Below, in pieces: positions 1 to 64,000 of a DNA stretch of 64,000 nucleotides (position 1 is the first letter of the stretch; the number at the start of each line of letters is the position of its first letter). The DNA comes from Candidatus Saccharibacteria bacterium RIFCSPHIGHO2_12_FULL_41_12 (GTDB lineage Bacteria > Patescibacteriota > Saccharimonadia > Saccharimonadales > 2-12-FULL-41-12). The translations under genes were made by a program, and so were the position numbers. Where the stretch lies: assembly GCA_001790445.1 (NCBI GenBank), contig MGCQ01000007.1:66608-130607 (forward strand), read 5' to 3'. Under the pieces are notes generated by a model. That model was not told the origin of the DNA. It did no database searches and saw only the letters and a list, made by a program, of their open reading frames with translations.

Positions 1-139
1 CGCTACTGATAGGGCTAACGACCAGATCAGGGATTATTTCAAACATGCTAGCATCATGTGAGTACTGCTCAAGTATATCTTGGTTGTCTTCGATCTCACC
101 TTTAAAGCCGGATTTTGCTATTATTTGTTTTGCGTTCAT
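1..139 (-). CDS. FAD-linked oxidase family protein, N-terminal fragment (gene continues beyond the window)
   Basis: My own translation of the minus strand from the ATG at 139..137 gives MNAKQIIAKSGFKGEIEDNQDILEQYSHDASMFEIIPDLVVSPISS. This is the typical N-terminus of GlcD-like FAD-binding oxidoreductases (YSxDAS...P..VV.P). Confidence 0.5.
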   Translation of the reverse strand, partial: MNAKQIIAKSGFKGEIEDNQDILEQYSHDASMFEIIPDLVVSPISS

Positions 140-211
140 GCTTATTATTTATGATATAATATTTAACGAAATAAACGAAATAAATATATTAACACAATAG
201 AAGGAAAACAG

Positions 212-1363
212 TTGAAAAAAGCAAAGTTAGTCATTGTAGGAGGAGGTTTTGCAGGAGTAAAATTGGCTCATGATCTGTCTGATGACGAAAGATTTGCTAT
301 TACTTTGATATCTTCCCGAGATTACTTTTGCTACTACCCATCTCTTTATCATGGTGCCCTGGGCGGGCTAAGCCGAGAGTCAATCATCCCTCTGCAGGAT
401 ATATTCGGCGACACACGAGTTACAGTAGTCCATAACAGAGTCACAAAATTAGACAAAAAGAGCAAAAAAATATTTTGCCGGAACAACCAATCATTTGAAT
501 ATGATTATCTTGTTTTGGCACTGGGGGTTTCAACTAATTACTTCGGCATAGAGGGTCTAGATAAATATTCTTATGGCATAAAGTCACGCGAAGAAGTCAA
601 AGAGCTAAACGCACACATAAAAGAAAAGATTACCAGCAGAGAAAAACAAGAGCATAACTATCTGATTGTAGGTGGAGGGCCAAGTGGAGTTGAGTTAGCA
701 GGTGCGATGCCGGGGTATATCCGTCATTTAAGTGAACAAACTGGTAAAAAAGTTGATTTTTCTGTCACGCTTGTAGAAGCAGCAGGTCGAGTGATGCCTC
801 GCTCAAGCAAGGCAATGAGTCGAAGCGTCAAAAGACGTCTGAAAAACCTCGGCGTAAAAGTCATGGTTAATGCCCATGTACAGGGAGAAGACGCCAGTCA
901 CCTGACTATAAATGGGCAAAATATTGTTTCGTCGTGTGTGGTTTGGACTGCAGGAATGGCGATTAGTACATTTTATAGTGAAAATAATTTTGAAATGCAC
1001 AACAGGCGTGTAGCGGTAAACGCCTATTTGGAAGCAGATGACGATATCTATGTGCTTGGCGATAATGCCGACACTCCTTATTCAGGTATGGCGCAGACTG
1101 CAATGCACGATGCCAAATTTGTCGGTCAAAATCTTGTCAGAAAAATCGAGGACAAAGACCCAAGAAGCTACAAAGCACAAAAACCGATTTGTGTTACGCC
1201 CGTTGGCCCAAGATGGGCGGCACTGCAATATGGCAAAGTTGAAATGTATGGTATTTTGCCGTGGTTTTTACGGCATGCCGCGACAACCCGGGCGCATATA
1301 GAACTAGAACCCATCTTGCAAGCAGCAAGAACTATCACCTCAGGTGTCAGAGCAGGGGACTAA
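212..1363 (+). CDS. ndh: type II NADH dehydrogenase-like FAD-dependent pyridine nucleotide-disulfide oxidoreductase
   Basis: Two Rossmann motifs (VIVGGGFAGV and LIVGGGPSGVE) plus a C-terminal YVLGDNA motif. TTG start with GAAGGA upstream. Confidence 0.85.
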   Translation: MKKAKLVIVGGGFAGVKLAHDLSDDERFAITLISSRDYFCYYPSLYHGALGGLSRESIIPLQDIFGDTRVTVVHNRVTKLDKKSKKIFCRNNQSFEYDYLVLALGVSTNYFGIEGLDKYSYGIKSREEVKELNAHIKEKITSREKQEHNYLIVGGGPSGVELAGAMPGYIRHLSEQTGKKVDFSVTLVEAAGRVMPRSSKAMSRSVKRRLKNLGVKVMVNAHVQGEDASHLTINGQNIVSSCVVWTAGMAISTFYSENNFEMHNRRVAVNAYLEADDDIYVLGDNADTPYSGMAQTAMHDAKFVGQNLVRKIEDKDPRSYKAQKPICVTPVGPRWAALQYGKVEMYGILPWFLRHAATTRAHIELEPILQAARTITSGVRAGD

Positions 1364-1424
1364 AGTTTATCTCTTTGTACAAAATCTTAAATTTGCATTG
1401 GAGTATGTGACGGACAAGTCTAAG

Positions 1425-2012
1425 TTAAGCTCTTGATCCTCTGTGTGGTCCGGTATATTCTTGTGGGTCTGGCGCAGGAGCTTCAACGGTTGGTTCAGGT
1501 AGTTTGATATCTGGGAATGTGATTAATTTAGTATCTGTATCTGTCTTTGCCAGGTCATCCTCAATTGCTGTGAAAAGATTTATCAAATTTGATGTTTCTT
1601 TTGGCCCAACGGGTACTCTGCCAGTCGTATTATGGAATTCTTCTGATTCTGGATTGAGAAATGCAACATTTTGCGAGTCGGGTGAACCCGTAACTATTTT
1701 GGGCCGTCTCGTAACTGGATTATCCTCGTTATTTTCTATCAACAAATTTATTTTGTCTCTTCCTGGGGTTGTAATAGTAACGTCGTAGTTAACCATTTGG
1801 CTTTCGCCGTGAACTCTGTTAGCGGCCATACTGACACTTCCTTCATTCAGAGGTATCTCAATAGAGGGAAATATATTATAATCAGTAGCTACTAACCCTT
1901 TTGATAAACGACTATATATCCCATTGACTAATTTAAACACATGAGACCTAGTCGCCTCTTCTTCCGGTAGAGGTAACTCTGGTTGTGGATTTAAATCGAT
2001 TACTTCGCCCAT
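1425..2012 (-). CDS. hypothetical protein
   Basis: 195-aa ORF overlapping the downstream PAP2-like gene by 13 nt (operon-like). No motif recognised. Confidence 0.45.
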   Translation of the reverse strand: MGEVIDLNPQPELPLPEEEATRSHVFKLVNGIYSRLSKGLVATDYNIFPSIEIPLNEGSVSMAANRVHGESQMVNYDVTITTPGRDKINLLIENNEDNPVTRRPKIVTGSPDSQNVAFLNPESEEFHNTTGRVPVGPKETSNLINLFTAIEDDLAKTDTDTKLITFPDIKLPEPTVEAPAPDPQEYTGPHRGSRA

Positions 2013-2959
2013 AATTTGACAGCTTTCAACTTATATATAATAGCGTATTTTAGAAAATTGTAAAGCTTATCATTTTGAGACAAAACGAAGAAGACTATTG
2101 CGTATAAGGCACCTATTATGACATCTATAACGTAGTGCTCACCCATATAAACAACACCGATCCACATGCTAATAGGGTATAGCAAAGACCAGACGCCTCG
2201 CTTAAACCCGACGATTTTAATAATAAATAGACTAATCAGCAGAGGATAGGCAGAATGTAGAGAAGGCACCGCCGCTACCGCGTTGGCTGGCAGGTGATGG
2301 TAGACCTCGGAGAAATTTTCTACCCCCATGGCGTACCAGATACTCGATGAAACTCGAGTAATCGGTTCGACAATATAGCCGAGTTCTTTAGCCATCCAGG
2401 GCGGAGCGGCAGGGTAAATTAGATAAGTCACGAATGCCCCAAAACTTAAAAGCACTAGAGCCAAAATGTAGCGCCAATACTGCTTGGAGTGAAATTTCCA
2501 AAGTATGACCGCAAAGACCAAAGGTGCTAAAAAATGCAACATATAAATAAAATAAAAATAAAAGTCATACCACTGGACCGTACCATGCCAGAGGTGCTGT
2601 TGAAGCCAAGCCGTTGGCAAAGCGCCACCACCTAGCCAGCGATCAAAGTTGATCATTTCAGTGTAGTGGACTTTGCCGTTAAGCCAGTCGGCAATACCCC
2701 TAAAAACCTCATAAATTAACAGAAGGCTAAATATTGGTAAAAATCGCTTAAGAAATTCTTTGGTCTGACTGAGACTGGCAAAAATGGCCAAAAAGAAGAT
2801 AAAGATCAGGTCAGGCGTCAAGAAGATATTTTTTATTAGCAGTGCATAAAGCAGGGCAAGTATCAGACAAGCTCTGGCAAGTCTTTGCCAACTGGTGTCA
2901 CGAACATACTTCGTGGTCGATCTGTGTAGTTTTATGACCTTTTTGCGCATGGATAACAT
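2000..2959 (-). CDS. PAP2-superfamily integral membrane protein (AUR1/phosphatase-like)
   Basis: Polytopic hydrophobic ORF. The PSLHSAYP and GEHYVIDV motifs resemble PAP2 C2/C3 motifs. Confidence 0.6.
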   Translation of the reverse strand: MLSMRKKVIKLHRSTTKYVRDTSWQRLARACLILALLYALLIKNIFLTPDLIFIFFLAIFASLSQTKEFLKRFLPIFSLLLIYEVFRGIADWLNGKVHYTEMINFDRWLGGGALPTAWLQQHLWHGTVQWYDFYFYFIYMLHFLAPLVFAVILWKFHSKQYWRYILALVLLSFGAFVTYLIYPAAPPWMAKELGYIVEPITRVSSSIWYAMGVENFSEVYHHLPANAVAAVPSLHSAYPLLISLFIIKIVGFKRGVWSLLYPISMWIGVVYMGEHYVIDVIIGALYAIVFFVLSQNDKLYNFLKYAIIYKLKAVKLWAK

Positions 2960-3125
2960 TAATTGTACATTAGATACTGATTATTCTTAATAAGCTTTAC
3001 TAAATAAAAGAAAGAAGTACTATACTGGACAAAAATGTATGTATTATTGACGATATGCTTTACATATTATATCGATTAGAGTATATATGAATTAGGATAA
3101 CATAAGCACGGAGAGGAGAAATATT

Positions 3126-3752
3126 ATGGCAAAAGAAGTAACTAATTATTCAGCACTTGGGGCGGAGTTTATCGCGACTTTTACGCTGACAATAGCCGTT
3201 TTAGCATCGACTGGGTCAGGTTTTAGTCTCGCCGGGCCTTTTGCTTTGGCAATAATGGTAGCAATTATTGGTCCAATTAGCGGTGGCCATGTTAATCCAG
3301 CCATAACTTTTGGGTTGTGGACCACCAGGCGCATAAAAGGCGCGGTAGCCGCGCAGTATATGATCGCTCAAGCTGTTGGAGCATTGCTCGCTATTGTAGC
3401 AGCAAGAATCGCAGAGGTATTACCAAGCCAATTCACCGTTGCTCAAAATTTTACTGATTCGTTTTCTCGGACTTTTTCGCTCGAAGCTCTGGGGATGGTC
3501 CTATTTGGTTTTGGTGTAGCCGCAGTTTTTAGTCAAAAAAAGCAAGGGTTGGAAGCCGGCGCCCTGGTTGGTGGATCTTTGATGCTCGGCTTGCTTTTTG
3601 CTAGTTTATTTGGTTATAGCGCCATGCTCAACCCAGCTGTTGCTCTGTCGAGCACTAGTTTTAGCTGGGTATATATTGTTGGTCCGTTCTTTGGTAGTGC
3701 AGTAGGATTTATGCTCTATGATCAGCTAGCAAACTCGCCAAAGAAAAAGTAA
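3126..3752 (+). CDS. MIP-family channel (aquaporin/glycerol facilitator-like)
   Basis: Two NPA boxes (GGHVNPAITFG and MLNPAVAL), about six hydrophobic segments, and a strong SD (GGAGAGGAG). Confidence 0.9.
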   Translation: MAKEVTNYSALGAEFIATFTLTIAVLASTGSGFSLAGPFALAIMVAIIGPISGGHVNPAITFGLWTTRRIKGAVAAQYMIAQAVGALLAIVAARIAEVLPSQFTVAQNFTDSFSRTFSLEALGMVLFGFGVAAVFSQKKQGLEAGALVGGSLMLGLLFASLFGYSAMLNPAVALSSTSFSWVYIVGPFFGSAVGFMLYDQLANSPKKK

Positions 3753-3762
3753 AAAATAGTTA

Positions 3763-6700
3763 TCAACGGTAGTAACTAGAAGGCTGTACTTCCTCAGTTA
3801 GTGATGTATTTTCTGAGAGACAGTCGAGAAGTATTCTGCCAGATTGGGCGTTGGTCAGGATTGGCACATGGTTGTCTATCGCAAGTCGGCGAATACGATA
3901 TGCATACGGAGTGCTTTCATCATTAGGAGATGGAACAGATATTACTAGAGATATTTCTCCTTTGTCAGTAAATGTTTTGATATTTGGTTCTTTATTTTCT
4001 TGGATTCTGTGTAGAAAAGAAACTTTTACATCATTTGATTTAAGAAAATCATGAGTTCCTCTGGTTGAGTATATTTTCCAGCCAGATTTAACAAGTTTTT
4101 TAGCCACTTCTAAAAACTTATATTTGTCTTTATTGGGGAGGCTAAGAAAAAGGTTTTTGCCTTTTATTTTTTCATCCGTTGCCATCCATGATCTGTAAAA
4201 TGCTTCGTTAACATTTCTGCCTAAGCACGCTACCTCACCAGTTGATGCCATTTCTACTCCCGCAACAGGGTCAGAGCCTTTGAGCCGATTGTACGAAAAT
4301 TGGGGACTTTTTATGCCAACATGATCAAGCTCCAAAGTCTTATACACTTGTTTATTGAGTTTCCCAATCATTGCCTTTGTGGCTATTTCAATGAAGTTAT
4401 AACCAGAAGTTTTTGATACAAATGGGAATGAACGTGAAGCACGAACATTGCATTCTATTACTTTGATTGCGCTATGTTTGGCAATAAATTGAATATTAAA
4501 TGGTCCTGTGATCTGAAGATTTTGGATAATTTCTTTAGTGATATTTTTCATTTCTCTAACAGTCTCGAGGTAAACTCTCTGAGCAGGATACATTATTGTT
4601 GCATCGCCTGAATGCACTCCAGCGTTTTCAATGTGTTCAGAAAATGCGTATACAACTAATTTGCCGTCTTTGGCAACACCATCGATTTCAAGTTCTTTCC
4701 CGTCAAGAATAAATTCCGATATAACAACAGGGTGGTCCGGAGAAAGTTTGGTTGCTTGACCTAGATATTCGCTCATCTCGGCGTCGCTATAAACAACGTT
4801 CATAGCTCCTCCAGAAAGAACGTATGACGGGCGAATTAAAAGAGGATAGCCAATCTTTTTTGCGAAGTCTTTAGCTTTTTTAAGTGACGCGGCTTCTGTC
4901 CATCTGGGTTGATCAATACCCAAACCCCCAAGCATACTGGAGAACTTCTGGCGATCTTCAGCGCGGTCAATATTTTTAGCACTGGTTCCAAGAATCGTAT
5001 ATCCTGAATTTTCAAGCTTTAGAGAAAGATTATTAGCAATTTGCCCCCCTACGGATACAACCACATCCTTTGAGTGCTCAAAGTCAATAATATCGGAAAC
5101 ACGCTCAAAAGTAAGTTCGTCAAAATATAGGCGATCTGATCTGTCAAAGTCTGTTGATACAGTTTCTGGGTTAGAGTTGATGATAATTGTTTTAATTTTG
5201 TTTTTGCGCAATGTTTTTGCACAGTTAACAGCGCACCAGTCAAATTCTACCGATGACCCAATGCAGTAAGGACCAGAACCTAGCACAACAGTTGATTTTT
5301 TGCCTAGCGGCTTGATGTCATTGGTCTCTCCGTGGTATGTCAAGTACAAATAATTAGTTGACGCGTCAAATTCACCGGCAAGCGTATCGATTAATTTGAT
5401 AACTGGTTTTACATTATGTTTAAGTCGAAGTTTTCTGATTTTTGATTCAGTTGTCTTGCGTAAGGTTGCAATAACTTTATCCGAAAAGCCCATTCGCTTT
5501 GCATCCAAGAGATTATCTCTTGTTAGTTTAGTTTTTGCGAGGCTTTGCTGTAAATCGACGATATCTTTTAAGTGATAAAGAAACCATTTGTTGATCCATG
5601 AGTCTTTATGTATAAGGTCGACAGATCTTCCGTTTTTCATTGCTTCGTATATTGCAAATATTCTTCTATCAGTTGCGGTTTTGATCTCTTCAACAGGATT
5701 TGTAAATTCGTAAGGATGTGACGATAAACCATCCGCGCCGATGTTAAGCATACGAATAGCCTTTTGCAAAACTTCTGGGAAAGATCGCCCAAGAGCCATG
5801 ACTTCTCCGACGCTTTTCATCTCTGAACCAATGTTGTGGTCGCTCGATTTTAGCTTTGCCAGATCCCAACGTGGCATCTTCAGAGCAATATAATCTAGTG
5901 CTGGTTCAAAAAAGGCTGAAGTGTCTTGGGTGACAGAATTTTTAATTTCATATAATTTGTAGCCAAGCATTAATTTTGCTGCAACAAATGCCAATGGATA
6001 GCCCGTCGCTTTTGAAGCAAGCGCACTTGACCGAGAAAGTCGGGCGTTAACCTCTATAACTCGATAATCTCCTGTTTTTGGGTTTAGCGCATATTGGATA
6101 TTGCATTCGCCAATAATTCCGAGGTGGTCGATAGTTCTAAGAGCAACTTCTCGAAGCATTTGGTATTCGTTGTTGGTTAATGTTTGGCTCGGAGCGACGA
6201 CAATACTTTCTCCAGTATGGATGCCCATAGGATCAAAATTTTCCATGTTGCATACTGCAATTGTGTTGCCGGCAATGTCTCTGACTATTTCATATTCAAT
6301 TTCTTTCCAGCCAGCCAAATATTCTTCTATGAGAATTTGTGGTACTGCGTTGAAAACCTCACGGGCTCTTTCAATTAGTTCTTTTTCGTTATCTATCCGC
6401 CCTGAGCCCAGGCCACCAAGACTATATCCAGATCTCATCATCACGGGATAACCAATAATTTTTGCTGCCTCACAAGCAGCGCTAACGTCACACGTGGCCA
6501 TGCTTTTTGCAGTATGAACGTCAATTTTTGCCAGAGCACTTTTAAATAGTTCTCTGTCTTCAGTAGCTTTAATGACATCTACTGGTGAGCCAAGAACTTT
6601 CACGTTAAGTTTCTTGAAAACACCCAGATCATAAAGCTCAAGCCCAAGACTTAGTGCTGTTTGTCCACCAAAGCTGAGTAAAATTGCATCTGGGCGTTCT

Positions 6701-6942
6701 TGCTCTAATATCTTCGTGACGACTTCCGGCTGCAAAGGTTGAAAGTAGACTTTGTCCGCCATGTCATCATCTGTCTGGACAGTAGCGATATTTGGATTGA
6801 CAAGAATTGTGTAGATACCTTCTTCTTTGAGGGCCTTGATTGCCTGTGATCCTGAGTAGTCAAATTCGCCAGCTTGCCCAATTCTAAGACCACCGGAGCC
6901 CAGTATCAGAGCTTTTTTAATGCCACGGGGTTTACTGTTCAT
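3763..6942 (-). CDS. carB: carbamoyl-phosphate synthase large subunit
   Basis: 1059 aa with duplicated ATP-grasp halves, an N-terminus KKALILGSGGLRIGQAGEFDYSG and an MGS-like C-terminus. Overlaps carA by 4 nt. Confidence 0.97.
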   Translation of the reverse strand: MNSKPRGIKKALILGSGGLRIGQAGEFDYSGSQAIKALKEEGIYTILVNPNIATVQTDDDMADKVYFQPLQPEVVTKILEQERPDAILLSFGGQTALSLGLELYDLGVFKKLNVKVLGSPVDVIKATEDRELFKSALAKIDVHTAKSMATCDVSAACEAAKIIGYPVMMRSGYSLGGLGSGRIDNEKELIERAREVFNAVPQILIEEYLAGWKEIEYEIVRDIAGNTIAVCNMENFDPMGIHTGESIVVAPSQTLTNNEYQMLREVALRTIDHLGIIGECNIQYALNPKTGDYRVIEVNARLSRSSALASKATGYPLAFVAAKLMLGYKLYEIKNSVTQDTSAFFEPALDYIALKMPRWDLAKLKSSDHNIGSEMKSVGEVMALGRSFPEVLQKAIRMLNIGADGLSSHPYEFTNPVEEIKTATDRRIFAIYEAMKNGRSVDLIHKDSWINKWFLYHLKDIVDLQQSLAKTKLTRDNLLDAKRMGFSDKVIATLRKTTESKIRKLRLKHNVKPVIKLIDTLAGEFDASTNYLYLTYHGETNDIKPLGKKSTVVLGSGPYCIGSSVEFDWCAVNCAKTLRKNKIKTIIINSNPETVSTDFDRSDRLYFDELTFERVSDIIDFEHSKDVVVSVGGQIANNLSLKLENSGYTILGTSAKNIDRAEDRQKFSSMLGGLGIDQPRWTEAASLKKAKDFAKKIGYPLLIRPSYVLSGGAMNVVYSDAEMSEYLGQATKLSPDHPVVISEFILDGKELEIDGVAKDGKLVVYAFSEHIENAGVHSGDATIMYPAQRVYLETVREMKNITKEIIQNLQITGPFNIQFIAKHSAIKVIECNVRASRSFPFVSKTSGYNFIEIATKAMIGKLNKQVYKTLELDHVGIKSPQFSYNRLKGSDPVAGVEMASTGEVACLGRNVNEAFYRSWMATDEKIKGKNLFLSLPNKDKYKFLEVAKKLVKSGWKIYSTRGTHDFLKSNDVKVSFLHRIQENKEPNIKTFTDKGEISLVISVPSPNDESTPYAYRIRRLAIDNHVPILTNAQSGRILLDCLSENTSLTEEVQPSSYYR

Positions 6943-7970
6943 AACGATTTTACAAACCTTTCAAATAGCCAAGCGGTATCCGTTGGGCCGGGTTTTGCTT
7001 CTGGGTGAAATTGTACAGAAAAAAACGGTTTGGTCTGATGCTCGATACCTTCTATAGAATTGTCGTTAAGGTTTCTAAAGAGCACTCGCCAACCTTTTGG
7101 TAATGTTTTTTCGTCAAGAGCATAGCCGTGGTTTTGGCTCGTAACGTAGCATCTATCGCTATTTTCTACTTTACAAGGTTGATTTTGGCCGCGATGCCCA
7201 AAGCGAAGCTTGTACGTTTTAGCCCCACTGCTAAGCCCCATAATTTGGCTACCTAAACATATACCAAAAATTGGTTTGTTATTTTTCAATGCTTTTTTGG
7301 TTATTTCAATAGTTGCTTGATAAGAAGTTGGATCTCCCGGACCGTTTGACAGAAGCACGCCGTCGTACGGCTGATTTGTGTAATCATAATCGTGGGGTAC
7401 CTGGATCACCTGCGCGTCATATTTGATGATAGATTTGATAATGTTTTCTTTGACGCCGCAGTCTACTAGAATTATTTTTTTCTTTGATTTTGGGTTATAG
7501 ATTTTTGGTTTCTGTGCGCTAATAAATTTGTGGCTTGGTTGGCTAACTGTCGGCTTATTGAGAGAGTTGGTTATCAGCCCAGCCATAACGCCTTTGCTTC
7601 TTAGGTGTAGGGTTAGTGCGCGCGTGTCGATATTGTACAGAATTGGAATGTTTTGTGATTTTAACCACTGACGTAGATTCACTGTAGAATCTTCGTGGCT
7701 GGGGTGAAGCGATATTTGACTCAAAATTACGCCTTTGACTTGAATTTTGCTTGACTCAAAATCCTTAATCTGGACGCCATAGTTGCCAATAAGTGGATAT
7801 GTAAAAACTAGAATTTGGTTGGAATAAGAGGGGTCAGTCAGGGATTCAACGTATCCTGCCATAGACGTATTGAATACAACTTCTCCCGTAACAAAGTGAT
7901 TATTCCAATTGAGTAAGTTGCCTGAGAAAATGTGTCCGTCGCTAAGATGAATATAACCTAGCTCAGCCAC
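6939..7970 (-). CDS. carA: carbamoyl-phosphate synthase small (glutamine amidotransferase) subunit
   Basis: Class-I GATase motifs (PIFGICLGSQ and VQFHPEA). Immediately upstream of carB. Confidence 0.95.
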   Translation of the reverse strand: MAELGYIHLSDGHIFSGNLLNWNNHFVTGEVVFNTSMAGYVESLTDPSYSNQILVFTYPLIGNYGVQIKDFESSKIQVKGVILSQISLHPSHEDSTVNLRQWLKSQNIPILYNIDTRALTLHLRSKGVMAGLITNSLNKPTVSQPSHKFISAQKPKIYNPKSKKKIILVDCGVKENIIKSIIKYDAQVIQVPHDYDYTNQPYDGVLLSNGPGDPTSYQATIEITKKALKNNKPIFGICLGSQIMGLSSGAKTYKLRFGHRGQNQPCKVENSDRCYVTSQNHGYALDEKTLPKGWRVLFRNLNDNSIEGIEHQTKPFFSVQFHPEAKPGPTDTAWLFERFVKSL

Positions 7971-8123
7971 GTTATTATCTATTTCTCATTTTAAACATCT
8001 TATTAATTCTATCAAAAATATGGTAATAGTGTTACATAAAAATATTGTAAAATTTATCAAAATTACTGATATAAATATCAAGTGTCTATCAGCTGTTTGG
8101 CGCTATCGTAGGATCAAATAAAT

Positions 8124-8543
8124 CTATAGCTGGGCTGGAGGTTGTGGAGATTGATCATTGCTGGTTTCTTCAGAATCAGCGGCTACAGTGGTTTCTGATG
8201 TCTCCTGTTGCGATGGAGCTGATGGGGTAGCTGAGCTTGGAGCTTCCGCCTCTCCGACAGAGTTAAATGAATCCTGAATGATAGCTGAACCAATTCCTCC
8301 GAGCAAGATTATGAGTAGAAATACCATAATCGGATCAAGTTTTTTAGTTACCAGACCAACACCCGCTGACCACTTCCAAAAGTACCAGTAGTTGACTAGA
8401 GGAATGATGATGAGCCATGTTGTTGGTATATCTGCGCCTTTTCGTACCATTTCTCCCCTGGTGCGGGCGGTCCAGACAATACCATAAATACCGAAGGTTA
8501 TTAATATTAGCAGAAAGACTGCAAGCGGGCTTTGTTTTCTCAT
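8124..8543 (-). CDS. small membrane protein, DUF4234-like, with Ser/Thr/Pro/Glu-rich tail
   Basis: Hydrophobic N-terminal two-thirds with FGIYGIVW, typical of DUF4234. Low-complexity C-terminus. Confidence 0.45.
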   Translation of the reverse strand: MRKQSPLAVFLLILITFGIYGIVWTARTRGEMVRKGADIPTTWLIIIPLVNYWYFWKWSAGVGLVTKKLDPIMVFLLIILLGGIGSAIIQDSFNSVGEAEAPSSATPSAPSQQETSETTVAADSEETSNDQSPQPPAQL

Positions 8544-8620
8544 TGTGTAATCCTTTTCATTGAATTAAATTAGTATCTTTTTTAATAGTACAACAATAAA
8601 ATTGATAATGCTACAGGTTA

Positions 8621-9295
8621 CTAGGCGAGAGGTTTAGAGCTGGTCAGTAATTTACTTTTGAAATATGGGTACATGGTGACCAAGCTACCATAATATACAA
8701 GATATGTTATTGGAAACAATACAGTAGAGACAAGATTCATAATCAGCAAGGAATTGAGGTTATTTTTTGCGATATCCCTAGATCGATTTGCTGTTTCTTT
8801 AGCTGGTAGGTTTTCGTCGAATAGCACTATTGGGGCGATAGTATATCGTAGACCAGCACGAATCCCCGGGACAATTAGCAGTAATAGTCCCCCGAGAACT
8901 CTAAAGAATATGATTATATTGAGCCACAAAATTGTCCAGAATTTATCCTGAGCAGCTTCAAATGCTTCTGAAATACTTGGTTTTTTATTTTTAATTGCTT
9001 GATAAACTGCGTAGCTAATCATTCCCTCAATTATTACCCCGATCGCTATAATAGCAAAGACAATGATAGTCCCGATGATAGCCACAGCTATAATCTCGCC
9101 ACTATTAAAAGGTGCATCTGGCTCACCAGTGGCGGGTTGAGCAGGGAGCAATGAATCAAAATTACTTAGGAATGTCAGTACGCTCAATACTATAAGAGTT
9201 ATTGATAGTTTTTTGTTAACTTTATGAAGTTTTTTAATTCCGTCTTGAATAAGTTCTAGGCGGCTTGGTGTTGATTTGACGTCTTGTTTATTCAT
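8621..9295 (-). CDS. integral membrane protein, unknown function
   Basis: 224-aa ORF with several hydrophobic segments. No enzymatic motif recognised. Confidence 0.45.
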   Translation of the reverse strand: MNKQDVKSTPSRLELIQDGIKKLHKVNKKLSITLIVLSVLTFLSNFDSLLPAQPATGEPDAPFNSGEIIAVAIIGTIIVFAIIAIGVIIEGMISYAVYQAIKNKKPSISEAFEAAQDKFWTILWLNIIIFFRVLGGLLLLIVPGIRAGLRYTIAPIVLFDENLPAKETANRSRDIAKNNLNSLLIMNLVSTVLFPITYLVYYGSLVTMYPYFKSKLLTSSKPLA

Positions 9296-9381
9296 AATTT
9301 ATCCCTAATCCTTGAGCATATATTCCCACATGACTTTAATATATATTTTCTAAAATGACAACAGTCATATATATTTAGAGT

Positions 9382-9627
9382 ATGACCAGCGTGGAGCCAA
9401 AGCCTCAGAATAAGTATTTTCAAGTACCCAATTTGCCGTTGATTGTTTGGTTTGTGGCGCTTCTTTTGGCCAGGGTGACGGCGGGACAGTGGCATGCATT
9501 ATTCTCTGTCGTATCTTTTGGCGCTTTGTTTACTTGGGCTTGGCTAGAAATATTTCATGGTACCAATATGTTTCGGAGAATTCTGGGAGTAGTTGTGATG
9601 TCACTGACGATAATCAATAAATTATGA
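9382..9627 (+). CDS. small membrane protein
   Basis: 81 aa with two or three hydrophobic helices. Its stop overlaps the start of the next gene (ATGA at 9624). Confidence 0.4.
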   Translation: MTSVEPKPQNKYFQVPNLPLIVWFVALLLARVTAGQWHALFSVVSFGALFTWAWLEIFHGTNMFRRILGVVVMSLTIINKL

Positions 9628-10250
9628 TCAGTATGAACCCACACGATTTAACCATAAAAACATACGACGACGGCGCCAGTCAATTTGATCAGCATTTTTT
9701 TGAATATTTTGGCAAAGGCCCACGAATTAGCGATATCGATCAGGGCCTAAAGCTAGCAGGAGTTGAAGTTGCTAAGGCTAAAGTCGTCGAAATAGGATGT
9801 GGCACAGGACGTGACGCAGAGGCAATGGTTAAAAGGGCTGACCGGTATGAGGGTTTTGATCCGTCAAAAGGATTGATTGAAGTAGCCAAAAATAAAGTTC
9901 CAAAAGCTTCTTTTGTGGTAGCCGACGCTCTCAGTTATAAGTATCCGAAAAATGTTGATGTAGTCTTTGCTTTTGCATCACTTTTACACATTAGTAAAGA
10001 CGACTTGAAAAAGGTATTTCCAAAAGTCCAAAGATCTTTGCGCAAGGGTGGTATTTTCTATATATCGTTGAAGCAAGCTGAAAAATACACAGGAACGTTA
10101 AAAACCGACCAATTTGGAGATAGAATGTTTTATTACTATAGTCCAGAGTTAATTCAGCAAATTGCCGGTAAATCGTTTATAACAGTTTTTCTAAATCGTC
10201 AAAAAATAGGCAAGACAGCTTGGTTCACTATTGCCCTAAAGAAAATTTAG
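9624..10250 (+). CDS. class I SAM-dependent methyltransferase
   Basis: Motif I VVEIGCGTGRDA, post-I acidic residue, and a motif II-like DVVFAFASLLHI. Confidence 0.8.
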   Translation: MISMNPHDLTIKTYDDGASQFDQHFFEYFGKGPRISDIDQGLKLAGVEVAKAKVVEIGCGTGRDAEAMVKRADRYEGFDPSKGLIEVAKNKVPKASFVVADALSYKYPKNVDVVFAFASLLHISKDDLKKVFPKVQRSLRKGGIFYISLKQAEKYTGTLKTDQFGDRMFYYYSPELIQQIAGKSFITVFLNRQKIGKTAWFTIALKKI

Positions 10251-10314
10251 ATATTTAACTAAAACAACAAAAAGGGTGTACAATTATTATAGATAACTAA
10301 GCATAAGGGATTAA

Positions 10315-10707
10315 ATGGCAGCAAAAGTACTACTGGTAGACGATGACATTTACATGCAACGTCTTTACCAGCGGACATTTCAACAAGCACATTACGATAT
10401 GTCTATTGCCAACGATGGGGTAGCTCTTGTAGATAGGGCAAAAGTCGAAATGCCAGATGTGATTATTATGGACGTAATGATGCCCAGACGTAATGGCATG
10501 GAGGCATTAGGAGATTTGATGGGTGATGAAGTTGCCAAAAACATACCAGTCATTATGCTCTCAGCCAACGAAGATGATCAATTAATGCTTGAAGCTTTGC
10601 AGCTGGGTGCAAAAAGATATTTGGTCAAAAGCATGATTGAACCAGAACAAATGATACAGATTGCTACAGAAGTTATTGCTGAATTATCAGATCAGGCAAA
10701 AACCTGA
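10315..10707 (+). CDS. single-domain response regulator (CheY-like receiver)
   Basis: VLLVDDD, phospho-acceptor context IIMDVMMP, and a conserved K in YLVKS. No output domain. Confidence 0.85.
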   Translation: MAAKVLLVDDDIYMQRLYQRTFQQAHYDMSIANDGVALVDRAKVEMPDVIIMDVMMPRRNGMEALGDLMGDEVAKNIPVIMLSANEDDQLMLEALQLGAKRYLVKSMIEPEQMIQIATEVIAELSDQAKT

Positions 10708-10773
10708 TTTGTATCACACGCTCAATCTATTTGTGGTGTACAATAAGCTCGATAAACCAAAAAGGAGCATCCT

Positions 10774-11214
10774 ATGGAAGATAAAATTCGTAACTATGCC
10801 CAAGAAATTGGGGCAGAACTAAAAGAAAAAAACGGTTTGTGGGAACTGTCAAAGCTTGTTGCAGAGCGTAAAGCGTTTTTAAGCAAGAAAAAGCTGACAT
10901 ACACAGCTAAATTTCGAATAAATAGTGATGAAAAAAAGGTAGTGCTGAGTGAATACTTAGCAGAAAAAGGCTCTGGATTGTCCTCTGGCGGTGGTGATTT
11001 TGGCAGTGACATGAGTCCTGGCTTTGGGTTTAAAACAACTTCTTATAAAACAGGGACTTCGGGCATTTCAGGGTCTATCCAAGAACAATCAGATTTGTTT
11101 GGCAAACAGTACACCTATGATTTCAAATACGAAGCAGTCCGCCAAAAGATTGAAACTCTGGCTCTAGAGGCAGGATTTGCATTTGAGTACAAGGTTCTCC
11201 CCGTTGGTCTTTAG
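10774..11214 (+). CDS. hypothetical protein
   Basis: 146-aa ORF with an SD (AAAGGAG) upstream. No motif recognised. Confidence 0.45.
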   Translation: MEDKIRNYAQEIGAELKEKNGLWELSKLVAERKAFLSKKKLTYTAKFRINSDEKKVVLSEYLAEKGSGLSSGGGDFGSDMSPGFGFKTTSYKTGTSGISGSIQEQSDLFGKQYTYDFKYEAVRQKIETLALEAGFAFEYKVLPVGL

Positions 11215-11341
11215 CAAAAACATTTAATACAAGAGTTTTTCATATAAATATATAATATTTCGTAGTGGATAACGCTTGCGTTTATATTGTTAATTTGATA
11301 CATTGCCTTATAGATAAAATTAAGAAAAAGGATTACAAAAA

Positions 11342-11887
11342 ATGGCAAAGAAAACAGATAGAAAAACAATAGACGTGACTTTTACGTTACTGGGGCTGGT
11401 GCTGGCAGTATTTTTATTTATCGCAGGATGTTTGGCGATGTACACCTATAAATTTACTACTACCACTGTTAGAGATGAACTAGTTGCCCAAAAAATATTT
11501 TTCCCACCAGCAGGTAGCGCTGGACTCAGCGCAAAAGAGTTCCCTGAACTCCAAAAATATGGTGGACAACAGGTAGACGACGGTATTAAAGCCAAAGCTT
11601 ATGCTAATGGTTTTATCGGTAGACACCTAGAAAAAGTCGCTGGTGGTAAAACTTACTCAGAAGTAAGTACATTGGCAAAGGCAGATCCAAAAAACACCAC
11701 ATTAGCAGCTCAGAAGCAGTCACTTTTCATGGGTGAAACACTTCGAGGTTTGTTGCTTGGCGATGGTTATGCCTATTGGACAATCGGTATAGTTGCGTAC
11801 TACGCAGCATTACTCGCATTTGTAAGTTCGGCTGTTATGCTGATACTCGTTCTTCTCGGATATCGTCAGGTCAAACAAGCTAAATAG
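11342..11887 (+). CDS. membrane-anchored hypothetical protein
   Basis: N-terminal and C-terminal TM helices flank a soluble domain. SD-like AAAGGA upstream. Confidence 0.45.
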   Translation: MAKKTDRKTIDVTFTLLGLVLAVFLFIAGCLAMYTYKFTTTTVRDELVAQKIFFPPAGSAGLSAKEFPELQKYGGQQVDDGIKAKAYANGFIGRHLEKVAGGKTYSEVSTLAKADPKNTTLAAQKQSLFMGETLRGLLLGDGYAYWTIGIVAYYAALLAFVSSAVMLILVLLGYRQVKQAK

Positions 11888-12027
11888 TACAGTTAATACA
11901 AAGCATATAAATGGGTCACAAATTGTGGCTCATTTTATGTTGTGACTTGTAGGTAAGGAAGCAAAGTCTCTGTTTAACGGCTTATCCAAAACACAAGCTT
12001 TGGGCAGAATTTGGTCCATGTTGCTTC

Positions 12028-12303
12028 GTGGCAAATCTTAAAAAGCTACAGCTACTACCTATTTCGGGTGAATTTTGCTCCAGTTTAGAGGTTTTTCAAC
12101 CAAGCGCAGAGACAATTGCCAGACATGCGCTCGCCAAAGCAAAACCAGGTGGGATAATAATTTTTCACGATGGCTATAATAATAAAAAAGCAGATAGGAC
12201 GCAAACAGTCAAAGCGGTAAAAATAGTCGTTGAGGAATTATCCCAAAAAGGTTATAAGTTTGTAACTGTCGATCAACTCCTAAATATTCCTGCCTATCGC
12301 TAA
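12028..12303 (+). pseudogene. polysaccharide deacetylase (NodB-type) C-terminal remnant
   Basis: Only about 90 codons. GGIIIFHDGYNN...TVKAVKIVVEELSQKGYKFVTVDQLL matches the C-terminal end of NodB-homology deacetylases. The N-terminal catalytic part is missing. GTG start, no SD. Confidence 0.5.
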
Positions 12304-12421
12304 GCCGGCTTTGATCATTTATTCTCCACAGTTTAACTGTTTTGGGCGAAAATTCTGTGCGCACATAAGTGATATTACATTATGTATTTTATGCCAATTA
12401 TAAGGTACAATAAGCATTAGC

Positions 12422-14767
12422 ATGAACGATAAGTTTGATTCGGTTAAATTGTATTTGCGTGCTGCAAATTATTTGACCGCAGCCCAAATATTTCTGCAGG
12501 ACAACTTTTTGATGGATCGTGATTTGACGTTTGATGACGTCAAACCTCGACTGTTGGGGCACTGGGGATCTGGTCCTGGAGTGAATTTTGCCTATGCCCA
12601 CCTGAGTCGCATGGCAAAACATCGCAATCAGGAGATACTGTTTGTACTTGGCCCTGGACATGCTTTCCCGGCTTTGCAGGCAAATTTGTTTTTGGAGGGG
12701 ACTTTGGGTAACTACTACCCCCAGGCCAAACAAAATCTTGACGGGATCAGCTACATTTGCCGCCAGTTTAGCTGGCCTTATGGTTTTCCTAGCCATAGTA
12801 ACCCAGGTACGCCAGGTGTCATTTTGGAAGGCGGTGAGCTTGGGTACGCTTTGTCAACCAGCTATGGTGCTGCACTAGATAATCCAAATCTTATAGTTGC
12901 GTGTTTAATTGGAGATGGGGAGGCCGAGACAGGCCCAACCGCTGGAGCTTGGCATCTTAACAAACTTATTAATCCAAAAACAGACGGCACGGTGCTACCA
13001 ATTTTGCATTTAAATGGTTATAAAATTTCCGCCCCAACTATTTATGGTCGAATGACTGACTATGAACTAATGGCGCTCTTTAGCGGTTATGGATATCATC
13101 CGAGAATTGTTGATGCAACCAAGAGCGATGATCCCCATAAAGCCATGAGTGATGCTGTGGAATGGGCCCATCGTCTAATAGAAAAAATTCGTTCCGGAGA
13201 AAAGAGCGCTGTTTTCCATACTCCAATGATTATTATGCGCACCCACAAAGGCTGGACTGGTGTTAAAGAGCTAGATGGTCAAAAGATTGAAGGCAACTGC
13301 CTTAGCCACCAAGTAGTCTTGACCGAGGCGAAGACTGATGAAAATCAGCTACGACTTTTGAATGAGTGGCTTCACTCGTACAATTTTGGTGAGCTATTTA
13401 GCGCTGAACATGGTTTTGGCGATTTTGTGCAAGATATTTTGCCAGAAGATAATTCCAAACGTATGGGGATGAGCAAATATGCTCATGGCGGAGATGGCGT
13501 CTACAAACCCCTAAATCTCCCCGATGTTTCGCTTTTTGCTGAAGATGCAACCGCACCAGGCACGATAGGTAGTAGTAGTATGCGCCGAGCAGGGTTATAT
13601 CTGACAGAGGTGTTCAAACTCAACAAAGACGCAAATAACTTTCGCATGATGTCTCCTGATGAGACTTATTCCAATAAGCTTGACCAAGTTTTTACTGAAA
13701 CATCTCGTGCTTGGCAATGGCCGATAGAGCCTTGGGATAAAGACCTTAGTCCTGATGGCCGAGTTATGGAAATGCTGAGTGAGCATAATCTCCAAGGTTT
13801 GACCCAAGGATATGTATTAACCGGACGACACGCGGTATTTGCGAGTTACGAGGCGTTTATCCAGGTCATAGCTAGTATGATGGATCAGTATGCCAAGTTC
13901 TTGAATCAATCGCGTGAGGTTGAGTGGCGTGGGGCAATTCCGTCTCTTAATTATATTCTAACCAGTTCTGGTTGGCGGCAGGATCACAATGGTTTTAGTC
14001 ACCAAAATCCTGGTTTTATTGATGACGTATTGCGCAGACAAGGTGATTTTGTCGATGTCTACTTCCCTGCAGATGGCAATACCACGTTGGTAGTGCTCGA
14101 GCAGATGCTCAGCGCAACGCGGCAAATTAATATTCTGGTGGCTGGAAAGACTTTGGAACCCCGTTGGTTGACTCCAGATATGGCTAAAAAACAACTTGAG
14201 TCAGGTATTATGACTTGGGACTTTGCCAGCGACGAAGATCCAGATGTTATTCTGGCCGGTATTGGTGACTACACTACTAAAGAAGTACTAGCGGCTATCA
14301 ACATGGCTAAAATAGTCTGGCCAGATATTCGGCTCAGATTTGTTAACATCTGCACTTTGACTAGTTGTGGATTGGGTCGGGGTGGCGCTTGTTTATCGCA
14401 CGAAGGTTTTGAGCATTATTTCACTGCCGACAAACCAGTCATCTGTAACTTCCACGGCTACCCGCAAACTCTGAAGTCAATTTTGTTTGACTATACGCAT
14501 AATCCAGATCGTTTTGACATTCGTGGCTACATCGAAAGCGGCTCTACAACTACGCCGTTTGATATGCACGTGCGTAACAAAACCAGTCGCTACCACTTGG
14601 TAATGGCTATCTTTGAAAAATTCGCAAAATCGGGGCGTATACCTTATGAAGAGTCACAGCATATTATTTCAATCTTCCAGGCAAAGATAGATGCGAACAC
14701 AGAATATATCAAAAAGAATGGTATTGATATGCCAGAGATTGATGAGTGGCAATGGCAAAATCATTAG
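12422..14767 (+). CDS. xfp: xylulose-5-P/fructose-6-P phosphoketolase
   Basis: 781 aa with the XFP signature EGGELGY and the TPP motif IGDGEAETGP. Followed by ackA. Confidence 0.95.
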   Translation: MNDKFDSVKLYLRAANYLTAAQIFLQDNFLMDRDLTFDDVKPRLLGHWGSGPGVNFAYAHLSRMAKHRNQEILFVLGPGHAFPALQANLFLEGTLGNYYPQAKQNLDGISYICRQFSWPYGFPSHSNPGTPGVILEGGELGYALSTSYGAALDNPNLIVACLIGDGEAETGPTAGAWHLNKLINPKTDGTVLPILHLNGYKISAPTIYGRMTDYELMALFSGYGYHPRIVDATKSDDPHKAMSDAVEWAHRLIEKIRSGEKSAVFHTPMIIMRTHKGWTGVKELDGQKIEGNCLSHQVVLTEAKTDENQLRLLNEWLHSYNFGELFSAEHGFGDFVQDILPEDNSKRMGMSKYAHGGDGVYKPLNLPDVSLFAEDATAPGTIGSSSMRRAGLYLTEVFKLNKDANNFRMMSPDETYSNKLDQVFTETSRAWQWPIEPWDKDLSPDGRVMEMLSEHNLQGLTQGYVLTGRHAVFASYEAFIQVIASMMDQYAKFLNQSREVEWRGAIPSLNYILTSSGWRQDHNGFSHQNPGFIDDVLRRQGDFVDVYFPADGNTTLVVLEQMLSATRQINILVAGKTLEPRWLTPDMAKKQLESGIMTWDFASDEDPDVILAGIGDYTTKEVLAAINMAKIVWPDIRLRFVNICTLTSCGLGRGGACLSHEGFEHYFTADKPVICNFHGYPQTLKSILFDYTHNPDRFDIRGYIESGSTTTPFDMHVRNKTSRYHLVMAIFEKFAKSGRIPYEESQHIISIFQAKIDANTEYIKKNGIDMPEIDEWQWQNH

Positions 14768-15936
14768 TATTAGTTTCTAATCCAGGCAGTGCCAGCAGAA
14801 AGTATGCGCTGTACGATGGAAATGTCTGCCGGGCTCGGCTTCATTTTGAATATGATAGAGGGCACGTTATTTGTACGATTATTGAAGATCAAGATAGAAA
14901 AACAGTTCAAACAGATTTACAAGATATTGCAGATGCTCCCTCTGCCACGGTTACTTTGCTTAATGAACATAATTTATTAGTTGACGATGAGCAGGTTGAT
15001 AGCGTCGGCCTGAGGATAGTTGCTCCAAGCAGTTATTTTTTGGAAGACAAGGAGTTAACCCACGAGGTGGTGGGTAAATTGGAACAATTGAAAATGTATG
15101 CCCCACTGCATATTACAGCTAGTTTGCAGGAACTTTACAAACTGCGTGAACACTTTGCGCATGCAAAGATGTACGGCGTCTCTGATAGCGCTTTTCACCA
15201 CACAAAACCTGACCGTGCTTGGAATTATGGTCTGCCACTTGAGGATGCGGATAGATTAGATATCAAGCGTTTTGGCTATCATGGTCTAGCAGTTGAATCA
15301 GCAATACATCAGTTGCGGGGAGTGGAAAAATTGACGCCCAAAGTTGTCGTGGTTCACCTAGGCAGTGGCGATAGTGTTTCTGCTGTATACCACGGAAAAA
15401 GCGTTGATAATACAATGGGCTATTCTCCGCTTGAGGGTCCAATTATGTCTACTCGGAGTGGTAGTCTTGATATATCAGCAGCTCAGGTCTTACAGGCTGA
15501 ACTTGGCTTTAGTAACGACCAGTTGGATGAGTATCTTAATCATTCGTGCGGTTTGCTTGGGCTCGGTGGGTCGTCAGATATTCGTGAACTACTGAGCCGT
15601 GAGGAGCTGGGTAATCACCAAGCGCGGTTAGCCTTGGATACCTACATATACGGAATTCAAAAAGCGATTGGGTCGATGTCTGCTACGCTAGGAGGAATCG
15701 ACCAGCTGGTCTTTACGGGTACTGTTGGCGAAAGGTCAGCAACTATACGAAAACGGATAGTGCACAGTCTTGCTTATCTTGATCTCGTTCTTGATAGTGC
15801 CACTAATAAACAATGTTTTGACCCCAAAGAGCTAACTCTAATTAGTCGCCTTACCCACTCCAAACCTATACATGTTGTCCCTATAGATGAGGACGCCGAA
15901 ATTGCCCATCATCTACATGTGGTAACTGCCATGTAA
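14746..15936 (+). CDS. ackA: acetate kinase
   Basis: N-terminal LVLVSNPGSASRKY (acetate/propionate kinase signature) and later VVVHLGSGDSVSA. Overlaps the xfp stop. The start could be GTG at 14746 or ATG at 14752. Confidence 0.92.
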   Translation: MAMAKSLVLVSNPGSASRKYALYDGNVCRARLHFEYDRGHVICTIIEDQDRKTVQTDLQDIADAPSATVTLLNEHNLLVDDEQVDSVGLRIVAPSSYFLEDKELTHEVVGKLEQLKMYAPLHITASLQELYKLREHFAHAKMYGVSDSAFHHTKPDRAWNYGLPLEDADRLDIKRFGYHGLAVESAIHQLRGVEKLTPKVVVVHLGSGDSVSAVYHGKSVDNTMGYSPLEGPIMSTRSGSLDISAAQVLQAELGFSNDQLDEYLNHSCGLLGLGGSSDIRELLSREELGNHQARLALDTYIYGIQKAIGSMSATLGGIDQLVFTGTVGERSATIRKRIVHSLAYLDLVLDSATNKQCFDPKELTLISRLTHSKPIHVVPIDEDAEIAHHLHVVTAM

Positions 15937-16094
15937 GATATCCTCAGCGGTCTGGGTGTGGCTAGTGCTCAGATCAAAACTGACTTTTCCCCGGATACGC
16001 TTGATAATCAATTGGCATTAGACATGGGGCATATTTTGATTTTTAAATATAGTAAACTTGTCTTTTAGCGTAAAAAAGTGCATCCTTATAGAGG

Positions 16095-17765
16095 ATGCGT
16101 AGAGTTTTTGCCATTATTATTTTTATATTGATCGCTGGTGGATTGTTCTACCTTACCACCCAAAAACACACAAAAGTTAACTTGCTGAGTTCCCAGGATT
16201 GGTCACATTTTGCTGGGGCAGAGACTACCGCCCAAGGTGTTCACATCAAGCCTGTCGGACGTGTGCTAACTCACAAAGATACTTCTACTGCGCAGCTAAA
16301 TCCATCGGTGAATGTCAGAGGTTCTCACTTAAAGGTTTCAGGTGATTTTTCGATCGAAATGGCAATATCGGGTGTAGATAATGGAGCTAGCTTGCAATTT
16401 TATGGTCAAGTGCCAGTTATTTACGATGAATGGCGCCAAGAGAGACAAAGCGTAAGGCTAGAGGTGACTACTAGCGGACTTATTGTGCAGATATGGGATG
16501 GGACTTCTGGCACTTCAATTGATGAAAGAATTTTCAAAATACACTTGAATAATGACGTGAATATTATGCTGAGTCATCAAGCCGACAGGATTATCATAAA
16601 AGTAGATGACAAGACGCTGGGTTCTATTCCAGACCATGATATTTTTGCCCAAAAAACTGTTTGGGTTGGGGCAAATGCAAATCTAGGGACAGACGGCTGG
16701 ACGCTCAGGTCGCTTACGGCAAGAGGCATCGGTCAAGGCCAGGTGGATATTGATTTGCCCCCTAACGTTGTCGAGGCTCATGATCAGCCAGATGCACTTC
16801 GAAATCTTGCATCTGCCAATCCACGGCATTTACCAATTGGTGCAGCCATCTCAGCTTATCCATTATTTACAGATGATCAATACAGAAAAACAGCTTTGGG
16901 GCAATTCAGTGCGATGACCCCAGAAAACAGCGTAAAACCACAGTTTATTCATCCACAGAAGAATTTGTATGCGTACCAAGATGCGGATAGTTTGGTAGAG
17001 GCAGCACTGCAAAATCAGATGTTAGTTCATGGTCACGCGTTGGTGCTTGGCAAGGCAAACCCCCAGTGGATGCAGAAGACCCCAGAGAGTGAGCGTAAAC
17101 AAGTTATGACAGATCATATCACCAATGTTGTCGGTCATTTCAAGGGCAAAATTACCGAGTGGGACGTGGTCAACGAACCTCTGTCAGAGGACGATATAGA
17201 CTATACCAATGAGCGGATGGGTCTGCGAAAGCAGATGTGGTTTGACGCCATGGGTGAGCAATATATTGACACGGCTTTTCAGGCTGCTCGGGCAGCTGAT
17301 CCATCTGCTAAACTTTATCTGAACGATTTTGGACTAGAAAAGGATGGCAAGCGTTGGGACGCTTTAGTTGCTTTAGTTAAAAGATTGCAGGCAAGGGGTG
17401 TGCCAATTGACGGTGTTGGGTTTGAATCACACGTTTATCATGAACCGGATGTTATAAATCCTGAAGTGCTTCATCAACACATACAAATTTTGGCAAGTCT
17501 GGGAATTGTATCCAGAATATCGGAGATAGATGTACTGGGTGATGATAAAGACGTTCAAGCAAATCAATATGCAGATATCCTGCGTGTTTGTTTGGATGAG
17601 CCTACTTGTACGTCTTATACCACTTGGGGAGTCAGTGACCGATACGGTTCGACTACTCTTTCAGACAGATATCCTATCAAGTTTGGTAAGAGCCTTCTGT
17701 GGGATGAAGATTTTGCTCCAAAATCTGCACTTAGTAGCTTGCAAAACGTTCTCAAACAACGATAA
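16095..17765 (+). CDS. GH10 endo-1,4-beta-xylanase with N-terminal TM anchor and about 230-aa unassigned domain
   Basis: GH10 catalytic motifs WDVVNEP (acid/base) and ISEIDV (nucleophile). The N-terminal region is beta-rich and lectin/CBM-like but unassigned. Confidence 0.85.
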   Translation: MRRVFAIIIFILIAGGLFYLTTQKHTKVNLLSSQDWSHFAGAETTAQGVHIKPVGRVLTHKDTSTAQLNPSVNVRGSHLKVSGDFSIEMAISGVDNGASLQFYGQVPVIYDEWRQERQSVRLEVTTSGLIVQIWDGTSGTSIDERIFKIHLNNDVNIMLSHQADRIIIKVDDKTLGSIPDHDIFAQKTVWVGANANLGTDGWTLRSLTARGIGQGQVDIDLPPNVVEAHDQPDALRNLASANPRHLPIGAAISAYPLFTDDQYRKTALGQFSAMTPENSVKPQFIHPQKNLYAYQDADSLVEAALQNQMLVHGHALVLGKANPQWMQKTPESERKQVMTDHITNVVGHFKGKITEWDVVNEPLSEDDIDYTNERMGLRKQMWFDAMGEQYIDTAFQAARAADPSAKLYLNDFGLEKDGKRWDALVALVKRLQARGVPIDGVGFESHVYHEPDVINPEVLHQHIQILASLGIVSRISEIDVLGDDKDVQANQYADILRVCLDEPTCTSYTTWGVSDRYGSTTLSDRYPIKFGKSLLWDEDFAPKSALSSLQNVLKQR

Positions 17766-17796
17766 TCTGGTTATATAATTTTAGTCTGGCAGTACC

Positions 17797-18585
17797 TTAG
17801 AGCTTGTAGCTCTGTCTAAAACTTTTATCAAGCGGTAGTGTTTTGCATAGGGTATCGATCTCAATTTTATCTAGTTCAGCATACGAATAGATGCCGTTTC
17901 TATCGGCGATATCTTCTGCATAAGGGCTTGCGACTACACTAATTCCGTAAAATTGAGTGTTGGGATCCGATCCAGATCTATCCACAGCCGCAAAAAAGAA
18001 TTGGTTCTCGTGAGCGCGAGCTTTCACCAGGTGCTCCATAATAGCTGCCTTATTGCGTCCCTCGTACCAATTAAAACCTGACAGCATGCACTCTACTCCA
18101 GCTTTTTTGTATGTCTCGAAAAGTCGAGGAAACCGTATGTCAAAACAAGTGCTTAGACCAAACTTCCATCCATCGAGTTCAAACGTAGTCAGTTCTTTGC
18201 CTGCGCAGTAAAGCTCTGGTTCGGCAGACTCTGTGAATAAGTGGTTTTTACTGTACTGCGCAATGAGCTTGCCGTTTTTCGACACCACAAACTGCGTGTT
18301 AAAAGGCTTTCCTTTGGGGTTGCGCTCAATAATTCCGCATACCAGCGCGACCTGATTTTCTTTCGCTATTTTTTGGATACCTCTCACACCATGACCGTCT
18401 AGGGGCTGTGCAATTTGGTCAAGACTGTCATCAACAATTGTACCCATAAGGCTTACTTCTGGGAACAATATTATTTGAGTTTTTGGCCACAACTTTATAA
18501 CTTTTTTTACGTGCTTGCTTGTAAGCTCAAGATTTTTGTCCACGTTTTTCCAAGATGTATTTGATGCAACTGTGGCGATGTTCAT
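17797..18585 (-). CDS. carbon-nitrogen hydrolase (nitrilase superfamily)
   Basis: Glu-Lys-Cys triad contexts: ILFPEVSL, YSKNHLF and LSTCFDIRFP. Confidence 0.85.
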   Translation of the reverse strand: MNIATVASNTSWKNVDKNLELTSKHVKKVIKLWPKTQIILFPEVSLMGTIVDDSLDQIAQPLDGHGVRGIQKIAKENQVALVCGIIERNPKGKPFNTQFVVSKNGKLIAQYSKNHLFTESAEPELYCAGKELTTFELDGWKFGLSTCFDIRFPRLFETYKKAGVECMLSGFNWYEGRNKAAIMEHLVKARAHENQFFFAAVDRSGSDPNTQFYGISVVASPYAEDIADRNGIYSYAELDKIEIDTLCKTLPLDKSFRQSYKL

Positions 18586-18625
18586 AATAGATTTACAACT
18601 CCTTACTTATCTTAAGTATATCGTT

Positions 18626-19033
18626 TTAGGCATGGGTGTTATTTTCAACGATTTCTATCCAAATCCCGTCTGGGTCTCGGATAAAGAAAAAGTCATATCC
18701 ACAGTCACCTATATCTGGCTCAGAGACCAGCTCGATCCCTTTGTTTGTGAGATCGACACGTGCTTCTTGCAGAGAATCGACCTTAAGAGCAAAGTGCTTT
18801 TGACCAACTTGTTTGACACTATTGCCCATTGTGTCTCTCGACTCAGGATGATCTTCAAAGTCAGCATACCAAAACAACTCAAGTTTCAAATTACCAAGGC
18901 TGAGCAGGGCGATCTTTTTTTGCTTTTCGGGCACGTCTCGTTTAATCAGGGTCTTAAATCCGAGGCGTTCATAAAATTCCAGCGACTTTTCAAAATCACT
19001 GGCTGTAACTGCCACGTGGTGTATAGAGTACAT
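18626..19033 (-). CDS. VOC-family protein (glyoxalase I-like)
   Basis: IHHVAVTASDFEKSLEFYERLGF and a C-terminal FFIRDPDGIWIEIVE, typical of the glyoxalase/bleomycin-resistance fold. Confidence 0.8.
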   Translation of the reverse strand: MYSIHHVAVTASDFEKSLEFYERLGFKTLIKRDVPEKQKKIALLSLGNLKLELFWYADFEDHPESRDTMGNSVKQVGQKHFALKVDSLQEARVDLTNKGIELVSEPDIGDCGYDFFFIRDPDGIWIEIVENNTHA

Positions 19034-19074
19034 ACATCAATAATACCAAGCCACTGACAAATTAAGTAGGGATT

Positions 19075-19545
19075 TTGTTAGCAATTATGAAAAAGCTGCA
19101 ACTTTACAATGTACGGCATGTCTCATATACTGATGTTAAGTCTATGAATTCTAAAACTCTTGCTGGTGTTACTCTTCGCTTTTCTGGCAATGGCAGAAAA
19201 CTGGGCTATCCCACCGCAAATATTACCGACAAAACTAATTTGGATGATGGCATATACTTTGGTTATGCAACTTTGGGTGTATATCGTCGCCATCCAGCCA
19301 TGATTTTTGTTGGTACTCCTGTGACAGTGGGGGATAGCACACGACGCGTCGAAGCACACCTGCTGGATATTGAGGACAAAGACATGTATGACCAAAATCT
19401 GCAGCTTGAGATTTTGCATTTTTATCGACCAAACAAAAAGTTTGCCACTGTTGGCGAACTAATAACCGCAATGCACACAGACGAGACAAGTGCGCGTGCT
19501 TGGTACAAAGAACATCCTCTAGCTTTAGAATCCGAGCGGGGTTAA
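19075..19545 (+). CDS. riboflavin kinase (stand-alone RibF C-terminal domain type); start uncertain (TTG 19075 or ATG 19087)
   Basis: GRKLGYPTANI, VEAHLLD and LEILHFYRPNKKFATVGELITAM match the riboflavin kinase domain. No FAD-synthetase domain. Confidence 0.75.
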   Translation: MLAIMKKLQLYNVRHVSYTDVKSMNSKTLAGVTLRFSGNGRKLGYPTANITDKTNLDDGIYFGYATLGVYRRHPAMIFVGTPVTVGDSTRRVEAHLLDIEDKDMYDQNLQLEILHFYRPNKKFATVGELITAMHTDETSARAWYKEHPLALESERG

Positions 19546-19549
19546 TCTA

Positions 19550-20155
19550 ATGTTCACTGGGATAATTACAGATACTGCTACCGTCAAATCTCATAAATTA
19601 AAAGACGGCATATTGACGATGACCTTTCAAAAGCCAAAAGACTGGAAAGATCTTGGGCTTGGCGAATCTGTTGCTACTGATGGTGCTTGTTTGACTGTGT
19701 CAGCTACGGGAAATGATGAATATGACTGTGACCTGATGGCAGAGACACTTAGTAAAACGTCATTTGGGGCAAATATCCCAAGGCGCGTCAATCTAGAACG
19801 AGCCCTGCAACTTAGCGACAGGCTCAGCGGTCACTTTGTACAAGGTCACGTTGACGGTATCGGAATAGTGGTCAAGATTAATCAGGGCACTGACCATAAG
19901 ATATCTATCGAATTTCCCGCTGAATTTGCTGATCTGGTAATTTACAAAGGCTCAATTGCCATCAACGGTGTCTCATTAACTGTTTGCGATGTCAGGCAAA
20001 ACATTTTAACCGTCGCTTTGATCCCTCACACATTAGAGCGAACAACGATCGGTTCTTTAAAGATCGGTGATGCTGTTAACTTAGAATTCGACATGATCGG
20101 TAAATATATCAGTAAAATAATTGAAAAGAGGCAATATGACGCAAATTCCAAATAA
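19550..20155 (+). CDS. ribE: riboflavin synthase alpha chain
   Basis: MFTGII start and two lumazine-binding repeats (GESVATDGACLTV and GSIAINGVSLTV). Confidence 0.9.
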   Translation: MFTGIITDTATVKSHKLKDGILTMTFQKPKDWKDLGLGESVATDGACLTVSATGNDEYDCDLMAETLSKTSFGANIPRRVNLERALQLSDRLSGHFVQGHVDGIGIVVKINQGTDHKISIEFPAEFADLVIYKGSIAINGVSLTVCDVRQNILTVALIPHTLERTTIGSLKIGDAVNLEFDMIGKYISKIIEKRQYDANSK

Positions 20156-20600
20156 ATCTAAGGTCTCAACTTTTGACGCTTCTGGTTGGAAGATCGGGAT
20201 CGTAGTCGCGCAGTTCAACAGTAATATCACTAAGCAGCTACTAAAAAATGTGCTTCAAAGAGCCAAAGACTACAAAATTAATAGATCAGATATCGAAGTT
20301 ATTCACGTTGCCGGATCCGTAGAAATACCATTGTTACTTCAAACTATGGCAAAAAAGGGGACTTATGACGCTTTGGTAGCGCTAGGATGCGTCGTAAAAG
20401 GTGAGACTGCTCATTTTGACTATGTCTGTAAATACGCGACAGAAGGTATTTTACGGGTACAGCTAGACCATTGTATGCCGATTGCCTTTGGTGTGCTTAT
20501 GTGCGACAATTTCGATCAGGCAGAATCTCGTACGCACTTGAGCGGGGAGCATCTTGACGCAGTACTGCATCAAGCCAAAGCCACAAAAAGCCTAAAATAG
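20136..20600 (+). CDS. ribH: 6,7-dimethyl-8-ribityllumazine synthase
   Basis: KIGIVVAQFN, HVAGSVEIP and GCVVKGETAHFDYV. I prefer the ATG at 20136 (AAGAGG 5 nt upstream) over the track start at 20121. Confidence 0.9.
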   Translation: MTQIPNKSKVSTFDASGWKIGIVVAQFNSNITKQLLKNVLQRAKDYKINRSDIEVIHVAGSVEIPLLLQTMAKKGTYDALVALGCVVKGETAHFDYVCKYATEGILRVQLDHCMPIAFGVLMCDNFDQAESRTHLSGEHLDAVLHQAKATKSLK

Positions 20601-21035
20601 TTAAGGTTTTCTTCTGAAGTGATAAGCGTATTCGTCAAAATCGAACGATTTGTAGAATTTGTGTGCGATAGGGCGATCTTTGCTAGAAGCTAAAAAGACG
20701 TATTGAAAATTATTTTCCTTGGCAAAATCCTTGGCATTTTGGAACAATTTGCGTTCGACGCCACCCCTTCTTTGGTCTGGTTTGACGTAGAATTCCTCTA
20801 CTTCCAAAATTGGGTTGGGGTAGCGGACAACTGATCTGGTGGAGTAGGTAATAAACCCAATAATTACACCGCCACTGGTAGCCAAATCTATATAAAAATT
20901 TGGGTCATCTATCGATTTTAGATACGAGTCATTGTCATGGTGACAATATCTATCTGGATCTTCGACAAAATCACCGAAAAGTTTTATCACCTCTTCGTAA
21001 TCATCCTTGTTCGCGTGCCTAATCTTAATATCCAT
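20601..21035 (-). CDS. GNAT-family N-acetyltransferase
   Basis: Acetyl-CoA motif VKPDQRRGGVERKLF and a C-terminal FYKSFDF. Confidence 0.8.
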   Translation of the reverse strand: MDIKIRHANKDDYEEVIKLFGDFVEDPDRYCHHDNDSYLKSIDDPNFYIDLATSGGVIIGFITYSTRSVVRYPNPILEVEEFYVKPDQRRGGVERKLFQNAKDFAKENNFQYVFLASSKDRPIAHKFYKSFDFDEYAYHFRRKP

Positions 21036-21078
21036 ATACAGTGATTATGTCAAAACCAATGCGTCACAGCGTACGAAG

Positions 21079-21741
21079 CTATTTTAAAATGTCTTCGTTG
21101 GCTGCTAAGAGGACAGTGTTAATTTTGCCGTTGCAATCAAATGAGAAGGCAATAACTTTTTTACCACCTGATTTTCCAACTACAGCAATGCTTGGGAAAT
21201 ACTTGCTGTAGCTACCTGCGCCATATGAGCTAAGTGTTGAAGCAGAAAGCGCAAAGTCCCACGTCGAAGTAGTTGGGTCGCCGATAAAATTCGTAATAGC
21301 GGTAACTGCTTGGGTTGGTGTATTGGCGGTTGGTGCGCCTGAACCAGCAATAGTTACATCCACATTTGTAGCCATGTAGCCCTCCAGTGCTGCTGTATTC
21401 CCGGAAGTTATAGAGGCCTTTATGTTCTCAATGACTGAAGCGGTGGGTGCCTTAGGGGTACAGGCTGTTTTGGCTGGCGCAGAGGTACTCTTTGCATTTT
21501 TGGCTTTCTCATCAGCCAATTGTTTCTTTAAGCTCTCCGTTGTTTGTTTCAAAGAGGCTATATCGGCAGCTTGTTGCTTTTGAAAATCTTTGGCGGTTTG
21601 TTCACGCCACCAGTAGGCTCCGCCCGCAGAAGCTCCCATTAAAATCAAAACCAGCAGTACCAATAGAGACTTTTTTCCTTTAGATTTTTTAATAGGCTCC
21701 TTTATCTGTTCTGTTGCAGTTGATTGTGTTTCTTCGTCCAT
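21079..21741 (-). CDS. membrane-anchored hypothetical protein with coiled-coil segment
   Basis: N-terminal TM (LLVLLVLILMGASAGG), a coiled-coil, and an extracytoplasmic C-domain. Confidence 0.45.
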   Translation of the reverse strand: MDEETQSTATEQIKEPIKKSKGKKSLLVLLVLILMGASAGGAYWWREQTAKDFQKQQAADIASLKQTTESLKKQLADEKAKNAKSTSAPAKTACTPKAPTASVIENIKASITSGNTAALEGYMATNVDVTIAGSGAPTANTPTQAVTAITNFIGDPTTSTWDFALSASTLSSYGAGSYSKYFPSIAVVGKSGGKKVIAFSFDCNGKINTVLLAANEDILK

Positions 21742-21845
21742 ATCTTCTCCTTTTCTATGGTATTAAAAGTATAACATTAAGCACAAGAATTATGTTGTTA
21801 TTTATACTTGCACCAGGTTAAAGTCACAAAATACAAAAAACATTA

Positions 21846-22214
21846 TCAGGCTAAAATTTTTTCTATGATTGCGATGATGCTTGGTATATCATGATCGCTT
21901 TTGATCAGATATTCAATCGCACCCTTATTTAACGCTCGCTGTGCGTCCTCTTTGTCGGCTAAGTTGGTTAGCATAACCACTTTATACCCTTTTGTCTGGG
22001 GGTCCTTTTTTAATTTTTCCAGAGCCTGCAATCCGTTGAGCACAGGCATCATGATATCAAGCAATATCAAGTCAGGTTTGAACGTTTTAGTTTTTTCATA
22101 TCCTTCCTGCCCGTTGCTAGCAGTCTCCACAGTGTAGCCTTCACAAGCAAGAACACGTCGGTACATTCTAACCATGAGATCGTCGTCTTCAACCAGTAAT
22201 ATTTTATGACTAAT
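21846..22214 (-). CDS. single-domain response regulator; probable ATT start at 22214
   Basis: Receiver motifs (LILLDIMMP and MLTNL). The conserved N-terminal KILLVEDDD lies upstream of the first ATG (22175). AGGAGG (22228..22223) sits 8 nt before ATT (22214..22212). Confidence 0.75.
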   Translation of the reverse strand: MSHKILLVEDDDLMVRMYRRVLACEGYTVETASNGQEGYEKTKTFKPDLILLDIMMPVLNGLQALEKLKKDPQTKGYKVVMLTNLADKEDAQRALNKGAIEYLIKSDHDIPSIIAIIEKILA

Positions 22215-23790
22215 TTGTCACTCCTCCTGGGTTCGAGGAAGTTTGGATTTTATCCTCATGTTCTTTGATCTGTGACTCTGTAGCCTTGGTAATAGTCAGG
22301 CTAAAAGTTGTGCCTTTGCCAACTTCTGATTTTTCGAGTACTACATCGCCACCCATACATTTAGCCATCATTTTTGAGATGTATAGCCCCAGACCAGTCC
22401 CATGGCTGACATCTCTCGTTAGTAAATCAGCCTGAGCTTGTTGGAATTTTCTGAATAATAAAGCCTGGGAATCTTCAGGTATACCTTCGCCGGTATCAGA
22501 TACGTAGATTTTTATCGCATTATCGAGCAAATCAAAAGAGATTTTGACTCCGCCTTTGCTAGTAAACTTGATTCCATTACCTAAAAGATTGCTGAGTATC
22601 TCGCGCGTGCGATCTCTGTCAGCATAAACGACCGGCAGAGGTAGCTCTGGTTTTATGATTTCCAGAAGTAGCTTTTTTCTCGATCCCGTAACGTCGTATT
22701 CTCTGATTATGTTTTCACATAGACCATATATGTCGAATACTTGTTTATGGTATTGTAATTTTCCTTGTTCCAATCTTGACATATCCAAAAAATCATTAAC
22801 AATACTAATGAGACGCAAGCTGGCATCATGTACATCTTGAATAATATTTATAACTTCAGTGTTTTTGATATCATCCAAAAAGTATGTCTGGATGAGAGAG
22901 GTGTTGCCGCGTATGGCTGTCAGCGGAGTTCTCAGTTCATGTGAAGCAATGGAGAAAAATTCATCTCGAGAACGTTCCATGATTTTTTGTTCAGTAATAT
23001 CTTCTATCAAAAGCACTGTTCCTAAAATATCTTTGGTTGTTTTATTAATTATCGGTGTAATGTGTAGGTTCAGACGCAAAATCTTATAAGATATGTCTTT
23101 GATGGAAATATTTTTTCTCTCTCGTCTTGATTCGTCTAGTTGTTTTACTAGATTTATTTTATCCCCAAGTGTTTCTTGTATAAAATCAAGATCGATTTTT
23201 ACCTTTATATCGCTAACGTCAATTGCCCGCGTCGCAGGATAAGCAGATGAGGTATCAAGTGTAAAAATTGCTTTAGCTGCCTTGTTGATGAGTAGCATCT
23301 CGTTGTCAGGACCTGTCATTATATAGCCAATAGATAAACTTTCAATAGAGGCTCTTAACCGCGTTTCCTCATCTTTGATTTCTTTTTCCATGGCCTTACG
23401 GCTCGTAATATCTTCAACAATCAGCAACAAGCGGGCTTGACCGGAAATACCTCTGTCTTGTATCGGTATCCCGCGGTAGTGGCGGATAGTTTTTTTGTTA
23501 GCAAGATGTGAATGATATTCTACTTCAGTCTCAAAGGCCTTCCCAGCAATACCCTTGATAAATAGCTTGTCAAGCCCAACATTTTTATAGCTTTTAAGAT
23601 GAAGAGCATTTAAGCCAACAGCATTTTCTGGTTTATTCCCAGAAAGTTCTGCCATTTTTGGGTTAAACGAAGTTATTACTCCGACGGCGTCTAAAGTATA
23701 AATTCCAAATGGTGCACTAAAAAATACGTCTTGATAAAGTAGCTCAGAAATAGGACTACTAGAAGATTCCATCGGTAGATACCTCAGCAA
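22210..23790 (-). CDS. PAS-domain sensor histidine kinase (cytoplasmic)
   Basis: H-box SHELRTPLTAI, N-box LGNGIKFT, G1 DTGEGI and G2 GTGLGL. Two PAS-like N-terminal modules. Confidence 0.9.
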   Translation of the reverse strand: MLRYLPMESSSSPISELLYQDVFFSAPFGIYTLDAVGVITSFNPKMAELSGNKPENAVGLNALHLKSYKNVGLDKLFIKGIAGKAFETEVEYHSHLANKKTIRHYRGIPIQDRGISGQARLLLIVEDITSRKAMEKEIKDEETRLRASIESLSIGYIMTGPDNEMLLINKAAKAIFTLDTSSAYPATRAIDVSDIKVKIDLDFIQETLGDKINLVKQLDESRRERKNISIKDISYKILRLNLHITPIINKTTKDILGTVLLIEDITEQKIMERSRDEFFSIASHELRTPLTAIRGNTSLIQTYFLDDIKNTEVINIIQDVHDASLRLISIVNDFLDMSRLEQGKLQYHKQVFDIYGLCENIIREYDVTGSRKKLLLEIIKPELPLPVVYADRDRTREILSNLLGNGIKFTSKGGVKISFDLLDNAIKIYVSDTGEGIPEDSQALLFRKFQQAQADLLTRDVSHGTGLGLYISKMMAKCMGGDVVLEKSEVGKGTTFSLTITKATESQIKEHEDKIQTSSNPGGVTN

Positions 23791-24449
23791 TCGTACGTTT
23801 GACCTGGTTCAAGTATGTGTACCTCCGTGTGCGAGTCAGCTTGCTTGGCAAAAAGTGAAGTATCGGCCTCTACAGGTGGCCATGTATCGTAGTGGATAGG
23901 TATTGTTACTTTAGGATTGAGATACTCGACTGCTAGTGCAGCGCCTTTTTCATCCATCGTATAGTGTCCGCCAATTGGCAACAGTGCCACGTCTATATCT
24001 CCGAAAAGTTTAGGTATAAGCTTCATATCACTAAACAGCGCAGTGTCTCCGGATTGGTATATATTTTTTCCATCAAGATGGATAACAAAACCTGAAGGGG
24101 TTCCGCCCCCGGCACTATGAATAGCGGGGGTAATACTAAAAGAAATGCCATCCTCTGAGTAAGTACCACCAATATTGGCCCCAACTGCAGTGATTCCTGC
24201 TTGCGATACGTCGTCGCGAACTGTCACTTCGTGAACAGCAAACAGCGTTGAACCATCACGTTTGGCTATCTGTAAAGCGTCTTCGCCAAAGTGATCAAAG
24301 TGATCATGAGTTACCAATATATAGTCTATTTTTGGTATTTCATCTATCTGCCGTGCGGCTTTGGGGTTATCGGTAATAAATGGATCTATAAGTATCGTTT
24401 TACTACCCTCAATTAATACTGTTGCGTGACCTAGTCGTGTAATTTTCAT
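23784..24449 (-). CDS. metallo-beta-lactamase-fold hydrolase (UPF0173-like)
   Basis: THDHFDH metal-binding motif in a 221-aa protein. Overlaps the kinase gene by 7 nt. Confidence 0.85.
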   Translation of the reverse strand: MKITRLGHATVLIEGSKTILIDPFITDNPKAARQIDEIPKIDYILVTHDHFDHFGEDALQIAKRDGSTLFAVHEVTVRDDVSQAGITAVGANIGGTYSEDGISFSITPAIHSAGGGTPSGFVIHLDGKNIYQSGDTALFSDMKLIPKLFGDIDVALLPIGGHYTMDEKGAALAVEYLNPKVTIPIHYDTWPPVEADTSLFAKQADSHTEVHILEPGQTYDC

Positions 24450-24499
24450 AATGGTTTTATGATAATGGTTATGTCATTCTCTTGTCAACATTTAGCTAT

Positions 24500-25006
24500 T
24501 CAAACTTCGGCTAAACCAATGACGTAATTTTTGCCATAGTGCTTGGCACATTTTGGGCATGTGGTATAAAAAAAGTAAAACTTTTTAATTTCGCGACCAA
24601 GCTCTTTTACATAATTTTGCGCGGCTTTGTGCCATTTGCCGGCGTCTTTGTATGGTCCTTCAAAGACTTGCGATATAAATGTTCCGTCTAGGACAACATT
24701 GTCCGCACCCTCAATTGGGCGACTAACACCATAAAGCTGCTCAGCCCTCCAGGGTGATAAATCTCGGCTGAGGATCATGACCTGCTCAGGGGGCAGGGTT
24801 GCATTTGCTTTTTCTGCCGTTTCGTTGAGCTGTTTCATGATTTTTGCCATGTTCAGAGGCATAAAAAAGAAGCTTTTGGTGTACATCCGAATAAAATGTT
24901 GATTTTCAGAAGTCATTTCCTTCTCATCCCACTCATTAATATTGGGTACTGCGCAACACCCGGTTTCGTTTTTGTCTGTATAAGTATTTGGTAAGCTCAT
25001 TTTCAC
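24500..25006 (-). CDS. hypothetical protein with C-terminal CxxC
   Basis: 168-aa ORF with TTCPKCAKHYG near the C-terminus. Family not recognised. Confidence 0.45.
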   Translation of the reverse strand: MKMSLPNTYTDKNETGCCAVPNINEWDEKEMTSENQHFIRMYTKSFFFMPLNMAKIMKQLNETAEKANATLPPEQVMILSRDLSPWRAEQLYGVSRPIEGADNVVLDGTFISQVFEGPYKDAGKWHKAAQNYVKELGREIKKFYFFYTTCPKCAKHYGKNYVIGLAEV

Positions 25007-25083
25007 TTCCTTGTACTTATATTATACTCCCGTAGATCAAGTCAGACCATCCGACTGGCAACGATTTGACTAGCATACAAGAG

Positions 25084-25089
25084 TATAAT
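25084..25089 (+). promoter_or_regulatory. TATAAT -10 box 7 nt upstream of the pcm ATG (candidate leaderless transcript)
   Basis: gagTATAATtagaggtATG, with the ATG at 25097. Confidence 0.4.
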
Positions 25090-25096
25090 TAGAGGT

Positions 25097-25666
25097 ATGG
25101 ACGCAATTGCCGAAGCTTTTAAATCAGTTCCCCGGGTGGATTTTGTGCCTGAATGGCTAAAAGATCATGTAAACGTAGACACTGCCTTACCCATTGGCGC
25201 TGGTCAGACTATTAGTCAGCCCAGCACTGTCCGGATGATGTTGGAGTGGCTTGGGGCACAACCAAGGGATAAAGTGCTCGATGTCGGGTCTGGGTCGGGC
25301 TGGACTTCAGCCTTGCTGTCTAATATCATCGGGTCAAAAGGCAAAGTATTTGCGGTTGAGAGGATACCCAAGTTGCTAGAACAAGGTAGAGAAAACTGCA
25401 AAAAAGTGGGCGCTTTGAACGTTCAATTTTTCCAAGCTGGCAAAAGCTTTGGTTTGCCCCTGCATGCGCCGTATGATCGGATACTGGTCAGTGCAGCAGC
25501 ACAAAAACTGCCTATAGAGCTACTGGATCAGCTAAAAGTCGGCGGCAAATTAGTCATCCCAATTGGACACGAAATATTAGAAATTAGTAAAATCTCTGAT
25601 AAAGATTATGAGACAAAATCACATCCAGGCTTTATATTCGTCCCTCTTAGTTTAGCCTGTCGTTAA
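25097..25666 (+). CDS. pcm: protein-L-isoaspartate O-methyltransferase
   Basis: TISQPSTVRMM, the SAM motif LDVGSGSGW, and a C-terminal FIFVPL. Confidence 0.9.
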   Translation: MDAIAEAFKSVPRVDFVPEWLKDHVNVDTALPIGAGQTISQPSTVRMMLEWLGAQPRDKVLDVGSGSGWTSALLSNIIGSKGKVFAVERIPKLLEQGRENCKKVGALNVQFFQAGKSFGLPLHAPYDRILVSAAAQKLPIELLDQLKVGGKLVIPIGHEILEISKISDKDYETKSHPGFIFVPLSLACR

Positions 25667-25694
25667 AAGACGGATCTTTTAGTTCTTTTTTATT
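25663..25694 (+). repeat. direct repeat copy 1: TAA stop plus hairpin plus T-tract module
   Basis: ttaaaagacggatcttttagttcttttttatt. The first 18 nt are identical to 28140-28157. AAAGA/TCTTT stem followed by T-rich tract. Confidence 0.7.
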
Positions 25695-25874
25695 CTGAGC
25701 GCTATGGTATGATTTCTTGTCTTGTATCTCATGAGGCTATATACTCGGAAGTAACATGAGTATAACGAATGAAGTAGACCGTATAACGGAAATTTTAGAA
25801 AACAGCATAATCGTAGTATTTGATTCCGTACTACGTACTACTTTATACGCATTACCGCAACCGGAGGTTGCCCG

Positions 25875-27101
25875 ATGAGTAGTTCTACCGACAAGCAAGA
25901 ACAAGTATACCGAAAAACAATTCGTGTTTTGGTGGGTTCACAACTTATGGCCGGTGCAGGGCTGGCAGCAGGGATATCTGTTGGGGCTTTGCTAGCTGAG
26001 GAAATGACTGGCTCGACTGGAGCAGCTGGTTTGCCAGCGGCACTATTTACTTTGGGCTCAGCTATCGCTGCGGGACTCGTTGGTCGTATTTCCCAAAGCC
26101 ATGGTAGACGGATCGGGTTAGGTATTGGTTACTCCGTAGGCGCTACAGGTGCAGCTGGCATTGTTCTGGCAGCCATACTAGGTAGTCTTCCTCTGCTGTT
26201 TGTCTCGTTACTCCTTTATGGCTCAGGCACAGCCACAAACCTGCAAGCTCGCTATGCTGGAGCAGACCTTGCCAAGCCGTCCAGAAGAGGCCGTGCAATA
26301 AGTACCGTTTTGGTTGCCACCACGCTGGGCGCGGTGCTCGGCCCAAATCTCATTGAGTTGACAGGATCAATTGCCGGATCACTTGGAGTCAGGGAGCTAG
26401 CCGGACCTTTCATGCTGGCTGTGCTTGCTTATGGGACTGCCGGCGTCGTAGTTTTTGTCTTTATGAGACCTGACCCTCTACTGATGGCTCGCGCCTTGGC
26501 ATCACGTGTTTCTCAGCAGACCAAAGACCAAAAGCAAACTACCAGCGACACTGATTCACGGCGCACAGTTAGGCTGGCAGCCGCCGCCATGATAATCACG
26601 CAAATGGTCATGATCGCAATAATGACCATGACACCGATACATATGAGATCACATGAGCACAGTTTGGCGGCCGTAGGATTGATAATTTCGATTCACATAG
26701 CAGCAATGTACCTGCCATCTCCTCTGACAGGGTTACTTGTCGATCGTTTTGGATATCGTCGTATTCTAGCTTCGGGTGGGCTAATTTTGCTCGCAACTGG
26801 AATCTTAGCCTCGGTCGCTCCCGCAAGTTCTATGATTCTACTGGGTGTTACGCTTGGTCTACTCGGGCTTGGTTGGAACTTTGGGCTCATCGCTGGAACT
26901 GCGGCTGTCACGCAGGCCACACCGCTTAGCCGGAGGGCCAGCACTCAGGGTTCGGTTGATCTAGCGGTTTCTCTGGCTGGCGCAACTGGTGGAATGGGAA
27001 GCGGCTTCATTATGGCTAGTAGTAGTTTTGCGATGCTAGGGCTGGTAGGAGGCTTGCTAGGGCTGGCAATTCTGCCACTGCTTATCGCTTATCGCGAGTA
27101 A
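25875..27101 (+). CDS. MFS transporter
   Basis: 408 aa with about 12 Gly/Ala-rich hydrophobic segments. Hand-counted lines give about 50-58% GC versus about 40% in flanking genes. Long antisense ORFs are consistent with high GC. Confidence 0.8.
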   Translation: MSSSTDKQEQVYRKTIRVLVGSQLMAGAGLAAGISVGALLAEEMTGSTGAAGLPAALFTLGSAIAAGLVGRISQSHGRRIGLGIGYSVGATGAAGIVLAAILGSLPLLFVSLLLYGSGTATNLQARYAGADLAKPSRRGRAISTVLVATTLGAVLGPNLIELTGSIAGSLGVRELAGPFMLAVLAYGTAGVVVFVFMRPDPLLMARALASRVSQQTKDQKQTTSDTDSRRTVRLAAAAMIITQMVMIAIMTMTPIHMRSHEHSLAAVGLIISIHIAAMYLPSPLTGLLVDRFGYRRILASGGLILLATGILASVAPASSMILLGVTLGLLGLGWNFGLIAGTAAVTQATPLSRRASTQGSVDLAVSLAGATGGMGSGFIMASSSFAMLGLVGGLLGLAILPLLIAYRE

Positions 27102-27145
27102 TGAATCCCAATTATCAACAAAGGTCAGTTCTTTAACAGATATCG

Positions 27146-28117
27146 CTAACTGTCTGTAGGCTGGCCGTTGTTAAAGTCGAGCGTATTGTATGGTGCTTCC
27201 GAGCAAAGATCACTAATTATGTTTGGCTTACTTGGGTTCACTACAACTTTCCCTAGCGCCTTAATTTTGTTTGCATCGTTGCTAGGGAACATGCCAAACC
27301 AACAGGATGCAAACCACTCATGGGATTGATACTGATTGTGTATGCCAGCCCATTTACTATTTTTAGAAATTTCGTTTCGACTACGGTAGTCATATACGCC
27401 AAAGTCGAATCCAAAATTCTTGGTAGCAGGGAAGCCAATGGCAGTAGCTACTACATCGCCTGACTTGAACTTTGTACGAGCGAAGGGAAGATTTGGATCT
27501 GTGCGAGTGTCGTCTTTCTTTGGCTCTGGAGTCGTATCGGCGATTTTCTGAAATGCAGGAGCCAAGGTGTATAAATGATCAAAGCGAAAGGCAATACCAC
27601 AGTCAGTCTCAAAGGTCAGCAAGTACTGCAAAGTTGAGGGGTTACCCTCATAATACCTAGTCAAGCTGACAAGTGTTGCATCGATTGGCATTTTTACTTC
27701 CACTTTGCCGTCAGGGCTGTTGTCTATTCTAAAACCACCATGTGGTTTGTAATTATAACCACGGTAAGATCCGGGCATGAGCAAGCTGGTTACTTGAGCT
27801 ATATCAACAGGTGTTTGGTCAAAGATAAAAGGATTTTTGCATTTTGTGGGTTTGCCACTTTGGGTAAACCACTGGAGCTCCTTTTCGTTGAAGGCCCATT
27901 TTACGGGGTCGCTATTTTTAGATTCGGAAGACGTAGGTTGACTACTTTGAGATGATTTGTCTTTGCTTTTATACACATTGAACCCAGCAAAACCAACTCC
28001 TGCAACAACAGCAAGGACAATAATGATCAGAAAAAGATGAGCAAAGCCTGATTCATGTGTTTGTTTTTGACACATACAATAACTATATGAAAAGTCTATT
28101 ATAATTACAACACCCAT
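27146..28117 (-). CDS. membrane-anchored/secreted hypothetical protein (start possibly Met15 at 28075)
   Basis: N-terminal TM (LFLIIIVLAVVAGVGFAGF), a Ser-rich linker, and an unassigned C-domain of about 250 aa. Confidence 0.5.
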   Translation of the reverse strand: MGVVIIIDFSYSYCMCQKQTHESGFAHLFLIIIVLAVVAGVGFAGFNVYKSKDKSSQSSQPTSSESKNSDPVKWAFNEKELQWFTQSGKPTKCKNPFIFDQTPVDIAQVTSLLMPGSYRGYNYKPHGGFRIDNSPDGKVEVKMPIDATLVSLTRYYEGNPSTLQYLLTFETDCGIAFRFDHLYTLAPAFQKIADTTPEPKKDDTRTDPNLPFARTKFKSGDVVATAIGFPATKNFGFDFGVYDYRSRNEISKNSKWAGIHNQYQSHEWFASCWFGMFPSNDANKIKALGKVVVNPSKPNIISDLCSEAPYNTLDFNNGQPTDS

Positions 28118-28122
28118 ATTTT

Positions 28123-28140
28123 TGGCTGGGGATGAGGGAT
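28123..28140. repeat. distal copy of the tRNA-Gln 3'-end core (outermost att-like site)
   Basis: Exact 18-mer, followed directly by TAAAAGACGGATCTTTT. Confidence 0.8.
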
Positions 28141-28268
28141 TAAAAGACGGATCTTTTTTGTTCTTTTTATTTATTTTTGAATATTAGATCAAATTTGTGT
28201 ATAGCTTGGGTTACAGTAAAGTAAGGGGGTAGACAAAGACGTATATTTATAGTAGAATATTAATAATT

Positions 28269-28784
28269 ATGTTACGAATTGCACCGTTTGAGCAGTGTAT
28301 TGTATATGAGGAGGCCAACAGCTGCGCTTTTGCAAAACAATGTAAAGCCCCCAAAAAATGCGTAGGTATTAGTATTGTGGTCGACGAAGATCATTTTCAA
28401 ACTGCTAAATCACTAGGTCTGAAACCTGAGATAGATCGGCTAATTCATTTTACGGGTAGTGATCCCGAGACAAATGTTACTAAAATTTCTTTGTGCGAGC
28501 CAGCACTTACTGACCCAAGAATTGTTGGAGGAGTAAAGTTACTTATGGCAGAAGTTGATGCAGATGCATTTGTTGAACCTTCTGAGCTGCCTGCTCTGCG
28601 AGAAGTTGAAGCAGTATACAGTGGACATCTAACAGATATTGATCAAGTTGCTACTGATAAAGGTTTGCAGGCAGTAGAGTTTGTAACAGGCTCGACTAGC
28701 AGTAGTTTCTATCCAACAGGGGACAGGCTTGCTGAAGAGGGTGGAAGACTAGTATTAGTGCCTATCTACGATTTCGAAAGATAG
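28269..28784 (+). CDS. hypothetical protein (between att-like copies 1 and 2)
   Basis: 171-aa ORF. No motif recognised. Confidence 0.45.
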   Translation: MLRIAPFEQCIVYEEANSCAFAKQCKAPKKCVGISIVVDEDHFQTAKSLGLKPEIDRLIHFTGSDPETNVTKISLCEPALTDPRIVGGVKLLMAEVDADAFVEPSELPALREVEAVYSGHLTDIDQVATDKGLQAVEFVTGSTSSSFYPTGDRLAEEGGRLVLVPIYDFER

Positions 28785-28800
28785 TCATTGATATTGTACT

Positions 28801-28818
28801 TGGCTGGGGATGAGGGAT
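28801..28818. repeat. second copy of the tRNA-Gln 3'-end core
   Basis: Exact 18-mer TGGCTGGGGATGAGGGAT. Confidence 0.8.
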
Positions 28819-28972
28819 ATCGGCTAAAGCCTCCTCCCTGCGGTGCTCGGAAAATGTGAAAGTAAACTTTCCCGCCTTCCTGCGCTCCTCGTCCACCGAA
28901 CCCCTTTTGGCGGTTCGTACACCTTATTCTCAATCAGTTTTAATCTTAGAACTAAAGCCCTAACATTAAAAC

Positions 28973-28994
28973 TGGCTGGGGATGAGGGATTCGA
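28973..28994. repeat. third copy of the tRNA-Gln 3'-end core (22 nt identical to the tRNA copy)
   Basis: TGGCTGGGGATGAGGGATTCGA is identical to 38679-38700. Confidence 0.8.
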
Positions 28995-29157
28995 CCTACC
29001 TTTGGCAGGCCCGAAACTTCGCGATTGCCAAACCAGTTGGCATCGGAAGGTTTCCTTGCAGACTGCCGACTGGCAGTCCTCACCCCGATCTTTTTCGGGG
29101 GTCAAACCCATTTCTCAACAAGTATTTTCTAAAACCCAAATGGGTTATAAAAAATAC

Positions 29158-29178
29158 TGGCTGGGGCTAGTGGATGAG
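29158..29178. repeat. degenerate core-like copy
   Basis: TGGCTGGGGctagtggATGAG matches 9 + 5 nt of the core around a 7-nt interruption. Confidence 0.35.
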
Positions 29179-29631
29179 TTTCAGGAAGATTTTAGACAGG
29201 TAACAGAGGTAGTGCGTCAAATAACCGGCTCTATCTATGCGTGAACGTACCTACCCCCCACTACATTATTGAAGGGGGATATACCTACTGTAATTTGCAT
29301 ATTTAGCTTATTAATGTTCTCACGGTTTGCGTTAACCTACAGGGGTAGAAGCCCAAAACACTTGCTCTGTGCGTAAAAAATGTTTCTACCGGGGGGGTCT
29401 AGATATTTCCAAGCGGATCAGGGCGTTGTACATTGTCGAATAATGTGCGATGACCCTGCTTGGAAGTAGTGTGTCGTACAAGAACATGTGCGACATATAT
29501 TGGCTTAGTAAAATCTAAAATCTCTAACAAACAATTCACGTCTTATCAAACATACCCCTACCTTCTCTTTTGCTCTTCTGTGTTCTGTATTCGGTTCGCG
29601 CGCAAAAAATATTTGATTTGGCACTATAATT

Positions 29632-32600
29632 ATGGATGTTATGGCTAAGAAAACCACCGCAGTACCAAATGAGCCGAATGATGACCAGTCTTTACCGCAA
29701 AAAGTAAACCTGATACTTTTGCGTATCTTAAATGATGCCGCACCAGAGTTGGGGGATTATTACTTAGGGGCTCTACACACTCTCGCAAACACGTCTAACC
29801 CCGATAGAATTGCCCAGTCCGCACATAGTCTGCGTGAGCTGATACAGCAACTTCCAAGGCGACATAAAAAAGCCGCTACAAAAGTTACTCCACCCGGATT
29901 GCTTTCGGGAGCTTCGAATATTTATAAGACCCGTGATGTATGGAATTCGCTAACCATTGATGACTTCAACACCCCTACTGTTCGTCCTACGGACGTACAG
30001 GCGGAAACTAAGTATTACCGCGAATCAAAAAAGTTATGGGAGTTTATAAACAAATACTACCCTACGAACGAAGAAGAACGGCTGAGAATGGAGGCTGGGA
30101 TCAGGAAAGACACGCCCTTACCACCTAAGCTTCAAAAAATGAGGATGCAAGAATGGAGTAGGTATTACGCAAAGTTTGCAGATATTTCTCATCATGGCTC
30201 AACACCAACCGATGATTTTGACCAATTAGTAGAGTCATTTGAAGATTTTTTAATCAGAGAACTAGACCCACAAACAACAAAGGATTTTGCTGAAGTAGCG
30301 AAACTGATTAAAGAAATCGAGCAAGGTGACCAAAAGAACCTAGAGAAGTTGATGAAATTGGTGCGCTCAAATCGCCCAAACTACGACCACTTCTTCAACA
30401 ATATATCAGCTTCAGTATGGCTTGAAATTTTAGAAGCAAATAAGCTTTTAGATCATATAGACGAGCCTTACCCTGCGGAAGAAGGTGGATTCTATATTTT
30501 GCCGTGGGTTCCGGCAAATTACTATCAAAAAATAGCTAGAGAAAAACCTGATAAAATTATCAAGATATTAAAAGCTGTTATCGGCACCGAAAACGTCCGT
30601 GCTCAAGACCAGATACTTGAGATTGCGAAAGAGTTACCAAGCGATTCACTTGGGTTTATAGTCGCTCAACTTTCAAAATGGCTTAAGGGTAGATATGCGA
30701 ACCGTGGCCTAGTACCGTTTAGGGTTGGCGACCTTATTGTATATTTATGCGAGTCAGGTTATTTCGAACAGTCTATGATTGCATTCAAAGCACTCTTCGA
30801 GCTATTAGAACCTGAAGATAACGAAAGAAGTAAGTACTTCAGACATCCAGACACGCTAACATCGGACAGTTCTTACAAGACTTTGCTCCAACAAGTTCTG
30901 CCGAGTTTAATGAAAGTAAACCCAACAGAAACTGTTAAAGAGCTGTCCATTTTATTGAATGACGGGTTAACCATTGAACGAGAATCAGGCAAAGAAATAG
31001 ACGGAATTATTTATGACGGCTCTACTATTTGGCGACCTGATATTAAAACAAAACAGTACGATCATGAACCCTGCGATATATTGGTTACAGTTATTTATAA
31101 ATACGTGCATGAAATTGTCTCCTCCGAAGAAGAACTGGAGCAAATAGTCATTGAGCTTAGGAAATATAAATTTGAAGTATTCCACCGAATAGCTGCAACT
31201 TTGCTTGACGATGCTAAATCAGAAAAACTTAAAGCAATTAGAAAAGAGATAGTAGATAAAATTGGCGACCCAAGTAAGAAAGACTTTATCGTCAGGGAAT
31301 CAAATGTTATCCCTGCAATAACCGTTGATGATCTCAAAGAGCTCTCTGTTAAACAAATAATTGAAAAATTTAACAGCTGGGATCCAAAAGAGGAACTTCC
31401 TGGTTTTGGTAGGTCAAAATCTGATATTGGATTCGAGTTAAATAAATATCTGGCTGATAAGCCTGATGATGCTTTGACGTTTCTCAAAAGCGAGCTACCA
31501 ATTAACGATGAATACTTAAGCCATATATTTAGGGGCATTAGACAAGCTTCCGATAATAAGAAAATTAATATCAAATGGGAAGAGTTCATAAAATATGCCC
31601 AGAAATATATTTCATCCGCTAACGTAAGAAGCTCTACAGGTAATGAGCGTCAGAATCTCTTTGATCTTATTAATTCAATAGATTCTGGAATTAACCATGA
31701 TCACATAAAAATTCAAGATGTTAAAACTTTTGAAGATTTAGTTGCTATTTTCAGCTCATTAACAGATCACGTTGAACCGAGTTTAGAAGATGAAGATAAA
31801 TATACCAAGAGTTCTAGATCGGAAGCGGTTACTCTTGCGATAAACACCGTGAGAGGTGAAGCTGTCGGTGCGCTAATAGATATACTCAAAAATATATCTA
31901 GAAACAACAAGGAAGCATCCGCCATACCTAAAGAAAAGAAAGATGCGGTGTACGCAAAGCTTAAGGAAAAGCTGGACATAAAAAAAGAACCTACCCTAGC
32001 GGTTCGAACTGTATTTTCAAGAGAATTGCCGTTTTTAGCCTACGATAATCCAGAATGGGTAGCACAGAATCTTGAGCTGATTTTTCCACTCGATGAATCT
32101 AAGGCTAAGTATTTTGAAAATGCTATGGAAACATTCATAACGTTTACCAAAGTATTCCCCGAAGTATTTCCAGTCATTAACCCCTACTTAGTTGAATATA
32201 TGGATAGAATCAAAAAAGACGAAATTAAAAACCCGGATGAGAATACTGTCAATCATGTAGTGGGTCAAATCTTACTTATGCATATTGATAACTTTGTAGA
32301 TTTCGAAAATCCGGCAATGAAGAAGTTATTTGAAATGCCTGATGCCTTTCTTGAAGAAGTCATGGATTTCTTTGGTCGAGGTATCAAACAAACTGACGGC
32401 GACAGGCAAAAATTAATAATACATAAAGCTAAGAAATACTGGGAACAAAGACTAGCTAGTAAAAACGTTAAGGAATCTGAATATGCAAAGTTCGGCTGGT
32501 GGATGCGTGCTAATGCTACTGATGACTGGATAATTAAGCATTTTATCGATGCACTTTCTCATTCAGCTAAAATGGACGCATTATATTTTGTGGCAGACGA

Positions 32601-32835
32601 ATTGATTGTATTAGCAGAGACAGACCAAAGTAAAGCATCGAAAATATTTCTGGAAGTTGTTACAACTCAAGACAAAGACAACTTAAATCATATGCTCTAC
32701 ACGCCAGAGCTCTCGACGATGCTTAAAGAAATGCTTGCAAATGGAGGTACTGAAACTAAAAAAAATGCAACAAGGACTATCGATAAGCTTTGTGATATGG
32801 GCTATTACAATTATCAAGAACTGATCAGCTCTTGA
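29632..32835 (+). CDS. large hypothetical protein (1067 aa), predicted helical-repeat-like, no recognisable catalytic motif
   Basis: Uninterrupted 3.2-kb ORF, Lys/Glu/Leu-rich with amphipathic-helix character. I found no P-loop, nuclease or protease motif by eye. TATAAT at 29625-29630 lies 1 nt before the first ATG. Confidence 0.6.
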   Translation: MDVMAKKTTAVPNEPNDDQSLPQKVNLILLRILNDAAPELGDYYLGALHTLANTSNPDRIAQSAHSLRELIQQLPRRHKKAATKVTPPGLLSGASNIYKTRDVWNSLTIDDFNTPTVRPTDVQAETKYYRESKKLWEFINKYYPTNEEERLRMEAGIRKDTPLPPKLQKMRMQEWSRYYAKFADISHHGSTPTDDFDQLVESFEDFLIRELDPQTTKDFAEVAKLIKEIEQGDQKNLEKLMKLVRSNRPNYDHFFNNISASVWLEILEANKLLDHIDEPYPAEEGGFYILPWVPANYYQKIAREKPDKIIKILKAVIGTENVRAQDQILEIAKELPSDSLGFIVAQLSKWLKGRYANRGLVPFRVGDLIVYLCESGYFEQSMIAFKALFELLEPEDNERSKYFRHPDTLTSDSSYKTLLQQVLPSLMKVNPTETVKELSILLNDGLTIERESGKEIDGIIYDGSTIWRPDIKTKQYDHEPCDILVTVIYKYVHEIVSSEEELEQIVIELRKYKFEVFHRIAATLLDDAKSEKLKAIRKEIVDKIGDPSKKDFIVRESNVIPAITVDDLKELSVKQIIEKFNSWDPKEELPGFGRSKSDIGFELNKYLADKPDDALTFLKSELPINDEYLSHIFRGIRQASDNKKINIKWEEFIKYAQKYISSANVRSSTGNERQNLFDLINSIDSGINHDHIKIQDVKTFEDLVAIFSSLTDHVEPSLEDEDKYTKSSRSEAVTLAINTVRGEAVGALIDILKNISRNNKEASAIPKEKKDAVYAKLKEKLDIKKEPTLAVRTVFSRELPFLAYDNPEWVAQNLELIFPLDESKAKYFENAMETFITFTKVFPEVFPVINPYLVEYMDRIKKDEIKNPDENTVNHVVGQILLMHIDNFVDFENPAMKKLFEMPDAFLEEVMDFFGRGIKQTDGDRQKLIIHKAKKYWEQRLASKNVKESEYAKFGWWMRANATDDWIIKHFIDALSHSAKMDALYFVADELIVLAETDQSKASKIFLEVVTTQDKDNLNHMLYTPELSTMLKEMLANGGTETKKNATRTIDKLCDMGYYNYQELISS

Positions 32836-32860
32836 TTAAATATCCCTTAGGCTATACCAC

Positions 32861-33289
32861 TTATAAACTTGGTGGGGTTTGTGCTGCAACATCCGCAGAT
32901 ACTTCAGCTCTAAAAGCTTCAACCTGGTCGGCAAATTCATCGCCAAACGCACCTCGTGCGAGCTGAGTTGCCTGATAAACAGAAAACATTCGATACATTA
33001 CTGGAGGGTAATTAAGAACACTCGCAGGCATTGGTTCACCACCGAAACCGCTTACCCCTTTATTACAGTCATAGGCTAGAAGTTCAGTAGCCATAACAAA
33101 GCCCATAGGAACTACACCACCTTTAATACGGTCAGCCAAAAGAGTGGCTAAATCAACAGTAAGCCGATAGTCGCTCGTACCAAGTTCATCGCCCTCAGTA
33201 GCAACACGCTCTTGCAAGTGCGCCAAAAGCTGTTCGCCTGTTCCAACTAATCGATCTTCTTGTTCGCCACCGTTTAAATGTTCTGACAT
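32861..33289 (-). CDS. acidic hypothetical protein (142 aa), downstream partner of the 557-aa ORF
   Basis: Starts 22 nt after the stop of the 557-aa gene with AGGAGA upstream. No motif recognised. Confidence 0.5.
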   Translation of the reverse strand: MSEHLNGGEQEDRLVGTGEQLLAHLQERVATEGDELGTSDYRLTVDLATLLADRIKGGVVPMGFVMATELLAYDCNKGVSGFGGEPMPASVLNYPPVMYRMFSVYQATQLARGAFGDEFADQVEAFRAEVSADVAAQTPPSL

Positions 33290-33311
33290 ATTATCTCCTA
33301 TAAATTACTAA

Positions 33312-34985
33312 TTAAGCTGCACTTTGTTCTAGACGACTCATGTAAGTTCTAACAACAACGTCAGTTCTTTGAGTAGTAGCTTCATCAAATGGATCGCCAA
33401 CTGGTTCAACAACTATTCTGATTTTTGGTGTGTTTTTCTTACTATCGCTTGTACGTCTTACTTCTTTTGGTAGTGGACCCCAAACAGATGTACCATCATG
33501 ACCAAAGAAATTATCCAGATCAGCACTTGAGTCATAATCACGTCGTTCGGTTTCTAATATCACGCTTACGCCCGTAGCTTCGTCCTGCCATATTGCAGGT
33601 TGGCGACTACCATACTTACTGTATCGCTGATATTTTGCTTTTGGTGCATCGTCCTTATCACCTAAATAGTCTTCTAAGTAATCAGCAACGTCCTGTTCAC
33701 TCACAGGAATGCCTAATTTATCGCAAACTGCTTTTACATCTACAAAGAAGTAGCCATCGCGTTCGGTTTGGTTGACCGGAATCTCAATTGTAGCATTACG
33801 CAAACCACGCTTCATGCCTAGGGCACTAGCTAGTTGATCTTCAACTTGATCGCCTGCATAAGCAGCAGAAAGGGTTAATCCAACACCGTCTTTGGTAATT
33901 TCTACCTCGCCATTGGTTTTATGGAAGTGTCCAGCACCATCGTAGTCAAAACCAAAGTGGACGCTTTCACTGGTAGCTTTGGCTCTTTTCTTTTGTAGTT
34001 GGTTCCATTTGTCCTGAACCTTGCTAGTAATTCTATTACTAACGAACTCACGCATATCACCGCTACGAGCCGCTAACGAGAATAATGCTCCGCCTAGGCT
34101 GCCGTGTGCGTCTGCAAATGCTTTATCATTGTATTCAAGAGCGGTTTCGCCACCAGGCGTAGGGTAAGAACCGTCGCCATACATAACAAGTGCGTGCTCA
34201 AGTTGTTCAGGGTGAGCAAAGAGGATACCTTTTCTGTACTCCGAAACGTTAAAGTCGGTAATTTCCAGTTCTTTCGGGTCTAACTGCTCACGAGTTAAGG
34301 CAGAAATGCCATTCGGATTAGTCATAAGCCATTCTTCATAATTAGCCAAGTCAACAGTCATAGGTTCGCTGTCTTCACCTTGTACTTTCTGTGTACGAGT
34401 CATTTTGGCAGGAGTCTTACGACCTGCTTCATCTACTGTGTACTCAAAACGATCAGTTATTGTTGGCTCAATGTAGCCCCAAGTTAGGCGTTCTGTTAAA
34501 TAGCCTTCATTATCATAAGTAAGAAACTCTTGGTAGCGTGGGCGGTGTCTGTTGTACGAGTGTTCACCTTCAATAAGTTCAAACTTTACCATTCGTCCGT
34601 TAGCATCAAATTGATAGTTAATCCCGTCATAAAGTGGTGTGCTACCTTTAGCGTCAGTTTGTCCTTCATACGCACCAGTTGTGTATGTAAGACCTTCGCC
34701 ATCTTCCTTATAATGCCAAGGTAATCGACGTTTGTGTGGATTAGTAGCAAATATGTCGTGTATCTGGTTTTTTGTGGCTGGTTTGATAGGTTCTGAAAGA
34801 GCAGTAACGAGTTCAGGAAGAACTTCTGCCACAACTGCTTTGGTAGCCTCATCATGAAGCCTTAGAGGCCACATAGTATCACGAGGCATATTTATTTGAG
34901 GAAAGCGAGATTGAAGCGTAATAGCCTCGTCTACAAACTCACCGCCTTGAGGAAAACCTTCTGGATTTACACCTGATGTAGTCAT
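33312..34985 (-). CDS. hypothetical protein (557 aa) with a short YD-repeat-like segment
   Basis: Residues about 118-190 contain YQFDANGRMV, LTYDNEGYLTERL and FEYTVDEAGRKT, which resemble RHS/YD repeats. The rest is unassigned. No signal peptide. Confidence 0.5.
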   Translation of the reverse strand: MTTSGVNPEGFPQGGEFVDEAITLQSRFPQINMPRDTMWPLRLHDEATKAVVAEVLPELVTALSEPIKPATKNQIHDIFATNPHKRRLPWHYKEDGEGLTYTTGAYEGQTDAKGSTPLYDGINYQFDANGRMVKFELIEGEHSYNRHRPRYQEFLTYDNEGYLTERLTWGYIEPTITDRFEYTVDEAGRKTPAKMTRTQKVQGEDSEPMTVDLANYEEWLMTNPNGISALTREQLDPKELEITDFNVSEYRKGILFAHPEQLEHALVMYGDGSYPTPGGETALEYNDKAFADAHGSLGGALFSLAARSGDMREFVSNRITSKVQDKWNQLQKKRAKATSESVHFGFDYDGAGHFHKTNGEVEITKDGVGLTLSAAYAGDQVEDQLASALGMKRGLRNATIEIPVNQTERDGYFFVDVKAVCDKLGIPVSEQDVADYLEDYLGDKDDAPKAKYQRYSKYGSRQPAIWQDEATGVSVILETERRDYDSSADLDNFFGHDGTSVWGPLPKEVRRTSDSKKNTPKIRIVVEPVGDPFDEATTQRTDVVVRTYMSRLEQSAA

Positions 34986-35079
34986 AAGCGCATATAATAC
35001 TACAATATTAGATATTAGTCAATGATTTTTAGAAGTTATTTTTTGCGTTTAACAGTAGTCAAAAACGAAGTTCGGTTTT

Positions 35080-35271
35080 TTACTTCTGTTTTATATTCCT
35101 AACAGCAGCGATTGGGTCAAACTGTCCGCTTTGTACGGCGATTATATATTCGCGAGCAAGTCCACTAAGCTGGTCGATAAGTTCATCAACTTCCTCGTCT
35201 GTCATGTCTTTGGCTTCTTCGCCCATGATCTTACGAGCTTCTTCGACTGTAATTCTTGAATTAGAGTCCAT
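35080..35271 (-). CDS. small acidic hypothetical protein
   Basis: 63 aa. Overlaps the upstream DUF805-like gene by 11 nt. Confidence 0.35.
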   Translation of the reverse strand: MDSNSRITVEEARKIMGEEAKDMTDEEVDELIDQLSGLAREYIIAVQSGQFDPIAAVRNIKQK

Positions 35272-35668
35272 CGCTAAGAAAAGTTATAAATAAACCTGTT
35301 AGGTATGTCAGAAGAATAGCGATTACAACGATCAAGCCAATCCGCCATCCCTTAGCGCGAATGCCGAACATGTAGAATGCTTTGCTTGCATGTTCCGGCT
35401 TGCTAGGAGCAAAAAGGGCGTATGGCAGTAACAGGATTGTCGTCGGTGGAATTAACGCGAGTGTCCACCAACCGCTATGTCCGGTGTTTCGCAGTCGCCG
35501 AGCCGTCCAGATTATGATCGGAATAACGAGTATGAGGCTCAGTGGTTTTGCAAAGCCAGCAATAAACTCATCACTTCCGGCAACAGTATTGCAGAGCGCA
35601 AATGTTGGAAAAACAAACAGCATGGACGCTGTATATGATTTTGCATTCATGGTTGATACTTTTTTCAT
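35261..35668 (-). CDS. DUF805-like inner membrane protein
   Basis: ARRLRNTGHSGWW matches the DUF805 signature (RRLHD.G.SGWW). Three or four TM helices. AGGAGG SD. Confidence 0.6.
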   Translation of the reverse strand: MKKVSTMNAKSYTASMLFVFPTFALCNTVAGSDEFIAGFAKPLSLILVIPIIIWTARRLRNTGHSGWWTLALIPPTTILLLPYALFAPSKPEHASKAFYMFGIRAKGWRIGLIVVIAILLTYLTGLFITFLSDGL

Positions 35669-35915
35669 TCGGCCTCCTACTTGTTAAAAAGAGGCCAATT
35701 AAAAAAGGACAACCTCTCTAGATTGTCTAGACCAACACAGGTTGTAACCTATGCTTTCGAGAAGTTGCCCATTTTTGGTTACAACCAATCGAATATGATT
35801 GGGCTTTACAAGCCGTGTTGATCTAGACCCCTTAATCATATCAAGAAATGCTGTGAAAAAGGACTACTGTTATGAAATAACTGGACGAAAAACTATAATC
35901 ATTAACAGGTAAGTT

Positions 35916-36419
35916 ATGTCAAAACAGCATATATCTGATGAGGTGAAGATAGTTGAGATGCCGCAACAAGTGGCAGAAGCTCTACATGCTCAAATAATTG
36001 AAACAAAAAACATAGCTCTTGATTTAAAGAATCAGCTCGAGAAGATGCAAAACGATTTAAATACCGTAAAGAATATTGTCAAATCGACAAGTATTAGCAG
36101 GTCGGCATGGGTAAGGCTTAGGTATAATAAACGGCTTAGCGAGATAGTTGTTTCTGGGTATTATATTATGAAGTTCGAGAGTACCTTAGAGGGCGAACTA
36201 CTCCGTTACATGTTCACTAAGCGTGGCAAACCTTTAGATGACCGTTTTCAGTACTCCGAATTCATCAAGGAATTCAAGATAGCAGGCATAGAAAAATTAC
36301 ATAGTGCCAGAGCAATCAGTAAGATCGCATACAATTTAAGAGATCGATTCAGGAAAGAACTTGGGTACGATCAGCTACATGTTGACGCAAAAGAGTTCTA
36401 CTGGTTAAACGTACGCTAA
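35916..36419 (+). CDS. putative transcriptional regulator with C-terminal OmpR/CadC-like winged helix
   Basis: Coiled-coil N-terminus. The C-terminal pattern GELLRYMF..GKPL...ISKIAYNLRDRFRKEL...FYWLN resembles trans_reg_C wHTH domains. Confidence 0.45.
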   Translation: MSKQHISDEVKIVEMPQQVAEALHAQIIETKNIALDLKNQLEKMQNDLNTVKNIVKSTSISRSAWVRLRYNKRLSEIVVSGYYIMKFESTLEGELLRYMFTKRGKPLDDRFQYSEFIKEFKIAGIEKLHSARAISKIAYNLRDRFRKELGYDQLHVDAKEFYWLNVR

Positions 36420-36565
36420 CAGATGTAATTCTTGTCTGTATCTAATTCAGACAATGCTTTTGCTTTAATGCGTTTATGCAGGACAAGCCAAGTCAATTAA
36501 GCAAGTCAGAACTAGAGGCACTAGTTCAATTTTCCTGCTACTTGCAGAAATTGAAAGGTATGTAG

Positions 36566-37105
36566 ATGACATCTAGAAAATCAAATCAAACTAAAGGATT
36601 GCGACCAATGCAGCTCCGCTTTTTTAGTATGTTAGGAATGGAGAAGCCGAAGCCGATCCCGCCACAGCTAGCCCTAATATATGGATTTCCCCTAGCAGGG
36701 ATTATTTCTCAGCTACTATTTTGGTGGGGTTTAGAAAAAAGAGATGACGGGTTCATCTTCAAGACTGAAAAGGATTTTATATCAGAGCTCGGCATCACAT
36801 CAGCTCAGCAAAGGTTAGCAATAAAAAAAGGTAAAAAGCATGGTTTCCTTACTGTTAAGAGAATGGGCGTACCAGCAAAGAGGCATTACAAAATAGATTT
36901 TGATCTATTGGTCAAAACTACAATAAAAGAGGCTGCTGAAAAGAAAGTCACTTTGTCTATTAGCCATTACAATAACCGCGAAAAGGCCATGTCGCCTAAC
37001 GGTCAAAATAGCAGAACTACTACAGAAAGCACTCCAGAAAGCACGACTAGAAAAGGAAGTACTTTATCCACAGCCGACATAATAGCTAAGAAAATGGTAG
37101 AATGA
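36566..37105 (+). CDS. hypothetical protein, possible wHTH/replication-organiser-like
   Basis: FKTEKDFISELGITSAQQRLAIKKGKKHGFL looks like an HTH. Ser/Thr-rich tail. Assignment is weak. Confidence 0.4.
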   Translation: MTSRKSNQTKGLRPMQLRFFSMLGMEKPKPIPPQLALIYGFPLAGIISQLLFWWGLEKRDDGFIFKTEKDFISELGITSAQQRLAIKKGKKHGFLTVKRMGVPAKRHYKIDFDLLVKTTIKEAAEKKVTLSISHYNNREKAMSPNGQNSRTTTESTPESTTRKGSTLSTADIIAKKMVE

Positions 37106-37241
37106 AAAAGCTTTTCCGGTTTAAAACTATATCGCAGCGATTTTTTATTTCTGCTCTTAATGGGCGGTTGTGTTCAGAAAGACGCTGCAAAGTTGTTGGA
37201 CTGGAAAAGCCACAACCGTCCATTTTTAGTTAAGGAGTTTC

Positions 37242-38765
37242 ATGAAGGCAATAATATTGGCGAGAGTATCGACCAAAGACCAAGAGGATAACAACTCTAT
37301 ACCATCTCAAACACGCCGTCTTCATGAGTACGCTGAAAAGTTCGAACTTATTGTTCTCGAGACTTATCAACTCGTAGAATCCTCGACTAAAGCAAACCGC
37401 CGAAAGTTTAACGAGCTTATTAATCGAATAAGAGAATCTGATGAGAAAATAGCACTTATCGTAGATACGATTGATCGCTTGCAAAGAGATTTTCGCGAGT
37501 CGGTCATGTTAAATGAGCTACGACTTGAGGGCAAAATTGAGCTTCACTTTGTAAGAGAGAATCTGATTATCAATCAGGTATCGAACAGTGCGGATATTCT
37601 CCGTTGGGATATGGGGGTAATGTTTGCAAAAAGCTATGTAACCCAGCTAAGTGATAACGTCCGCCGTAGTTTTGAGCAAAAGCTGAAGAATGGCGAGTGG
37701 CTGGGAAGAGCACCGTTTGGCTATAGTAACGAAGACACGCCCGAGGGTAAAAAATCGATTGTGCCTGAACCAACACAGGCAAAGATAGTGGGAAGCATGT
37801 ACCAATGGTACGCAACTAGCTCATATTCTATGAAAGAGATTCGCAAGAAACTTATTGAAGATTACGGTCTAATCAAGTCTGTTAGCAATATAGATAAGAT
37901 CTTAAAGAATCCCTTTTACTATGGCGAGATGAAAATAAAGAATGAGTTGTACCCTCATAAGTACGAGCCTGTAATTACCCGAGGTATCTTCGATCAAGTC
38001 CAAGCTGTAAAAATCGGATTCAACAAGAAAGCTTTTAAGTATGCTGGAATCCCTTATTACTATCGAGGCCTAATGCAATGCGGCGATTGTGCTTGCAGTA
38101 TTACGCCAGAAAAGAGCAAAGGGCATACTTATTATCATTGTACGCAGTATAAGGGCAAGCACGGGGCTGCATATTTGCGAGAGGAAGACCTAACCGAGCA
38201 GTTGATGGTTGCTTTTGAGGCTATCAAGCTAACACCAGAACAATATGATGAAGTAACGACAGTTCTAAAAACCGTACATAAGGATAAGGTTAAATACAAA
38301 GCCCAGCATGTGGGGCATTTGCAAACAGAGCTAACGAAGTATCAGCAACGCCTTGAGAAATTATATGAATCGCACCTTGATAATGATATAGACCCAGAAT
38401 TCTATAAACGAAAGGCTATTGAATACAGGTCTACTCGTGATGCTATCAAGACAAAGCTAGATGCCACCGATAGAGCCGATGACGATTTCTATTTTGCAGT
38501 TGATGGGCTAATTCGAATGGCTCAAAGAGCACCTGAATTACTGGCACGTTCTGAAATGGAGCATAGGAGACGGCTTATTAACTTGGTACTTCAGAACCTT
38601 ACGGTCAAAGACAGAGAACTTCGGTGGGAGTACAGAAAACCGTTCGATACATTGTACCGAACGGCTAAAACTTCAAATTGGCTGGGGATGAGGGATTCGA
38701 ACCCCCGATGGCGGAACCAGAATCCGCTGCCTTACCACTTGGCCAATCCCCATCGACAAGAGTAA
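37242..38765 (+). CDS. large serine recombinase (integrase); the integrated form has its 3' end extended through the antisense of the tRNA
   Basis: Resolvase catalytic N-terminus AIILARVSTKDQ, a recombinase domain, a Cys-rich zinc ribbon (CGDCACS...YYHCTQY), and a coiled-coil region. The last 29 codons are antisense of tRNA-Gln. Confidence 0.9.
   Translation: MKAIILARVSTKDQEDNNSIPSQTRRLHEYAEKFELIVLETYQLVESSTKANRRKFNELINRIRESDEKIALIVDTIDRLQRDFRESVMLNELRLEGKIELHFVRENLIINQVSNSADILRWDMGVMFAKSYVTQLSDNVRRSFEQKLKNGEWLGRAPFGYSNEDTPEGKKSIVPEPTQAKIVGSMYQWYATSSYSMKEIRKKLIEDYGLIKSVSNIDKILKNPFYYGEMKIKNELYPHKYEPVITRGIFDQVQAVKIGFNKKAFKYAGIPYYYRGLMQCGDCACSITPEKSKGHTYYHCTQYKGKHGAAYLREEDLTEQLMVAFEAIKLTPEQYDEVTTVLKTVHKDKVKYKAQHVGHLQTELTKYQQRLEKLYESHLDNDIDPEFYKRKAIEYRSTRDAIKTKLDATDRADDDFYFAVDGLIRMAQRAPELLARSEMEHRRRLINLVLQNLTVKDRELRWEYRKPFDTLYRTAKTSNWLGMRDSNPRWRNQNPLPYHLANPHRQE
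38679..38752 (-). tRNA. tRNA-Gln (anticodon CUG), CCA encoded
   Basis: Hand-folded minus-strand sequence: TGGGGAT TG GCCAAGTGGTAAGGC A GCGGA TTCTGGT TCCGC CATC GGGGG TTCGAAT CCCTC ATCCCCA G CCA. It has a 7-bp acceptor with U1-A72 (typical of bacterial tRNA-Gln) and a TTCGAAT T-loop. Confidence 0.9.
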
Positions 38766-38812
38766 TTATATCAAAGAATGAGCCACATGGTACAATAAAT
38801 GCATTAACAATT

Positions 38813-38951
38813 AAAGTATCAAGAGTGTAGAGAGGGATCTAGCCCGACGACCTACCAGCAACCCTTTCAGTTGGGTGCTAAATCTAGTCCTGCATGCAGG
38901 AAAGATATGAAGAACTCAAATCCTTTCTTGCAAACCCAGGAGGAAGGATAT
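38813..38951 (+). promoter_or_regulatory. SAM-I (S-box) riboswitch with SD-sequestering hairpin, controlling metK
   Basis: UAUCAAGAG...GAGGGA...GCCCGACGA...GCAACC...GGUGCUAAAUC...AAAGAUA matches the SAM-I core. ATCCTTTCTT (38920-38929) can pair with GAGGAAGGAT (38940-38949), covering the metK SD. Confidence 0.85.
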
Positions 38952-38955
38952 TTTT

Positions 38956-40065
38956 ATGCCAACAATAACAAAGAAAACCAGCGAATCTGTCTGTGCGGGG
39001 CACCCAGACAAGATCGCTGACCAAATCAGCGACGCCATAGTCGACGAGGTGCTTAAGCGTGACCCAAATGGTCGCACAGCCGTGGAGACTCTAGTTGCCA
39101 GAGACAGAGTAGTCCTAGCGGGGGAGGTCAATACAACTGCAAAGGTAGATTTTGTATCCGTAGCACGTGAGCAGATCAAAAGACTTGGTTACACAGATCC
39201 ATCGTGGGGCTTCTCTGATGAATCTGTAATAGATAATCATATCCACGCTCAATCACCAGAAATATCCGTCGGTGTCGATGATTTCGGAGCAGGCGATCAA
39301 GGCATAATCTACGGCTACGCTACTAACGAGACAGACAAATATTTGCCCACGCCGATAGCCATTGCCCACGACTTGACCAGAGCTATAGACACCGCCCGCG
39401 AATCTGGTGTAATGCCACATCTACGGCCAGACGGCAAAGCGCAGGTAGTGATCAAATATATTGATAACAAACCATCCAAAGTAGATCACGTGACTGTCGC
39501 CGTGCCACACGATCCGCGTCTGTCACTGGCCAAAATCCAAGAAGATTTACTCAAGCATGTGATTACACCAATCTTGGGGAAGTATGGTTTTAACGTGCCA
39601 AAAAACGGGTTAGTGGTCAATGGCACAGGTGTCTGGCATACCCCTGGCCCTAAAAGTGATGCGGGGCTGACCGGTCGCAAGATTGTGGTTGATGGCTATG
39701 GGGGATTAGCCCATGTTGGCGGTGGAGCCTTTAGTGGCAAAGACCCCAGCAAAGTCGACAGATCAGCAGCCTATGGTGCGCGTTATATTGCCAAAAACAT
39801 CGTTGCCAAAGGGCTGGCGGACGAAGTGGAGATAGGGCTGTCGTATTTTATCGGAGCCAAAGAGCCAGTGCAATTTTCTATTGATACATTTGGCACTAAC
39901 AAAGTTCCAACCGACAAAATCCGCGCATTTGCAGTCAAATTACTCAATCCATCAGTTAAAAACATCGTTGAAACCCTAGATCTCAAAAGACCAATTTATT
40001 TGCAAACCGCCTCCTACGGCCACTTTGGTAGAGAAGAATTTCCTTGGGAAGTAATAAAAAAATAG
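38956..40065 (+). CDS. metK: S-adenosylmethionine synthetase
   Basis: GHPDKIADQISDAI, GAGDQGI and GGGAFSGKDPSKVDRSAAY signatures. Confidence 0.97.
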   Translation: MPTITKKTSESVCAGHPDKIADQISDAIVDEVLKRDPNGRTAVETLVARDRVVLAGEVNTTAKVDFVSVAREQIKRLGYTDPSWGFSDESVIDNHIHAQSPEISVGVDDFGAGDQGIIYGYATNETDKYLPTPIAIAHDLTRAIDTARESGVMPHLRPDGKAQVVIKYIDNKPSKVDHVTVAVPHDPRLSLAKIQEDLLKHVITPILGKYGFNVPKNGLVVNGTGVWHTPGPKSDAGLTGRKIVVDGYGGLAHVGGGAFSGKDPSKVDRSAAYGARYIAKNIVAKGLADEVEIGLSYFIGAKEPVQFSIDTFGTNKVPTDKIRAFAVKLLNPSVKNIVETLDLKRPIYLQTASYGHFGREEFPWEVIKK

Positions 40066-40099
40066 CTTCTTTTCGTCGGCACTAAAGTGCCTTGCACGA

Positions 40100-40129
40100 C
40101 ATACTTTCTTGTGTTGACAAGAAAGTATG
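40100..40129. repeat. 13-bp perfect palindromic hairpin (copy 1), shared with 63972-64000
   Basis: CATACTTTCTTGT-gttg-ACAAGAAAGTATG. The same stems with a different loop (gcta) occur at the window end. Confidence 0.7.
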
Positions 40130-40191
40130 CAAAGAAACAACAGGCTGTTTGAAAAATACATATTAATCCAAACAAACCAAAAGCCCTGTTT

Positions 40192-40451
40192 TTCCGGGAC
40201 TCCCTCTGGTCGGGTCTAAAGACCTAGTCCTCAAAACAAGGAGCTTTTGTTCTGCTCGTCTCATCTGTTTTTCAAAGAGCCTGACCACAAGCAGTTAGGT
40301 CTTAATAATCTGTGTTTTCTGAAGAAAACACAGTAATAAAAGACTTTAGTCTGCTTATTAACCCCTCAACTAAAAACTCCTTGGAGTAGATAATTACAGA
40401 CAGATTATTCTGAGGACCAGGGCTTGTCCCCGACTGGAAGGAGTCCCGGAA
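40192..40451. other. about 260-nt extended imperfect hairpin (candidate structured RNA or MITE-like element)
   Basis: The arms at 40192-40232 and 40412-40451 are imperfect reverse complements (ttccgggactccctctggtcggg / cccgactggaaggagtcccggaa). A perfect 10-bp hairpin sits at the centre (40310-40333). AAGCAG/CTGCTT and GTCTT/AAGAC pair in between. Confidence 0.5.
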
Positions 40452-40794
40452 GAATAGTCTTGTCAGGAATTATCTGGTTCATGGATTGTTCTTTAGTTCC
40501 GGGGTGGCACTTTTTGCTTACTTTTTCTTGCTACTGAGAAAAAGTAAGGTGATAAAAAGCCTGGAAGGCTTTAGCGCAATGAAGTTATTTTCATAGATAA
40601 TATAGTGATTTCAAAGCCGAGGGCTTTAGTCTCAATTAAGCTGAATTGAGCATAAGCGTTTGACCAACAAACAATACTATGCTAATATATATGTAATTGT
40701 TTGATGAATCCATAGAATCTGTTACTAGTTTTTACTTAGGAATTGTCAAGGAACAACCAAGTAATACTAAATAATAGAATAGGATTCATTTTTT

Positions 40795-42039
40795 ATGTCC
40801 TCATATACTAATACTAATTCCAATAATAGATATCGTTCAGGTCCCAGTCGTCCAGGCTCAAGATCAAACTTTCGGTCAGGCTCTGGTGGTCGAAGCTTTT
40901 CGCGCCGACCAAATGGTGGCAACAAAAGACGCGGTCAATACATCGACCCAGCTCGATTCGTCAAGGCTGCCTGCCCAGTAGACGCAGACGAATACACTCC
41001 AACGCATACATTTCAAGATTTTAATGTCGCAGACAAGATCAAGCAAAACCTCAGCGCAATAGGTTACACCGTCCCAACACCAATTCAGGATCAGACTATT
41101 TCTATAGCTCTAACCGGTACCGATATTATCGGTATTGCAGATACTGGAACAGGCAAGACGGCAGCTTTTGCTGTGCCAATACTGTCACGACTACTAGCCA
41201 ATCCGCGTAGCAAGGCGTTGATTGTTGCCCCAACCCGTGAACTTGCCCAACAAATCGAGCAAGAATGCCAGAAAATCGGCAGAAACACCGGACTTTTCGG
41301 TGCAGTGCTGATCGGTGGATCATCTATGAGCTACCAACTGCGTGATCTCAAGCGAAACCCACGGATTGTTATTGGAACCCCAGGACGAATCGGTGACCAC
41401 GTAGAGCGTGGCACTCTTAAACTCCAGAATTTCGATATTGTAACTCTCGACGAGGTTGATAGAATGCTAGATATGGGGTTCATCAACGATGTTCGGGCGA
41501 TTCTCGACAAACTAGCTCCTCAAAGACAGTCATATTTCTTCTCTGCAACGCTTGATCCAAAAGTTAGAAGTCTTATCCAATCGTTCTCAAATGAACCACG
41601 GACAATTATGCTCAAAAACGCTCAGGCTAGCGAAAACGTCAACCAAAACGTCGTCAAATACAGCGGAAACTCAGAAAAAATGAACAAACTCCACGATATT
41701 TTAAATGACATTGAAGTCAAAAAGGTGATCGTTTTTGACGAAACACAGCGCGGCGTAGAACGACTAAGCAAAGATTTGGTCGCCAAAGGGTTTAAAGCTG
41801 ACAATATCCACGGCGGTAAGAGCCAGGGACAGCGTCAACGAGCTCTAGCTCGCTTTAAAAGAAGTGAATCAAAAATTTTGATCGCAACTGATGTGGCTGC
41901 CAGGGGTATTGACGTAAAAGATATCACTCACGTGATTAATTATTCTGTTCCTCAGTCATACGACGACTATGTGCACCGAGTTGGCCGAGCAGGCCGAATG
42001 GGTCGGGTTGGACACGCCCTAACATTTGTATCCCATTAA
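40795..42039 (+). CDS. DEAD-box ATP-dependent RNA helicase with N-terminal Arg/Ser/Gly-rich tail
   Basis: Q motif PTPIQ, I ADTGTGKT, Ia PTRELA, II DEVD, III SAT, VI HRVGRAGR. Confidence 0.93.
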   Translation: MSSYTNTNSNNRYRSGPSRPGSRSNFRSGSGGRSFSRRPNGGNKRRGQYIDPARFVKAACPVDADEYTPTHTFQDFNVADKIKQNLSAIGYTVPTPIQDQTISIALTGTDIIGIADTGTGKTAAFAVPILSRLLANPRSKALIVAPTRELAQQIEQECQKIGRNTGLFGAVLIGGSSMSYQLRDLKRNPRIVIGTPGRIGDHVERGTLKLQNFDIVTLDEVDRMLDMGFINDVRAILDKLAPQRQSYFFSATLDPKVRSLIQSFSNEPRTIMLKNAQASENVNQNVVKYSGNSEKMNKLHDILNDIEVKKVIVFDETQRGVERLSKDLVAKGFKADNIHGGKSQGQRQRALARFKRSESKILIATDVAARGIDVKDITHVINYSVPQSYDDYVHRVGRAGRMGRVGHALTFVSH

Positions 42040-42050
42040 CCATCACAACG

Positions 42051-42204
42051 CCTTGTCCTGCTTTCTGGCATAGCCAGAAACTCTGACAAGTCTCTTGGCA
42101 TAGAATAACTTTTTCTTCTGCGGTATTCACCTACACGGTACCATATGTACGGCTTGCTCCATTCCTCAAAGAGAAAAGTTATTCTATACTCAAGTGTGAA
42201 GGTT
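42051..42204 (+). repeat. about 150-bp structured intergenic repeat, copy 1 (after the helicase gene)
   Basis: Mostly identical to 47018-47169 outside a divergent centre, by manual alignment. Internal hairpins are TTCTGGC/GCCAGAA and a stem of about 20 bp (catagaataacttttt / aaaagttattctat). Confidence 0.8.
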
Positions 42205-42219
42205 AATATAAATAAGGGG

Positions 42220-42225
42220 TATAAT
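42220..42225 (+). promoter_or_regulatory. TATAAT -10 box 6 nt upstream of the esterase ATG (candidate leaderless transcript)
   Basis: gggTATAATgactggATG, with the ATG at 42232. Confidence 0.4.
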
Positions 42226-42231
42226 GACTGG

Positions 42232-42984
42232 ATGACGATAGTTTATAGAGATATTGAATATGGTTCCCACGAGAGGCAAAAACTGGATATTTATTTGCCC
42301 AAACATGTGCCAAAATCAACCATAATTTTTTGGCACGGTGGGTCGTGGCTGTCTGGCGACAAATCTAGTTATAATTTGTTTGCAAAATCTTTGACCAAAC
42401 TTGGCGTGGCTGTTGTGGCAACAAATTATCGACTGTTCCCAGACGCACGCTGGAATACCATTATTGAAGATGGAGCCAGAGCAACGGCCTGGGTCCAAAA
42501 TAACATCCAAGATTACGGCGTAGAAACTCAAAATATTATCGCCATGGGTCATTCAGCTGGTGCATACATCGCTGCAATGCTGGTTCTCGAAAAAACTTAT
42601 CTCAGCAAAGCAAAGGTAAAGAGTAACAATATAAAAGGCTTTATTGGGTTGTCTGGACCGTATGATTTTGACCCGCGCAAAAAACTAAGACCAATATTTG
42701 ACATAAAAGACAAGCTAAAGAAGTGGTTACCAATCAGTTATCCTGGGCAAATACATATTCCTGTTTTACTTTTGCATGGACGATTTGATAGATTTGTGCC
42801 TCCAAGGAACTCAAAGCGACTGGCCAAAGCACTTGAACAAAACGGCTGCAAAGTAGTACTCAAGATTTATCCGACTCTAGAGCACTTGATGATTTTACCC
42901 GCCGTAGTTCGAGGTTTTCGTTGGCTTGCACCCGTCCGTAGGGACATAAAGAGATTCCTAGTTGATAACAATCTGGTACAATAG
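42232..42984 (+). CDS. alpha/beta hydrolase (esterase/lipase)
   Basis: HGGSW oxyanion motif, GHSAG nucleophile elbow, and a C-terminal His in LEH. The track start at 42145 lies inside the intergenic repeat, so I prefer Met30 (42232). Confidence 0.8.
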   Translation: MTIVYRDIEYGSHERQKLDIYLPKHVPKSTIIFWHGGSWLSGDKSSYNLFAKSLTKLGVAVVATNYRLFPDARWNTIIEDGARATAWVQNNIQDYGVETQNIIAMGHSAGAYIAAMLVLEKTYLSKAKVKSNNIKGFIGLSGPYDFDPRKKLRPIFDIKDKLKKWLPISYPGQIHIPVLLLHGRFDRFVPPRNSKRLAKALEQNGCKVVLKIYPTLEHLMILPAVVRGFRWLAPVRRDIKRFLVDNNLVQ

Positions 42985-42989
42985 GGATT

Positions 42990-43916
42990 ATGATTACACA
43001 TTATTTCAGTGCTGCACGTTCCAGAAAAATGCAGATTCTTGATGCCAAAAAAGCTGGCAGTTGGTGTCACGCTGTCACGCCAACAGATTCAGATATAGAA
43101 TATCTTGCCGAAACTTTTGGACTGGATCGAAATATTTTGAACGATGCGACGGATATTTACGAAGCACCGCGTGTAGAAACGGATGAAAACGCTACATATG
43201 TTTTCACCAGATTTTGCCACCCAGATGGAGAAAATACATCTACGGAGCCACTTTTGGTTATTTACACAGATACTAATATTGTGACGGTTATGCGCACCCA
43301 GGACCAAGTGCTGGATAATTTGATCAACAATACGATCGATATTCTGACTACTCAAAAGACTAAGATTTTTCTGCATATCCTAGACGAGATCAACAAATCT
43401 TATCGTGGACAACTGAACTTGGTATCCAAGCAAATTCTCAAATTTCGATCTCAAATGAGACATACAGATATCAACAGTGAACAAATTCTCAAATTTATTG
43501 AACTAGAAGAAGATTTGTATGAATTTCTGTCTGCACTGCAACCGCAAGCGCTGGTTTTGACTGCGCTAGAAAGTGGCAAATACATGCAACTTTATGAAGA
43601 CGATCGTGACATGGTCGAGGACATCATGCTTAGCACCAGCGAGCTGATTGAACTGTCCAAATCCAGGGTCAGAACAGTTAGCAATATTAGGCAGGCCTAT
43701 GACGTTATTGCCACCAACAACCTTAACCGAACATTCCGTCGTTTGACTTCAATTGCTATTTTTATGGCCATTCCGACTGTTATTGGTGGACTTTGGGGGA
43801 TGAACGTCGCTGTTCCTTTCCACGCTTATCCGCACGCATTTAGTGTTGTCATGGTTATCATAGGCATTTCTGTACTTGGAGCTGTCGGAATTTTTCGTAG
43901 CAAAAGGTGGATCTAG
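42990..43916 (+). CDS. corA: CorA-family magnesium/cobalt transporter
   Basis: GMN motif (GLWGMNV) between two C-terminal TM helices, with a soluble N-domain. Confidence 0.85.
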   Translation: MITHYFSAARSRKMQILDAKKAGSWCHAVTPTDSDIEYLAETFGLDRNILNDATDIYEAPRVETDENATYVFTRFCHPDGENTSTEPLLVIYTDTNIVTVMRTQDQVLDNLINNTIDILTTQKTKIFLHILDEINKSYRGQLNLVSKQILKFRSQMRHTDINSEQILKFIELEEDLYEFLSALQPQALVLTALESGKYMQLYEDDRDMVEDIMLSTSELIELSKSRVRTVSNIRQAYDVIATNNLNRTFRRLTSIAIFMAIPTVIGGLWGMNVAVPFHAYPHAFSVVMVIIGISVLGAVGIFRSKRWI

Positions 43917-43938
43917 CATCCCAAGAATCTAGCAATTG

Positions 43939-43965
43939 TTGACTTGCTAATATATGCTGTATAAT
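43939..43965 (+). promoter_or_regulatory. candidate sigma70-type promoter (TTGACT-15 nt-TATAAT, TG-extended)
   Basis: TTGACTtgctaatatatgcTGTATAAT upstream of the 44003 gene, which has an AAAGGAGAG SD. Confidence 0.45.
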
Positions 43966-44002
43966 CGTAAGCGTTAACGATATTAAAAGGAGAGATAATT
44001 AT

Positions 44003-44293
44003 ATGTCAATAAACGAAAAAGGATTTGCCGCGGTAGGGGTTGCTCTGTTGTCGGTTGTGGTCATCGTTTTGGCTGGGTTGACGGTTTTTGTAGTCAAGCA
44101 AAATCATCAATCTATAGCCAACAATCAAGTTCAAACAGCAACTGCTCCAAAAGGAGTAGAAGGAATTACAAATAAGGGACTCGAGGAAGAACTAAAGATA
44201 GAAGATCAGCAGGCAACTAAAGATGCGAGTTCCGCAACAGATGAGATAAACGCGTCAGGAGATTTGGAGGGTGCATATGAAGGTTCTTTTTAG
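44003..44293 (+). CDS. small membrane-anchored protein
   Basis: 96 aa with an N-terminal TM (AAVGVALLSVVVIVLAGLTVFVV) and a good SD. Confidence 0.45.
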   Translation: MSINEKGFAAVGVALLSVVVIVLAGLTVFVVKQNHQSIANNQVQTATAPKGVEGITNKGLEEELKIEDQQATKDASSATDEINASGDLEGAYEGSF

Positions 44294-45098
44294 TCTAATA
44301 ATTACGATTTTCGCATTAACTTTGATCAGTCCAACGGCACTTGCTGTTCAAGGCAGTGGTGAGCAAGCTCAGCGCATAGAAGAGCAAAAAACGGCAAAAT
44401 TAGAGCAACAAAAAGCCAAGCAGGACGAGAAAAAGGCTCAAAACCAACTCAAGGTTTGTTCTTCAATAGATCAAACTGCTAGTAAAATTTCTGGAGAAAT
44501 TAACAAAAGAAACTCAAAATATTCTAAAAAAACAAACTCAAACACAGAGGAAAGAGCCAAAAAATCTGCAGAAAATCGAGCAGAGCTTGTTGCTAAGCGA
44601 GCCGAGTGGGACAAAAAGAGAGAAGCCAGCTTTACCGCCCTAAGGGCAAAGGCTACAACAGATGAGCAAAAACAAGCAGTAGAGGAATACGTCGCAACAG
44701 TAAAAGTTGCTATCCAGACTCGACGGGCAGCTAACGATGCAGCTTTTGCTGAATTTCACGCGGGTTTGAAAAGTTTGCTTGATTCATATCGGACCAATTA
44801 CCAGAACATGAATGATCAAAGCAAAGCAAAATTTGACCAAGCTGTGGCTCAAGCCAAGGCGGACTGTGCTGCCGGGGTTGATCCAAACACCGTCAAACAA
44901 AATCTAAAAAATCAGATAAAGTCCGTAAAGTCAGATATTAAGCAGTCCAAATTAGAAAATAAAAAAGCAGAAATCAATGCATTGGTAGAAAAGCGAAAAG
45001 CTGCAATAAAGGCTAATAACGAAGCATTCAAGGTCAGCATGAAGCAAGCCAGAGAAAAACTACTAGCTGTCGTACAACAAGCCAAACCAGAACTTTGA
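44271..45098 (+). CDS. secreted Lys/Ala/Glu-rich coiled-coil protein
   Basis: Signal-like N-terminus (LFSLIITIFALTLISPTALA) and low-complexity KAQ/EKK repeats. Confidence 0.5.
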   Translation: MHMKVLFSLIITIFALTLISPTALAVQGSGEQAQRIEEQKTAKLEQQKAKQDEKKAQNQLKVCSSIDQTASKISGEINKRNSKYSKKTNSNTEERAKKSAENRAELVAKRAEWDKKREASFTALRAKATTDEQKQAVEEYVATVKVAIQTRRAANDAAFAEFHAGLKSLLDSYRTNYQNMNDQSKAKFDQAVAQAKADCAAGVDPNTVKQNLKNQIKSVKSDIKQSKLENKKAEINALVEKRKAAIKANNEAFKVSMKQAREKLLAVVQQAKPEL

Positions 45099-45169
45099 TT
45101 GAAAAACATAAGTATTTATGTTAAAATAGGATAGAAATATTCATTAGTTAAGCCTGTAAGGAAGCAAGT

Positions 45170-46999
45170 ATGCGTGCCACTCAGGATCCATCAAAGATCC
45201 GTAATATTGCTGTTATTGCCCATGTCGATCATGGAAAGACTACATTAGTTGATGGTCTGCTTAAACAGAGCCAGACGTTTCGTGATAATCAGGCAGAAAT
45301 GAAGCAAGATTTGATCATGGATAGTGGTGATCAAGAAAAAGAGCGGGGGATCACCATCACCGCTAAAGTAACTGCTGTGCAACGCGGTGAACACAGAATA
45401 AATATCATTGATACTCCTGGACACGCTGATTTTAGCGGTGAAGTAGAGCGGACGCTTAATCTTGCAGATGGTTGTCTGCTGATTGTAGATGCTCAAGAAG
45501 GCCCAATGCCACAGACCAAATTTGTACTGGGCAAGGCCCTAGCTGCAGAGCTAAAGCCAATAGTTGTTATCAACAAAATTGACAAACCTGGATCAAGGAT
45601 CAAAGAAGTTGAAGACGAACTGGCCGATCTATTCCTAGAACTTGCCGTCCATGAAGATCAACTACATTACCCTGTTTACTACGGTGTTGGTAGAGAAGGC
45701 AAGGCCTGGAGCGAATTCCCAGAAGACCCAGACACAGACGCAGATTTATCTCCCATATTTGAAGCAATTGTTGATAAAGTCCCAGCACCAAAGGTAGAGC
45801 TCGACAAACCGTTTCAGATGTTAGTTACTGCACTGACGTGGGATAATTTCAAGGGAAAATATGCCATTGGCCGAATAACCAGAGGACGAATTAACGCAGG
45901 TGCGCCCGTTGCCCTTTGCAAAAAGGCCGGCACTGTTCAAAAAACAAAAGTTGATCAAGTATTCATGAGTCACGGTGTTAGTAAATTCGAAGTTCCAGAA
46001 GGCGTGGCTGGCGATATCGTCCAATTGACAGGAATTGCAGACGCACAAATTGGCGAGACTGTTGCGGACGTAGATAATCCAGATGCTCTGCCAGTAATTG
46101 AGGTAGAGGCACCAACTCTAAAAATATATCTGGGGCCAAATACCAGCCCGCTTAAAGGCACAGAAGGTGAATTTAACACGTCCAGACAGATCAAAAATCG
46201 ACTAGCCAAAGAGTTAGAAATTAACGTTGGTTTGCGGGTAGAGGACAGCGGGATTGGCTTTTTGGTATCCGGACGTGGTGAGTTGCACTTGAGCGTACTA
46301 ATAGAAACTATGCGACGTGAAGGCTATGAATTTGAAGTTGGACGTCCACAAGTTGTGACTATAGAAAAAGACGGGCTGACGCTGGAACCCATCGAAGAAG
46401 TTATTATAGAGGTACCAGCAGAGCATGTCGGTACAATTCAGATGGAATTCGGCTCACGCAGAGCAACTTTTAAAGAACAATTTACCAATGTAAACGGCGT
46501 CACAAAATTGATTTATGATATTCCCACGCGGGCTCTTTTGGGTGCCAAAGGAATTTTGCTGACCAATACAAAGGGGACGATCATCATGCATACTCTTGCG
46601 GCCGGACATCAACCGCTTGGGCAGCAACTGCAACAGCTCAGAAGTGGTGTATTGATCGCCCACGAGGCAGGCACAACTACCCCTTACGCATTGCAAAATG
46701 TTGAAGCTCGCGGAGTATGTTTTGTTGGTGCGGGAGTTACAGTTTACGGCGGTCAGATAATCGGGCTCAACACTCGATCTGATGATATGGAAATTAACGT
46801 TTGCAGAGAAAAGCAATTGACTAATATGCGTAGTAGCAGTAGTGACGGTGTGGTTCAGCTAACTCCACCTGTGGTGTTTAGTCTGGAAGAGTGTCTGGAT
46901 TTTCTAGAAAACGACGAATTGCTAGAAGTCACTCCAAAGAATCTACGGTTACGCAAAAAAATTCTTGACCACAACCTCCGCAAACGCGCCAACAAGTAA
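45170..46999 (+). CDS. typA: translational GTPase TypA/BipA
   Basis: G1 AHVDHGKTT, G3 DTPGHADF, G4 NKIDK. 609 aa, with a BipA-type C-terminus. Confidence 0.95.
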   Translation: MRATQDPSKIRNIAVIAHVDHGKTTLVDGLLKQSQTFRDNQAEMKQDLIMDSGDQEKERGITITAKVTAVQRGEHRINIIDTPGHADFSGEVERTLNLADGCLLIVDAQEGPMPQTKFVLGKALAAELKPIVVINKIDKPGSRIKEVEDELADLFLELAVHEDQLHYPVYYGVGREGKAWSEFPEDPDTDADLSPIFEAIVDKVPAPKVELDKPFQMLVTALTWDNFKGKYAIGRITRGRINAGAPVALCKKAGTVQKTKVDQVFMSHGVSKFEVPEGVAGDIVQLTGIADAQIGETVADVDNPDALPVIEVEAPTLKIYLGPNTSPLKGTEGEFNTSRQIKNRLAKELEINVGLRVEDSGIGFLVSGRGELHLSVLIETMRREGYEFEVGRPQVVTIEKDGLTLEPIEEVIIEVPAEHVGTIQMEFGSRRATFKEQFTNVNGVTKLIYDIPTRALLGAKGILLTNTKGTIIMHTLAAGHQPLGQQLQQLRSGVLIAHEAGTTTPYALQNVEARGVCFVGAGVTVYGGQIIGLNTRSDDMEINVCREKQLTNMRSSSSDGVVQLTPPVVFSLEECLDFLENDELLEVTPKNLRLRKKILDHNLRKRANK

Positions 47000-47017
47000 C
47001 CCAAAATCTCCACACCA

Positions 47018-47169
47018 CCTTGCCTGACTTCTGGCAGAGCCAGAAACTCTGACAAGGCTCTTGGCATACAATAACTTTTTCTTCTGCGGTATTCACTTCA
47101 CCGTATTGTAGATACGGCTTGCTCCATTCCTCAAAGAGAAAAGCTATTCTATGCTCAAGTGTGAAGGTT
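47018..47169 (+). repeat. about 150-bp structured intergenic repeat, copy 2 (after typA)
   Basis: See 42051-42204. Same orientation, and it begins 19 nt after the typA stop. Confidence 0.8.
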
Positions 47170-47192
47170 GTGTAGTCGCAGGACTTAGAGCC

Positions 47193-47618
47193 CTAGGATA
47201 TTTTATTGCAATTTCTGCATATGCCTTCGAGTTCGAAGTTGTGGCTTGTTATCTCAACTTCAAATTCTTTGCCTAGTTTATCGATGTATTCGTCGATAAA
47301 CTTCGGTTCTTCAAATCCGAAAGTCTTGCCACATTTTGTACAGTAAACATGGTGGTGGTGAGGTTGGAAGATTTCACCAAGTTCAATTTTATATTTGAAC
47401 CCAACATAAACTTTTTTAACTATCTCAAGCTTTTCGAACAAGTCAATCGTACGGTAGACGCTGGCACGGTCAATCATATTGCCAAGTGGTAGGGTGATCT
47501 CCTGTATAGAGAGCGGTTCTTTGCTATTACCGAGCAGTTCAAATACAAGTCTTCTTGGTCTAGTAAGGCTTAGCTGATTCTTCTTTAATAGTTTTAACAG
47601 ATTGGATGTATTTGTCAT
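47193..47618 (-). CDS. Fur-family metalloregulator (Zur-like)
   Basis: wHTH N-domain, HHHHVYCTKCGK and CRNC metal-site motifs. Divergent from a ZIP transporter gene. Confidence 0.85.
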   Translation of the reverse strand: MTNTSNLLKLLKKNQLSLTRPRRLVFELLGNSKEPLSIQEITLPLGNMIDRASVYRTIDLFEKLEIVKKVYVGFKYKIELGEIFQPHHHHVYCTKCGKTFGFEEPKFIDEYIDKLGKEFEVEITSHNFELEGICRNCNKIS

Positions 47619-47637
47619 ATTGCAATAATTATATCAA

Positions 47638-47656
47638 ATTGCGACAAATTTGCAAT
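47638..47656. promoter_or_regulatory. candidate Fur/Zur operator (19-bp ATTGC-N9-GCAAT palindrome)
   Basis: ATTGCGACAAATTTGCAAT in the 66-bp divergent zur/ZIP intergenic region. A second ATTGCAAT palindrome lies at 47619-47626. Confidence 0.3.
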
Positions 47657-47684
47657 AAACATATTTAATAATTATGATGTTGAT

Positions 47685-48413
47685 ATGTTAGCTTTACTTT
47701 TTGCAATTATGAGTGCTATTTCTGCCGAGCTTGGTGGATTTTTAGCTATATCTAGACAAAAAAAGCTCAATTATATTTTAGGATTTACAGCTGGTGCGCT
47801 TATTGGTTTGGTGGCTTTTGATCTGTTGCCAGAGATATTCGAACTTACGAATAGTAACAACATGGATATAACTTGGCCTATGGTTGCACTTGTAACTGGT
47901 TTTTTGCTGTTCCACGTAGTCGAAAAATTTATTTTGGTTCACCAATCTCACGAAAAGGAGTATACAGTTCATACTCACCCATATGTTGGCATTGCTGGAG
48001 CATCAGCACTCATCGGGCATAGCTTACTTGATGGAATTAGTATTGGCCTAGCTTTTCAAGTAAGTGACTCTGTGGGTTTGGCAGTAGCTATTGCTGTTAT
48101 TGGACACCGTTTTGCTGATGGGTTTAACGGAGTTAATTTGATGCTTCGACACAAAAATAAAAGAAACATGACTATGAAAGTGTTAGCACTTGTCGCCGTA
48201 GCGCCAATAATCGGAGCTTTGTCTACATTATTTTACAGTTTCTCAGAAGCGTTTTTGGTGATTTACCTAGGCTTTTTTGCAGGGTTTATCTTATACATTG
48301 GTTCTAGTGATATTTTGCCACAAGCACATAGCAAAGACTCATCACGCGTAACGATAGGATTAACTATTCTTGGTGCTGTGTTCATCTTTGCCCTAACTCG
48401 CTTAACCTCATAA
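47685..48413 (+). CDS. ZIP-family zinc transporter (ZupT-like)
   Basis: Eight hydrophobic segments, with the HSLLDGISIG and IGHRFADG metal-binding helices. Confidence 0.85.
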   Translation: MLALLFAIMSAISAELGGFLAISRQKKLNYILGFTAGALIGLVAFDLLPEIFELTNSNNMDITWPMVALVTGFLLFHVVEKFILVHQSHEKEYTVHTHPYVGIAGASALIGHSLLDGISIGLAFQVSDSVGLAVAIAVIGHRFADGFNGVNLMLRHKNKRNMTMKVLALVAVAPIIGALSTLFYSFSEAFLVIYLGFFAGFILYIGSSDILPQAHSKDSSRVTIGLTILGAVFIFALTRLTS

Positions 48414-48470
48414 AAAACAAGGGCGACTATTTTAAGAAGTAACGCTGTAATCAACACATTTTCTTCATCT

Positions 48471-48502
48471 GGTGCAAGGACGGACCTTGCACCAATTTGT
48501 TT
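48471..48502 (+). terminator. rho-independent terminator after the ZIP transporter gene
   Basis: GGTGCAAGG-acgga-CCTTGCACC (9-bp perfect stem) followed by aatttgtttt. Confidence 0.7.
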
Positions 48503-48551
48503 TGGATGGATATTATATAATTTGGTGATGGTGTTGATGATTCAAGTCGAG

Positions 48552-48557
48552 TATAAT
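48552..48557 (+). promoter_or_regulatory. TATAAT -10 box 7 nt upstream of the rmuC ATG (candidate leaderless transcript)
   Basis: gagTATAATtgaattaATG, with the ATG at 48565. Confidence 0.4.
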
Positions 48558-48564
48558 TGAATTA

Positions 48565-49638
48565 ATGAATATCGCGCTTTTGGTTGTATTAATCGGCTTG
48601 GTGCTGGTGCTTATATGGTTAGTTGGATTTAAAAAAAGCCAGCCTCAAAATGATGTCGCTCAGTTATTAAAAGCTGATCTGGACAATCTCCAAAAAGGCG
48701 TGGTTGACCTCAAATCTAGTTTGCATGAGAACATCAACGAAAAGTTGAGTAAGAATCAGACTACACTTAACAATTCTATCCAGAAGCAATTCGAGCAAAG
48801 CGCCAAAATTATCGCAGAAGTTTCGACTCGTTTGACTAAACTAGATGAAACCAACCGCGAAGTCAAAGACGTCGCGACGGAGCTAAAGACTTTGCAAAAT
48901 GTTTTATCTAATCCGAAGCAACGCGGTGTTTTGGGCGAGTATTACCTCAATCAAGTGCTGGAAAATGTTTTTCCACCTGACAGATTTGCTTTGCAGTACA
49001 AGTTCAAAAACGGAGAAATCGTTGACGCAGTGATATTTCTAGAAAAAGGCAAGATTCTGCCGATTGACTCAAAGTTTAGCCTGGAAAACTATAATCGACT
49101 GATTGATGAAAAAGATAAGACAAAAAAAGATCAATTTGTAGCCGAATTTAAAAAAGATCTGAAGCTTCGGATTGATGAAACAGCCAAGTATATTCGGCCA
49201 AATGAAAATACGATGGACTTTGCCTTTATGTTCATTCCAAGCGAGGCGATTTATTACGATTTGTTAATTAACAAAGTCGGTGTCAGTGGAGCCAACGCCC
49301 GGGACCTGATGGAATATGCCTTTGTAGAGAAAAAGGTTATTATTGTCAGTCCAACTAGCTTCATGGCGTACTTACAGACGGTACTTCAGGGACTGCGCAG
49401 CTTGCAAATAGAAGAGCAAGCCAAAGATATTCAAATTAGAGTAGGACAACTGGGCAAACATATCTCTGCCTATGATCAGTTAATGGCAAAACTTGGCGGG
49501 TCACTTGGCACAACAGTCAACCACTACAATAGCGCCCACAAGGAACTCAAAAAAATAGATAAAGATGTGGTCAAAATAGCAGATACAAATCCAAGTGTGG
49601 AACCGCTGTTAATAGATAAGCCACTTCAAGATGACTAG
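48565..49638 (+). CDS. rmuC: DNA recombination protein RmuC
   Basis: N-terminal TM, coiled-coil, and an RmuC C-domain (DAVIFLEKGKILPIDSKF...FMFIPSEAIY). Confidence 0.88.
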   Translation: MNIALLVVLIGLVLVLIWLVGFKKSQPQNDVAQLLKADLDNLQKGVVDLKSSLHENINEKLSKNQTTLNNSIQKQFEQSAKIIAEVSTRLTKLDETNREVKDVATELKTLQNVLSNPKQRGVLGEYYLNQVLENVFPPDRFALQYKFKNGEIVDAVIFLEKGKILPIDSKFSLENYNRLIDEKDKTKKDQFVAEFKKDLKLRIDETAKYIRPNENTMDFAFMFIPSEAIYYDLLINKVGVSGANARDLMEYAFVEKKVIIVSPTSFMAYLQTVLQGLRSLQIEEQAKDIQIRVGQLGKHISAYDQLMAKLGGSLGTTVNHYNSAHKELKKIDKDVVKIADTNPSVEPLLIDKPLQDD

Positions 49639-50140
49639 GTGGATTTATTGCCCTCAGTGCAAGTTAGAGCTTGATCAATCTGGCAAATATCCTAAGTGCC
49701 CTAGTGGTCACTTCATAAAATATCCTAATCCAGTGGCTTCAGCTTTTGTTTTTATAAGTTTTCACAGTAAGTATCTATTTCTTAGGAGAAACTATGAACC
49801 AAAATTTGGCTCATGGAATGTTCCGGGTGGTTTTGTAGAATACGGCGAATCAGCAGAACAAGCGCTTGCTAGAGAGGTTAAAGAAGAAACACAGCTGACA
49901 ATAGACATATCAAAACTTAAATACCTAGGGTCTTTTTATCAGGAATACGGAGACAAAAATGGTACAAAAAACCTGGGGATCGCTTTTTGCTTAGAGCTTG
50001 AAACTAGACCAGAAATTGTGCTGAACCAAGAACATTCAGAATATATTTGGCGAACATTAGAAGAAAGTCCAGAAATTGAATCTACAGATATTAGTAATGC
50101 GCTAGAATTTTTAAAAAAGATCAACGACATTAATAATTAG
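49631..50140 (+). CDS. NUDIX hydrolase with N-terminal zinc-ribbon
   Basis: CPQC...CPSGH ribbon and the Nudix box GGFVEYGESAEQALAREVKEETQL. Confidence 0.85.
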   Translation: MTRWIYCPQCKLELDQSGKYPKCPSGHFIKYPNPVASAFVFISFHSKYLFLRRNYEPKFGSWNVPGGFVEYGESAEQALAREVKEETQLTIDISKLKYLGSFYQEYGDKNGTKNLGIAFCLELETRPEIVLNQEHSEYIWRTLEESPEIESTDISNALEFLKKINDINN

Positions 50141-50144
50141 CTGA

Positions 50145-50150
50145 TATAAT
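50145..50150 (+). promoter_or_regulatory. TATAAT -10 box 6 nt upstream of the ATG at 50157 (candidate leaderless transcript)
   Basis: ctgaTATAATcactttATG. Confidence 0.4.
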
Positions 50151-50156
50151 CACTTT

Positions 50157-50423
50157 ATGGAAGAACAAAAGAAAAAACCAACCATTAAAAATCCTAAAGA
50201 GGTAGCAAAAGCTCTTGAGGTACTGTTCGCCAGTGATTATATTGATGTTAAGCGGTTACACTGGGAGAACTTTGTCAGAGGCATGTTCTTTGGCGCAGGT
50301 GGCGTGATCGGCGCCACAATATTTATAGCAATAATTATCTGGTTCTTGTCTATTTTTGACTCGGTGCCAGTTATTGGCCCAATATTTGAAGATGCCAAAA
50401 CAACTATAGAAACCAAACAGTAG
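50157..50423 (+). CDS. small membrane protein
   Basis: 88 aa with a central Gly-rich TM hairpin (FFGAGGVIGATIFIAIIIWFLSIF). Confidence 0.5.
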   Translation: MEEQKKKPTIKNPKEVAKALEVLFASDYIDVKRLHWENFVRGMFFGAGGVIGATIFIAIIIWFLSIFDSVPVIGPIFEDAKTTIETKQ

Positions 50424-50472
50424 TACTTACTTAATTAAAGACAAAGACAGGTAGTCTGCACTTCGCGAAGAT

Positions 50473-51090
50473 TTACCTCAGACCGAGTTTGCTAGAACAC
50501 GCGGGCCATGGGTTCCAGCCACGTGAGGCTTGAGTCTCTCTGGCTTTTGCATCTTGAACAGCAGCAGGCGCTAAGTCAGCACGAGCGTAACCACCATAGT
50601 TATTCCAGGTACCATTGTTGTACTGGTATGCACCATAGTAGCCATTACCTGTATTGATATTGTAGTTTCCACCAGATTCACAGGCTCTTAGTTTTGCCCA
50701 AGCGTCATCGCCAGCTGGTTGCTGAGTGGCAACATTAGCAGTAGTTCTGCGAGCTGTGGTTGTTCGCTTGGTGTATGAGCTCTTCTGGTAGCTAACAGGT
50801 GCTGACGACACTACGCCGTATCCACCAGGAAGCTCTCTTGGGGCAACTGCTTCTTTGCTTGGTATTACTAAAATTTGACCAACATTTAGCTGATCTGGGT
50901 TGTCCAAGCTTGGGTTTGCGTCCCAGACTAATTTCCAGTTTGGCAAACTGTGTTTTGTCGCAACTAGCGACAATGAGTCTCCAGCTACTACGCTGTAACT
51001 CGGATTAGGCTCTGCGGCTTTTGCACCACTTGGCAGTAAAACCAAAAGTCCAAACAACCCCAAAACAAATATTAATATTCTTAATTTCAA
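50473..51090 (-). CDS. secreted LysM plus Rpf-like (transglycosylase-like) muralytic protein
   Basis: TTG start with a GAGGGAG SD. Signal peptide, LysM (YSVVAGDSLSLVATKH...GQILVIP), and a C-terminal WAKLRACESGGNYNINTGNGYYGAYQY motif of resuscitation-promoting-factor-type domains. Confidence 0.8.
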   Translation of the reverse strand: MKLRILIFVLGLFGLLVLLPSGAKAAEPNPSYSVVAGDSLSLVATKHSLPNWKLVWDANPSLDNPDQLNVGQILVIPSKEAVAPRELPGGYGVVSSAPVSYQKSSYTKRTTTARRTTANVATQQPAGDDAWAKLRACESGGNYNINTGNGYYGAYQYNNGTWNNYGGYARADLAPAAVQDAKARETQASRGWNPWPACSSKLGLR

Positions 51091-51370
51091 AACTTATCTC
51101 CCTCTTATTTACTCTTCTTACCTACATATTCCCGCCCAAAAATTCACATTATTTTTTGAGCGACGAAATGATACAGTATCAAAAGCAAACTAGGCGTGTC
51201 AACAACATTTAACAAAATTCAGTGCCTGAATATAGGCAAACTCATCAGTTAAACAAGTAAAATTTCTTACAATTTTGAAGCTGTGTATAATGGTTGTGGC
51301 TAATACATCAAATCAAGGATTTCCCAGCGCGCAGACGCTCTCTTTTTGGATGTTGATGCGATTTTATAGA

Positions 51371-51865
51371 TTATCGAAAGTTGGTAAATTCGACAGGGAA
51401 ATCAAAGTCTGTTGTTTTGATAATTTGCATGGCAGATTGCAATTCATCCTTTTTTTGGCTGGTGACACGGATTTCTTCACCTTGAATTTGAGTTTTTACT
51501 TTAGGTAGTCTGTCGCGAATTAATTTGGTAATTTTTTTAGCGTTTTCTTGATTCAAGCCCTTTTTAAAAGTAATGGTCCAGGTTGTTTTGAGGTTAGAGG
51601 TTATTGGTTCACTCGAAATATCGAGTATTTTTTGGCTTACGCCAGCGCCTGCTAATCTTTTTCGAAGAATTTCGATGATACTATCTAGATGGAACTGGCT
51701 GTCGCCAGTGATTTTGACGCCTTTTTTGTCATCAATAAACTCAAGCTTTGCAGAAGTACCTTTAAAATCATAGCGATTGCTCATGTCCCGCTGAGCCTGC
51801 TCAACCGCGTTAGTAACCTTTGCTAGGTCGTAATCGCTTACCACATCAAAACTAAAATTCGCCAT
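51371..51865 (-). CDS. yajQ: YajQ-family nucleotide-binding protein (UPF0234)
   Basis: SFDVVSDYDLAKVTNAVEQAQRDMSNRYDFKG is the canonical YajQ N-terminus. 164 aa. Confidence 0.9.
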   Translation of the reverse strand: MANFSFDVVSDYDLAKVTNAVEQAQRDMSNRYDFKGTSAKLEFIDDKKGVKITGDSQFHLDSIIEILRKRLAGAGVSQKILDISSEPITSNLKTTWTITFKKGLNQENAKKITKLIRDRLPKVKTQIQGEEIRVTSQKKDELQSAMQIIKTTDFDFPVEFTNFR

Positions 51866-51890
51866 ATAATGTATTCTAACACAAACTCAA

Positions 51891-51915
51891 CTGTACAAGA
51901 ACGTTCCTTGTACAG
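51891..51915. repeat. REP-like palindromic hairpin upstream of the RAYT gene
   Basis: CTGTACAAG-aacgttc-CTTGTACAG. Confidence 0.7.
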
Positions 51916-51927
51916 TAAAATAATGAT

Positions 51928-52581
51928 ATGCCTGGCAGAAACGTAATAAAACAATTTGAACCAGATGCTGCCTATCATATATATAACAGAGGTGTCGATA
52001 AGAAGATAATTTTTCTAGATGAGCGCGACTATGCTGTTTTTTTAAGTTTGCTCAAGTATACTATTATCCAAAAAGATGATCAATTCGATAATTCGTTAGT
52101 CTCAGAGGCCCAGCGATATAATTTTCGTCGCCTCAACTTGGCTGAGTCGGTTGATCTTCTTGCATACTGTTTAATGCCTAATCATTTTCACCTGTTAGTA
52201 TATCAGCACAGTGAAGACGGTATAACTAAAATGATGCGTTCTGTAGCCACGGCGTACAGCATGTATTTCAACAAAAGATATAAGCGCTCCGGAGCATTAT
52301 TCCAAGGTCGTTATAAAGCAAGTCGAATTCATAGTGACAGTTACTGGCAACATATAAGTAGATATATCCACCTTAATCCACTTGATGTAGGCGATAATTA
52401 CAAGTCATATCCTTATGGAAGTTTTAAAGCATATTCCGGCGAAATAAGTGTTGAATGGCTGAATACTGACATGATTCTCGGTAATTTTAGTAGTGTCAAA
52501 GAATACGTTAAATTTCACGATGACTACATCCCACGCAGAAAAGAGCTTCTTGATGTTAAAGAAATGCTAGCAAATTTTTAA
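51928..52581 (+). CDS. IS200-like Y1 (HUH) transposase, REP-associated tyrosine transposase (RAYT) type
   Basis: YHIYNRG, the HUH motif MPNHFHLL, and catalytic Tyr context SRYIHLNPL. No TnpB partner. Flanked by related hairpins. Confidence 0.85.
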   Translation: MPGRNVIKQFEPDAAYHIYNRGVDKKIIFLDERDYAVFLSLLKYTIIQKDDQFDNSLVSEAQRYNFRRLNLAESVDLLAYCLMPNHFHLLVYQHSEDGITKMMRSVATAYSMYFNKRYKRSGALFQGRYKASRIHSDSYWQHISRYIHLNPLDVGDNYKSYPYGSFKAYSGEISVEWLNTDMILGNFSSVKEYVKFHDDYIPRRKELLDVKEMLANF

Positions 52582-52592
52582 CGAAACATCAT

Positions 52593-52613
52593 GTACAAGG
52601 ACGTTCCTTGTAC
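52593..52613. repeat. REP-like palindromic hairpin downstream of the RAYT gene
   Basis: GTACAAGGA-cgt-TCCTTGTAC shares the GTACAAG...CTTGTAC core with 51891-51915. Confidence 0.7.
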
Positions 52614-52675
52614 GTGGAGATGTTGGGTGTTTACGCTTATTTATGGATCATAAATACTGTATAATATAGACCAAG

Positions 52676-53695
52676 ATGAATGATAGTAAAATTAAAGAGG
52701 TAAAAGATCTGTTGATCGTCCGTTTTGAGAAAGACAAAAATGTAAATATTTTGCGTGCAAAAGAGCTTAAAGAACTTTATGGTATTTTGCCTACTCTACC
52801 AGAAGATCAGAGAGCCGCTTTTGGTCAATCAATCAATAAGTTAAAAAATGAGTTAAAGGAATTAATCAGCAATACCCAAAACAAAGCAGAAGAAAAACCG
52901 CTAATTGACGTAACTGCACCGATTGATGTAAATGCCCAAAAACCAGAGGTTTTATCAGCAACTATTGGATCTGTTCACCCGATAATGCGAGAAATTGCCA
53001 AGATCAATGATATTTTTTCAAAAATGGGCTTCGAAATCTGGGAGAGTCGTTATATTGATGATGATTACCATATGTTCACTAGTCTGAATTTTCCAGAAGA
53101 CCACCCAGCACGCGATGATTACGACACATTTATAACAGAGGAAGGCTTGATAGCCCCAGCGCACACTAGTACTATGCAAAATAGGATATACAAAGCCAGG
53201 AAAAAGCAGCTTGAATCAGGTCAGCCGATTGCTGCTATAGTTACAGATAGAGTGTTCCGCAACGAAGATCTGGATGCTAGGCACGAGCACACTTTTTACC
53301 AGTGTGAAGGTGTCTATGTAGCAAAAAATGTCAATGTCGGTAATCTAATAGCCACATTAGAAGAGTTTTTATCCAGTTATTTTGGTAAAAAGGTAGAGAG
53401 TCGAGTTAATCCATTCTATTTCCCTTTTACCGAGCCAAGTTTTGAATTTTCACTGAGCTGCCCATTTTGCGACAAAAAGGGTTGTCATATCTGTTCACAG
53501 GCTGGTTGGATTGAGTTGCTGGGTTGCGGCATGATCCATCCGAATGTTTTGAGTGAAGGCGGAATAGACCCATTAGTTTATAGCGGATTTGCATGGGGGC
53601 TTGGCATAGAGCGGCTGATTATGATGAAGTATGGCATAGAGGAAATTCGTCATTTTCATAGTGCAAAATTAGATTTCTTGAGGCAATTCGCATGA
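52676..53695 (+). CDS. pheS: phenylalanine--tRNA ligase alpha subunit
   Basis: Class II motifs FRNEDLDARHEHTFYQCEG and GFAWGLGIERL. Confidence 0.95.
   Translation: MNDSKIKEVKDLLIVRFEKDKNVNILRAKELKELYGILPTLPEDQRAAFGQSINKLKNELKELISNTQNKAEEKPLIDVTAPIDVNAQKPEVLSATIGSVHPIMREIAKINDIFSKMGFEIWESRYIDDDYHMFTSLNFPEDHPARDDYDTFITEEGLIAPAHTSTMQNRIYKARKKQLESGQPIAAIVTDRVFRNEDLDARHEHTFYQCEGVYVAKNVNVGNLIATLEEFLSSYFGKKVESRVNPFYFPFTEPSFEFSLSCPFCDKKGCHICSQAGWIELLGCGMIHPNVLSEGGIDPLVYSGFAWGLGIERLIMMKYGIEEIRHFHSAKLDFLRQFA
53660..53695 (+). repeat. pheS 3'-end / ATGA junction sequence, copy 1 (native)
   Basis: agtgcaaaattagatttcttgaggcaattcgcATGA. The last 23 nt are identical to 54173-54195. Confidence 0.85.
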
Positions 53696-54195
53696 CAAAA
53701 AATATTCAAATTGTTGATGACGTTGACGAGCTTATAGGGCATAAGAAACGTGATGAAATTGATTACACCAAAGATACTTATCGCTCAAGTGCATTGTGGA
53801 TTATAAATTCTCGGGGCGAAGTACTGATAGCCCAAAGAAAGACAACAAGAGACAAAGATCCCGGGAAATGGGGTCCGTCCGCAGCGGGGACAGTAGAAGA
53901 AGGTGAAACCTACGACACTAACGTGTACAAAGAGGCAAAAGAGGAAATTGGGCTTAGTGGCTACACATTCAAGAAACTAAAAAAAGAAAAAATAGATAAG
54001 CCCCGATCGCAATTTGTTCAATGGTATGGGGCTGTTGTTGATGAACCAATAGAATATTTTACTGCTCAGCTAGACGAAGTAGAACAACTAAGCTGGGTCA
54101 AAGAAGAAGAGTTGCTCGATGATGTTTCAAAAAATCCAGACAAATATGTATTTCTTATGATCAGTGCACTAAATTTCTTGAGGCAATTCGCATGA
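53692..54195 (+). CDS. NUDIX hydrolase (inserted between pheS and pheT); C-terminus encoded by a copy of the pheS 3' end
   Basis: Nudix box GTVEEGETYDTNVYKEAKEEIGL. Ends SALNFLRQFA versus SAKLDFLRQFA for pheS. Confidence 0.8.
   Translation: MTKNIQIVDDVDELIGHKKRDEIDYTKDTYRSSALWIINSRGEVLIAQRKTTRDKDPGKWGPSAAGTVEEGETYDTNVYKEAKEEIGLSGYTFKKLKKEKIDKPRSQFVQWYGAVVDEPIEYFTAQLDEVEQLSWVKEEELLDDVSKNPDKYVFLMISALNFLRQFA
54163..54195 (+). repeat. pheS 3'-end / ATGA junction sequence, copy 2
   Basis: agtgcactaaatttcttgaggcaattcgcATGA. Confidence 0.85.
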
Positions 54196-54635
54196 AAAAT
54201 GCAAAGAAGATTGTGATTGCAGGTGATCATTATGCTGTTGAACTGGTTGCAAAAATAGAAGACTACCTGGCACAAAAAGAAATAGAATTTGAAAATATGG
54301 GATCGCATTCGTCTGACCAAAAGCTTGCTTTGCAAGAAATGATCCCGTCTGTAGTAAACAAAGTTTCTAGTGAGGCGGATGGTATTTTAGTGTGCGGAAC
54401 AGGCGTTGGTATTGAGATTGGCGCGAATCGATTTAAAGGTGTTAGGGCGTCACTTTGTGTTTCTCCAAGGACAGCCGAAAATGCTCGAAAATACGATAAT
54501 GCGAATGTACTGTGTCTAAGTGCGTGGGAAACAAATAATCCAGAAGACATTCTAGATGCCTGGTTTGATTCTGAGTATGATGGCAACACAAAACGTCTTG
54601 AAATGCTCGAAGAATTCGATAGGTGGGCAAAATGA
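54192..54635 (+). CDS. rpiB: ribose-5-phosphate isomerase B (RpiB/LacAB family)
   Basis: GILVCGTGVGIEIGANRFKGVRA and NVLCLSAW match RpiB. Confidence 0.85.
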   Translation: MKNAKKIVIAGDHYAVELVAKIEDYLAQKEIEFENMGSHSSDQKLALQEMIPSVVNKVSSEADGILVCGTGVGIEIGANRFKGVRASLCVSPRTAENARKYDNANVLCLSAWETNNPEDILDAWFDSEYDGNTKRLEMLEEFDRWAK

Positions 54636-54673
54636 AGTTAAGTGCAGAAATTATATTGAGGCAATTCACATGA
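54632..54673 (+). repeat. chimeric junction: pheT 5' codons (ATGAAGTTAAGT) fused to pheS 3'-end copy 3; forms a 13-codon linker ORF
   Basis: atg aag tta agt gca gaa att ata ttg agg caa ttc aca tga translates to MKLSAEIILRQFT*. Its first 12 nt are identical to the pheT start (55330-55341). Its tail is 18/19 identical to the pheS end. Confidence 0.8.
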
Positions 54674-55011
54674 AACAAGTTACAAAAATATCAGTTGACG
54701 AACTCAAAGACATGGCCAAGAGAATGTATGCGCCAATTGTCAAAGCAGTCGTCGACGTAAATAATGGATGCGTTGTTATTGACGCAGAAATGCATGTGGA
54801 CGAGGAGCAATATCAACTCGAACAAGGCTCACAACAAGTAGATTTATGGGGGATCAATCTGCATCCGCATGAATATGGTACAGACAATTTTATTGAATAC
54901 GATTCTATGATAAACATTCGCCCAAGTCAGAATAATCCATCCCGCAGCGTCCATGATGAGAAAATTCGGCAACGTGTAGATGAAATTATTGCAGGGGTTG
55001 TCTATGAATAA
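54670..55011 (+). CDS. hypothetical protein (113 aa)
   Basis: I prefer the ATG at 54670 (an ATGA overlap with the linker ORF). The track start at 54556 lies inside rpiB. Confidence 0.5.
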   Translation: MKQVTKISVDELKDMAKRMYAPIVKAVVDVNNGCVVIDAEMHVDEEQYQLEQGSQQVDLWGINLHPHEYGTDNFIEYDSMINIRPSQNNPSRSVHDEKIRQRVDEIIAGVVYE

Positions 55012-55333
55012 TTATAAAATTGACCGCAGGCGATGGGCAAAGATGGACATTCAGAACCAAATGGGCAATATTGGCTCGGAGGTTGGCAGAGCAATTATTG
55101 CAAAGCGTGAGGGCAACGAAGAACGTTTTGAAGGGGCACTACGTAGGGCATTGGACCTATTTAGTGCGACTACGGAAGTTTTGATTGAGCAAAAATCCCC
55201 CCGAGCCCGAGAAGTTTTGCGAGCAAAAGACCAATTCCTGCGACTATTTTTTGATGGAAAGTTTGAAAGCGATGCAGATAATATCGATAGGTACTTCTAC
55301 CAGTTTGCACTAGCAGCGAGGTCCAAAAAATGA
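55004..55333 (+). CDS. hypothetical protein (109 aa)
   Basis: ATG at 55004 with AGGGG 7 nt upstream. It overlaps the previous stop (ATGAATAA), and its own stop overlaps the pheT start (ATGA). Confidence 0.5.
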   Translation: MNNYKIDRRRWAKMDIQNQMGNIGSEVGRAIIAKREGNEERFEGALRRALDLFSATTEVLIEQKSPRAREVLRAKDQFLRLFFDGKFESDADNIDRYFYQFALAARSKK

Positions 55334-57780
55334 AGTTAAGTCTTAATATTTGTCAAGAATTTAGTAGTGTTGATCTTAAAACGCTTTCAAAAGATCAATT
55401 AATTGAAAAGATCAATCAACAGATTGGAGCAACTGAGGAAGTTATTGATCTCGGTGCACAGTACCAAGGCGTTTTAGTAGCTAAAATTGTGTCCTGCGAG
55501 AAACATCCAGATGCTGACAAACTAAGTCTATGCAAAATAGATGATGGCGGAGCCAACAAGCAGGTTGCACGAGATGCCAGTGGCTATGTGCAGGTAGTTT
55601 GCGGAGCGCCAAATGCCCGCGAAGGCCTGATTGTAGCTTGGATCCCGCCTGGGGTAGTTGTGCCAAGTACTGTCAACAAAGATCCTTTGACTTTGGAAGC
55701 TAGAGAAATACGTGGACAAGTCAGCGGTGGCATGCTTGCTAGTGAGAGTGAGCTGGATATTAGTGGTGAGCACACAGGCTTGTTAGAAATTAATGCTAGC
55801 GACGAAGGCGAGGAATTAATCCATCCTGGTACTGAATTTAAAAAACTCTACGGACTTGATGATCTTGTTTTTGATGTAGAAAACAAGATGTTCACCCATC
55901 GCCCTGATCTTTTTGGACAATTGGGGCTAGCGCGAGAACTGGCAGGAATTCAGGGACTAAAATTCAATTCCCCAACCTGGTATACAGAAAATGTTAAATT
56001 CAAAGACGCCGAGAATTCGCTTGTCGTAGAAAATCAAATCCCCAAGCTCTGCGCCCGATACATGGCTGTTGCGCTGGACGGTATCAAAGTCGGTCCTAGC
56101 CCTACCTGGCTGAAAAGCAATCTACACAGACTAGGTATTCGACCAATCAATAACGTAGTAGATATCACCAACTATATGATGATTCTGACCGGTCAGCCCA
56201 TGCACGCATTCGACGCAGACAAAATATCTGGCAAGATTATCATCAGAAACCCCAAAAAGGGTGAAAAAATGACCCTGCTTGATGGCAAAGAGATAACGCT
56301 TGACACTGGGTCCATCTTGATTGCGGATGAGCAAAAACCAATAGCTCTTGGTGGTGTGATGGGGGCAAAAAACTCTGAAGTCAGCAAATCTACAACTAGA
56401 ATAATCGTTGAATGCGCTAATTTTGACATGTTTAACATTCGACGTAGCTCAATGCATTACGGGATTTTTAGTGACTCTGTGACGAGATTTACAAAAGGCC
56501 AGTCTCCCCGTCAGTGTGCAGCCGTGCTGTCTCAATCTCTCGGACTTTTTGAACAACTAACCGGTGGCAAACAAGCCAGTGATATTTGTGATGAATATGT
56601 AGTGCCAGCCAAACCAGCAAATATCGACGTAAAATTAGTTAATGAGTCGCTTGGCACAGATTTGTCGGATACAGACGTCGCCACAATACTCAATAATGTA
56701 GAAATCAATGTAGCCGCAGGGGGCAGGGGGCAACAAGTTCAGCCGCCATTTTGGCGCACAGATCTAGAAATTTATCAGGATATTATCGAGGAAGTCGGTC
56801 GGCTTTATGGATTTAACAAATTGCCAAAATCTCTACCAAGCAGAACCACCACGCCACCGATAACCAACAAAGAAGTTGAGCTTAAAAAGAATCTGAGACA
56901 AGCATTGGCGAGCTTCGGTGCAAACGAAGTTCTAACATATAATTTTGTCCATGGAAACTTACTGACCAAGGCAGGGCAGACACCGGAAAATTCATACAAA
57001 CTTCGCAATGCACTGTCCCCCGATCTAGAATATTATCGTCAGACAATTACCCCAAGTTTGTTGGACAAAGTTCACCCAAATATCAAATCCGGACACGACG
57101 AATTTGCCCTGTTCGAAATAGGCAAATCTCATAACAAAGTACATAGCAAAAAAGATGAAGTACCCCAAGAGCTTGATATGCTGGCTATGGTTTATGCTAA
57201 TAAAAAGCCAGCAAAAACAGATGGATCAGCATACTTTCAAGCCAGAAATTATCTTGATCAATTAATGGCTTCGTTTGGGCTCACCCTAGAGTACAAAACA
57301 GTCGGTGACGACATGATATTTCCCGTAACTGCTCCTTTTGATTTTAAAAGATCAGCACTGGTAACTACCAAAGAAACTAAGACGTTTATTGGCATTGTCG
57401 GTGAGTACAAACAAGAAGTTGCCAATGGCTTTAAGCTCCCAGATGTCTCAGCAGGATTTGAAATTGGCACTGCTCATATTTTAGAAGCGCTAGGCAAAAA
57501 AACCGACAGTGGTTACAAACCGCTTGGTCGTTATCCTTCCACGACGCAAGATATAACCACCAACGTTGCTGGCGGCATAAGTTACCGCGAAGTATTTGAA
57601 ACGATTAATGCCAAACTAACAGCGTCTGACTATGACTACCAGATATCACTGGTCGGTATTTATCAACCTAACAAAACTAGTCAAAAAAACATCACCTTCA
57701 AAATCACATTGTCGCGACCGGACAGAACCCTAACCACAGAAGAAGTGAACATATTGACACAATCCCTAGTTGACTATTAG
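55330..57780 (+). CDS. pheT: phenylalanine--tRNA ligase beta subunit
   Basis: 816 aa with an N-terminal tRNA-binding (OB) domain, B3/4, B5 and a C-terminal FDX-ACB-like domain. Confidence 0.95.
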   Translation: MKLSLNICQEFSSVDLKTLSKDQLIEKINQQIGATEEVIDLGAQYQGVLVAKIVSCEKHPDADKLSLCKIDDGGANKQVARDASGYVQVVCGAPNAREGLIVAWIPPGVVVPSTVNKDPLTLEAREIRGQVSGGMLASESELDISGEHTGLLEINASDEGEELIHPGTEFKKLYGLDDLVFDVENKMFTHRPDLFGQLGLARELAGIQGLKFNSPTWYTENVKFKDAENSLVVENQIPKLCARYMAVALDGIKVGPSPTWLKSNLHRLGIRPINNVVDITNYMMILTGQPMHAFDADKISGKIIIRNPKKGEKMTLLDGKEITLDTGSILIADEQKPIALGGVMGAKNSEVSKSTTRIIVECANFDMFNIRRSSMHYGIFSDSVTRFTKGQSPRQCAAVLSQSLGLFEQLTGGKQASDICDEYVVPAKPANIDVKLVNESLGTDLSDTDVATILNNVEINVAAGGRGQQVQPPFWRTDLEIYQDIIEEVGRLYGFNKLPKSLPSRTTTPPITNKEVELKKNLRQALASFGANEVLTYNFVHGNLLTKAGQTPENSYKLRNALSPDLEYYRQTITPSLLDKVHPNIKSGHDEFALFEIGKSHNKVHSKKDEVPQELDMLAMVYANKKPAKTDGSAYFQARNYLDQLMASFGLTLEYKTVGDDMIFPVTAPFDFKRSALVTTKETKTFIGIVGEYKQEVANGFKLPDVSAGFEIGTAHILEALGKKTDSGYKPLGRYPSTTQDITTNVAGGISYREVFETINAKLTASDYDYQISLVGIYQPNKTSQKNITFKITLSRPDRTLTTEEVNILTQSLVDY

Positions 57781-57806
57781 CCCAAATGGGTTTAAAATAA
57801 TAAAAC

Positions 57807-59036
57807 GTGCTACAAAAACAAAAACACACAACTATTCATGATATAAATACCGCCGATGTCGATTTGGCTCTGAGGTATATTAATGCCAAATGGGATGATT
57901 TAGTGCGATTTTACCCCGAAGACAATGACACCTTGATTGGCTTGCCTCGTCCGTACGTTATACCAAGCACAAAAAATTCATCAGGCTTTGCATTTGAGGA
58001 AATATATTACTGGGATAGTTATTTTATTGCTCAGGGACTAATCAGGTCTGGCAGGCCAGAACTAGCAGAAGGTATGCTTGAGGATTTATTGTATTTGGCC
58101 GATAGATTTGGCTCAATACCAAACGGCAGTAGATATTATTTGACAGGGAGATCACACCCGCCATTTTTGACCAGCTATATTCTTGACATCTACAAAATAA
58201 ATAATGACAAAAAATGGCTAAAAAAAGCTAAAAAAGTTGCAGAAGACGAATATGAACATGTTTGGATGAGCGACTTGCATCCAAATTGGCGGAACGTGTT
58301 CCACGGACTTAGTCGGTACTACGATATCAACGTACTGGACAAGCTTGCAGAGTGTGAAAGTGGTTGGGATATGACCACTAGGTTTAACGACGAATGTCTG
58401 AGCTACATCCCGATTGACCTGAATTGTCTGCTATACAAATACGAAATGGATTTTGCCGAAATAGCAGGGATTTTAGGGGAAGTAGCAGAGGCAGAAGTTT
58501 GGAAAATGAGGGCAAAGAACCGCACAGCAAAAGTTAGTTATTACCTTTGGGATGAAAAAAAGGGATTCTTTTTTGACTATAACTACAAAACAGATAAATT
58601 GTCAGATGTCTGGTCTTTGGCCAGCTATTATGCTTTGTGGTCCGGTCTTGCTAGCAAAGAGCAAGCAGAAAGATTAGTTGATAATCTGGACAAATTTATT
58701 TGCAAAGGAGGGCTTTCTGCAACCTCAGAACATAGCCATAGTCCATTGCCAGCTGGTCATTACCAGTGGGCTTATCCAAATGGTTGGGCGCCTTTGCACT
58801 GGATCGTTATCAGGGGGCTGGAAAAATACGGCTACAATGTTATGGCGGAGTACATCGCCACGAAGTGGATTGATACAAACACTCAATATTTTGCCGATAA
58901 TGGAATTTTCCGGGAAGCCTACAATGTTATTGATCCGGCGGCCAAGCCAGAAGAGGGGCTTTACCCACCACAAGAAGGTTATGGCTGGACAAACGCCGTC
59001 TATATTGACCTAGTAAAAGATTATCTCGACCTATAG
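57807..59036 (+). CDS. GH37 alpha,alpha-trehalase
   Basis: ECESGWDMTTRF, YQWAYPNGWAPLHW and QEGYGWTNAVY motifs. GTG start. Confidence 0.85.
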   Translation: MLQKQKHTTIHDINTADVDLALRYINAKWDDLVRFYPEDNDTLIGLPRPYVIPSTKNSSGFAFEEIYYWDSYFIAQGLIRSGRPELAEGMLEDLLYLADRFGSIPNGSRYYLTGRSHPPFLTSYILDIYKINNDKKWLKKAKKVAEDEYEHVWMSDLHPNWRNVFHGLSRYYDINVLDKLAECESGWDMTTRFNDECLSYIPIDLNCLLYKYEMDFAEIAGILGEVAEAEVWKMRAKNRTAKVSYYLWDEKKGFFFDYNYKTDKLSDVWSLASYYALWSGLASKEQAERLVDNLDKFICKGGLSATSEHSHSPLPAGHYQWAYPNGWAPLHWIVIRGLEKYGYNVMAEYIATKWIDTNTQYFADNGIFREAYNVIDPAAKPEEGLYPPQEGYGWTNAVYIDLVKDYLDL

Positions 59037-59116
59037 ATTTGTTGTAAAATATTTGATTTTTGTGTTTTGAGCAATCGAACTTGCTATAATATATTGAACT
59101 TAAGTTTGAGGGGGAT

Positions 59117-59695
59117 ATGTCAAAGGTAAAAGCAAATAGTACTAGAATATTTATTTTGGTGATGGTTGTGGCTTTTGCTGTTTCGTCGCTTTCACTGAGC
59201 GGTTTTGTTATCTGGGATATAGCAAAAGGTGGTGGCAAGAAGAAGTCGGCAACAGATAATCTGCCAGCAGAGGTCCAACAAAAATTAAACGAGCAAAAAG
59301 CTGCTCAAGCAGCAGGAGGTAATAAATTGCAAGGAACACAACTAACAGGCTTTACGCCAATAGCAAAAGTTGACAGTCTACAATCAATCGATACACAGGT
59401 CGGAACAGGAGCAGAAGTAAAGGCAGGAGGCAAGGTTACTGCGCATTACACAGGTGCTATTGCCAGCACTGGCAAGATATTCCAGAGTAGTTTAGACTCC
59501 GGACAACCATTTACTGCGTCGCTTGACGGAGTGATTAAAGGTTGGCAACAGGGCATACCTGGCATGAAAGCTGGTGGCAAAAGACGAGTGATTATTCCGG
59601 CAAGTTTGGCTTACGGGGACCAATCTCCTAGTCCTGATATCCCTGCAAATTCTGATCTAGTATTCGATATTGAACTTATTGACGTACCACAGTAG
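59117..59695 (+). CDS. membrane-anchored FKBP-type peptidyl-prolyl cis-trans isomerase
   Basis: N-terminal TM, then VTAHYTG...GKIFQSS...GVIKGWQQGIPGMKAGGKRRVIIPASLAYG...LVFDIELI. Confidence 0.9.
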   Translation: MSKVKANSTRIFILVMVVAFAVSSLSLSGFVIWDIAKGGGKKKSATDNLPAEVQQKLNEQKAAQAAGGNKLQGTQLTGFTPIAKVDSLQSIDTQVGTGAEVKAGGKVTAHYTGAIASTGKIFQSSLDSGQPFTASLDGVIKGWQQGIPGMKAGGKRRVIIPASLAYGDQSPSPDIPANSDLVFDIELIDVPQ

Positions 59696-59713
59696 TCCCC
59701 ACATGTAGCGTGC

Positions 59714-59742
59714 TTGACAATACTGTGCACACCACATATAAT
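59714..59742 (+). promoter_or_regulatory. consensus sigma70-type promoter (TTGACA-17 nt-TATAAT)
   Basis: TTGACAatactgtgcacaccacaTATAAT, 42 nt upstream of the glutaredoxin-like gene. Confidence 0.7.
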
Positions 59743-59783
59743 GTAACTAGCTAAAAAGTAAATAAAAAGAAGGGCAAAAAAAG

Positions 59784-60032
59784 ATGGCAAAAGACATCAC
59801 AATCTATACAACTAACACCTGCGCATATTGCGTTATGGTGAAAAAATGGCTAACTGCCAAAGGCAAGCCCTACCAAGAAGTCAACTTAGATGAGACACCA
59901 GAAAGAGCTGAAGAAGCTTATAAAATCAGCGGGCAACTTGCTGTGCCCGTCACAGTAGTCACAAAAGATGACGATCAAAAAGAAGTAATTATAGGATACA
60001 ACTTAGCCAAACTAGCACCAGCAGTTTCTTAG
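59784..60032 (+). CDS. glutaredoxin-like protein (NrdH/YruB type)
   Basis: 82 aa with a CAYC redox motif after the first beta strand, VPVT, and a thioredoxin fold size. Confidence 0.8.
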   Translation: MAKDITIYTTNTCAYCVMVKKWLTAKGKPYQEVNLDETPERAEEAYKISGQLAVPVTVVTKDDDQKEVIIGYNLAKLAPAVS

Positions 60033-60147
60033 CTGAAGTATGGCGAATGTTGCTTCGTCAACTCCTGTGTGCTTCGTAAGATGTACTTTTAGTACACCTT
60101 ACTGCAGTACTCGGCAGTTTTCTTGCATCACCCTGCCATATTCAGCT
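60031..60147. other. about 117-nt imperfect hairpin between the glutaredoxin-like gene and trxB
   Basis: Outer stem AGCTGAA(g)TATGGC / GCCATATTCAGCT. Inner stem GTAAGATGTACT-ttt-AGTACACCTTAC. Confidence 0.5.
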
Positions 60148-60175
60148 AAGATAAATTAAGTAGATCGGAGTAATA

Positions 60176-61114
60176 ATGAGTGAGACAGAGGATATTTGGG
60201 ATGTGTTAATGGTTGGAGCGGGACCGGCCTCGCTGTCATCTGCTATTTATACAACGCGCGAGGACCTTTCGACCGTTATTTATGAAAAGGGTGTGATAGG
60301 CGGTTTGGCATCTACGACAGATTGGATTGATAATTATCCTGGGTTTGCTGAAGGAGTGTCTGGGCTCGAGCTCGGAGAGCAATTGCAACAACAAGCCGAA
60401 CGATTTGGTGCGAAGATAGAGCTTGGTGAAGTGTTGGGCATCAAAGACGTGGGAAAATACAAAATTATCTCAACCACAGACGGAGACGTCAAAGCCAGGG
60501 CAGTACTGATCTCTACAGGTAGTGATTACAAAAGGCTTGGTATTCCAGGAGAAGCAGAATATTACGCTAAAGGTGTGCATTACTGTGCGACATGTGATGG
60601 AGCATTTTACCGCGAGAAAAGACTTGTTGTTGTTGGTGGAGGGAACTCCGCGGTGCAAGAAGCTATGTTTTTGACTAAATACGCGATTCATATCGATTTA
60701 ATAATTCGTGGCGACAAATTCAGAGCCAGCGAGGTGCTAATCCATGAACTAGACAAATTCCCCATGATAAAGGTCCATATGAACACCACAACAGATGAGA
60801 TAGTAGGCAGCGACGGTAAAGTGACAAAAGTAGTCGGAACGAATAAAAAGACAGGCAAAAAAGTCGATTTCCCTACTGATGGAGTATTTATATTCATAGG
60901 GCTTCTACCCAATACAGGGTTTTTAAAAGATACCGGGATTGAGCTTGATGAAATCGGGCTGATAAAAACAGATGAGAACTTAGAGACCAACATACCAGGG
61001 GTCTTCTGTGCAGGAGATGTACGTAGCGGTGCAACCATGCAAATAGCCAGCGCTACAGGAGAAGGAGCCACGGCTGCTCTGAAAATCCGAAAATATTTAG
61101 AAAAAAATAGCTGA
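60176..61114 (+). CDS. trxB: thioredoxin-disulfide reductase
   Basis: VGAGPAS FAD motif, redox-active CATCDG, and GGGNSAVQEA NADPH motif. Confidence 0.93.
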   Translation: MSETEDIWDVLMVGAGPASLSSAIYTTREDLSTVIYEKGVIGGLASTTDWIDNYPGFAEGVSGLELGEQLQQQAERFGAKIELGEVLGIKDVGKYKIISTTDGDVKARAVLISTGSDYKRLGIPGEAEYYAKGVHYCATCDGAFYREKRLVVVGGGNSAVQEAMFLTKYAIHIDLIIRGDKFRASEVLIHELDKFPMIKVHMNTTTDEIVGSDGKVTKVVGTNKKTGKKVDFPTDGVFIFIGLLPNTGFLKDTGIELDEIGLIKTDENLETNIPGVFCAGDVRSGATMQIASATGEGATAALKIRKYLEKNS

Positions 61115-61178
61115 AACTTGATTGACGGCGATTGATCTTACCGCTGATTAGTGGTAAGATTATTGGAATAATAAAAAT

Positions 61179-62192
61179 ATGAGTAATCCTAAAACTTACA
61201 GTATAGTTACCTTAGGTAGTCATTCAGCACTACAGATTCTTAAGGGGGCAAAAGACGAAGGGTTTAAAACGATCGCTGTGGTCAAAAAGGGCTTTGAGGA
61301 ACCTTATAGTTCTTTTAAGGTCGCAGACGAAATTATCAGCATCGATGAATACCCTGATTTTAGCAAGCTAGAGCAACAATTAATCGACAAAAACGCCATT
61401 TTGATTCCACATGGGACGCTTTTTGCGGCTTGTTCTGTAGACCAGCTAAAAGATAACAAAATGCTGTATTTTGGCGACAAAGAAGTTCTGGCTTGGGAAG
61501 AAAGTCGTATAAAACAGAGGCAGTGGCTTTTAGGGTCTGGACTGACAATGCCAAAAATATATGCTAATCCAGAAGATATTGACGAGCCAGCAATAATAAA
61601 GTTCAATGGCGCCGGTGGTGGCAAAGGATATTTCTTGGCTAAGAATAAGGTGGAATTTGAAGAAAAAATTGCTCTGCACAAAGATACAACGTACATAATT
61701 CAGCAATATATTATTGGTAATCCTATCTATATTCATTATTTTTACTCGCCACTAAATGATGAGCTAGAGATCATGAGTATGGATAAAAGATATGAGACCA
61801 ATGTTGACTCTATCGGTCGAATTAGCGCTTCTGATCAACTGGATTTGAACCTACAAACTTCATATAACATTATTGGTAATATCCCGATAGTGGCGCGTGA
61901 GTCAATGTTGGCTGAGTTCTTCAAAATGGGACGAGCCGTTGTTGACAAGTCAAAAGAGTTGACGAGCAAGGGAATGTTTGGACCATTTTGTCTGGAGATG
62001 GTAATTACACCGGATATGGAATATTTTGTGTTTGAGATTTCTGCAAGAATTGTCGCTGGATCAAATCCGTATATTGACGGGTCGCCATACACAGCTCTCC
62101 GCTACCCAGAACCGATGAGTACAGGTCGCCGTATTGCCAGAGAGATCAAAAATGCTATTGAGCAGAATAAGCTTGACAAGGTTTTAGGATGA
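61179..62192 (+). CDS. purP: archaeal-type PurP-family ATP-grasp protein (formate-dependent FAICAR synthetase-like), copy 1
   Basis: IVTLGSHSALQILKGAKDEGF, HYFYSPLNDELEIMSMDKRYETN, GNIPIVARESML and MSTGRRIAREIK align with my recollection of Methanocaldococcus PurP. Confidence 0.85.
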   Translation: MSNPKTYSIVTLGSHSALQILKGAKDEGFKTIAVVKKGFEEPYSSFKVADEIISIDEYPDFSKLEQQLIDKNAILIPHGTLFAACSVDQLKDNKMLYFGDKEVLAWEESRIKQRQWLLGSGLTMPKIYANPEDIDEPAIIKFNGAGGGKGYFLAKNKVEFEEKIALHKDTTYIIQQYIIGNPIYIHYFYSPLNDELEIMSMDKRYETNVDSIGRISASDQLDLNLQTSYNIIGNIPIVARESMLAEFFKMGRAVVDKSKELTSKGMFGPFCLEMVITPDMEYFVFEISARIVAGSNPYIDGSPYTALRYPEPMSTGRRIAREIKNAIEQNKLDKVLG

Positions 62193-63304
62193 TCACAAAA
62201 CAAGACATTTCAGCAGTACTGAGCAAATATAACAAAAATGAAATAACAATAGCTACGCTTGGCGGGCACAGTGCGCTGGATGTTTGCCGTGGGGCTCATG
62301 ACCAAGGTTTTAGAACACTTGTTGTGGCTCAGAGAGGACGCCACGAAGTCTACGAAAAGCATTACAAAACTAACGGAGATTTAGGCTGTGTTGACGAAGT
62401 ATTAGTTGTTGATAATTTTAAAGATGTGACTAGCGAGTCTGTCCAAAAAGAATTAGTTGCCCGGAATGCAATATTCATCCACAGCAGATATTTCTGGGTC
62501 TATTGTGATTATGATCAGGTAGAAAGTAACTTTTTGGTACCGATATTTGGCAACAGAATTTTGGTCAAAAAGGAAGAACGAGATGAAACGCAAAATCAAT
62601 ATTATTTGCTAGAAAAAGCTGGGATCAAGTTACCAAAGCAATTCGCTAACTACAAAGATATTGATACTTTAGTGATTGTAAAGGCGAACGAGAAAGAGCG
62701 AAGTTACGAAAGAGATTTCTTTCTAGTTGGTAGTCCACAGGAATACGAGTCGGAGATGATTAAACGCTTTGGAAACACATTTATTGAACATTCTCCAGTT
62801 ATAGAAGAATTTGTAGTTGGTCCAATGGTCAACTTGAATTTCTTTTATTCTGGTGTTGAAAAACGTCTTGAGCTGATGGGTACAGACATAAGGCGTCAGA
62901 CAAACATCGACGGACTTTTGCGACTAACAGCTCCAGAGCAAGAAAAAGTATTACAAAAAGTCCAACCAAAATATATTGAGAACGGACATATTGCAGTGAC
63001 GGTCAAAGAGTCATTGCTTGGTAAAATTTATGAACTTGGTGAGCAATTTGTAAAGGCTGTGGACGAGGTCTATCCTCCTGGGATGATCGGCCCGTTTGCA
63101 CTGCAAGGTGCGGTTACTGCAGGACCACCGACGGAAGAAATCTATATTTTTGACGTAAGTATGCGAATCCCGGGAAGTCCGGGCACAATGTTTACCCCAT
63201 ATTCAGGGTACATGCATGGTCAGCCCATGAGCTACGGCAAAAGAATAGCCGTTGAAATAAAAGAAGCCATTAATCAAAACAAATTAGAAGAAATAGTAAC
63301 ATAA
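62189..63304 (+). CDS. purP: PurP-family ATP-grasp protein, copy 2 (tandem paralog)
   Basis: ITIATLGGHSALDVCRGAHDQGF, FLVPIFGNRILVKKEER, GMIGPFALQG and MSYGKRIAVEIKEAI. ATGA overlap with copy 1. Confidence 0.85.
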   Translation: MITKQDISAVLSKYNKNEITIATLGGHSALDVCRGAHDQGFRTLVVAQRGRHEVYEKHYKTNGDLGCVDEVLVVDNFKDVTSESVQKELVARNAIFIHSRYFWVYCDYDQVESNFLVPIFGNRILVKKEERDETQNQYYLLEKAGIKLPKQFANYKDIDTLVIVKANEKERSYERDFFLVGSPQEYESEMIKRFGNTFIEHSPVIEEFVVGPMVNLNFFYSGVEKRLELMGTDIRRQTNIDGLLRLTAPEQEKVLQKVQPKYIENGHIAVTVKESLLGKIYELGEQFVKAVDEVYPPGMIGPFALQGAVTAGPPTEEIYIFDVSMRIPGSPGTMFTPYSGYMHGQPMSYGKRIAVEIKEAINQNKLEEIVT

Positions 63305-63339
63305 AATTTTAGTTTATTTTATCGATGAGGTAGAGTTTT

Positions 63340-63768
63340 TTAGTTGTGTACGTTGGCAGTTATACCTTGCTCTAACAAGGTTAATGTCTCTATTTCTTCT
63401 TCGTTTAAAGGGGGGAATGTTGCAATATCTCCGCTTAATAGTCCGTCAATAACATCTAAAGTTTGATGTGGCTCTAATTCGGCAGCTCCAGCGGTAGTGT
63501 TAACGGTGACTGACTCACCTTCTGCTAAGAGAATTGCGTGAGACGCTAGAGTTACTTTATCAGGATCATTTGATACAACAAGTTCTTTTGGCACTCTCAA
63601 AACCAAGGTTCCATCAGCAGATGACAAAACACGAACTTCATCTGTCCCAAATCCTGCATTGTCCAATACGCCAAATGCACCACAAATATCTTGATATGTG
63701 GGGGGTTTCTCAGCTTTTGCTGCAATTGTTCTTCTTGTCATAACCAACCTCCTCAAGTAATTAATCAC
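63340..63768 (-). CDS. hypothetical protein (start possibly Met10 at 63741)
   Basis: 142-aa ORF inside the segment bounded by duplicated purP 3' ends. No motif recognised. Confidence 0.4.
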   Translation of the reverse strand: MINYLRRLVMTRRTIAAKAEKPPTYQDICGAFGVLDNAGFGTDEVRVLSSADGTLVLRVPKELVVSNDPDKVTLASHAILLAEGESVTVNTTAGAAELEPHQTLDVIDGLLSGDIATFPPLNEEEIETLTLLEQGITANVHN

Positions 63769-63820
63769 TATTATAGTAAAATACTATAAATTTGTCAATT
63801 TGATGACTTGGTTACGGTTT

Positions 63821-63929
63821 GGGCACGATGGTTACCCCATATTCAGGGTACATGCATGGTCAGCCCATGAGCTACGGTAGTAGAATCGCCATAGAAATGA
63901 AATCAGCGATTGACCAAATTGTAACGTAA
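63821..63929 (+). pseudogene. displaced 3'-terminal fragment of purP copy 2
   Basis: 63821-63877 matches 63181-63237 at 55/57 nt. The continuation is a diverged homolog (SRIAIEMKSAIDQIVT* versus KRIAVEIKEAINQNKLEEIVT*). No upstream ORF body. Confidence 0.75.
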
Positions 63930-63971
63930 CCTAGCTCCCTTGCGTTAAAGCCTTGCAGGCTTTTTAATCAC

Positions 63972-64000
63972 CATACTTTCTTGTGCTAACAAGAAAGTAT
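63972..64000. repeat. palindromic hairpin copy 2 (cut by the window end)
   Basis: CATACTTTCTTGT-gcta-ACAAGAAAGTAT. Stems are identical to 40100-40129. Confidence 0.65.

Follow-up and report, generated by a model that had tools for sequence, protein, structure and literature searches.

A 9,521-bp element (29158-38678/38687) driven by a large serine recombinase (LSR) has probably inserted at the very 3′ end of a tRNA-Gln(CUG) gene in the 64-kb window, as we call the whole stretch of Saccharibacteria DNA analysed here. Integration would leave the tRNA sequence intact and exchange the tail of the recombinase, and three small units to the left (U0, U1 and U2) would be older arrivals at the same tRNA end. 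A preliminary description had proposed an integrative island at this tRNA-Gln gene, which our analysis supports, with the recombinase as driver. Its delimitation as a single 10.5-kb unit between exact 18-mers is not, and we place the left junction at 29158 instead. The main features are:

38679-38752 (-): tRNA-Gln(CUG), intact, CCA encoded (ARAGORN and Rfam tRNA, 61.4 bits)
38679-38687 (+): attR core TGGCTGGGG, antisense of the CCA, the discriminator and the last five acceptor bases
37242-38765 (+): large serine recombinase, 507 aa (Pfam Resolvase, Recombinase and Zn_ribbon_recom; PHROG integrase 5e-62)
29158-29244 (+): predicted attL, core plus P′ arm, in frame encoding the displaced native recombinase tail WLGLVDEFQEDFRQVTEVVRQITGSIYA and stop

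The 18-mer TGGCTGGGGATGAGGGAT, on which the island was originally delimited, indeed occurs exactly at 28123, 28801, 28973 and 38679, always on the plus strand. The copy at 38679 is the antisense of the 3′ end, CCA included, of the intact tRNA-Gln(CUG), which is the integration target and forms the B′ side of attR. Read as reverse complement, the 18-mer comprises the last two T-loop bases, the 3′ strands of the T-stem and the acceptor, the discriminator and the encoded CCA; the copy at 28973 matches the tRNA over 22 exact nt and with 83% identity over 41 nt. The low chance of such a recurrence was borne out by shuffles, which expect 0.02 matches against the four observed, and this count refutes the view of the repeats as chance matches or as a dispersed repeat without a tie to mobility. 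Such a view might draw on the bare 9-mer TGGCTGGGG, found also at 7696, but we regard its probability as negligible: the four copies share one orientation and fall inside 10.6 kb, with the tRNA as their anchor, and no further copy exists in the 64-kb window even with up to 3 mismatches allowed. The repeats are of att type and derive from the tRNA 3′ end.

The "degenerate" copy at 29158 is real (29153-29175, 78% identity over 23 nt), and its exact match to the 18-mer and to the attR core is limited to the 9 bp of TGGCTGGGG. This copy, rather than an exact 18-mer, is predicted to be attL, where the recombinase element has its left junction. From GGGG onward, the sequence TGGCTGGGG-CTAGTGGATGAGTTTCAGGAAG at 29158 equals a 24-nt P′ motif with 0 mismatches, which in related loci (labelled here by L-numbers) is found at the left junction of the islands and within the 3′ end of unintegrated recombinase genes. 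The window contains exactly one such motif, and in all loci 22 matches lie on the LSR strand versus 1 on the opposite strand. The segment 29158-29244 is homologous to attL in L010, L012, L013, L015, L017, L093 and L094, as well as to the 3′ ends of unintegrated recombinase genes in L007, L173, L174 and L175. In L010 and L012, which have the same architecture with tRNA-Gln as attR and an LSR 76-77% identical to that of the window, attL reads TGGCTGGGG(C/T)TAGTGGATGAGTTACAGGAA and only 9 bp are common with the tRNA. The tRNA and attR of L013 and L017 have A as base 9, whereas attL has G there, like attP of relatives; because base 9 differs between tRNA and P′ in these two loci, the crossover appears restricted to the first 8 bases of the attR core. 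Strand exchange would take place inside TGGCTGGG, the antisense of CCA, discriminator and last acceptor bases. Dyad symmetry typical of serine-integrase sites was undetectable around the core, and no recombination directionality factor was identified for the element.

A single island of 10.5 kb, reaching from the 18-mer at 28123 to the tRNA and having 28801 and 28973 as alternative excision partners, would account for four exact, co-oriented copies. A circle joined at 28123 would end the recombinase ORF directly past the core (GAT TAA), and the copies of 18-22 nt reproduce the would-be tRNA-side half-site. We nevertheless consider this quite unlikely. The sequences to the right of the three exact 18-mers are without the P′ motif, which marks attL/attP in every relative examined; the islands in L010 and L012 end at the P′-type site, and homologues of U1 and U2 elsewhere fall outside islands. 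Moreover, a site with tRNA-type sequence on its right would count as attB-like, and recombination of such a site with attR is not carried out by serine integrases, as is established for those of Bxb1, phiC31 and A118. The exact copies, once considered as alternative excision partners, give way to 29158 with its P′ motif as the expected partner site, and the units they delimit are best regarded as separate from and outside the 9.5-kb element. Some results count against our own reading. No empty tRNA-Gln site was found, and all other assemblies with the flanking genes are 100% identical to the window. Likewise, no circular junction of the 9,521-bp element was found, the predicted excised-form proteins were absent from the protein collection, and no match to the 3′ half of the tRNA came from a metagenome scan.

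The domains confirm that the interval closes with a large serine recombinase gene. Its ORF continues across the core and the entire antisense tRNA, from which residues 480-507 (28 residues) are derived. In an alignment of 34 homologues, A7 R8 V9 S10 of the catalytic region and W480 are invariant. The C-termini share the sequence ...KKPFD...W(L/Q)G and then are of two kinds, antisense-tRNA tails versus a native 'VDxFQE'-type tail. Translated in frame, 29158 reads WLGLVDEFQEDF..., the native-type tail of unintegrated relatives, which points to an attP within the 3′ end of the recombinase gene, in its last ~25 codons. Since the gene would contain its own attachment site, insertion would rewrite the tail of the enzyme: the native end would be stranded at attL and the 28 antisense-tRNA residues would take over. 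A further consequence concerns the tRNA gene, which is followed by a hairpin:

38638-38666 (-): 13-bp hairpin and then UUUUCUGU, 12 nt after the tRNA CCA (fold -18.1 kcal/mol, z -2.6)

This hairpin lies antisense within the recombinase codons for KPFDTLYRTA. Integration would put it, from within the recombinase ORF, at the former place of the tRNA terminator, and it is probably a terminator supplied by the element, as judged from the predicted fold. A simple terminator scan did not call it. A counterpart is visible in the P arms of relatives, and hairpins adjoin every core on the tRNA-distal side (z -5.5 to -7.9), and one lies within the LSR ORF.

The overlap of the LSR 3′ end with an antisense tRNA is found in 101 of 150 assessable related loci, the tRNAs being Gln (38), Asn (31), Tyr (9), Arg (5), His (5), Trp (4) and others. 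Unintegrated forms of the element family exist as well: L175 is a circular 5.1-kb contig (55-bp terminal overlap) encoding an LSR with native tail and without tRNA, and the same tail without tRNA is found in L007 and L174. In L173, two elements are arranged in tandem with a P1.P′2 junction. L017 and L094 contain arrays of several att-type sites with single small genes in between.

Inside the element of the window we distinguish the following parts:

29426-29505 (+): conserved two-hairpin motif just within the left end
29632-34985: variable cargo, proteins of 1067 aa (+), 142 aa (-) and 557 aa (-)
35080-35668 (-): DUF805 membrane protein (135 aa; Pfam) and a 63-aa ORF
35916-37105 (+): gene pair (167 aa, 179 aa) preceding the recombinase

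As described before, the ORFs of the island are without housekeeping or phage structural matches. The second of the two genes upstream of the recombinase (179 aa) resembles replication-initiation/helicase-loader proteins (PHROG 9773, replication initiation O-like, 3e-20; DnaD-like, 5e-14), for which reason the pair is a probable replication module; REP_ORF2-G2P genes occupy this position in relatives. The 9,521-bp island is probably self-replicating. The DUF805 module is common to related islands (tblastn, 52-53% identity in L010 and L012; matches in L014 and L016), and the islands of L010 and L012 (9.2 and 8.8 kb) keep it together with different cargo. For the cargo of the window, PADLOC, NCBIfam and PHROG gave no matches apart from a single sub-threshold one (pP_pnuc_1); the 1067-aa protein has a 1073-aa homologue in L007 (47% identity). 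Relatives carry HinfI R-M, SIR2+DUF87, a reverse transcriptase or ThsB-TIR at this position. The two-hairpin motif, aligned from five elements, shows invariant G.U pairs on the plus strand and 4 compensated pairs, and corresponds to no Rfam family.

To the left of attL, three units follow one another:

28123-28800 (+): U0, 678 bp, outermost layer, with an 18-nt exact copy of the tRNA 3′ end
28801-28972 (-): U1, 172 bp, with an 18-nt exact copy and a structured body (fold z -3.3)
28973-29157 (-): U2, 185 bp, with a 22-nt exact copy and a GC-rich multi-hairpin body (fold z -6.5)

U0 contains one ORF of 171 aa (28269-28784). The terminator region of the PCMT gene (25663-25690) recurs to the right of the U0 core. 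U1 and U2 end on the right in A/U-rich hairpins adjoining U2 (z -5.5) and attL, respectively. The first 52 nt of U1 are 79% identical to L017 5527-5579, directly left of an attL-type site, and homologues of U2 lie directly left of attL-type sites in L013 (1768-1956), L094 (5308-5494) and L087 (4714-4924, tRNA-Trp type). U1 and U2 belong to conserved structured unit types which keep the same position in other Saccharibacteria. Their tRNA-like ends match whichever tRNA is local, Gln or Trp; in L094 and L087 they differ from it at 1-3 positions, as would fit a mimic borne by the element.

Between the two origins suggested earlier, repeated integration with decay of earlier elements is the better one. 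In such tandem accretion, U0, U1 and U2 would have entered this tRNA end before the 9.5-kb element and been displaced outward with every new arrival. Each unit has a mimic of the tRNA 3′ end at its left, and U1 and U2 have a terminator-type hairpin at the right. We infer an origin of the small units as inserted elements. U1 and U2, miniature and gene-less, are most likely not random debris but non-autonomous elements which were mobilised in trans. Since recombination of attP with attR is not a reaction of canonical serine integrases, accretion needs a relaxed use of the left half-site, for which the L173 tandem and the unconserved B arms are indirect support. A crossover in the first 8 bases also leaves ~30 nt of the U0-U2 mimic that match the resident tRNA without mismatch. 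This counts against accretion and would be easier with a different recombinase crossing over in the T-loop.

Such a recombinase is assumed if the copies of 18-22 nt are displaced tRNA 3′ fragments, the remaining left ends of lost, unrelated tyrosine-integrase elements with a crossover in the T-loop/T-stem. An origin of the fragments from the host would account for the absence of any mismatch in 3 x 18 nt, and the U2 copy continues into what resembles a tRNA 3′ half that has diverged (83% over 41 nt). A crossover in the T-stem region, with 3′ fragments left behind, is described for about half of tRNA islands, and tandem arrays are also on record (PMC4383910). We regard this origin as unlikely: a tyrosine integrase gene, whole or as a remnant, is absent from 28123-29157; precise excision leaves nothing behind, and random deletion would not time and again spare the same complete unit of mimic, body and hairpin in four genomes and at two different tRNAs. 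In L094 and L087, furthermore, the tRNA-like ends are 1-3 bases off the resident tRNA and hence not host-derived there.

Possible, though doubtful, is a function of the repeats at the RNA level instead of a past as recombination scars, with U1 and U2 as small structured RNA genes in tRNA sense which end in a mimic of the tRNA-Gln 3′ end. Both fold strongly. For the four U2-type units, the consensus fold on the minus strand includes 11 compensated pairs and only G.U wobbles, whereas on the plus strand the energy is weaker, a covariation penalty applies and A.C mismatches appear. From our reading of the sequences, pairing is possible between the tRNA-like 3′ end of each unit and its 5′ segment. 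However, covariation statistics from just four sequences cannot be firm, promoter prediction gave none for U1 and U2, a terminator-type hairpin precedes each unit, and no Rfam family was assigned. A covariance-model search of ~1.6 Mb of related loci returned only four U2-type instances, all beside att-type sites, and the hairpins could instead work in single-stranded DNA. An RNA gene would be compatible with the preferred accretion of mini-elements if these carry the RNA.

Several known systems resemble parts of this locus. Composite SCC islands grow by accretion at the 3′ end of rlmH through the Ccr serine recombinases, with repeated direct repeats of 15-18 bp and recombinase-less pseudo-SCC units between them. 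The window shares the proposed accretion by a serine recombinase at the 3′ end of a conserved gene, the repeats and the recombinase-less units, but the target is a tRNA instead of rlmH, and its recombinase reaches only 61, 50 and 38 bits in NCBIfam CcrA/B/C (cut-offs 700-900). In tandem accretion of the ICESt1/ICESt3 type, CIMEs are att-flanked units without recombination genes beside an autonomous element at the same site. The U units are similar in these respects; CIMEs, however, are kilobases long and stem from tyrosine-integrase ICEs, whereas U1 and U2 are gene-less, structurally conserved and 172-185 bp long. The arrays of L017 and L094 recall integron cassettes, with single genes alternating with recombination-type sites in one orientation, but the tyrosine recombinase IntI, attC and attI are absent and the array lies at the element end far from the recombinase. 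The tycheposons of Prochlorococcus are small, cargo-carrying, replication-competent elements integrating at tRNA genes, where each new integration displaces its predecessors outward, with partial tRNAs and degenerate remnants as traces; a large serine recombinase is present in 27 of 937 (bioRxiv 10.1101/2020.12.28.424599). They are like the window element, as far as described, in tRNA target, cargo and the proposed outward displacement, but belong to another host phylum and overwhelmingly use tyrosine recombinases; the passages of Hackl et al. considered here do not report a recombinase ORF overlapping the tRNA.

The recombinase of the window has the same domain order (resolvase catalytic domain with Arg-Val-Ser motif, recombinase domain, zinc ribbon) as the large serine integrases of Bxb1, phiC31, A118/LI and TP901-1 and as TnpX and TndX, with identities to phage-catalogue relatives of at most 38%. 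Likewise, a single enzyme, encoded at the element edge, acts on short att sites. Unlike these systems, the element targets the extreme 3′ end of tRNA genes, has its predicted attP within the ORF of its own enzyme, and shows an attB left half which is unconserved between genomes and lacks detectable dyad symmetry. Integration of Mx8 changes IntP to IntX. An attachment site within the integrase gene is noted for Mx8 IntP/attP and for the SSV1 integrase by the Islander authors, who also state that serine integrases were not known to use tRNA 3′ ends (PMC4383910). The change of the C-terminus in Mx8 and the split of the gene in SSV1 are comparable to the present case, but both enzymes are tyrosine recombinases, and here a serine recombinase would receive its new tail from an antisense tRNA. 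It is conceivable that three factors act together to lower recombinase activity once the element is integrated: this tail swap, the convergent transcription against the tRNA gene, and an mRNA 3′ end perfectly complementary to tRNA-Gln.

The copies of the 18-mer TGGCTGGGGATGAGGGAT, which had been taken as four exact att-like cores, were recovered at 28123, 28801, 28973 and 38679, all on the plus strand, and a count allowing up to three mismatches gave no further copy (0.02 expected from shuffles). As proposed, the copy at 38679 is the antisense of the 3′ end of a tRNA-Gln(CUG) gene, and the interval ends in a large serine recombinase (LSR) gene. The 18-mer also covers the encoded CCA, and the LSR is complete, with Resolvase, Recombinase and Zn-ribbon domains. 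The copy at 29158 has only TGGCTGGGG in common with the 18-mer (78% identity over 23 nt), and this bare 9-mer is found at one other place in the window, at 7696. An Rfam scan of 27000-40000 (E <= 1) returned nothing beyond the tRNA and a SAM riboswitch. The features at the right end and the domains of the LSR are:

37242-38765, plus strand: LSR gene
38679-38752, minus strand: intact tRNA-Gln(CUG) gene (ARAGORN and Rfam)
38813-38911, plus strand: SAM riboswitch, 49.1 bits and above the Rfam gathering score, directly past the tRNA 5′ end and upstream of metK
LSR residues 3-153: resolvase catalytic domain PF00239 (E 3e-16)
LSR residues 177-255: PF07508
LSR residues 274-321: PF13408

Among 34 LSR homologues the residues A7, R8, V9 and S10 as well as C280, C283, H299 and C300 are invariant. 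The protein matches a PHROG integrase family (5e-62) and stays below the NCBIfam equivalog cut-offs for CcrA, CcrB and CcrC (61, 50 and 38 bits compared to 700, 900 and 900). A point absent from the preliminary description is that the LSR ORF reads across the core and the whole antisense tRNA, so that its last 28 residues (WLGMRDSNPRWRNQNPLPYHLANPHRQE) are tRNA-encoded. The C-termini of homologues, of which 1,747 were found at E <= 1e-20, have …KKPFD…W(L/Q)G in common, followed by one of two kinds of tail. The first kind is clearly antisense tRNA (in the case of tRNA-Gln, for instance, WLGMRDSNPRSRDQNPVPYHLANPQ) and differs in pattern between tRNAs; the second, termed native, reads for instance WLGIVDVFQEE, WLGLVVVFQEDMPF or WLGLVDDSRTL. 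When the window is translated from 29158 in the reading frame that the core dictates, the result is WLGLVDEFQEDFRQVTEVVRQITGSIYA and a stop, which is a tail of the native type. Position 29158 is thus the displaced other half of the LSR 3′ end, that is the left junction attL, and not a degenerate 18-mer copy as in the preliminary description.

The element therefore comprises 29158-38678/38687 (9,521 bp) and its attP sits inside the LSR ORF; integration evidently regenerates the tRNA sequence and exchanges the LSR tail. A genuine integrative island is present, as the preliminary description had stated, but its boundary and logic differ from those given there (one 10.5-kb island at 28123-38752): the element starts at 29158 and three units to its left (U0, U1 and U2), each headed by an exact 18-mer, lie outside. 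A scan of all loci for the 24-nt motif of the P′ arm (up to four substitutions) gave 22 matches on the recombinase strand versus one on the opposite strand, and the single occurrence in the window is at 29158 without mismatch. With regard to the signature used by Islander, we found the tRNA intact (38679-38752), its 3′ end copied in the same orientation at 29158 (9 bp), 28973, 28801 and 28123, and a recombinase gene in between. However, this is a serine recombinase alone and not the tyrosine-family integrase of that signature, and no island ORF has a tyrosine-recombinase domain.

The core common to attL and the tRNA side is 9 bp long. The resident tRNA of two related loci, L013 and L017, has TGGCTGGGA… where attP-type sequences have TGGCTGGGG, base 9 being G in attL and A in attR, and the P and B arms diverge at once leftward of TGG. 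Together these place the exchange in the first 8 bp of the core, TGGCTGGG, which reads antisense across CCA, the discriminator and four bases of the acceptor. An analysis of dyad symmetry for placing the crossover dinucleotide (12 attP and 8 reconstructed attB) gave no signal over background, and no candidate for a recombination directionality factor emerged. The core of a circular relative (L175), TGGCAGGGG, matches the tRNA-Trp 3′ end that serves as target in L014, L016, L020 and L087, so the short core appears to track the target tRNA.

At 12 nt past the CCA there is a hairpin of 13 bp with UUUUCUGU after it; it sits antisense in the conserved LSR codons for KPFD…RTA. A simple terminator scan did not call this hairpin inside the ORF, and its predicted role as terminator is hence taken from the fold. 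In the window, L012, L013 and L094, the core of attL is abutted on its chromosomal side by a terminator-type A-tract/hairpin/U-tract. Upon integration, the element-borne hairpin would take over as terminator of the tRNA. In the integrated state, convergent transcription against the tRNA gene, complementarity between the mRNA tail and tRNA-Gln and the altered C-terminus may all lower recombinase activity, analogous to Mx8, where IntP becomes IntX on integration. A 179-aa protein of the element (PHROG replication-initiator O-like, 3e-20) probably supports episomal replication.

Among genome records, the closest relatives of the recombinase sit in MAGs of Candidatus Saccharibacteria. Two related loci, L010 and L012, encode an LSR with 76-77% identity within islands of 9.2 and 8.8 kb, which are bounded on the right by a tRNA-Gln overlapped by the recombinase ORF and on the left by TGGCTGGGG(C/T)TAGTGGATGAGTTACAGGAA, encoding WLGLVDELQESF. 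A DUF805/small-ORF/recombinase module is common to both and the window, but the cargo differs: L010 carries a HinfI restriction-modification system and SIR2 plus DUF87, L012 a reverse transcriptase and three further genes. For the cargo in the window (1067, 142 and 557 aa), nothing usable was obtained from PADLOC or NCBIfam. A left junction of the same type is found in L013, L015, L017, L093 and L094. The native tail without a tRNA is encoded by genes in L007/L008/L009, L173, L174 and L175. The last is a 5,149-bp SPAdes contig with 78× coverage and a terminal overlap of 55 bp, which indicates a circular molecule; besides the gene for the native-tail recombinase and a replication gene of the REP_ORF2-G2P type, few others are present on it. 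L007, L008, L173 and L174 showed no terminal overlap. In L173 two elements stand in tandem (recombinase genes 818-2311 and 6725-7384), and the left end of the second completes the first gene. The products encoded in between include ThsB-TIR, a protease of the trypsin type and a DpnII/MboI-type nuclease. The absence of phage structural genes, already noticed from the sequence, was confirmed by PHROGs, where island ORFs matched only integrase, replication-initiator and membrane proteins. With no structural or packaging genes and with the closest recombinase relatives in IMG/VR at 38% identity or less, a prophage was rejected; the islands of this family are plasmid-like integrative elements.

A motif of two hairpins was observed at 29426-29505 (plus strand) in the window, reading GGCGUYGUACAUUGUCGRAUAAUGUGCGAUGAC and then AUGUCGYAMAAG…UGCGAC. 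It recurs in L010 (2330-2410), L012 (2876-2955), L014 (~7885-7960) and L016 (~7900-7975), and across these five elements it has invariant G·U pairs on the plus strand and four compensated pairs, without a match to an Rfam family. The motif may represent a regulatory RNA of the element or a structure associated with its origin.

The recombinase clade is not restricted to tRNA-Gln. A genome scan matched 598 stretches, 532 of which encode a relative, and a metagenome scan 600, with 513 encoding one; the 80 best loci of each scan were retained. With the loci already collected included, the recombinase 3′ end was assessable at 150 loci, and in 101 of them the ORF overlaps an antisense tRNA.

Target tRNA at the 101 overlapped loci (number of loci)
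tRNA-Gln: 38
tRNA-Asn: 31
tRNA-Tyr: 9
tRNA-Arg: 5
tRNA-His: 5
tRNA-Trp: 4
tRNA-Leu: 3
tRNA-Asp: 3
tRNA-Glu: 2
tRNA-Pro: 1

The hosts belong to Saccharibacteria, other CPR phyla, Chlamydiota, Dependentiae, Verrucomicrobiota and, in some cases, Alphaproteobacteria.

The three units outside the element are:

28123-28800: U0, one 171-aa ORF
28801-28972: U1, no ORF of note, fold z -3.3
28973-29157: U2, no ORF of note, fold z -6.5

As in a CIME, the units are delimited by att-type direct repeats (28123, 28801, 28973 and 29158), lack a recombinase ORF and have an autonomous neighbour at the same site. That they are mobilised in trans or in cis by the recombinase of this neighbour is suggested indirectly by homologous units at different tRNAs elsewhere. 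Homologues of U2 are located directly left of an attL-type site in L013 (1768-1956), L094 (5308-5494) and, as a tRNA-Trp version, L087 (4714-4924), and the start of U1 matches L017 (5527-5579) in the same position. The tRNA-like unit ends follow the local tRNA, with one to three mismatches in L094 and L087, which argues that the mimic is borne by the unit and not copied from the host. A live alternative is that U0-U2 are owed to another recombinase with its crossover in the T-loop: all three of their mimics are perfectly identical to the resident tRNA, which is the weakest point of a far-left crossover, and the mismatches in L094 and L087 have to be set against it.

U1 and U2 each finish in an A/U-rich hairpin touching the next core. 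The consensus fold of four U2-type units on the minus strand contains 11 compensated pairs and only G·U wobbles, whereas the fold on the plus strand is weaker and has A·C mismatches. A U2-type covariance model run over the window and 98 loci (~1.6 Mb) retrieved only the four training units and, via the common 3′ end, tRNA-Gln genes, and no consensus structure emerged when U1- and U2-type units were aligned jointly. U2 as a tmRNA or as a tRNA with an insertion was rejected, as ARAGORN and Rfam were negative and the 5′ strand of the T-stem is not complementary. For U1 and U2, three readings are conceivable: non-autonomous elements of miniature size, small RNAs that mimic a tRNA end, or DNA structures specific to one strand.

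Arrays are also present in relatives, with four P′-type sites in L017 and three P′-type plus two mimic-type sites in L094, in each case separated by single small genes. Co-oriented att-type arrays were observed at L017 4480-6000, L094 5308-7861 and L087 3889-4925, with the intervening small genes mostly on the minus strand, and in L087 the right-end hairpins of two U-type units are nearly identical. Upstream of the real tRNA-Gln in L013 (6540-6634), an exact copy of the 22 nt at the tRNA 5′ end is fused to a fragment similar to the U2-type body, so U-type sequence can also join a tRNA 5′ fragment. The tail of one homologous protein (P0011), …NWLARRDSNTFLLAGDEGFEPPIMGPEPTALPLG, passes through a tRNA-like 3′ fragment that is truncated before it enters a second, complete antisense tRNA; att-type fragments can thus stack on the tRNA-proximal side, too.

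The simplest reading of the array in the window is tandem accretion. Each arrival would insert at the tRNA end, bring a new terminator hairpin and push earlier ones outward, which would give the order of arrival U0, U1, U2 and then the recombinase element. An enzyme that may accept a site with an arbitrary left half, including the P arm of a resident element, is indirectly indicated by two observations, the tandem in L173 and the unconserved B arms. Similar accretion is shown by SCC composite islands and CIMEs. In tycheposons, too, successive integrations and scattered partial tRNAs have been described, and 27 of 937 of these elements are reported to carry a large serine recombinase (bioRxiv 10.1101/2020.12.28.424599).

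For this copy, neither an empty site nor a circular junction was found. The 40-nt 3′ half of the tRNA had no match in JGI metagenome contigs, and the four recombinase proteins predicted for excised forms (junctions 29158, 28123, 28801 and 28973) had none in a collection of 15 billion proteins. The comparison with close relatives which had been suggested for finding an empty tRNA-Gln site gave no such site, as exact-protein look-ups with metK and the left-flank gene led only to contigs 100% identical to the window, among them ENA ERZ4903070 k141_963181 (124.6 kb) and shorter ones from related assemblies. Relatives do provide a circular form (L175) and tRNA-Gln islands with different cargo. Since the recombinase is intact and a circular relative exists, present mobility of this copy appears plausible on sequence grounds.

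In other assemblies, contigs from this population stop at 29266-29269, 29020, 38685 and 26888-26891, the first being about 110 nt inside the element at the end of the conserved tail-coding P′ arm. These ends might reflect co-existing variants with different cargo or population heterogeneity. Outside the element, a 28-nt repeat (TTAAAAGACGGATCTTTT..TTCTTTTT) was observed at 25663-25690 and 28140-28167, one copy forming the terminator of a protein-isoaspartate methyltransferase gene and the other abutting the outermost core at 28123. Between them lie an MFS transporter gene with 53% GC (genome ~41%) and a gene for a secreted-looking protein of 323 aa, a bracketing that suggests another insertion or rearrangement. 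A BLAST comparison of L001 with the window further showed a repeat of ~160 bp (42044-42204 and 47011-47169, 89% identity) which is unrelated to the island.

In textbooks, tRNA targets are paired with tyrosine integrases. For inserting DNA in one direction only, serine integrases are the most important tools. According to the Islander paper (PMC4383910), no tRNA gene was known as a target of the serine family, and the only integrases to extend across attP were those of Mx8 and SSV. In full-text literature on Saccharibacteria, Patescibacteria and Chlamydiae, whose coverage is incomplete so that an earlier description is possible, no description of this LSR clade or of its ORF/tRNA overlap was found. 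A wider reading, tentative and less likely than not, is as follows. A widespread LSR clade would have its attB in the CCA/acceptor end of tRNA genes and its attP in its own coding sequence, integration and excision would toggle two C-terminal tails as a built-in state switch, and the first ~9 bases of attP would set the tRNA (TGGCTGGGG for Gln, TGGCAGGGG for Trp). Insertions recurring at the restored tRNA end would then build integron-like arrays, including structured mini-elements of 170-190 bp with a minus-strand fold ending in a tRNA-end mimic.

We regard the locus as a tRNA-targeting island, probably built by accretion, with conserved mini-units alongside and driven by a serine recombinase which has attP in its own coding sequence. 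The redrawn boundary sets one plausibly functional element apart from three older layers. If true, the existence of such a large natural clade, with serine integrases directed at tRNA 3′ ends, would widen the rules of target choice, and a core which appears to track tRNA identity, together with a C-terminus rewritten on integration, suggests a simple self-regulating switch. For symbionts with tiny genomes such as CPR bacteria and chlamydiae, these elements would then be a main route to gain and shuffle small cargo, which in the relatives consists of restriction-modification, SIR2, TIR and reverse-transcriptase genes.

Follow-up and report, generated by a model that had tools for sequence, protein, structure and literature searches.

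Organization of the tRNA-Gln locus

The window, i.e., the whole 64-kb stretch of Candidatus Saccharibacteria DNA that was analyzed, contains a single tRNA gene of the tRNA-Gln type, tRNA-Gln(CTG), located at 38679–38752 on the minus strand (ARAGORN; 61 bits with Rfam). The last 17 nt of this gene (GGCTGGGGATGAGGGAT in the plus-strand reading) recur as exact copies at 28124, 28802, and 28974 besides the gene itself at 38680, against a chance expectation of 0.07 for such copies, which bears out the att-like copies reported in an earlier note on this DNA. The following features are found between the outermost copy and the tRNA gene:

28123–28141, minus strand: tRNA-Gln 3' copy 1, matching the gene over 19 nt; outermost displaced fragment
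28142–28800, plus strand: module A, a single-gene module between copies 1 and 2
28801–28945, minus strand: module B, belonging to the B-type structured family
28934–28974, no strand assigned: AT-rich 14/15-bp hairpin (inverted repeat) abutting copy 3
28972–29127, minus strand: module D, belonging to the D1-type structured family
29116–29163, no strand assigned: long AT-rich hairpin (inverted repeat) at a trailer/terminator position, between D and the att-like site
29157–29189, no strand assigned: att-like site with 32 conserved bp, CTGGCTGGGGCTAGTGGATGAGTTTCAGGAAGA; by comparison with related loci, the distal end of the present island
29196–29404, plus strand: island-internal spacer holding the CCCCC/GGGGG and GGTAGAA/TTCTACC stems
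29405–29612, plus strand: Element E, candidate for a small RNA encoded by the island or for a regulatory region
29625–29643, plus strand: TATAAT box and, from homologue comparison, the position (29641) at which the large island gene probably starts
37242–38765, plus strand: large serine recombinase gene, whose frame runs antisense into tRNA-Gln
38679–38752, minus strand: tRNA-Gln(CTG), intact, anchoring the whole array

The start codon of a 323-aa chromosomal gene lies ~6 nt past copy 1. The arrangement displays what is expected of an Islander-type tDNA island, namely an intact tRNA gene at one end, an adjacent integrase, and a displaced tRNA 3' fragment at the far end. The displaced fragments of modules A, B, and D are exact over 18–22 nt; the present island's own copy of the tRNA 3' end (29157–29175) is imperfect, with 74% identity over 19 nt. 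Modules A, B, and D are flanked by att repeats and contain neither recombinase nor transfer genes, as is characteristic of cis-mobilizable elements. Module A holds one ORF of 171 aa (28269–28784) with a promoter-like site at 28230–28258; profile searches (Pfam/NCBIfam) returned no family match for this ORF, and a DNA homologue of the module was absent from every fetched locus.

The AT-rich hairpin at 28934–28974 occupies the position at which a trailer and a bidirectional intrinsic terminator are found in other loci. A terminator scan of 28100–29800 detected no site composed of a stem and a T-run, whereas the equivalent positions elsewhere carry canonical bidirectional terminators. The promoter scan gave no site for B or D on either strand, and its total number of matches equaled the shuffle expectation. 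Within 28819–29631 its sole match was a weak minus-strand site (9/12) at 29294–29265.

Folding and coding potential of the segment

The segment that the earlier note had singled out (28819–29631) was described as 0.8 kb of hairpin-dense, protein-poor, and locally GC-richer DNA, and this description proved accurate. All seven stems that had been listed are present in the sequence, the GC content rises to 0.52 at 28800–29099 compared with ~0.40–0.43 around it, and the fold excess over shuffled sequences is accompanied by the lack of a Pfam match and of a conserved frame. For the core of the segment (28800–29180, 381 nt), z was −7.42 (minus strand) and −6.84 (plus strand), and 0 of 100 dinucleotide shuffles folded as well. 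In a tiling control, 88 non-overlapping 381-nt tiles from positions 1–33500 of the window gave a mean z of −0.43 (sd 1.33). The most extreme control tile (28957–29337, z = −4.68) itself overlaps the segment, and the target region recomputed in the same control reached z = −6.9.

The overlapping ORFs (28843–29244 plus, 28824–29111 minus, and 28982–29170 plus) also exist as they had been listed, without a Pfam match for any of them. No frame stays open across 6 D or 12 B homologues, two of the D homologues (L001 and L112 among the fetched loci) contain stops in all six frames, and the alignments show that homologous units differ by indels of 1 and 2 nt. Protein coding of the segment was rejected on the grounds that Pfam and NCBIfam searches were empty and that the frames are not conserved.

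A comparison with known RNA families, which had been proposed as a check, yielded no family for the segment. A gathering-threshold search of the whole window against Rfam 15 returned tRNAs and a SAM riboswitch only, E-value searches of 28000–29750 produced nothing but sub-threshold miRNA/sRNA noise, and homologous units in nine other loci matched no family. A tmRNA was not detected in the window by ARAGORN or Rfam.

Att-like sites and the boundary of the present island

The fourth, imperfect copy of the tRNA-Gln 3' end at 29157–29175 (TGGCTGGGGCTAGTGGATGAGTTTCAGGAAGA) recurs in sequence at the distal end of related islands in four other loci (L001, L002, L003, and L004), and the 32-bp site also terminates a related island in L168. 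Judged by this recurrence, the supposedly degenerate fourth copy is a genuine conserved site and constitutes the real left (distal) end of the island. The island sequence running on from the att-like site (29155–29258) is likewise kept in L168, which, together with the position of the site at the distal ends of related islands, places the present island at ~29157 to 38696 (~9.5 kb). With an island start at ~29157, all of the segment to the left of this position, including B and D, falls outside the island. The earlier assignment of the entire segment to the island is hence not supported, as the end shared with L001–L004 and L168 is 29157–29189.

The recombinase gene (37242–38765) encodes a 507-aa protein with the Pfam domains Resolvase, Recombinase, and Zn_ribbon_recom. 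Its matches to XisF and to CcrA/CcrB/CcrC are distant and all under the cut-off, and its closest relatives come from Candidatus Saccharibacteria genomes with at most 67% identity. This resolvase-family enzyme is the only recombinase in the island, in which no IntI tyrosine recombinase was found with Pfam/NCBIfam. For the other island ORFs, Pfam gave only sub-threshold matches (KorB, DUF5343, and pP_pnuc_1) and NCBIfam gave nothing; neither a tyrosine nor an HUH enzyme was identified among them. The recovered contigs included no empty-site, excision, or circular-junction sequence. Other assemblies of the same genome have contig breaks at 29020, 29266–29269, and 38685.

A metagenome scan with a degenerate version of the site delivered 89 stretches, and the fetched loci contain 172 sites with up to four mismatches, 153 of which are distinct. 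The conserved block covers ~32 bp (from −6 to +25), and its flanks carry near-zero information. Two to six sites are present on 62 of the 95 locus-strands, with a median spacing of 636 bp. The intervals in L003 consist of single small ORFs in tRNA orientation and one B unit, and identical cassette starts were observed behind differing left neighbors on different contigs. A crossover in the T-loop is favored by the junctions that lie in the T-loop and by the centring of the 32-bp block; it is opposed by the distal site of the island, where non-host sequence stands to the left of the junction, and by the TTGGCT motif, which normally precedes GGGG but is missing in 32 of the 153 sites.

Structured modules B and D

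In module D, which is read on the minus strand, the closing stem P1 (29103–29109 with 28987–28993) encloses four hairpins (29083–29101, 29061–29078, 29014–29053, and 28995–29009), and the 13-nt 3' tail (28973–28985) is identical to the tRNA-Gln end. Taken as a whole, the identity to the tRNA-Gln 3' end comprises 22 nt (28973–28994). The consensus fold of the family has the same closing stem around four hairpins, with the T-loop part of the tRNA copy serving as the 3' strand of the stem. The D module of the window scores 134.7 bits (E = 2e-37) with covariance model R1. For six distinct D sequences, RNAalifold predicted −56.5 kcal/mol on the sense (minus, tRNA-sense) strand versus −45.3 kcal/mol on the antisense strand, and 96.8% of the cells are paired on the sense strand. 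Both sides have changed in 17 of the 47 pairs, compared with 0–1 in slid controls; none of 500 shuffles came up to the actual figure. Pairs of the G.U type outnumber A.C on the sense strand (24 vs 5) and include an invariant mid-helix G.U.

D-type units fall into two subtypes plus hybrids. The unit in L001 has the same position as the one in the window, between its own tRNA-Gln 3' copy and the att-like site of the island. Cores of the D2 type that stand upstream of tRNA-Gln are fused to a 23-nt copy of the tRNA 5' end with a promoter-like TACAAT box; their location behind a displaced tRNA promoter is a hint of expression. Two other identities were considered for D and rejected. The first was a tmRNA, suggested by the 5' end, which resembles GGGAUUCGAC, and the 3' end, which resembles CCAGCUC, but ARAGORN and Rfam gave no match, the unit is too short, and it has no tag frame; the likeness is explained by a T-arm in reverse complement. 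The second was a hammerhead-like CGAUGA...GUGAAC, the bases of which are paired in the consensus structure.

Module B is also read on the minus strand and contains the hairpins H1 (~28897–28917), H2 (~28845–28876), and H3 (~28812–28838), the latter consisting of a GGAGG/CCUCC stem that encloses a GCUUUAGC mini-hairpin. Its 3' end (28801–28818) matches that of tRNA-Gln exactly over 18 nt, up to a point in the T-loop. The module scores 65.5 bits (E = 9e-19) with covariance model R2 and is divergent within its family, as other members score 100–150 bits. Across 12 sequences of the family, paired cells amount to 88.9%, compensatory change affects 14 of 35 pairs versus 3–9 in slid controls, and G.U exceeds A.C on the tRNA-sense strand (23 vs 12), all of these values being computed from the covariance-model alignment rather than from a refined B-type model. 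The first B-type homologue was found in L003, in the same kind of array. One B core lies within a tRNA-Leu-like copy that follows a tRNA-Leu after 32 nt. B-type units also have a conserved unpaired UAGCG.

The conservation of the stems across homologues had been named as a check, and in other genomes the stems are indeed kept via compensatory changes, in alignments that are small and in which part of the covariation separates two sequence groups only. By this measure the stems of B and D are under selection. The G.U asymmetry in the alignments puts the structure of both on the tRNA-sense (minus) strand. A single-stranded fold would accordingly be selected in the tRNA sense, for which an RNA is the simplest reading.

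Profile and covariance-model searches recovered ~18 B-type and ~15 D-type units, all of them in Saccharibacteria-like contigs with tRNA-Gln or att sites; adjacency to the att-like site is biased in this set because the loci were gathered through a search for that site. In 75 more distant integrase loci (1.19 Mb), there was no D-type (R1) match and one marginal B-type (R2) match of 20 bits. The rest of the 64-kb window contains no further B or D beyond the one of each, and a scan of viral contigs for the B motif and the att-like site gave nothing. Dispersed miniature repeats (MITE/REP-like) were rejected as an explanation, given the single B and single D in the window and the location of all others at tRNA-Gln/att loci. 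According to these searches, B and D are two conserved families that are absent from Rfam and confined to tRNA-Gln/att loci.

B-type units stand directly beside an intact tRNA-Gln in L092 and L147, and D-type units do so in L156, L133, L164, and L140, being separated from the tRNA by a terminator alone. These cases, in which no island lies between unit and tRNA, speak against the earlier assignment of B and D to the island. For 11 distinct cases in 7 loci, the unit begins with a copy that matches the resident tRNA-Gln exactly over 18–22 nt, and the match ends in the T-loop; since the tRNA sequences vary among loci, the copies track the resident gene. Directly beyond the D core lies a second tRNA-derived piece, which comprises the variable loop along with the T-stem 5' strand (e.g., AGCAUUCGGGGG). 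With tRNA-derived pieces on both sides of the core, the unit resembles an incomplete copy of tRNA-Gln, running from the variable loop to the 3' end, in which the core interrupts the T-loop. The conserved structured core measures ~75–115 nt and the whole B and D units 150–190 bp. The cores were also considered as introns, which was rejected because the flanking "exons" are degenerate, lack an anticodon arm, and cannot yield a working tRNA.

Island-internal part of the segment and Element E

The right-hand part of the segment (29196–29631) folds more weakly and in a strand-specific manner, with z = −3.1 on the plus strand and −0.9 on the minus strand. Within the spacer (29196–29404) conservation breaks off at ~29258 (L168) and returns at ~29352 (L177), and no homologues of 29196–29400 were found apart from these two.

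Element E is conserved in only two other contigs, L168, where it directly follows the att-like site, and L177, where it precedes a homologue of the large island gene that shares 73% identity. Its hairpins at 29406–29465 and 29472–29495 have changed in a compensatory manner and share a conserved plus-strand U.G, and it further contains a CU-rich block (29552–29596) and a UUUUGC...GCAAAA stem. Element E could be a small RNA or an operator region, and with three sequences only it stays a lead. The large island gene probably starts at 29641, as indicated by its 1064-aa homologues; with this start located just after TATAAT, the mRNA would be nearly leaderless. Concerning the proposal that the segment encodes island ncRNAs, structured RNAs are a plausible reading, yet the present island does not include B and D, which leaves the weaker element at ~29405–29612 as the only one inside.

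Interpretation of the array

On balance, we lean toward reading the segment as the composite left margin of a tRNA-Gln integration hotspot, with B and D as non-coding modules of a site-specific accretion array. Leftward from tRNA-Gln, in the tRNA sense, the array would then consist of the 9.5-kb island, the 32-bp att-like site, and the older, integrase-less modules D, B, and A. The modules would accumulate and be reshuffled by site-specific recombination at tRNA-3'-like sites (accretion), whereby each module would regenerate a landing site. Their cores may be transcribed in the tRNA direction, whether through read-through or by means of expression signals captured from the tRNA, and such an RNA would serve the module or the array instead of being debris. 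We infer transcription of the units, their mobilization or at least reshuffling by the serine recombinase, and a landing-site role of the tRNA 3' copies. Findings that weigh against this reading include the following: in the tRNA sense, a terminator-like hairpin precedes each unit downstream of the tRNA with no conserved promoter between them, and pairing that tolerates G.T is equally compatible with a folded single-stranded DNA.

A more far-reaching version would be an integron-like system of the Saccharibacteria, in which a large serine recombinase builds arrays of single-gene and non-coding cassettes at tRNA-Gln via the 32-bp tRNA-3'-like site and in which B and D form a new class of miniature mobile RNA modules. 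In such a system, the B and D modules would insert at one of two places in tRNA-Gln copies, the T-loop or a position past ~nt 23–26, and would be expressed via the captured promoter or terminator of the displaced tRNA. Their RNA might help to control recombination, for instance through its free 3' tail, which is complementary to the end of the integrase mRNA. We regard this version as possible but doubtful.

Alternatively, B and D may be ordinary host small-RNA genes, i.e., tRNA-Gln paralogues that turned into stable tRNA-like RNAs with a cellular role and were only passively displaced by islands. The units immediately downstream of an intact tRNA-Gln, in the same orientation on several contigs, agree with this explanation, as do the selection on the tRNA-sense strand and the tRNA derivation of the 5' and 3' segments. 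Several observations speak against it: the units are not universal (the contig of L137 has none at its tRNA-Gln), they often occur in two copies per locus and in varying number (L112, L156, and L164), the D core is found at two positions in tRNA-Gln copies and the B core in a tRNA-Leu-like copy, and no conserved promoter was seen. This origin is rated as unlikely.

It is improbable that the units are inert debris, which would make their stems leftover terminators or protein-binding inverted repeats of decayed element ends. The earlier note had listed such decayed ends of earlier elements among its options, and one part of that idea is retained, as a displaced tRNA-Gln 3' copy bounds each unit as expected from successive integrations. 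Hairpins do lie beside the copies at terminator positions, and cis-mobilizable remnants are known from other systems (PMC5704250, PMC3146451). Decay, on the other hand, is at odds with a length and architecture that are the same in at least 12 B and at least 6 D units from different lineages, with 17 (D) and 14 (B) pairs kept through double substitutions, with the strand-specific G.U/A.C asymmetry, and with internal hairpins that have no T-runs and were not recognized as terminators by the scan.

The structure could also act as folded single-stranded DNA, either as an attC-like recombination substrate or as a single-strand origin after excision. The strand-specific pairing that tolerates G.T, the location of the units inside an array of recombination sites, and the lack of an obvious promoter would all suit such a function. 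The unpaired UAGCG of the B type also recalls the CS-6 motif of ssoA origins, which is a weak resemblance of 5 nt only. Serine recombinases, however, act on duplex DNA, and a serine recombinase is the only recombinase present; neither a tyrosine nor an HUH enzyme was identified in the island, and the combination of conserved unpaired blocks with variable helices is the usual pattern of RNA. A role as single-stranded DNA is consequently considered highly unlikely. Finally, a real small protein encoded by one of the overlapping ORFs (28843–29244 plus, 28824–29111 minus, or 28982–29170 plus) can practically be dismissed even though these ORFs exist and the plus frame that continues the integrase frame is open to 29168, because no Pfam match was obtained, the 133-aa ORF extends over B, a tRNA copy, D, and the att-like site, stops interrupt most or all frames of homologous units, which also differ by 1–2-nt indels, and the substitutions are compensatory for pairing and not synonymous.

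Relation to known systems

The accretion array that we favor has its closest described counterpart in the ssrA islands of Dehalococcoides (DsiB serine recombinase; McMurdie et al. 2011), which form tandem arrays and carry a CcrB-related recombinase ORF that overlaps attL (PMC3146451). Their insertion point was inferred to be in the T-loop, and their integrase-less tandem units were read as cis-mobilizable elements (PMC3146451). The units at tRNA-Gln likewise follow their target gene in tandem, and a ~20-bp copy of its 3' end bounds each of them; a large serine recombinase ORF overlaps attL into the target, and the repeat boundary lies in the T-loop. In contrast to Dehalococcoides, the target is tRNA-Gln and not ssrA (tmRNA), and the units are far smaller (median spacing of 636 bp), many having a single gene and two kinds being gene-less. 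There is also no evident six-gene integration module or second small recombinase here, and structured non-coding modules are not described for the Dehalococcoides islands.

Integrase-less, att-flanked segments in tandem with an integrase element are also known from CIMEs and accretion at tRNA or other att sites (ICESt1/ICESt3, PMC5704250) and from composite SCC/Ccr islands; there, too, repeats of the integration site mark off the units. CIMEs and pseudo-SCC elements are kb-scale deletion derivatives that contain genes, whereas B and D have 150–190 bp, a constant architecture, and RNA-like covariation. Tycheposons of Prochlorococcus are reported to be small integrative elements that, together with their remnants, line up at the tRNA genes of a streamlined genome and leave partial tRNA copies behind (bioRxiv 10.1101/2020.12.28.424599); they belong to another host phylum and to other element families.

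The array shares with integron cassette arrays the mostly single-gene units, the use of one short site, and the same cassette behind differing neighbors, but it lacks an IntI tyrosine recombinase and an attC-type hairpin, has a 32-bp site that resembles a tRNA 3' end, and is anchored at a tRNA gene. Tycheposons are not known to have a counterpart to the 32-bp site arrays or the structured non-coding modules. With tmRNA and the Y-RNA-like YrlA, B and D have in common that tRNA-derived terminal segments are joined to extra helices. They differ from both by the lack of an ARAGORN or Rfam match and by an interrupted T-arm, the 5' strand of which is sequestered in another hairpin; an alanine-type acceptor stem and a tag reading frame are absent as well. 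A literature search found no published description of these families or of a cassette-like array at tRNA-Gln.

Significance for Saccharibacteria

CPR bacteria have very small genomes, and little is understood of how they exchange genes. On the favored reading, the locus would represent a recurrent tRNA-anchored hotspot that is served by a serine recombinase and at which very small modules pile up. If B and D are RNAs, they would be new tRNA-derived RNA families tied to mobile DNA, and if they are mobile, no integrative units described so far for a tRNA gene would be smaller. The two covariance models and the one site consensus thereby offer testable sequences for the study of genome plasticity in Saccharibacteria.

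Recombinase frame and assembly breaks at the tRNA-Gln array

At window positions 38676-38765 the tRNA-Gln(CTG) gene is read through by the frame of the serine recombinase gene (…NWLGMRDSNPRW…), an overlap that is the same as that of dsiB in Dehalococcoides (PMC3146451). In an excised circle the recombinase frame would instead run on across the 32-bp att-like site at the distal end of the island and beyond, as …NWLGLVDEFQEDF… (frame within window 29157-29244), and its C-terminus might switch according to whether the island is integrated. The differences among the att-like sites of four compared loci (L001-L004) are partly third-position-like in look (GAT/GAC, GAA/GAC/GAG).

Independent assemblies of the same genome (contigs L082-L084 and L086) break at window positions 29020, 29266-29269, and 38685, within or beside the array. 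Heterogeneity among strains at this hotspot may be the cause, but the k-mer arithmetic does not fit simple excision.

Immediately beyond tRNA-Gln on the other side, just upstream of metK (38956-40065), lies a riboswitch:

38813-38911, plus strand, SAM (S-box) riboswitch, 49 bits

Downstream of metK, a sequence of about 160 bp occurs in two copies (42044-42204 and 47011-47169) that are 89% identical, lie 5 kb apart, and are located at or near gene boundaries.

Arrays of the 32-bp site and structured cores

Among the compared loci L087-L175, the 32-bp tRNA-3'-like site forms arrays of two to six copies that are spaced a few hundred bp apart and enclose, for the most part, single small genes; a bidirectional terminator and a short aagcataagcatc-like trailer typically come before each. 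This arrangement resembles that of an integron, but here it goes with a serine recombinase. Examples of such arrays are:

L003, 4470-6000
L090, L091, L103, L148, and L160

In three loci the first 23 nt of tRNA-Gln are present as a displaced copy upstream of the intact gene, fused to a structured non-coding core of the D2 type:

L169, 10440-10575, minus strand
L001, 6539-6634
L156, 1358-1413

The displaced copy bears a promoter-like TAGTGTACAAT box, and the working tRNA-Gln uses a second promoter (TATAAT). A tRNA-Leu-like partial copy in L004 (18250-18560), 32 nt downstream of tRNA-Leu(CAG), contains a core of the B type, which is flanked on both sides by its own terminators.

Island cargo

The sole match of the large island protein (1064 aa, window 29641-32835) is a sub-threshold one to the pPIWI-associated nuclease N-terminal domain. 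In L177 an island related to this one carries the same large gene together with element E, the candidate small RNA or regulatory region upstream of that gene; at 2340-2420 this island adjoins a 3' fragment displaced from another tRNA (TGGTGCTCAGCTCTAAGGGAATTGAAC) and shares with the window, at that junction, only the element-side motif AACAGAGGTA. Homologues of the large protein (48-79% identical, loci L176-L179) adjoin HEPN, Zeta-toxin, and type I restriction genes, and this gene neighborhood suggests a defence-related cargo.

Follow-up and report, generated by a model that had tools for sequence, protein, structure and literature searches.

The 3′ end of int, a large serine recombinase (LSR) gene in the 64-kb window (the whole stretch of DNA analysed here), is likely to contain attP of the genomic island that carries the gene, and the C-terminus of the recombinase is predicted to differ between the integrated and the excised state. 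Comparison with related elements indicates, with a probability of roughly 85%, that the island runs from attL at 29158 to attR at 38679 and that the natural tail of int is stranded 9.5 kb away. The unit bounded by the cores covers approximately positions 29167–38687 (9,521 bp; body 29167–38678). Since int spans the insertion point, integration replaces the final 25 aa of the enzyme. An attP inside the 3′ end of int, with state-dependent C-termini, had been proposed in a preliminary description of this DNA, and the same anatomy was found in 13 elements.

The int gene in its integrated form (37242–38765, + strand) encodes a protein of 507 aa. Pfam searches with this ORF detected Resolvase (PF00239; residues 3–153, E-value 3e-16), Recombinase (PF07508; 3.4e-12, 47 bits) and Zn_ribbon_recom (PF13408; 5.8e-6, 27 bits compared to a cut-off of 25.3), and these serine recombinase domains were the sole recombinase chemistry in int. 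Residues A7, R8 and S10, of which R8 and S10 are catalytic, fell into invariant columns across 33–35 homologues. A sequence search against solved structures showed a match between the catalytic domain and that of TP901-1 integrase (3bvp), and all matches were confined to this domain. The AlphaFold model of a 55% identical homologue (P0039) contained long helices (332–449) flanked by the zinc ribbon and a terminal beta-hairpin, and its confident fold stopped at about residue 476, with residues 482–504 showing pLDDT values below 50. As the exchanged tail lies beyond the folded protein in this model, the integrated and the excised forms of int are probably both active.

The integration target is a tRNA-Gln(CUG) gene with an encoded CCA (38679–38752, − strand; ARAGORN, and Rfam with 61 bits), and the int ORF reads antisense through it. 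The sequence TGGCTGGGGATGAGGGAT (38679–38696) is translated as WLGMRD, followed by SNPRWRNQNPLPYHLANPHRQE and a stop; coordinates, tRNA calls and translation agreed with the crossing described previously. The TGG codon of the invariant Trp480 is the antisense of the tRNA CCA. The attR common core TGGCTGGGG (38679–38687) consists of the CCA, the discriminator G and 5 nt of the acceptor 3′ strand, and corresponds to int codons 480–482. Residues 1–482 are thus element-encoded, and residues 483–507 (MRDSNPRWRNQNPLPYHLANPHRQE), the part that is exchanged, are contributed by the tRNA antisense. The tRNA gene is left intact because attR represents its final 9 nt.

The partner of attR was located at 29158–29166 by the junctions of relatives and a motif match. 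This attL common core starts the displaced native 3′ end of int, WLGLVDEFQEDFRQVTEVVRQITGSIYA (29158–29244, + strand), which is in frame with the core and ends with the stop codon TGA at 29242–29244. Positions 29158–29193 showed 33/36 identities with the junction of the related locus L003; this was the sole match of the L003 motif in the window, with 0 expected by chance, and no second native-tail site was found elsewhere in the 64 kb. The displaced 28-codon tail is still open, and attP is placed approximately 27 codons upstream of the natural int stop.

Homologues of int were numerous (>1,700 at E ≤ 1e-10). Among 79 surveyed metagenomic loci, 47 contained an int ORF overlapping an opposite-strand tRNA gene (Asn 23, Gln 19, others 5), which upholds the earlier proposal that a serine integrase targets the 3′ end of a tRNA gene. 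The terminal TGG of the tRNA was in frame 0 as Trp480 in 37 of the 47. The loci of the close relatives L003 (77% identity) and L005 (74%) did not contain an 18-mer repeat, and the upstream repeat of the tRNA tip was only 9–10 nt long. It was positioned at the expected island edge and followed by CTAGTGGATGAGTTACAGG and ATAGTGGATGAGTTGAGGG, respectively, as at 29158 in the window. These islands (9,227 and 9,344 bp) have a DUF805 gene and the gene of a 167-aa protein in common with the window island. In the 13 elements, with islands of 3.5–10 kb, the attL/attR identity blocks were 8–11 bp long and all started from TGG, in place of the 18–22 bp of attP/attB identity proposed before; one candidate att pair had only TGGCTT in common. 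Identity of 8–11 bp is ordinary for an LSR, so that one of the two features previously described as unusual falls away.

The far junction of the 13 elements consisted of the core and, in frame, CTAGTGGATG.GTTTCAGGAA, with a tail of the form W-L-[GPR]-[LI]-[VI]-[DN]-x-[FI]-[QKR]-[ED]; close relatives conserved W-L-G-[LI]-V-D-x-F-Q-E. In seven aligned far junctions the sequence to the left of the core was unconserved, and 25 of 29 positions were invariant across the core (9 nt) and the adjoining 20 nt rightward, with conservation decaying beyond and P′ conservation spanning about 30 bp. Two loci (L158 and L167) contained an identical element with unrelated left flanks. Nucleotide invariance in nine reconstructed genes was 53% for the core plus P′, 27% for the gene body and 0% for the remaining tail, and among body codons with an invariant amino acid the third base was kept in only 10%. 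The P arm was poorly conserved (11% invariant nucleotides). The first ~30 nt of the displaced tail are the conserved P′ arm of attP, and the first ~8 tail codons seem to be conserved mainly as the P′ half-site. With attP inside int, constraints on DNA binding and on coding share the same 30 bp.

Relatives with a native tail were found where int does not adjoin a tRNA gene. Five homologues whose ORF does not run into a tRNA (P0039, P0040, P0041, P0035, and P0120) continued for 17–40 aa beyond Trp480 and shared a conserved motif there. An extension of about 29 aa with similar sequence in homologues had been named in the preliminary description as evidence against its model; in modified form, this is what these relatives show. 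One 6.2-kb contig (L215) consisted of element genes only, namely a Rep gene, int with a native tail and a restriction-modification (RM) system, which fits a circle; its ends showed no terminal overlap, and it may instead derive from copies arranged in tandem. In L216, two different, 64%-identical elements followed one another in tandem with a P-core-P′ junction. Terminal overlaps indicating circularity were looked for in the contigs with native-tail int, and none was found. Short homologues ending in WLG or WLGR were considered as excised forms and rejected; the stop in L005 is a TAG within the T-stem of the tRNA, which shows that this copy is integrated. In IMG/VR the family was nearly absent (one distant match), and the attP-type motif TGGCTGGGG(A/C)TAGTGGATG was absent.

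Crossover would fall inside the attR core, probably as a 2-bp crossover within TGGCT (AGCCA on the tRNA strand, the discriminator-CCA tip). Upon integration, the natural final 25 int codons and the stop would be left at attL, 9.5 kb off. Excision would join 38687 to 29167 (AATTGGCTGGGGCTAGTGGATGAGTTTCAGG), and the excised int would again be 507 aa, ending in NWLGLVDEFQEDFRQVTEVVRQITGSIYA. The reconstructed attP combines 38640–38687 and 29167–29215 (junction 40-mer ACTTCAAATTGGCTGGGGCTAGTGGATGAGTTTCAGGAAG), and the reconstructed attB, i.e., the empty site, combines 29113–29166 and 38688–38735 (junction 40-mer GTTATAAAAAATACTGGCTGGGGATGAGGGATTCGAACCC). The acceptor/T-arm of the tRNA is probably recognised by the recombinase as one conserved attB half-site. 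Inverted-repeat symmetry about the core was weak (best 8.5/24 pairs at offset 5 compared to ~6 for random sequence) and was not used as evidence.

A different island, 28141–38696, had been drawn in the preliminary description, with 18–20 bp of att identity and with excision (junction AATTGGCTGGGGATGAGGGATTAAAAGACGG) producing a recombinase that ends in NWLGMRD and is followed by its own terminator. This model takes its strength from an exact 20-nt direct repeat (28122–28141 and 38678–38697), and from the TAA that directly follows at the far copy and leads into an A/T hairpin and a T-tract. The 18-mer and the TAA were confirmed at 28123–28140 (+ strand), an exact copy of the 3′-terminal 18 nt of tRNA-Gln, and the repeat is far above chance (0.02 matches expected from shuffles). 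However, the 18-mer is present in four exact copies in the window (28123, 28801, 28973, and 38679) and not in two, and the long repeat is missing from the relatives. The diverged fifth copy at 29158–29175 has only the common core in common with the other four, and it is to 29158–29166 that both the junctions of the 13 relatives and the L003 motif point. No P′-type sequence follows 28140, and native tails in the family run 17–40 aa beyond Trp480, against an end at NWLGMRD. The putative terminator did not hold up either: the hairpin is weak (−6.1 kcal/mol, z −1.6) and was not called by a terminator scan, and the 17-mer TAAAAGACGGATCTTTT after 28140 recurs at 25664, behind the stop codon of an unrelated host gene. 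The copy at 28801–28818 (+ strand) heads a unit of ~150 nt that was also found in L121. The copy at 28973–28990 belongs to a conserved, structured RNA-like unit of ~114 nt (28973–29086, − strand; z −4.7), of which the last 22–23 nt equal the 3′ end of tRNA-Gln; this unit showed compensatory changes at 27 of 36 pairs (8 genomes) and is present in other genomes unaccompanied by an integrase. The extra exact copies leftward of the island may derive from an adjacent tRNA-like RNA unit and from older scars, and not from the element itself. The copy at 28123 may be an older scar or a pseudo-attB and was judged not to be the recombination partner of attR, and an island of 28141–38696 is considered very improbable.

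Insertion at a tRNA 3′ end with displaced tRNA fragments is a hallmark of tyrosine integrases (PMC4383910), and the 18–23-nt tRNA-end copies just left of the island could derive from such elements. A lost or distant tyrosine integrase could accordingly have made the island ends, the serine recombinase being a passenger resolvase or invertase that abuts the tRNA. Against this, the 13 elements, which come from different genomes, all have their junction at one identical codon of the serine recombinase gene, the displaced piece is the recombinase's own tail, and in most of the tRNA-overlapping loci the CCA is read in frame as Trp480. Other islands of the family also lack a tyrosine integrase, and no Phage_integrase domain was found by Pfam in nine island and flank ORFs besides int or in the annotation of the window from ~17 to 50 kb, which covers the island and ~10 kb on either side. 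A nearby tyrosine integrase as the source of the repeats had been allowed for in the preliminary description; such an origin of the island ends is regarded as extremely improbable. The evidence supports the serine recombinase, and not a tyrosine integrase, as the enzyme that sets the island ends.

A less likely, though more serious, alternative is that this anatomy is correct but the copy is a fixed fossil, the tRNA overlap being without present mobility or functional consequence. The exact recombinase protein is encoded on five contigs, four of them long and one a 2-kb fragment, and is integrated in each; look-ups of exact proteins (int, metK, ORF323, and PCMT) returned only contigs 100% identical to the window and in the integrated arrangement; neither an excised circle, an empty site nor an attP junction of the window element was present among them. 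In addition, orphan attL scars, found as arrays in L127, L010, and L144, show that such elements frequently decay in place. On the other hand, int is full length with every invariant catalytic residue present, and the open displaced tail showed 61% identity to that of L003. In assemblies from other samples, contigs end ~100 nt within the left end and within the tRNA core, a pattern that strain differences at these points would produce. Of ~100 tRNA-Gln loci in related species, only two had an intact ORF of recombinase length that continues into the tRNA, and two others had recombinase homology next to it, so that insertion of the island is sporadic. The synteny of tRNA-Gln and metK was kept in related species and the opposite flank was not, and the left boundary can therefore not be fixed from these species.

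The integrases of phiC31, Bxb1, A118, and TP901-1 are LSRs of phages or conjugative elements that target protein-coding genes or intergenic sites, and in the known large serine integrases attP lies, to our knowledge, outside the integrase ORF. The window enzyme is similar to phiC31-type LSRs in its domain order (a resolvase catalytic domain, then the recombinase domain and a zinc ribbon that bears a long coiled coil), in the short attP/attB identity and in the location of int next to attP, but differs in targeting the discriminator-CCA tip of a tRNA and in having attP inside int. In the phage Mx8, integration at tRNA-Asp reportedly yields a less active integrase, IntX. Mx8 Int is a tyrosine recombinase, and the anatomy of Mx8 and SSV1 systems, with the attP core within the int ORF, is common to the window int, but the chemistry differs and the window int is thus not a member of that group. 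The IntP/IntX work (Tojo et al., 1996) is cited in PMC4383910. SSV1-type archaeal integrases likewise have att inside int and tRNA targets, and integration interrupts the gene (PMC5861418); however, these are tyrosine enzymes whose gene is broken into two large portions and thereby inactivated, whereas the window int exchanges a 25-residue tail that looks unstructured.

In the TIGER survey, serine integrases were flagged computationally at t(m)RNA genes in 14 of 297 cases compared to 44.5% for tyrosine integrases, and its authors stated that serine t(m)RNA use “has not been reported previously” and that experimental proof is needed (Mageeney et al., 2020; PMC7192596). No family, sublocation or int-embedded attP was described for those cases (PMC7192596), and earlier work of the same group knew tDNA targeting for tyrosine integrases only (PMC4383910). 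No earlier case of a serine recombinase gene spanning its own attP was found in the literature. Islander-class islands (PMC4383910) resemble the window island in small size, a restored tRNA gene, a tRNA-proximal int and tandem accretion with scars, but their crossovers are in the anticodon or T-loop regions and displace long tRNA fragments, whereas elements of the present type displace the last 8–11 nt only. At the true far junction in the window the displaced fragment is the final 9 nt, and the 18–23-nt copies are outside the element. The pSAM2/SLP1-type AICEs (PMC2440964) are likewise small and unite an integrase with a replication initiator and integration at tRNA genes, but have tyrosine integrases and transfer genes, the latter not being recognised in the window island.

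A coherent family of serine integrases at tRNA genes breaches the textbook division of tyrosine integrases in tRNA genes and serine integrases in coding or intergenic sites, and the discriminator-CCA tip is a sublocation unused by the classical integrase classes. It is conceivable, though doubtful, that the tail exchange serves as a built-in sensor of the integration state. If so, the native tail (LVDxFQE start) would be needed for, or tune, attP × attB synapsis, and the tRNA-encoded tail together with head-on tRNA transcription would damp or redirect the integrated enzyme. Directionality or stability would then be partly hard-wired by gene position, comparable to the IntP/IntX proposal for Mx8, in a serine integrase family that lands on the near-universal AGCCA tip of tRNAs. 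The reconstructed sites provide candidate att sites for integrases in Patescibacteria, which lack genetic tools, and the integrases may be portable since a conserved tRNA arm makes up one of the attB half-sites. For annotation, the variable C-termini of these proteins in databases are insertion-state artefacts and not real diversity.

The island is very probably an integrative, plasmid-like element of a Saccharibacteria (Patescibacteria) genome, mobilised by the LSR. Besides int, it contains the genes for the DUF805 and 167-aa proteins and four ORFs of 1067, 142, 557, and 63 aa without a family match. PADLOC and PHROGs searches of the cargo ORFs matched no defence family, and no directionality factor was recognised among the small ORFs. 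A 179-aa ORF at 36566–37105 was replication-initiator-like (phrog_9773, “replication initiation O-like”, 3e-20) and also matched a DnaD-like loader (5e-14). The excised element would probably replicate by this initiator-like protein; a rolling-circle Rep is common among the relatives. In 8 of the 14 family elements, int was adjoined by a Rep of ~265–291 aa, that of L215 matching Pfam PF23343. The island cargo of the relatives was mostly anti-phage defence, and the family shows the movement of small defence-carrying islands in reduced genomes.

The recombinase gene int (37242–38765, + strand; 507 aa) showed Pfam matches to Resolvase (3e-16), Recombinase (3.4e-12) and Zn_ribbon_recom (27 bits; cut-off 25.3) and was therefore assigned to the large serine recombinases (LSRs). 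Its 3′ end overlaps tRNA-Gln(CUG), located by ARAGORN and Rfam at 38679–38752 on the minus strand. The 18-mer TGGCTGGGGATGAGGGAT at 38679–38696 is the antisense of the tRNA CCA, the discriminator G, the acceptor 3′ strand, and the T-stem 3′ strand with the last T-loop base. Across it the int frame reads WLGMRD and, exactly as stated in the preliminary description, continues through the tRNA body to a TAA at 38763–38765. The identical copy at 28123–28140, directly followed by TAA, was also found as described there. The account of two repeat copies was correct but incomplete, as the exact 18-mer occurs four times in the window (28123, 28801, 28973, and 38679; 0.02 expected by chance), besides a diverged copy at 29158 that only has TGGCTGGGG in common with the exact copies. 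The terminator proposed after 28140 was shown to be a six-pair, nearly all-A/T hairpin (-6.1 kcal/mol, z -1.6) that gave no call in a terminator scan, and the module TAAAAGACGGATCTTTT recurs at 25664, where it follows the stop of the host gene PCMT.

The closest relatives with long flanks were the metagenomic loci L003 (77% identity) and L005 (74%). No repeat of their own 18-nt tRNA end was found within 11 kb upstream in either locus, allowing three mismatches. The sole upstream repeats of the tRNA tip were of 9–10 nt, at L003:2211 and L005:2094, both at the edge of a foreign gene block and followed by CTAGTGGATGAGTTACAGGAAAG and ATAGTGGATGAGTTGAGGGAG, respectively. The window sequence at 29158, TGGCTGGGGCTAGTGGATGAGTTTCAGGAAGATTTT, matches this far-junction continuation, and the L003 junction used as a probe gave one match in the 64-kb window (29158–29193; 0 expected by chance). 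Translated in the TGG frame, this site reads WLGLVDEFQEDFRQVTEVVRQITGSIYA before a TGA at 29242–29244, which by its sequence is a recombinase tail of the native type (WLG(I/L)VDxFQE); no other such site was detected when the six frames of the window were scanned with a peptide pattern. Thus, the far junction of the relatives corresponds to 29158 and not to 28123, the partner proposed earlier, and the predicted excised int ending in WLGMRD, followed by a stop and its own terminator, is replaced by one running on to the TGA. The core of 18–22 bp likewise gave way to an identity of 8–11 bp between tRNA-side and far junctions in 13 elements. The underlying principle, an attP (the element site after excision) inside the 3′ end of int with exchange of the C-terminus, was real. 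This corrected picture of the island is well supported by comparison, and we put its probability at roughly 85%.

The corrected island is a unit of 9,521 bp with predicted cores at 29158–29166 (attL, left end) and 38679–38687 (attR, right end). The reconstructed attP joins 38640–38687 to 29167–29215, and the reconstructed attB (the empty tRNA site) joins 29113–29166 to 38688 onward. The excised and integrated forms of int would by coincidence both be of 507 aa and share residues 1–482; residues 483–507 read MRDSNPRWRNQNPLPYHLANPHRQE after integration and LVDEFQEDFRQVTEVVRQITGSIYA in the reconstructed excised protein. Insertion leaves tRNA-Gln unaltered, since the 9 nt common to both junctions are those with which the tRNA itself ends.

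Homologues of int numbered more than 1,700 at E ≤ 1e-10, mostly metagenomic, the sole named close relative being from Saccharibacteria. Their C-termini were of three kinds: WLG(M/W/R)RDSNPR or WLPxxDSNLQP, which are encoded by tRNA T-arms in reverse; very short ends (WLG, WLGR, or WLPR before the stop); and ends starting with WLG(I/L)VDxFQE and divergent afterwards. The short-tailed homologues were considered as excised forms and rejected, the stop of L005 being a TAG within the T-stem of tRNA-Gln(UUG). A metagenome scan gave 80 loci, in 79 of which the conserved C-terminal region served as an anchor. The int ORF overlapped an opposite-strand tRNA in 47 of these 79 (Asn-GUU in 23, Gln in 19, and Asp, Ile, Tyr, Glu, and Trp in one each), and in nine further loci the contig end falls inside the expected tRNA. 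The terminal TGG of the tRNA was in frame 0, as the codon of the invariant Trp480, in 37 of the 47. Long ORFs entering tRNA-Gln at the same point were also found for the 29%-identical recombinases of L027 and L098.

Where upstream DNA sufficed, the far junction was located in 13 elements of 3.5–10 kb (the window, L003, L005, L137, L180, L145, L149/L150, L140, L158, L167, L159, L165, and L169). TGG always came first in the 8–11 bp of identity, and all 13 continued in frame with W-L-[GPR]-[LI]-[VI]-[DN]-x-[FI]-[QKR]-[ED], followed by 13–47 unconserved residues. An alignment of seven far junctions was unconserved left of the core; from the first core base, 25 of 29 positions (the 9-nt core and 20 nt to its right) were invariant, with decay beyond. 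L158 and L167 contain the same element with unrelated left flanks, and the candidate pair of L185 has TGGCTT alone in common. Separately, the 75%-identical recombinase of L006/L007 (11438–11491) is followed by TGGCTGGCGAAGTTGCCC, with neither a tRNA nor a native tail, and by other mobile-element genes (for a PLD nuclease, a reverse transcriptase, and a relaxase); this may reflect a rearrangement or insertion at an off-target site.

In many independent insertions, the junction lies at int codon 480; the displaced piece is the gene's own tail, and the identity is short. In the LSR model, attP is roughly 50 bp and attB roughly 40 bp with a 2-bp central crossover, and the recombinase and zinc-ribbon domains read each half-site. 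Under this model, the crossover would lie within TGGCT, which is common to all pairs and is the AGCCA tip of tRNA-Gln and tRNA-Asn. The conserved attB half-site would be the tRNA acceptor/T-arm and the other half-site any sequence downstream of the tRNA, while the ~30 conserved bp right of the core would be the half-site of P′, the right arm of attP. Supporting these assignments, P′ and the tRNA arm were alike at 13 of their first 18 nt in the window. In core plus P′, 53% of nucleotides were invariant, compared with 27% across the gene body and 0% for the remainder of the tail, and the third base was kept in just 10% of amino-acid-invariant body codons; the core and P′ are therefore constrained as DNA and not only as protein. 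In the AlphaFold model of P0039, a 55%-identical homologue, the confident fold stops at about residue 476 and residues 482–504 have a pLDDT below 50, which places the exchanged tail outside the fold. On this model, the native-tail and tRNA-tail forms of int are probably both active.

The window recombinase has the same chemistry and domain plan as other LSRs. It resembles tyrosine integrases in choosing tRNA targets, although at a different sublocation. Hudson et al. (2015; PMC4383910) describe tDNA targeting as known for tyrosine integrases only and note that certain integrases, e.g., those of Mx8 and SSV, reach across attP; in the SSV type, the integrase gene is split at its own att site (PMC5861418). 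A gene-spanning attP had been known from tyrosine recombinases alone, whereas the present enzyme is of the serine type. In the work of Mageeney et al. (2020; PMC7192596), t(m)RNA genes were the site of 14 of 297 serine integrases, which they considered previously unreported and in need of experimental proof. Our literature search turned up no paper on serine integrases that, as a family, target tRNA tips or carry attP within int.

An O/DnaD-like replication initiator (36566–37105; phrog_9773, 3e-20) lies just upstream of int, and a Rep of ~265–291 aa adjoins int in 8 of 14 elements, that of L215 matching Pfam PF23343. The recombinase family is nearly missing from viral contigs. These elements are small integrative plasmid-like islands, not prophages. 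The window island has a DUF805 protein in common with L003 and a 167-aa ORF in common with L005; its three large cargo ORFs (1067, 557, and 142 aa) had no family match in Pfam, PADLOC, or PHROGs. Anti-phage defence made up most of the cargo in related islands (L003:2496–7940; L005:3532–7360; L006:2726–8603; L215:3274–5377; L216:3014–5249), which included HinfI-type restriction-modification with SIR2 and DUF87, a pair of OLD-TOPRIM and UvrD, an MmeI-type enzyme, and ThsB-TIR with a protease and DpnII.

Int was also found away from a tRNA. On L215, a 6.2-kb contig of 65x coverage, Rep is accompanied by int, which ends in the native tail WLGIVDVFQEETRTASLNLLDHLMI, and by a restriction-modification system, which would form the far-end cargo of an integrated copy. 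Judged from its gene order, this is the predicted attP arrangement, alike for a circle or a tandem array; no terminal overlap was found in the contig. L216 (1–7385) is a tandem in which Rep and int with a native-type tail are followed by another, 64%-identical element with its own cargo, Rep, and int, and its P-core-P′ hybrid junction is the form that a further integration at the restored tRNA would yield. Arrays of orphan tail-type attL junctions beside tRNA-Gln, each with a recombinase-tail fragment (L127:1306, 1572, 2671, and 5542; L010:3173 and 4151, minus strand; L144:5495, 6553, and 7861), likewise point to recurrent use, and to decay.

The 28123, 28801, and 28973 copies of the 18-mer all lie left of attL, outside the present element. 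The copy at 28973 is the 3′ end of a structured ~114-nt unit on the tRNA strand (28973–29086, minus) that folds into a closing stem and three hairpins (z -4.7). A covariance model from three genomes located it in five additional ones, beside tRNA-Gln and without a neighbouring integrase, and compensatory changes were present in 27 of 36 predicted pairs (eight sequences). Homologues were located at L100:2468–2582, L124:7815–7930, L019:3409–3518, L099:68–185, L070:2737–2851, L087:142–247, and L047:70–185. The unit had no Rfam match and is possibly an undescribed tRNA-like small RNA. In several Saccharibacteria it is found a short way downstream of tRNA-Gln, and its last ~22 nt are the tRNA-Gln 3′ end including CCA in most genomes, diverged in L087 and L047. 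The 28801–28818 copy heads a unit in common with L121 (28819–28972 resembles the L121:3795 region), and the 28123–28140 copy has neither structure nor P′ arm; both lack recombinase-tail sequence and strong structure, and may represent pseudo-attB sites or scars left by other elements. As all three copies keep 9–14 nt of the tRNA-side arm, they are possible pseudo-attB sites, although such a role is speculation.

The 31-nt module (TAAAAGACGGATCTTTT...TTCTTTTT.ATT) occurs twice, 2.5 kb apart: at 25664–25694, as the PCMT stop and downstream region, and at 28141–28171, directly after the 28123 18-mer. The segment between the copies may be an insertion. The MFS transporter gene (25875–27101) lies in a stretch of 53% G+C (26001–27000) compared to about 41% for the whole window, and was probably horizontally acquired. 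To the right of the island, a SAM riboswitch (38813–38911; Rfam, 49 bits) precedes metK (38956–40065); tRNA-Gln and metK adjoin in about 10 other Saccharibacteria genomes. Two independent assemblies from other samples (L132 and L133) gave the same 2,379-nt contig (window 26888–29269), ending ~100 nt inside the left end of the island and inside the MFS gene. In a third sample, contigs break at 29020 (L134) and inside the tRNA core at 38685 (L130). The contig ends in all three samples suggest that strains are heterogeneous at those points.
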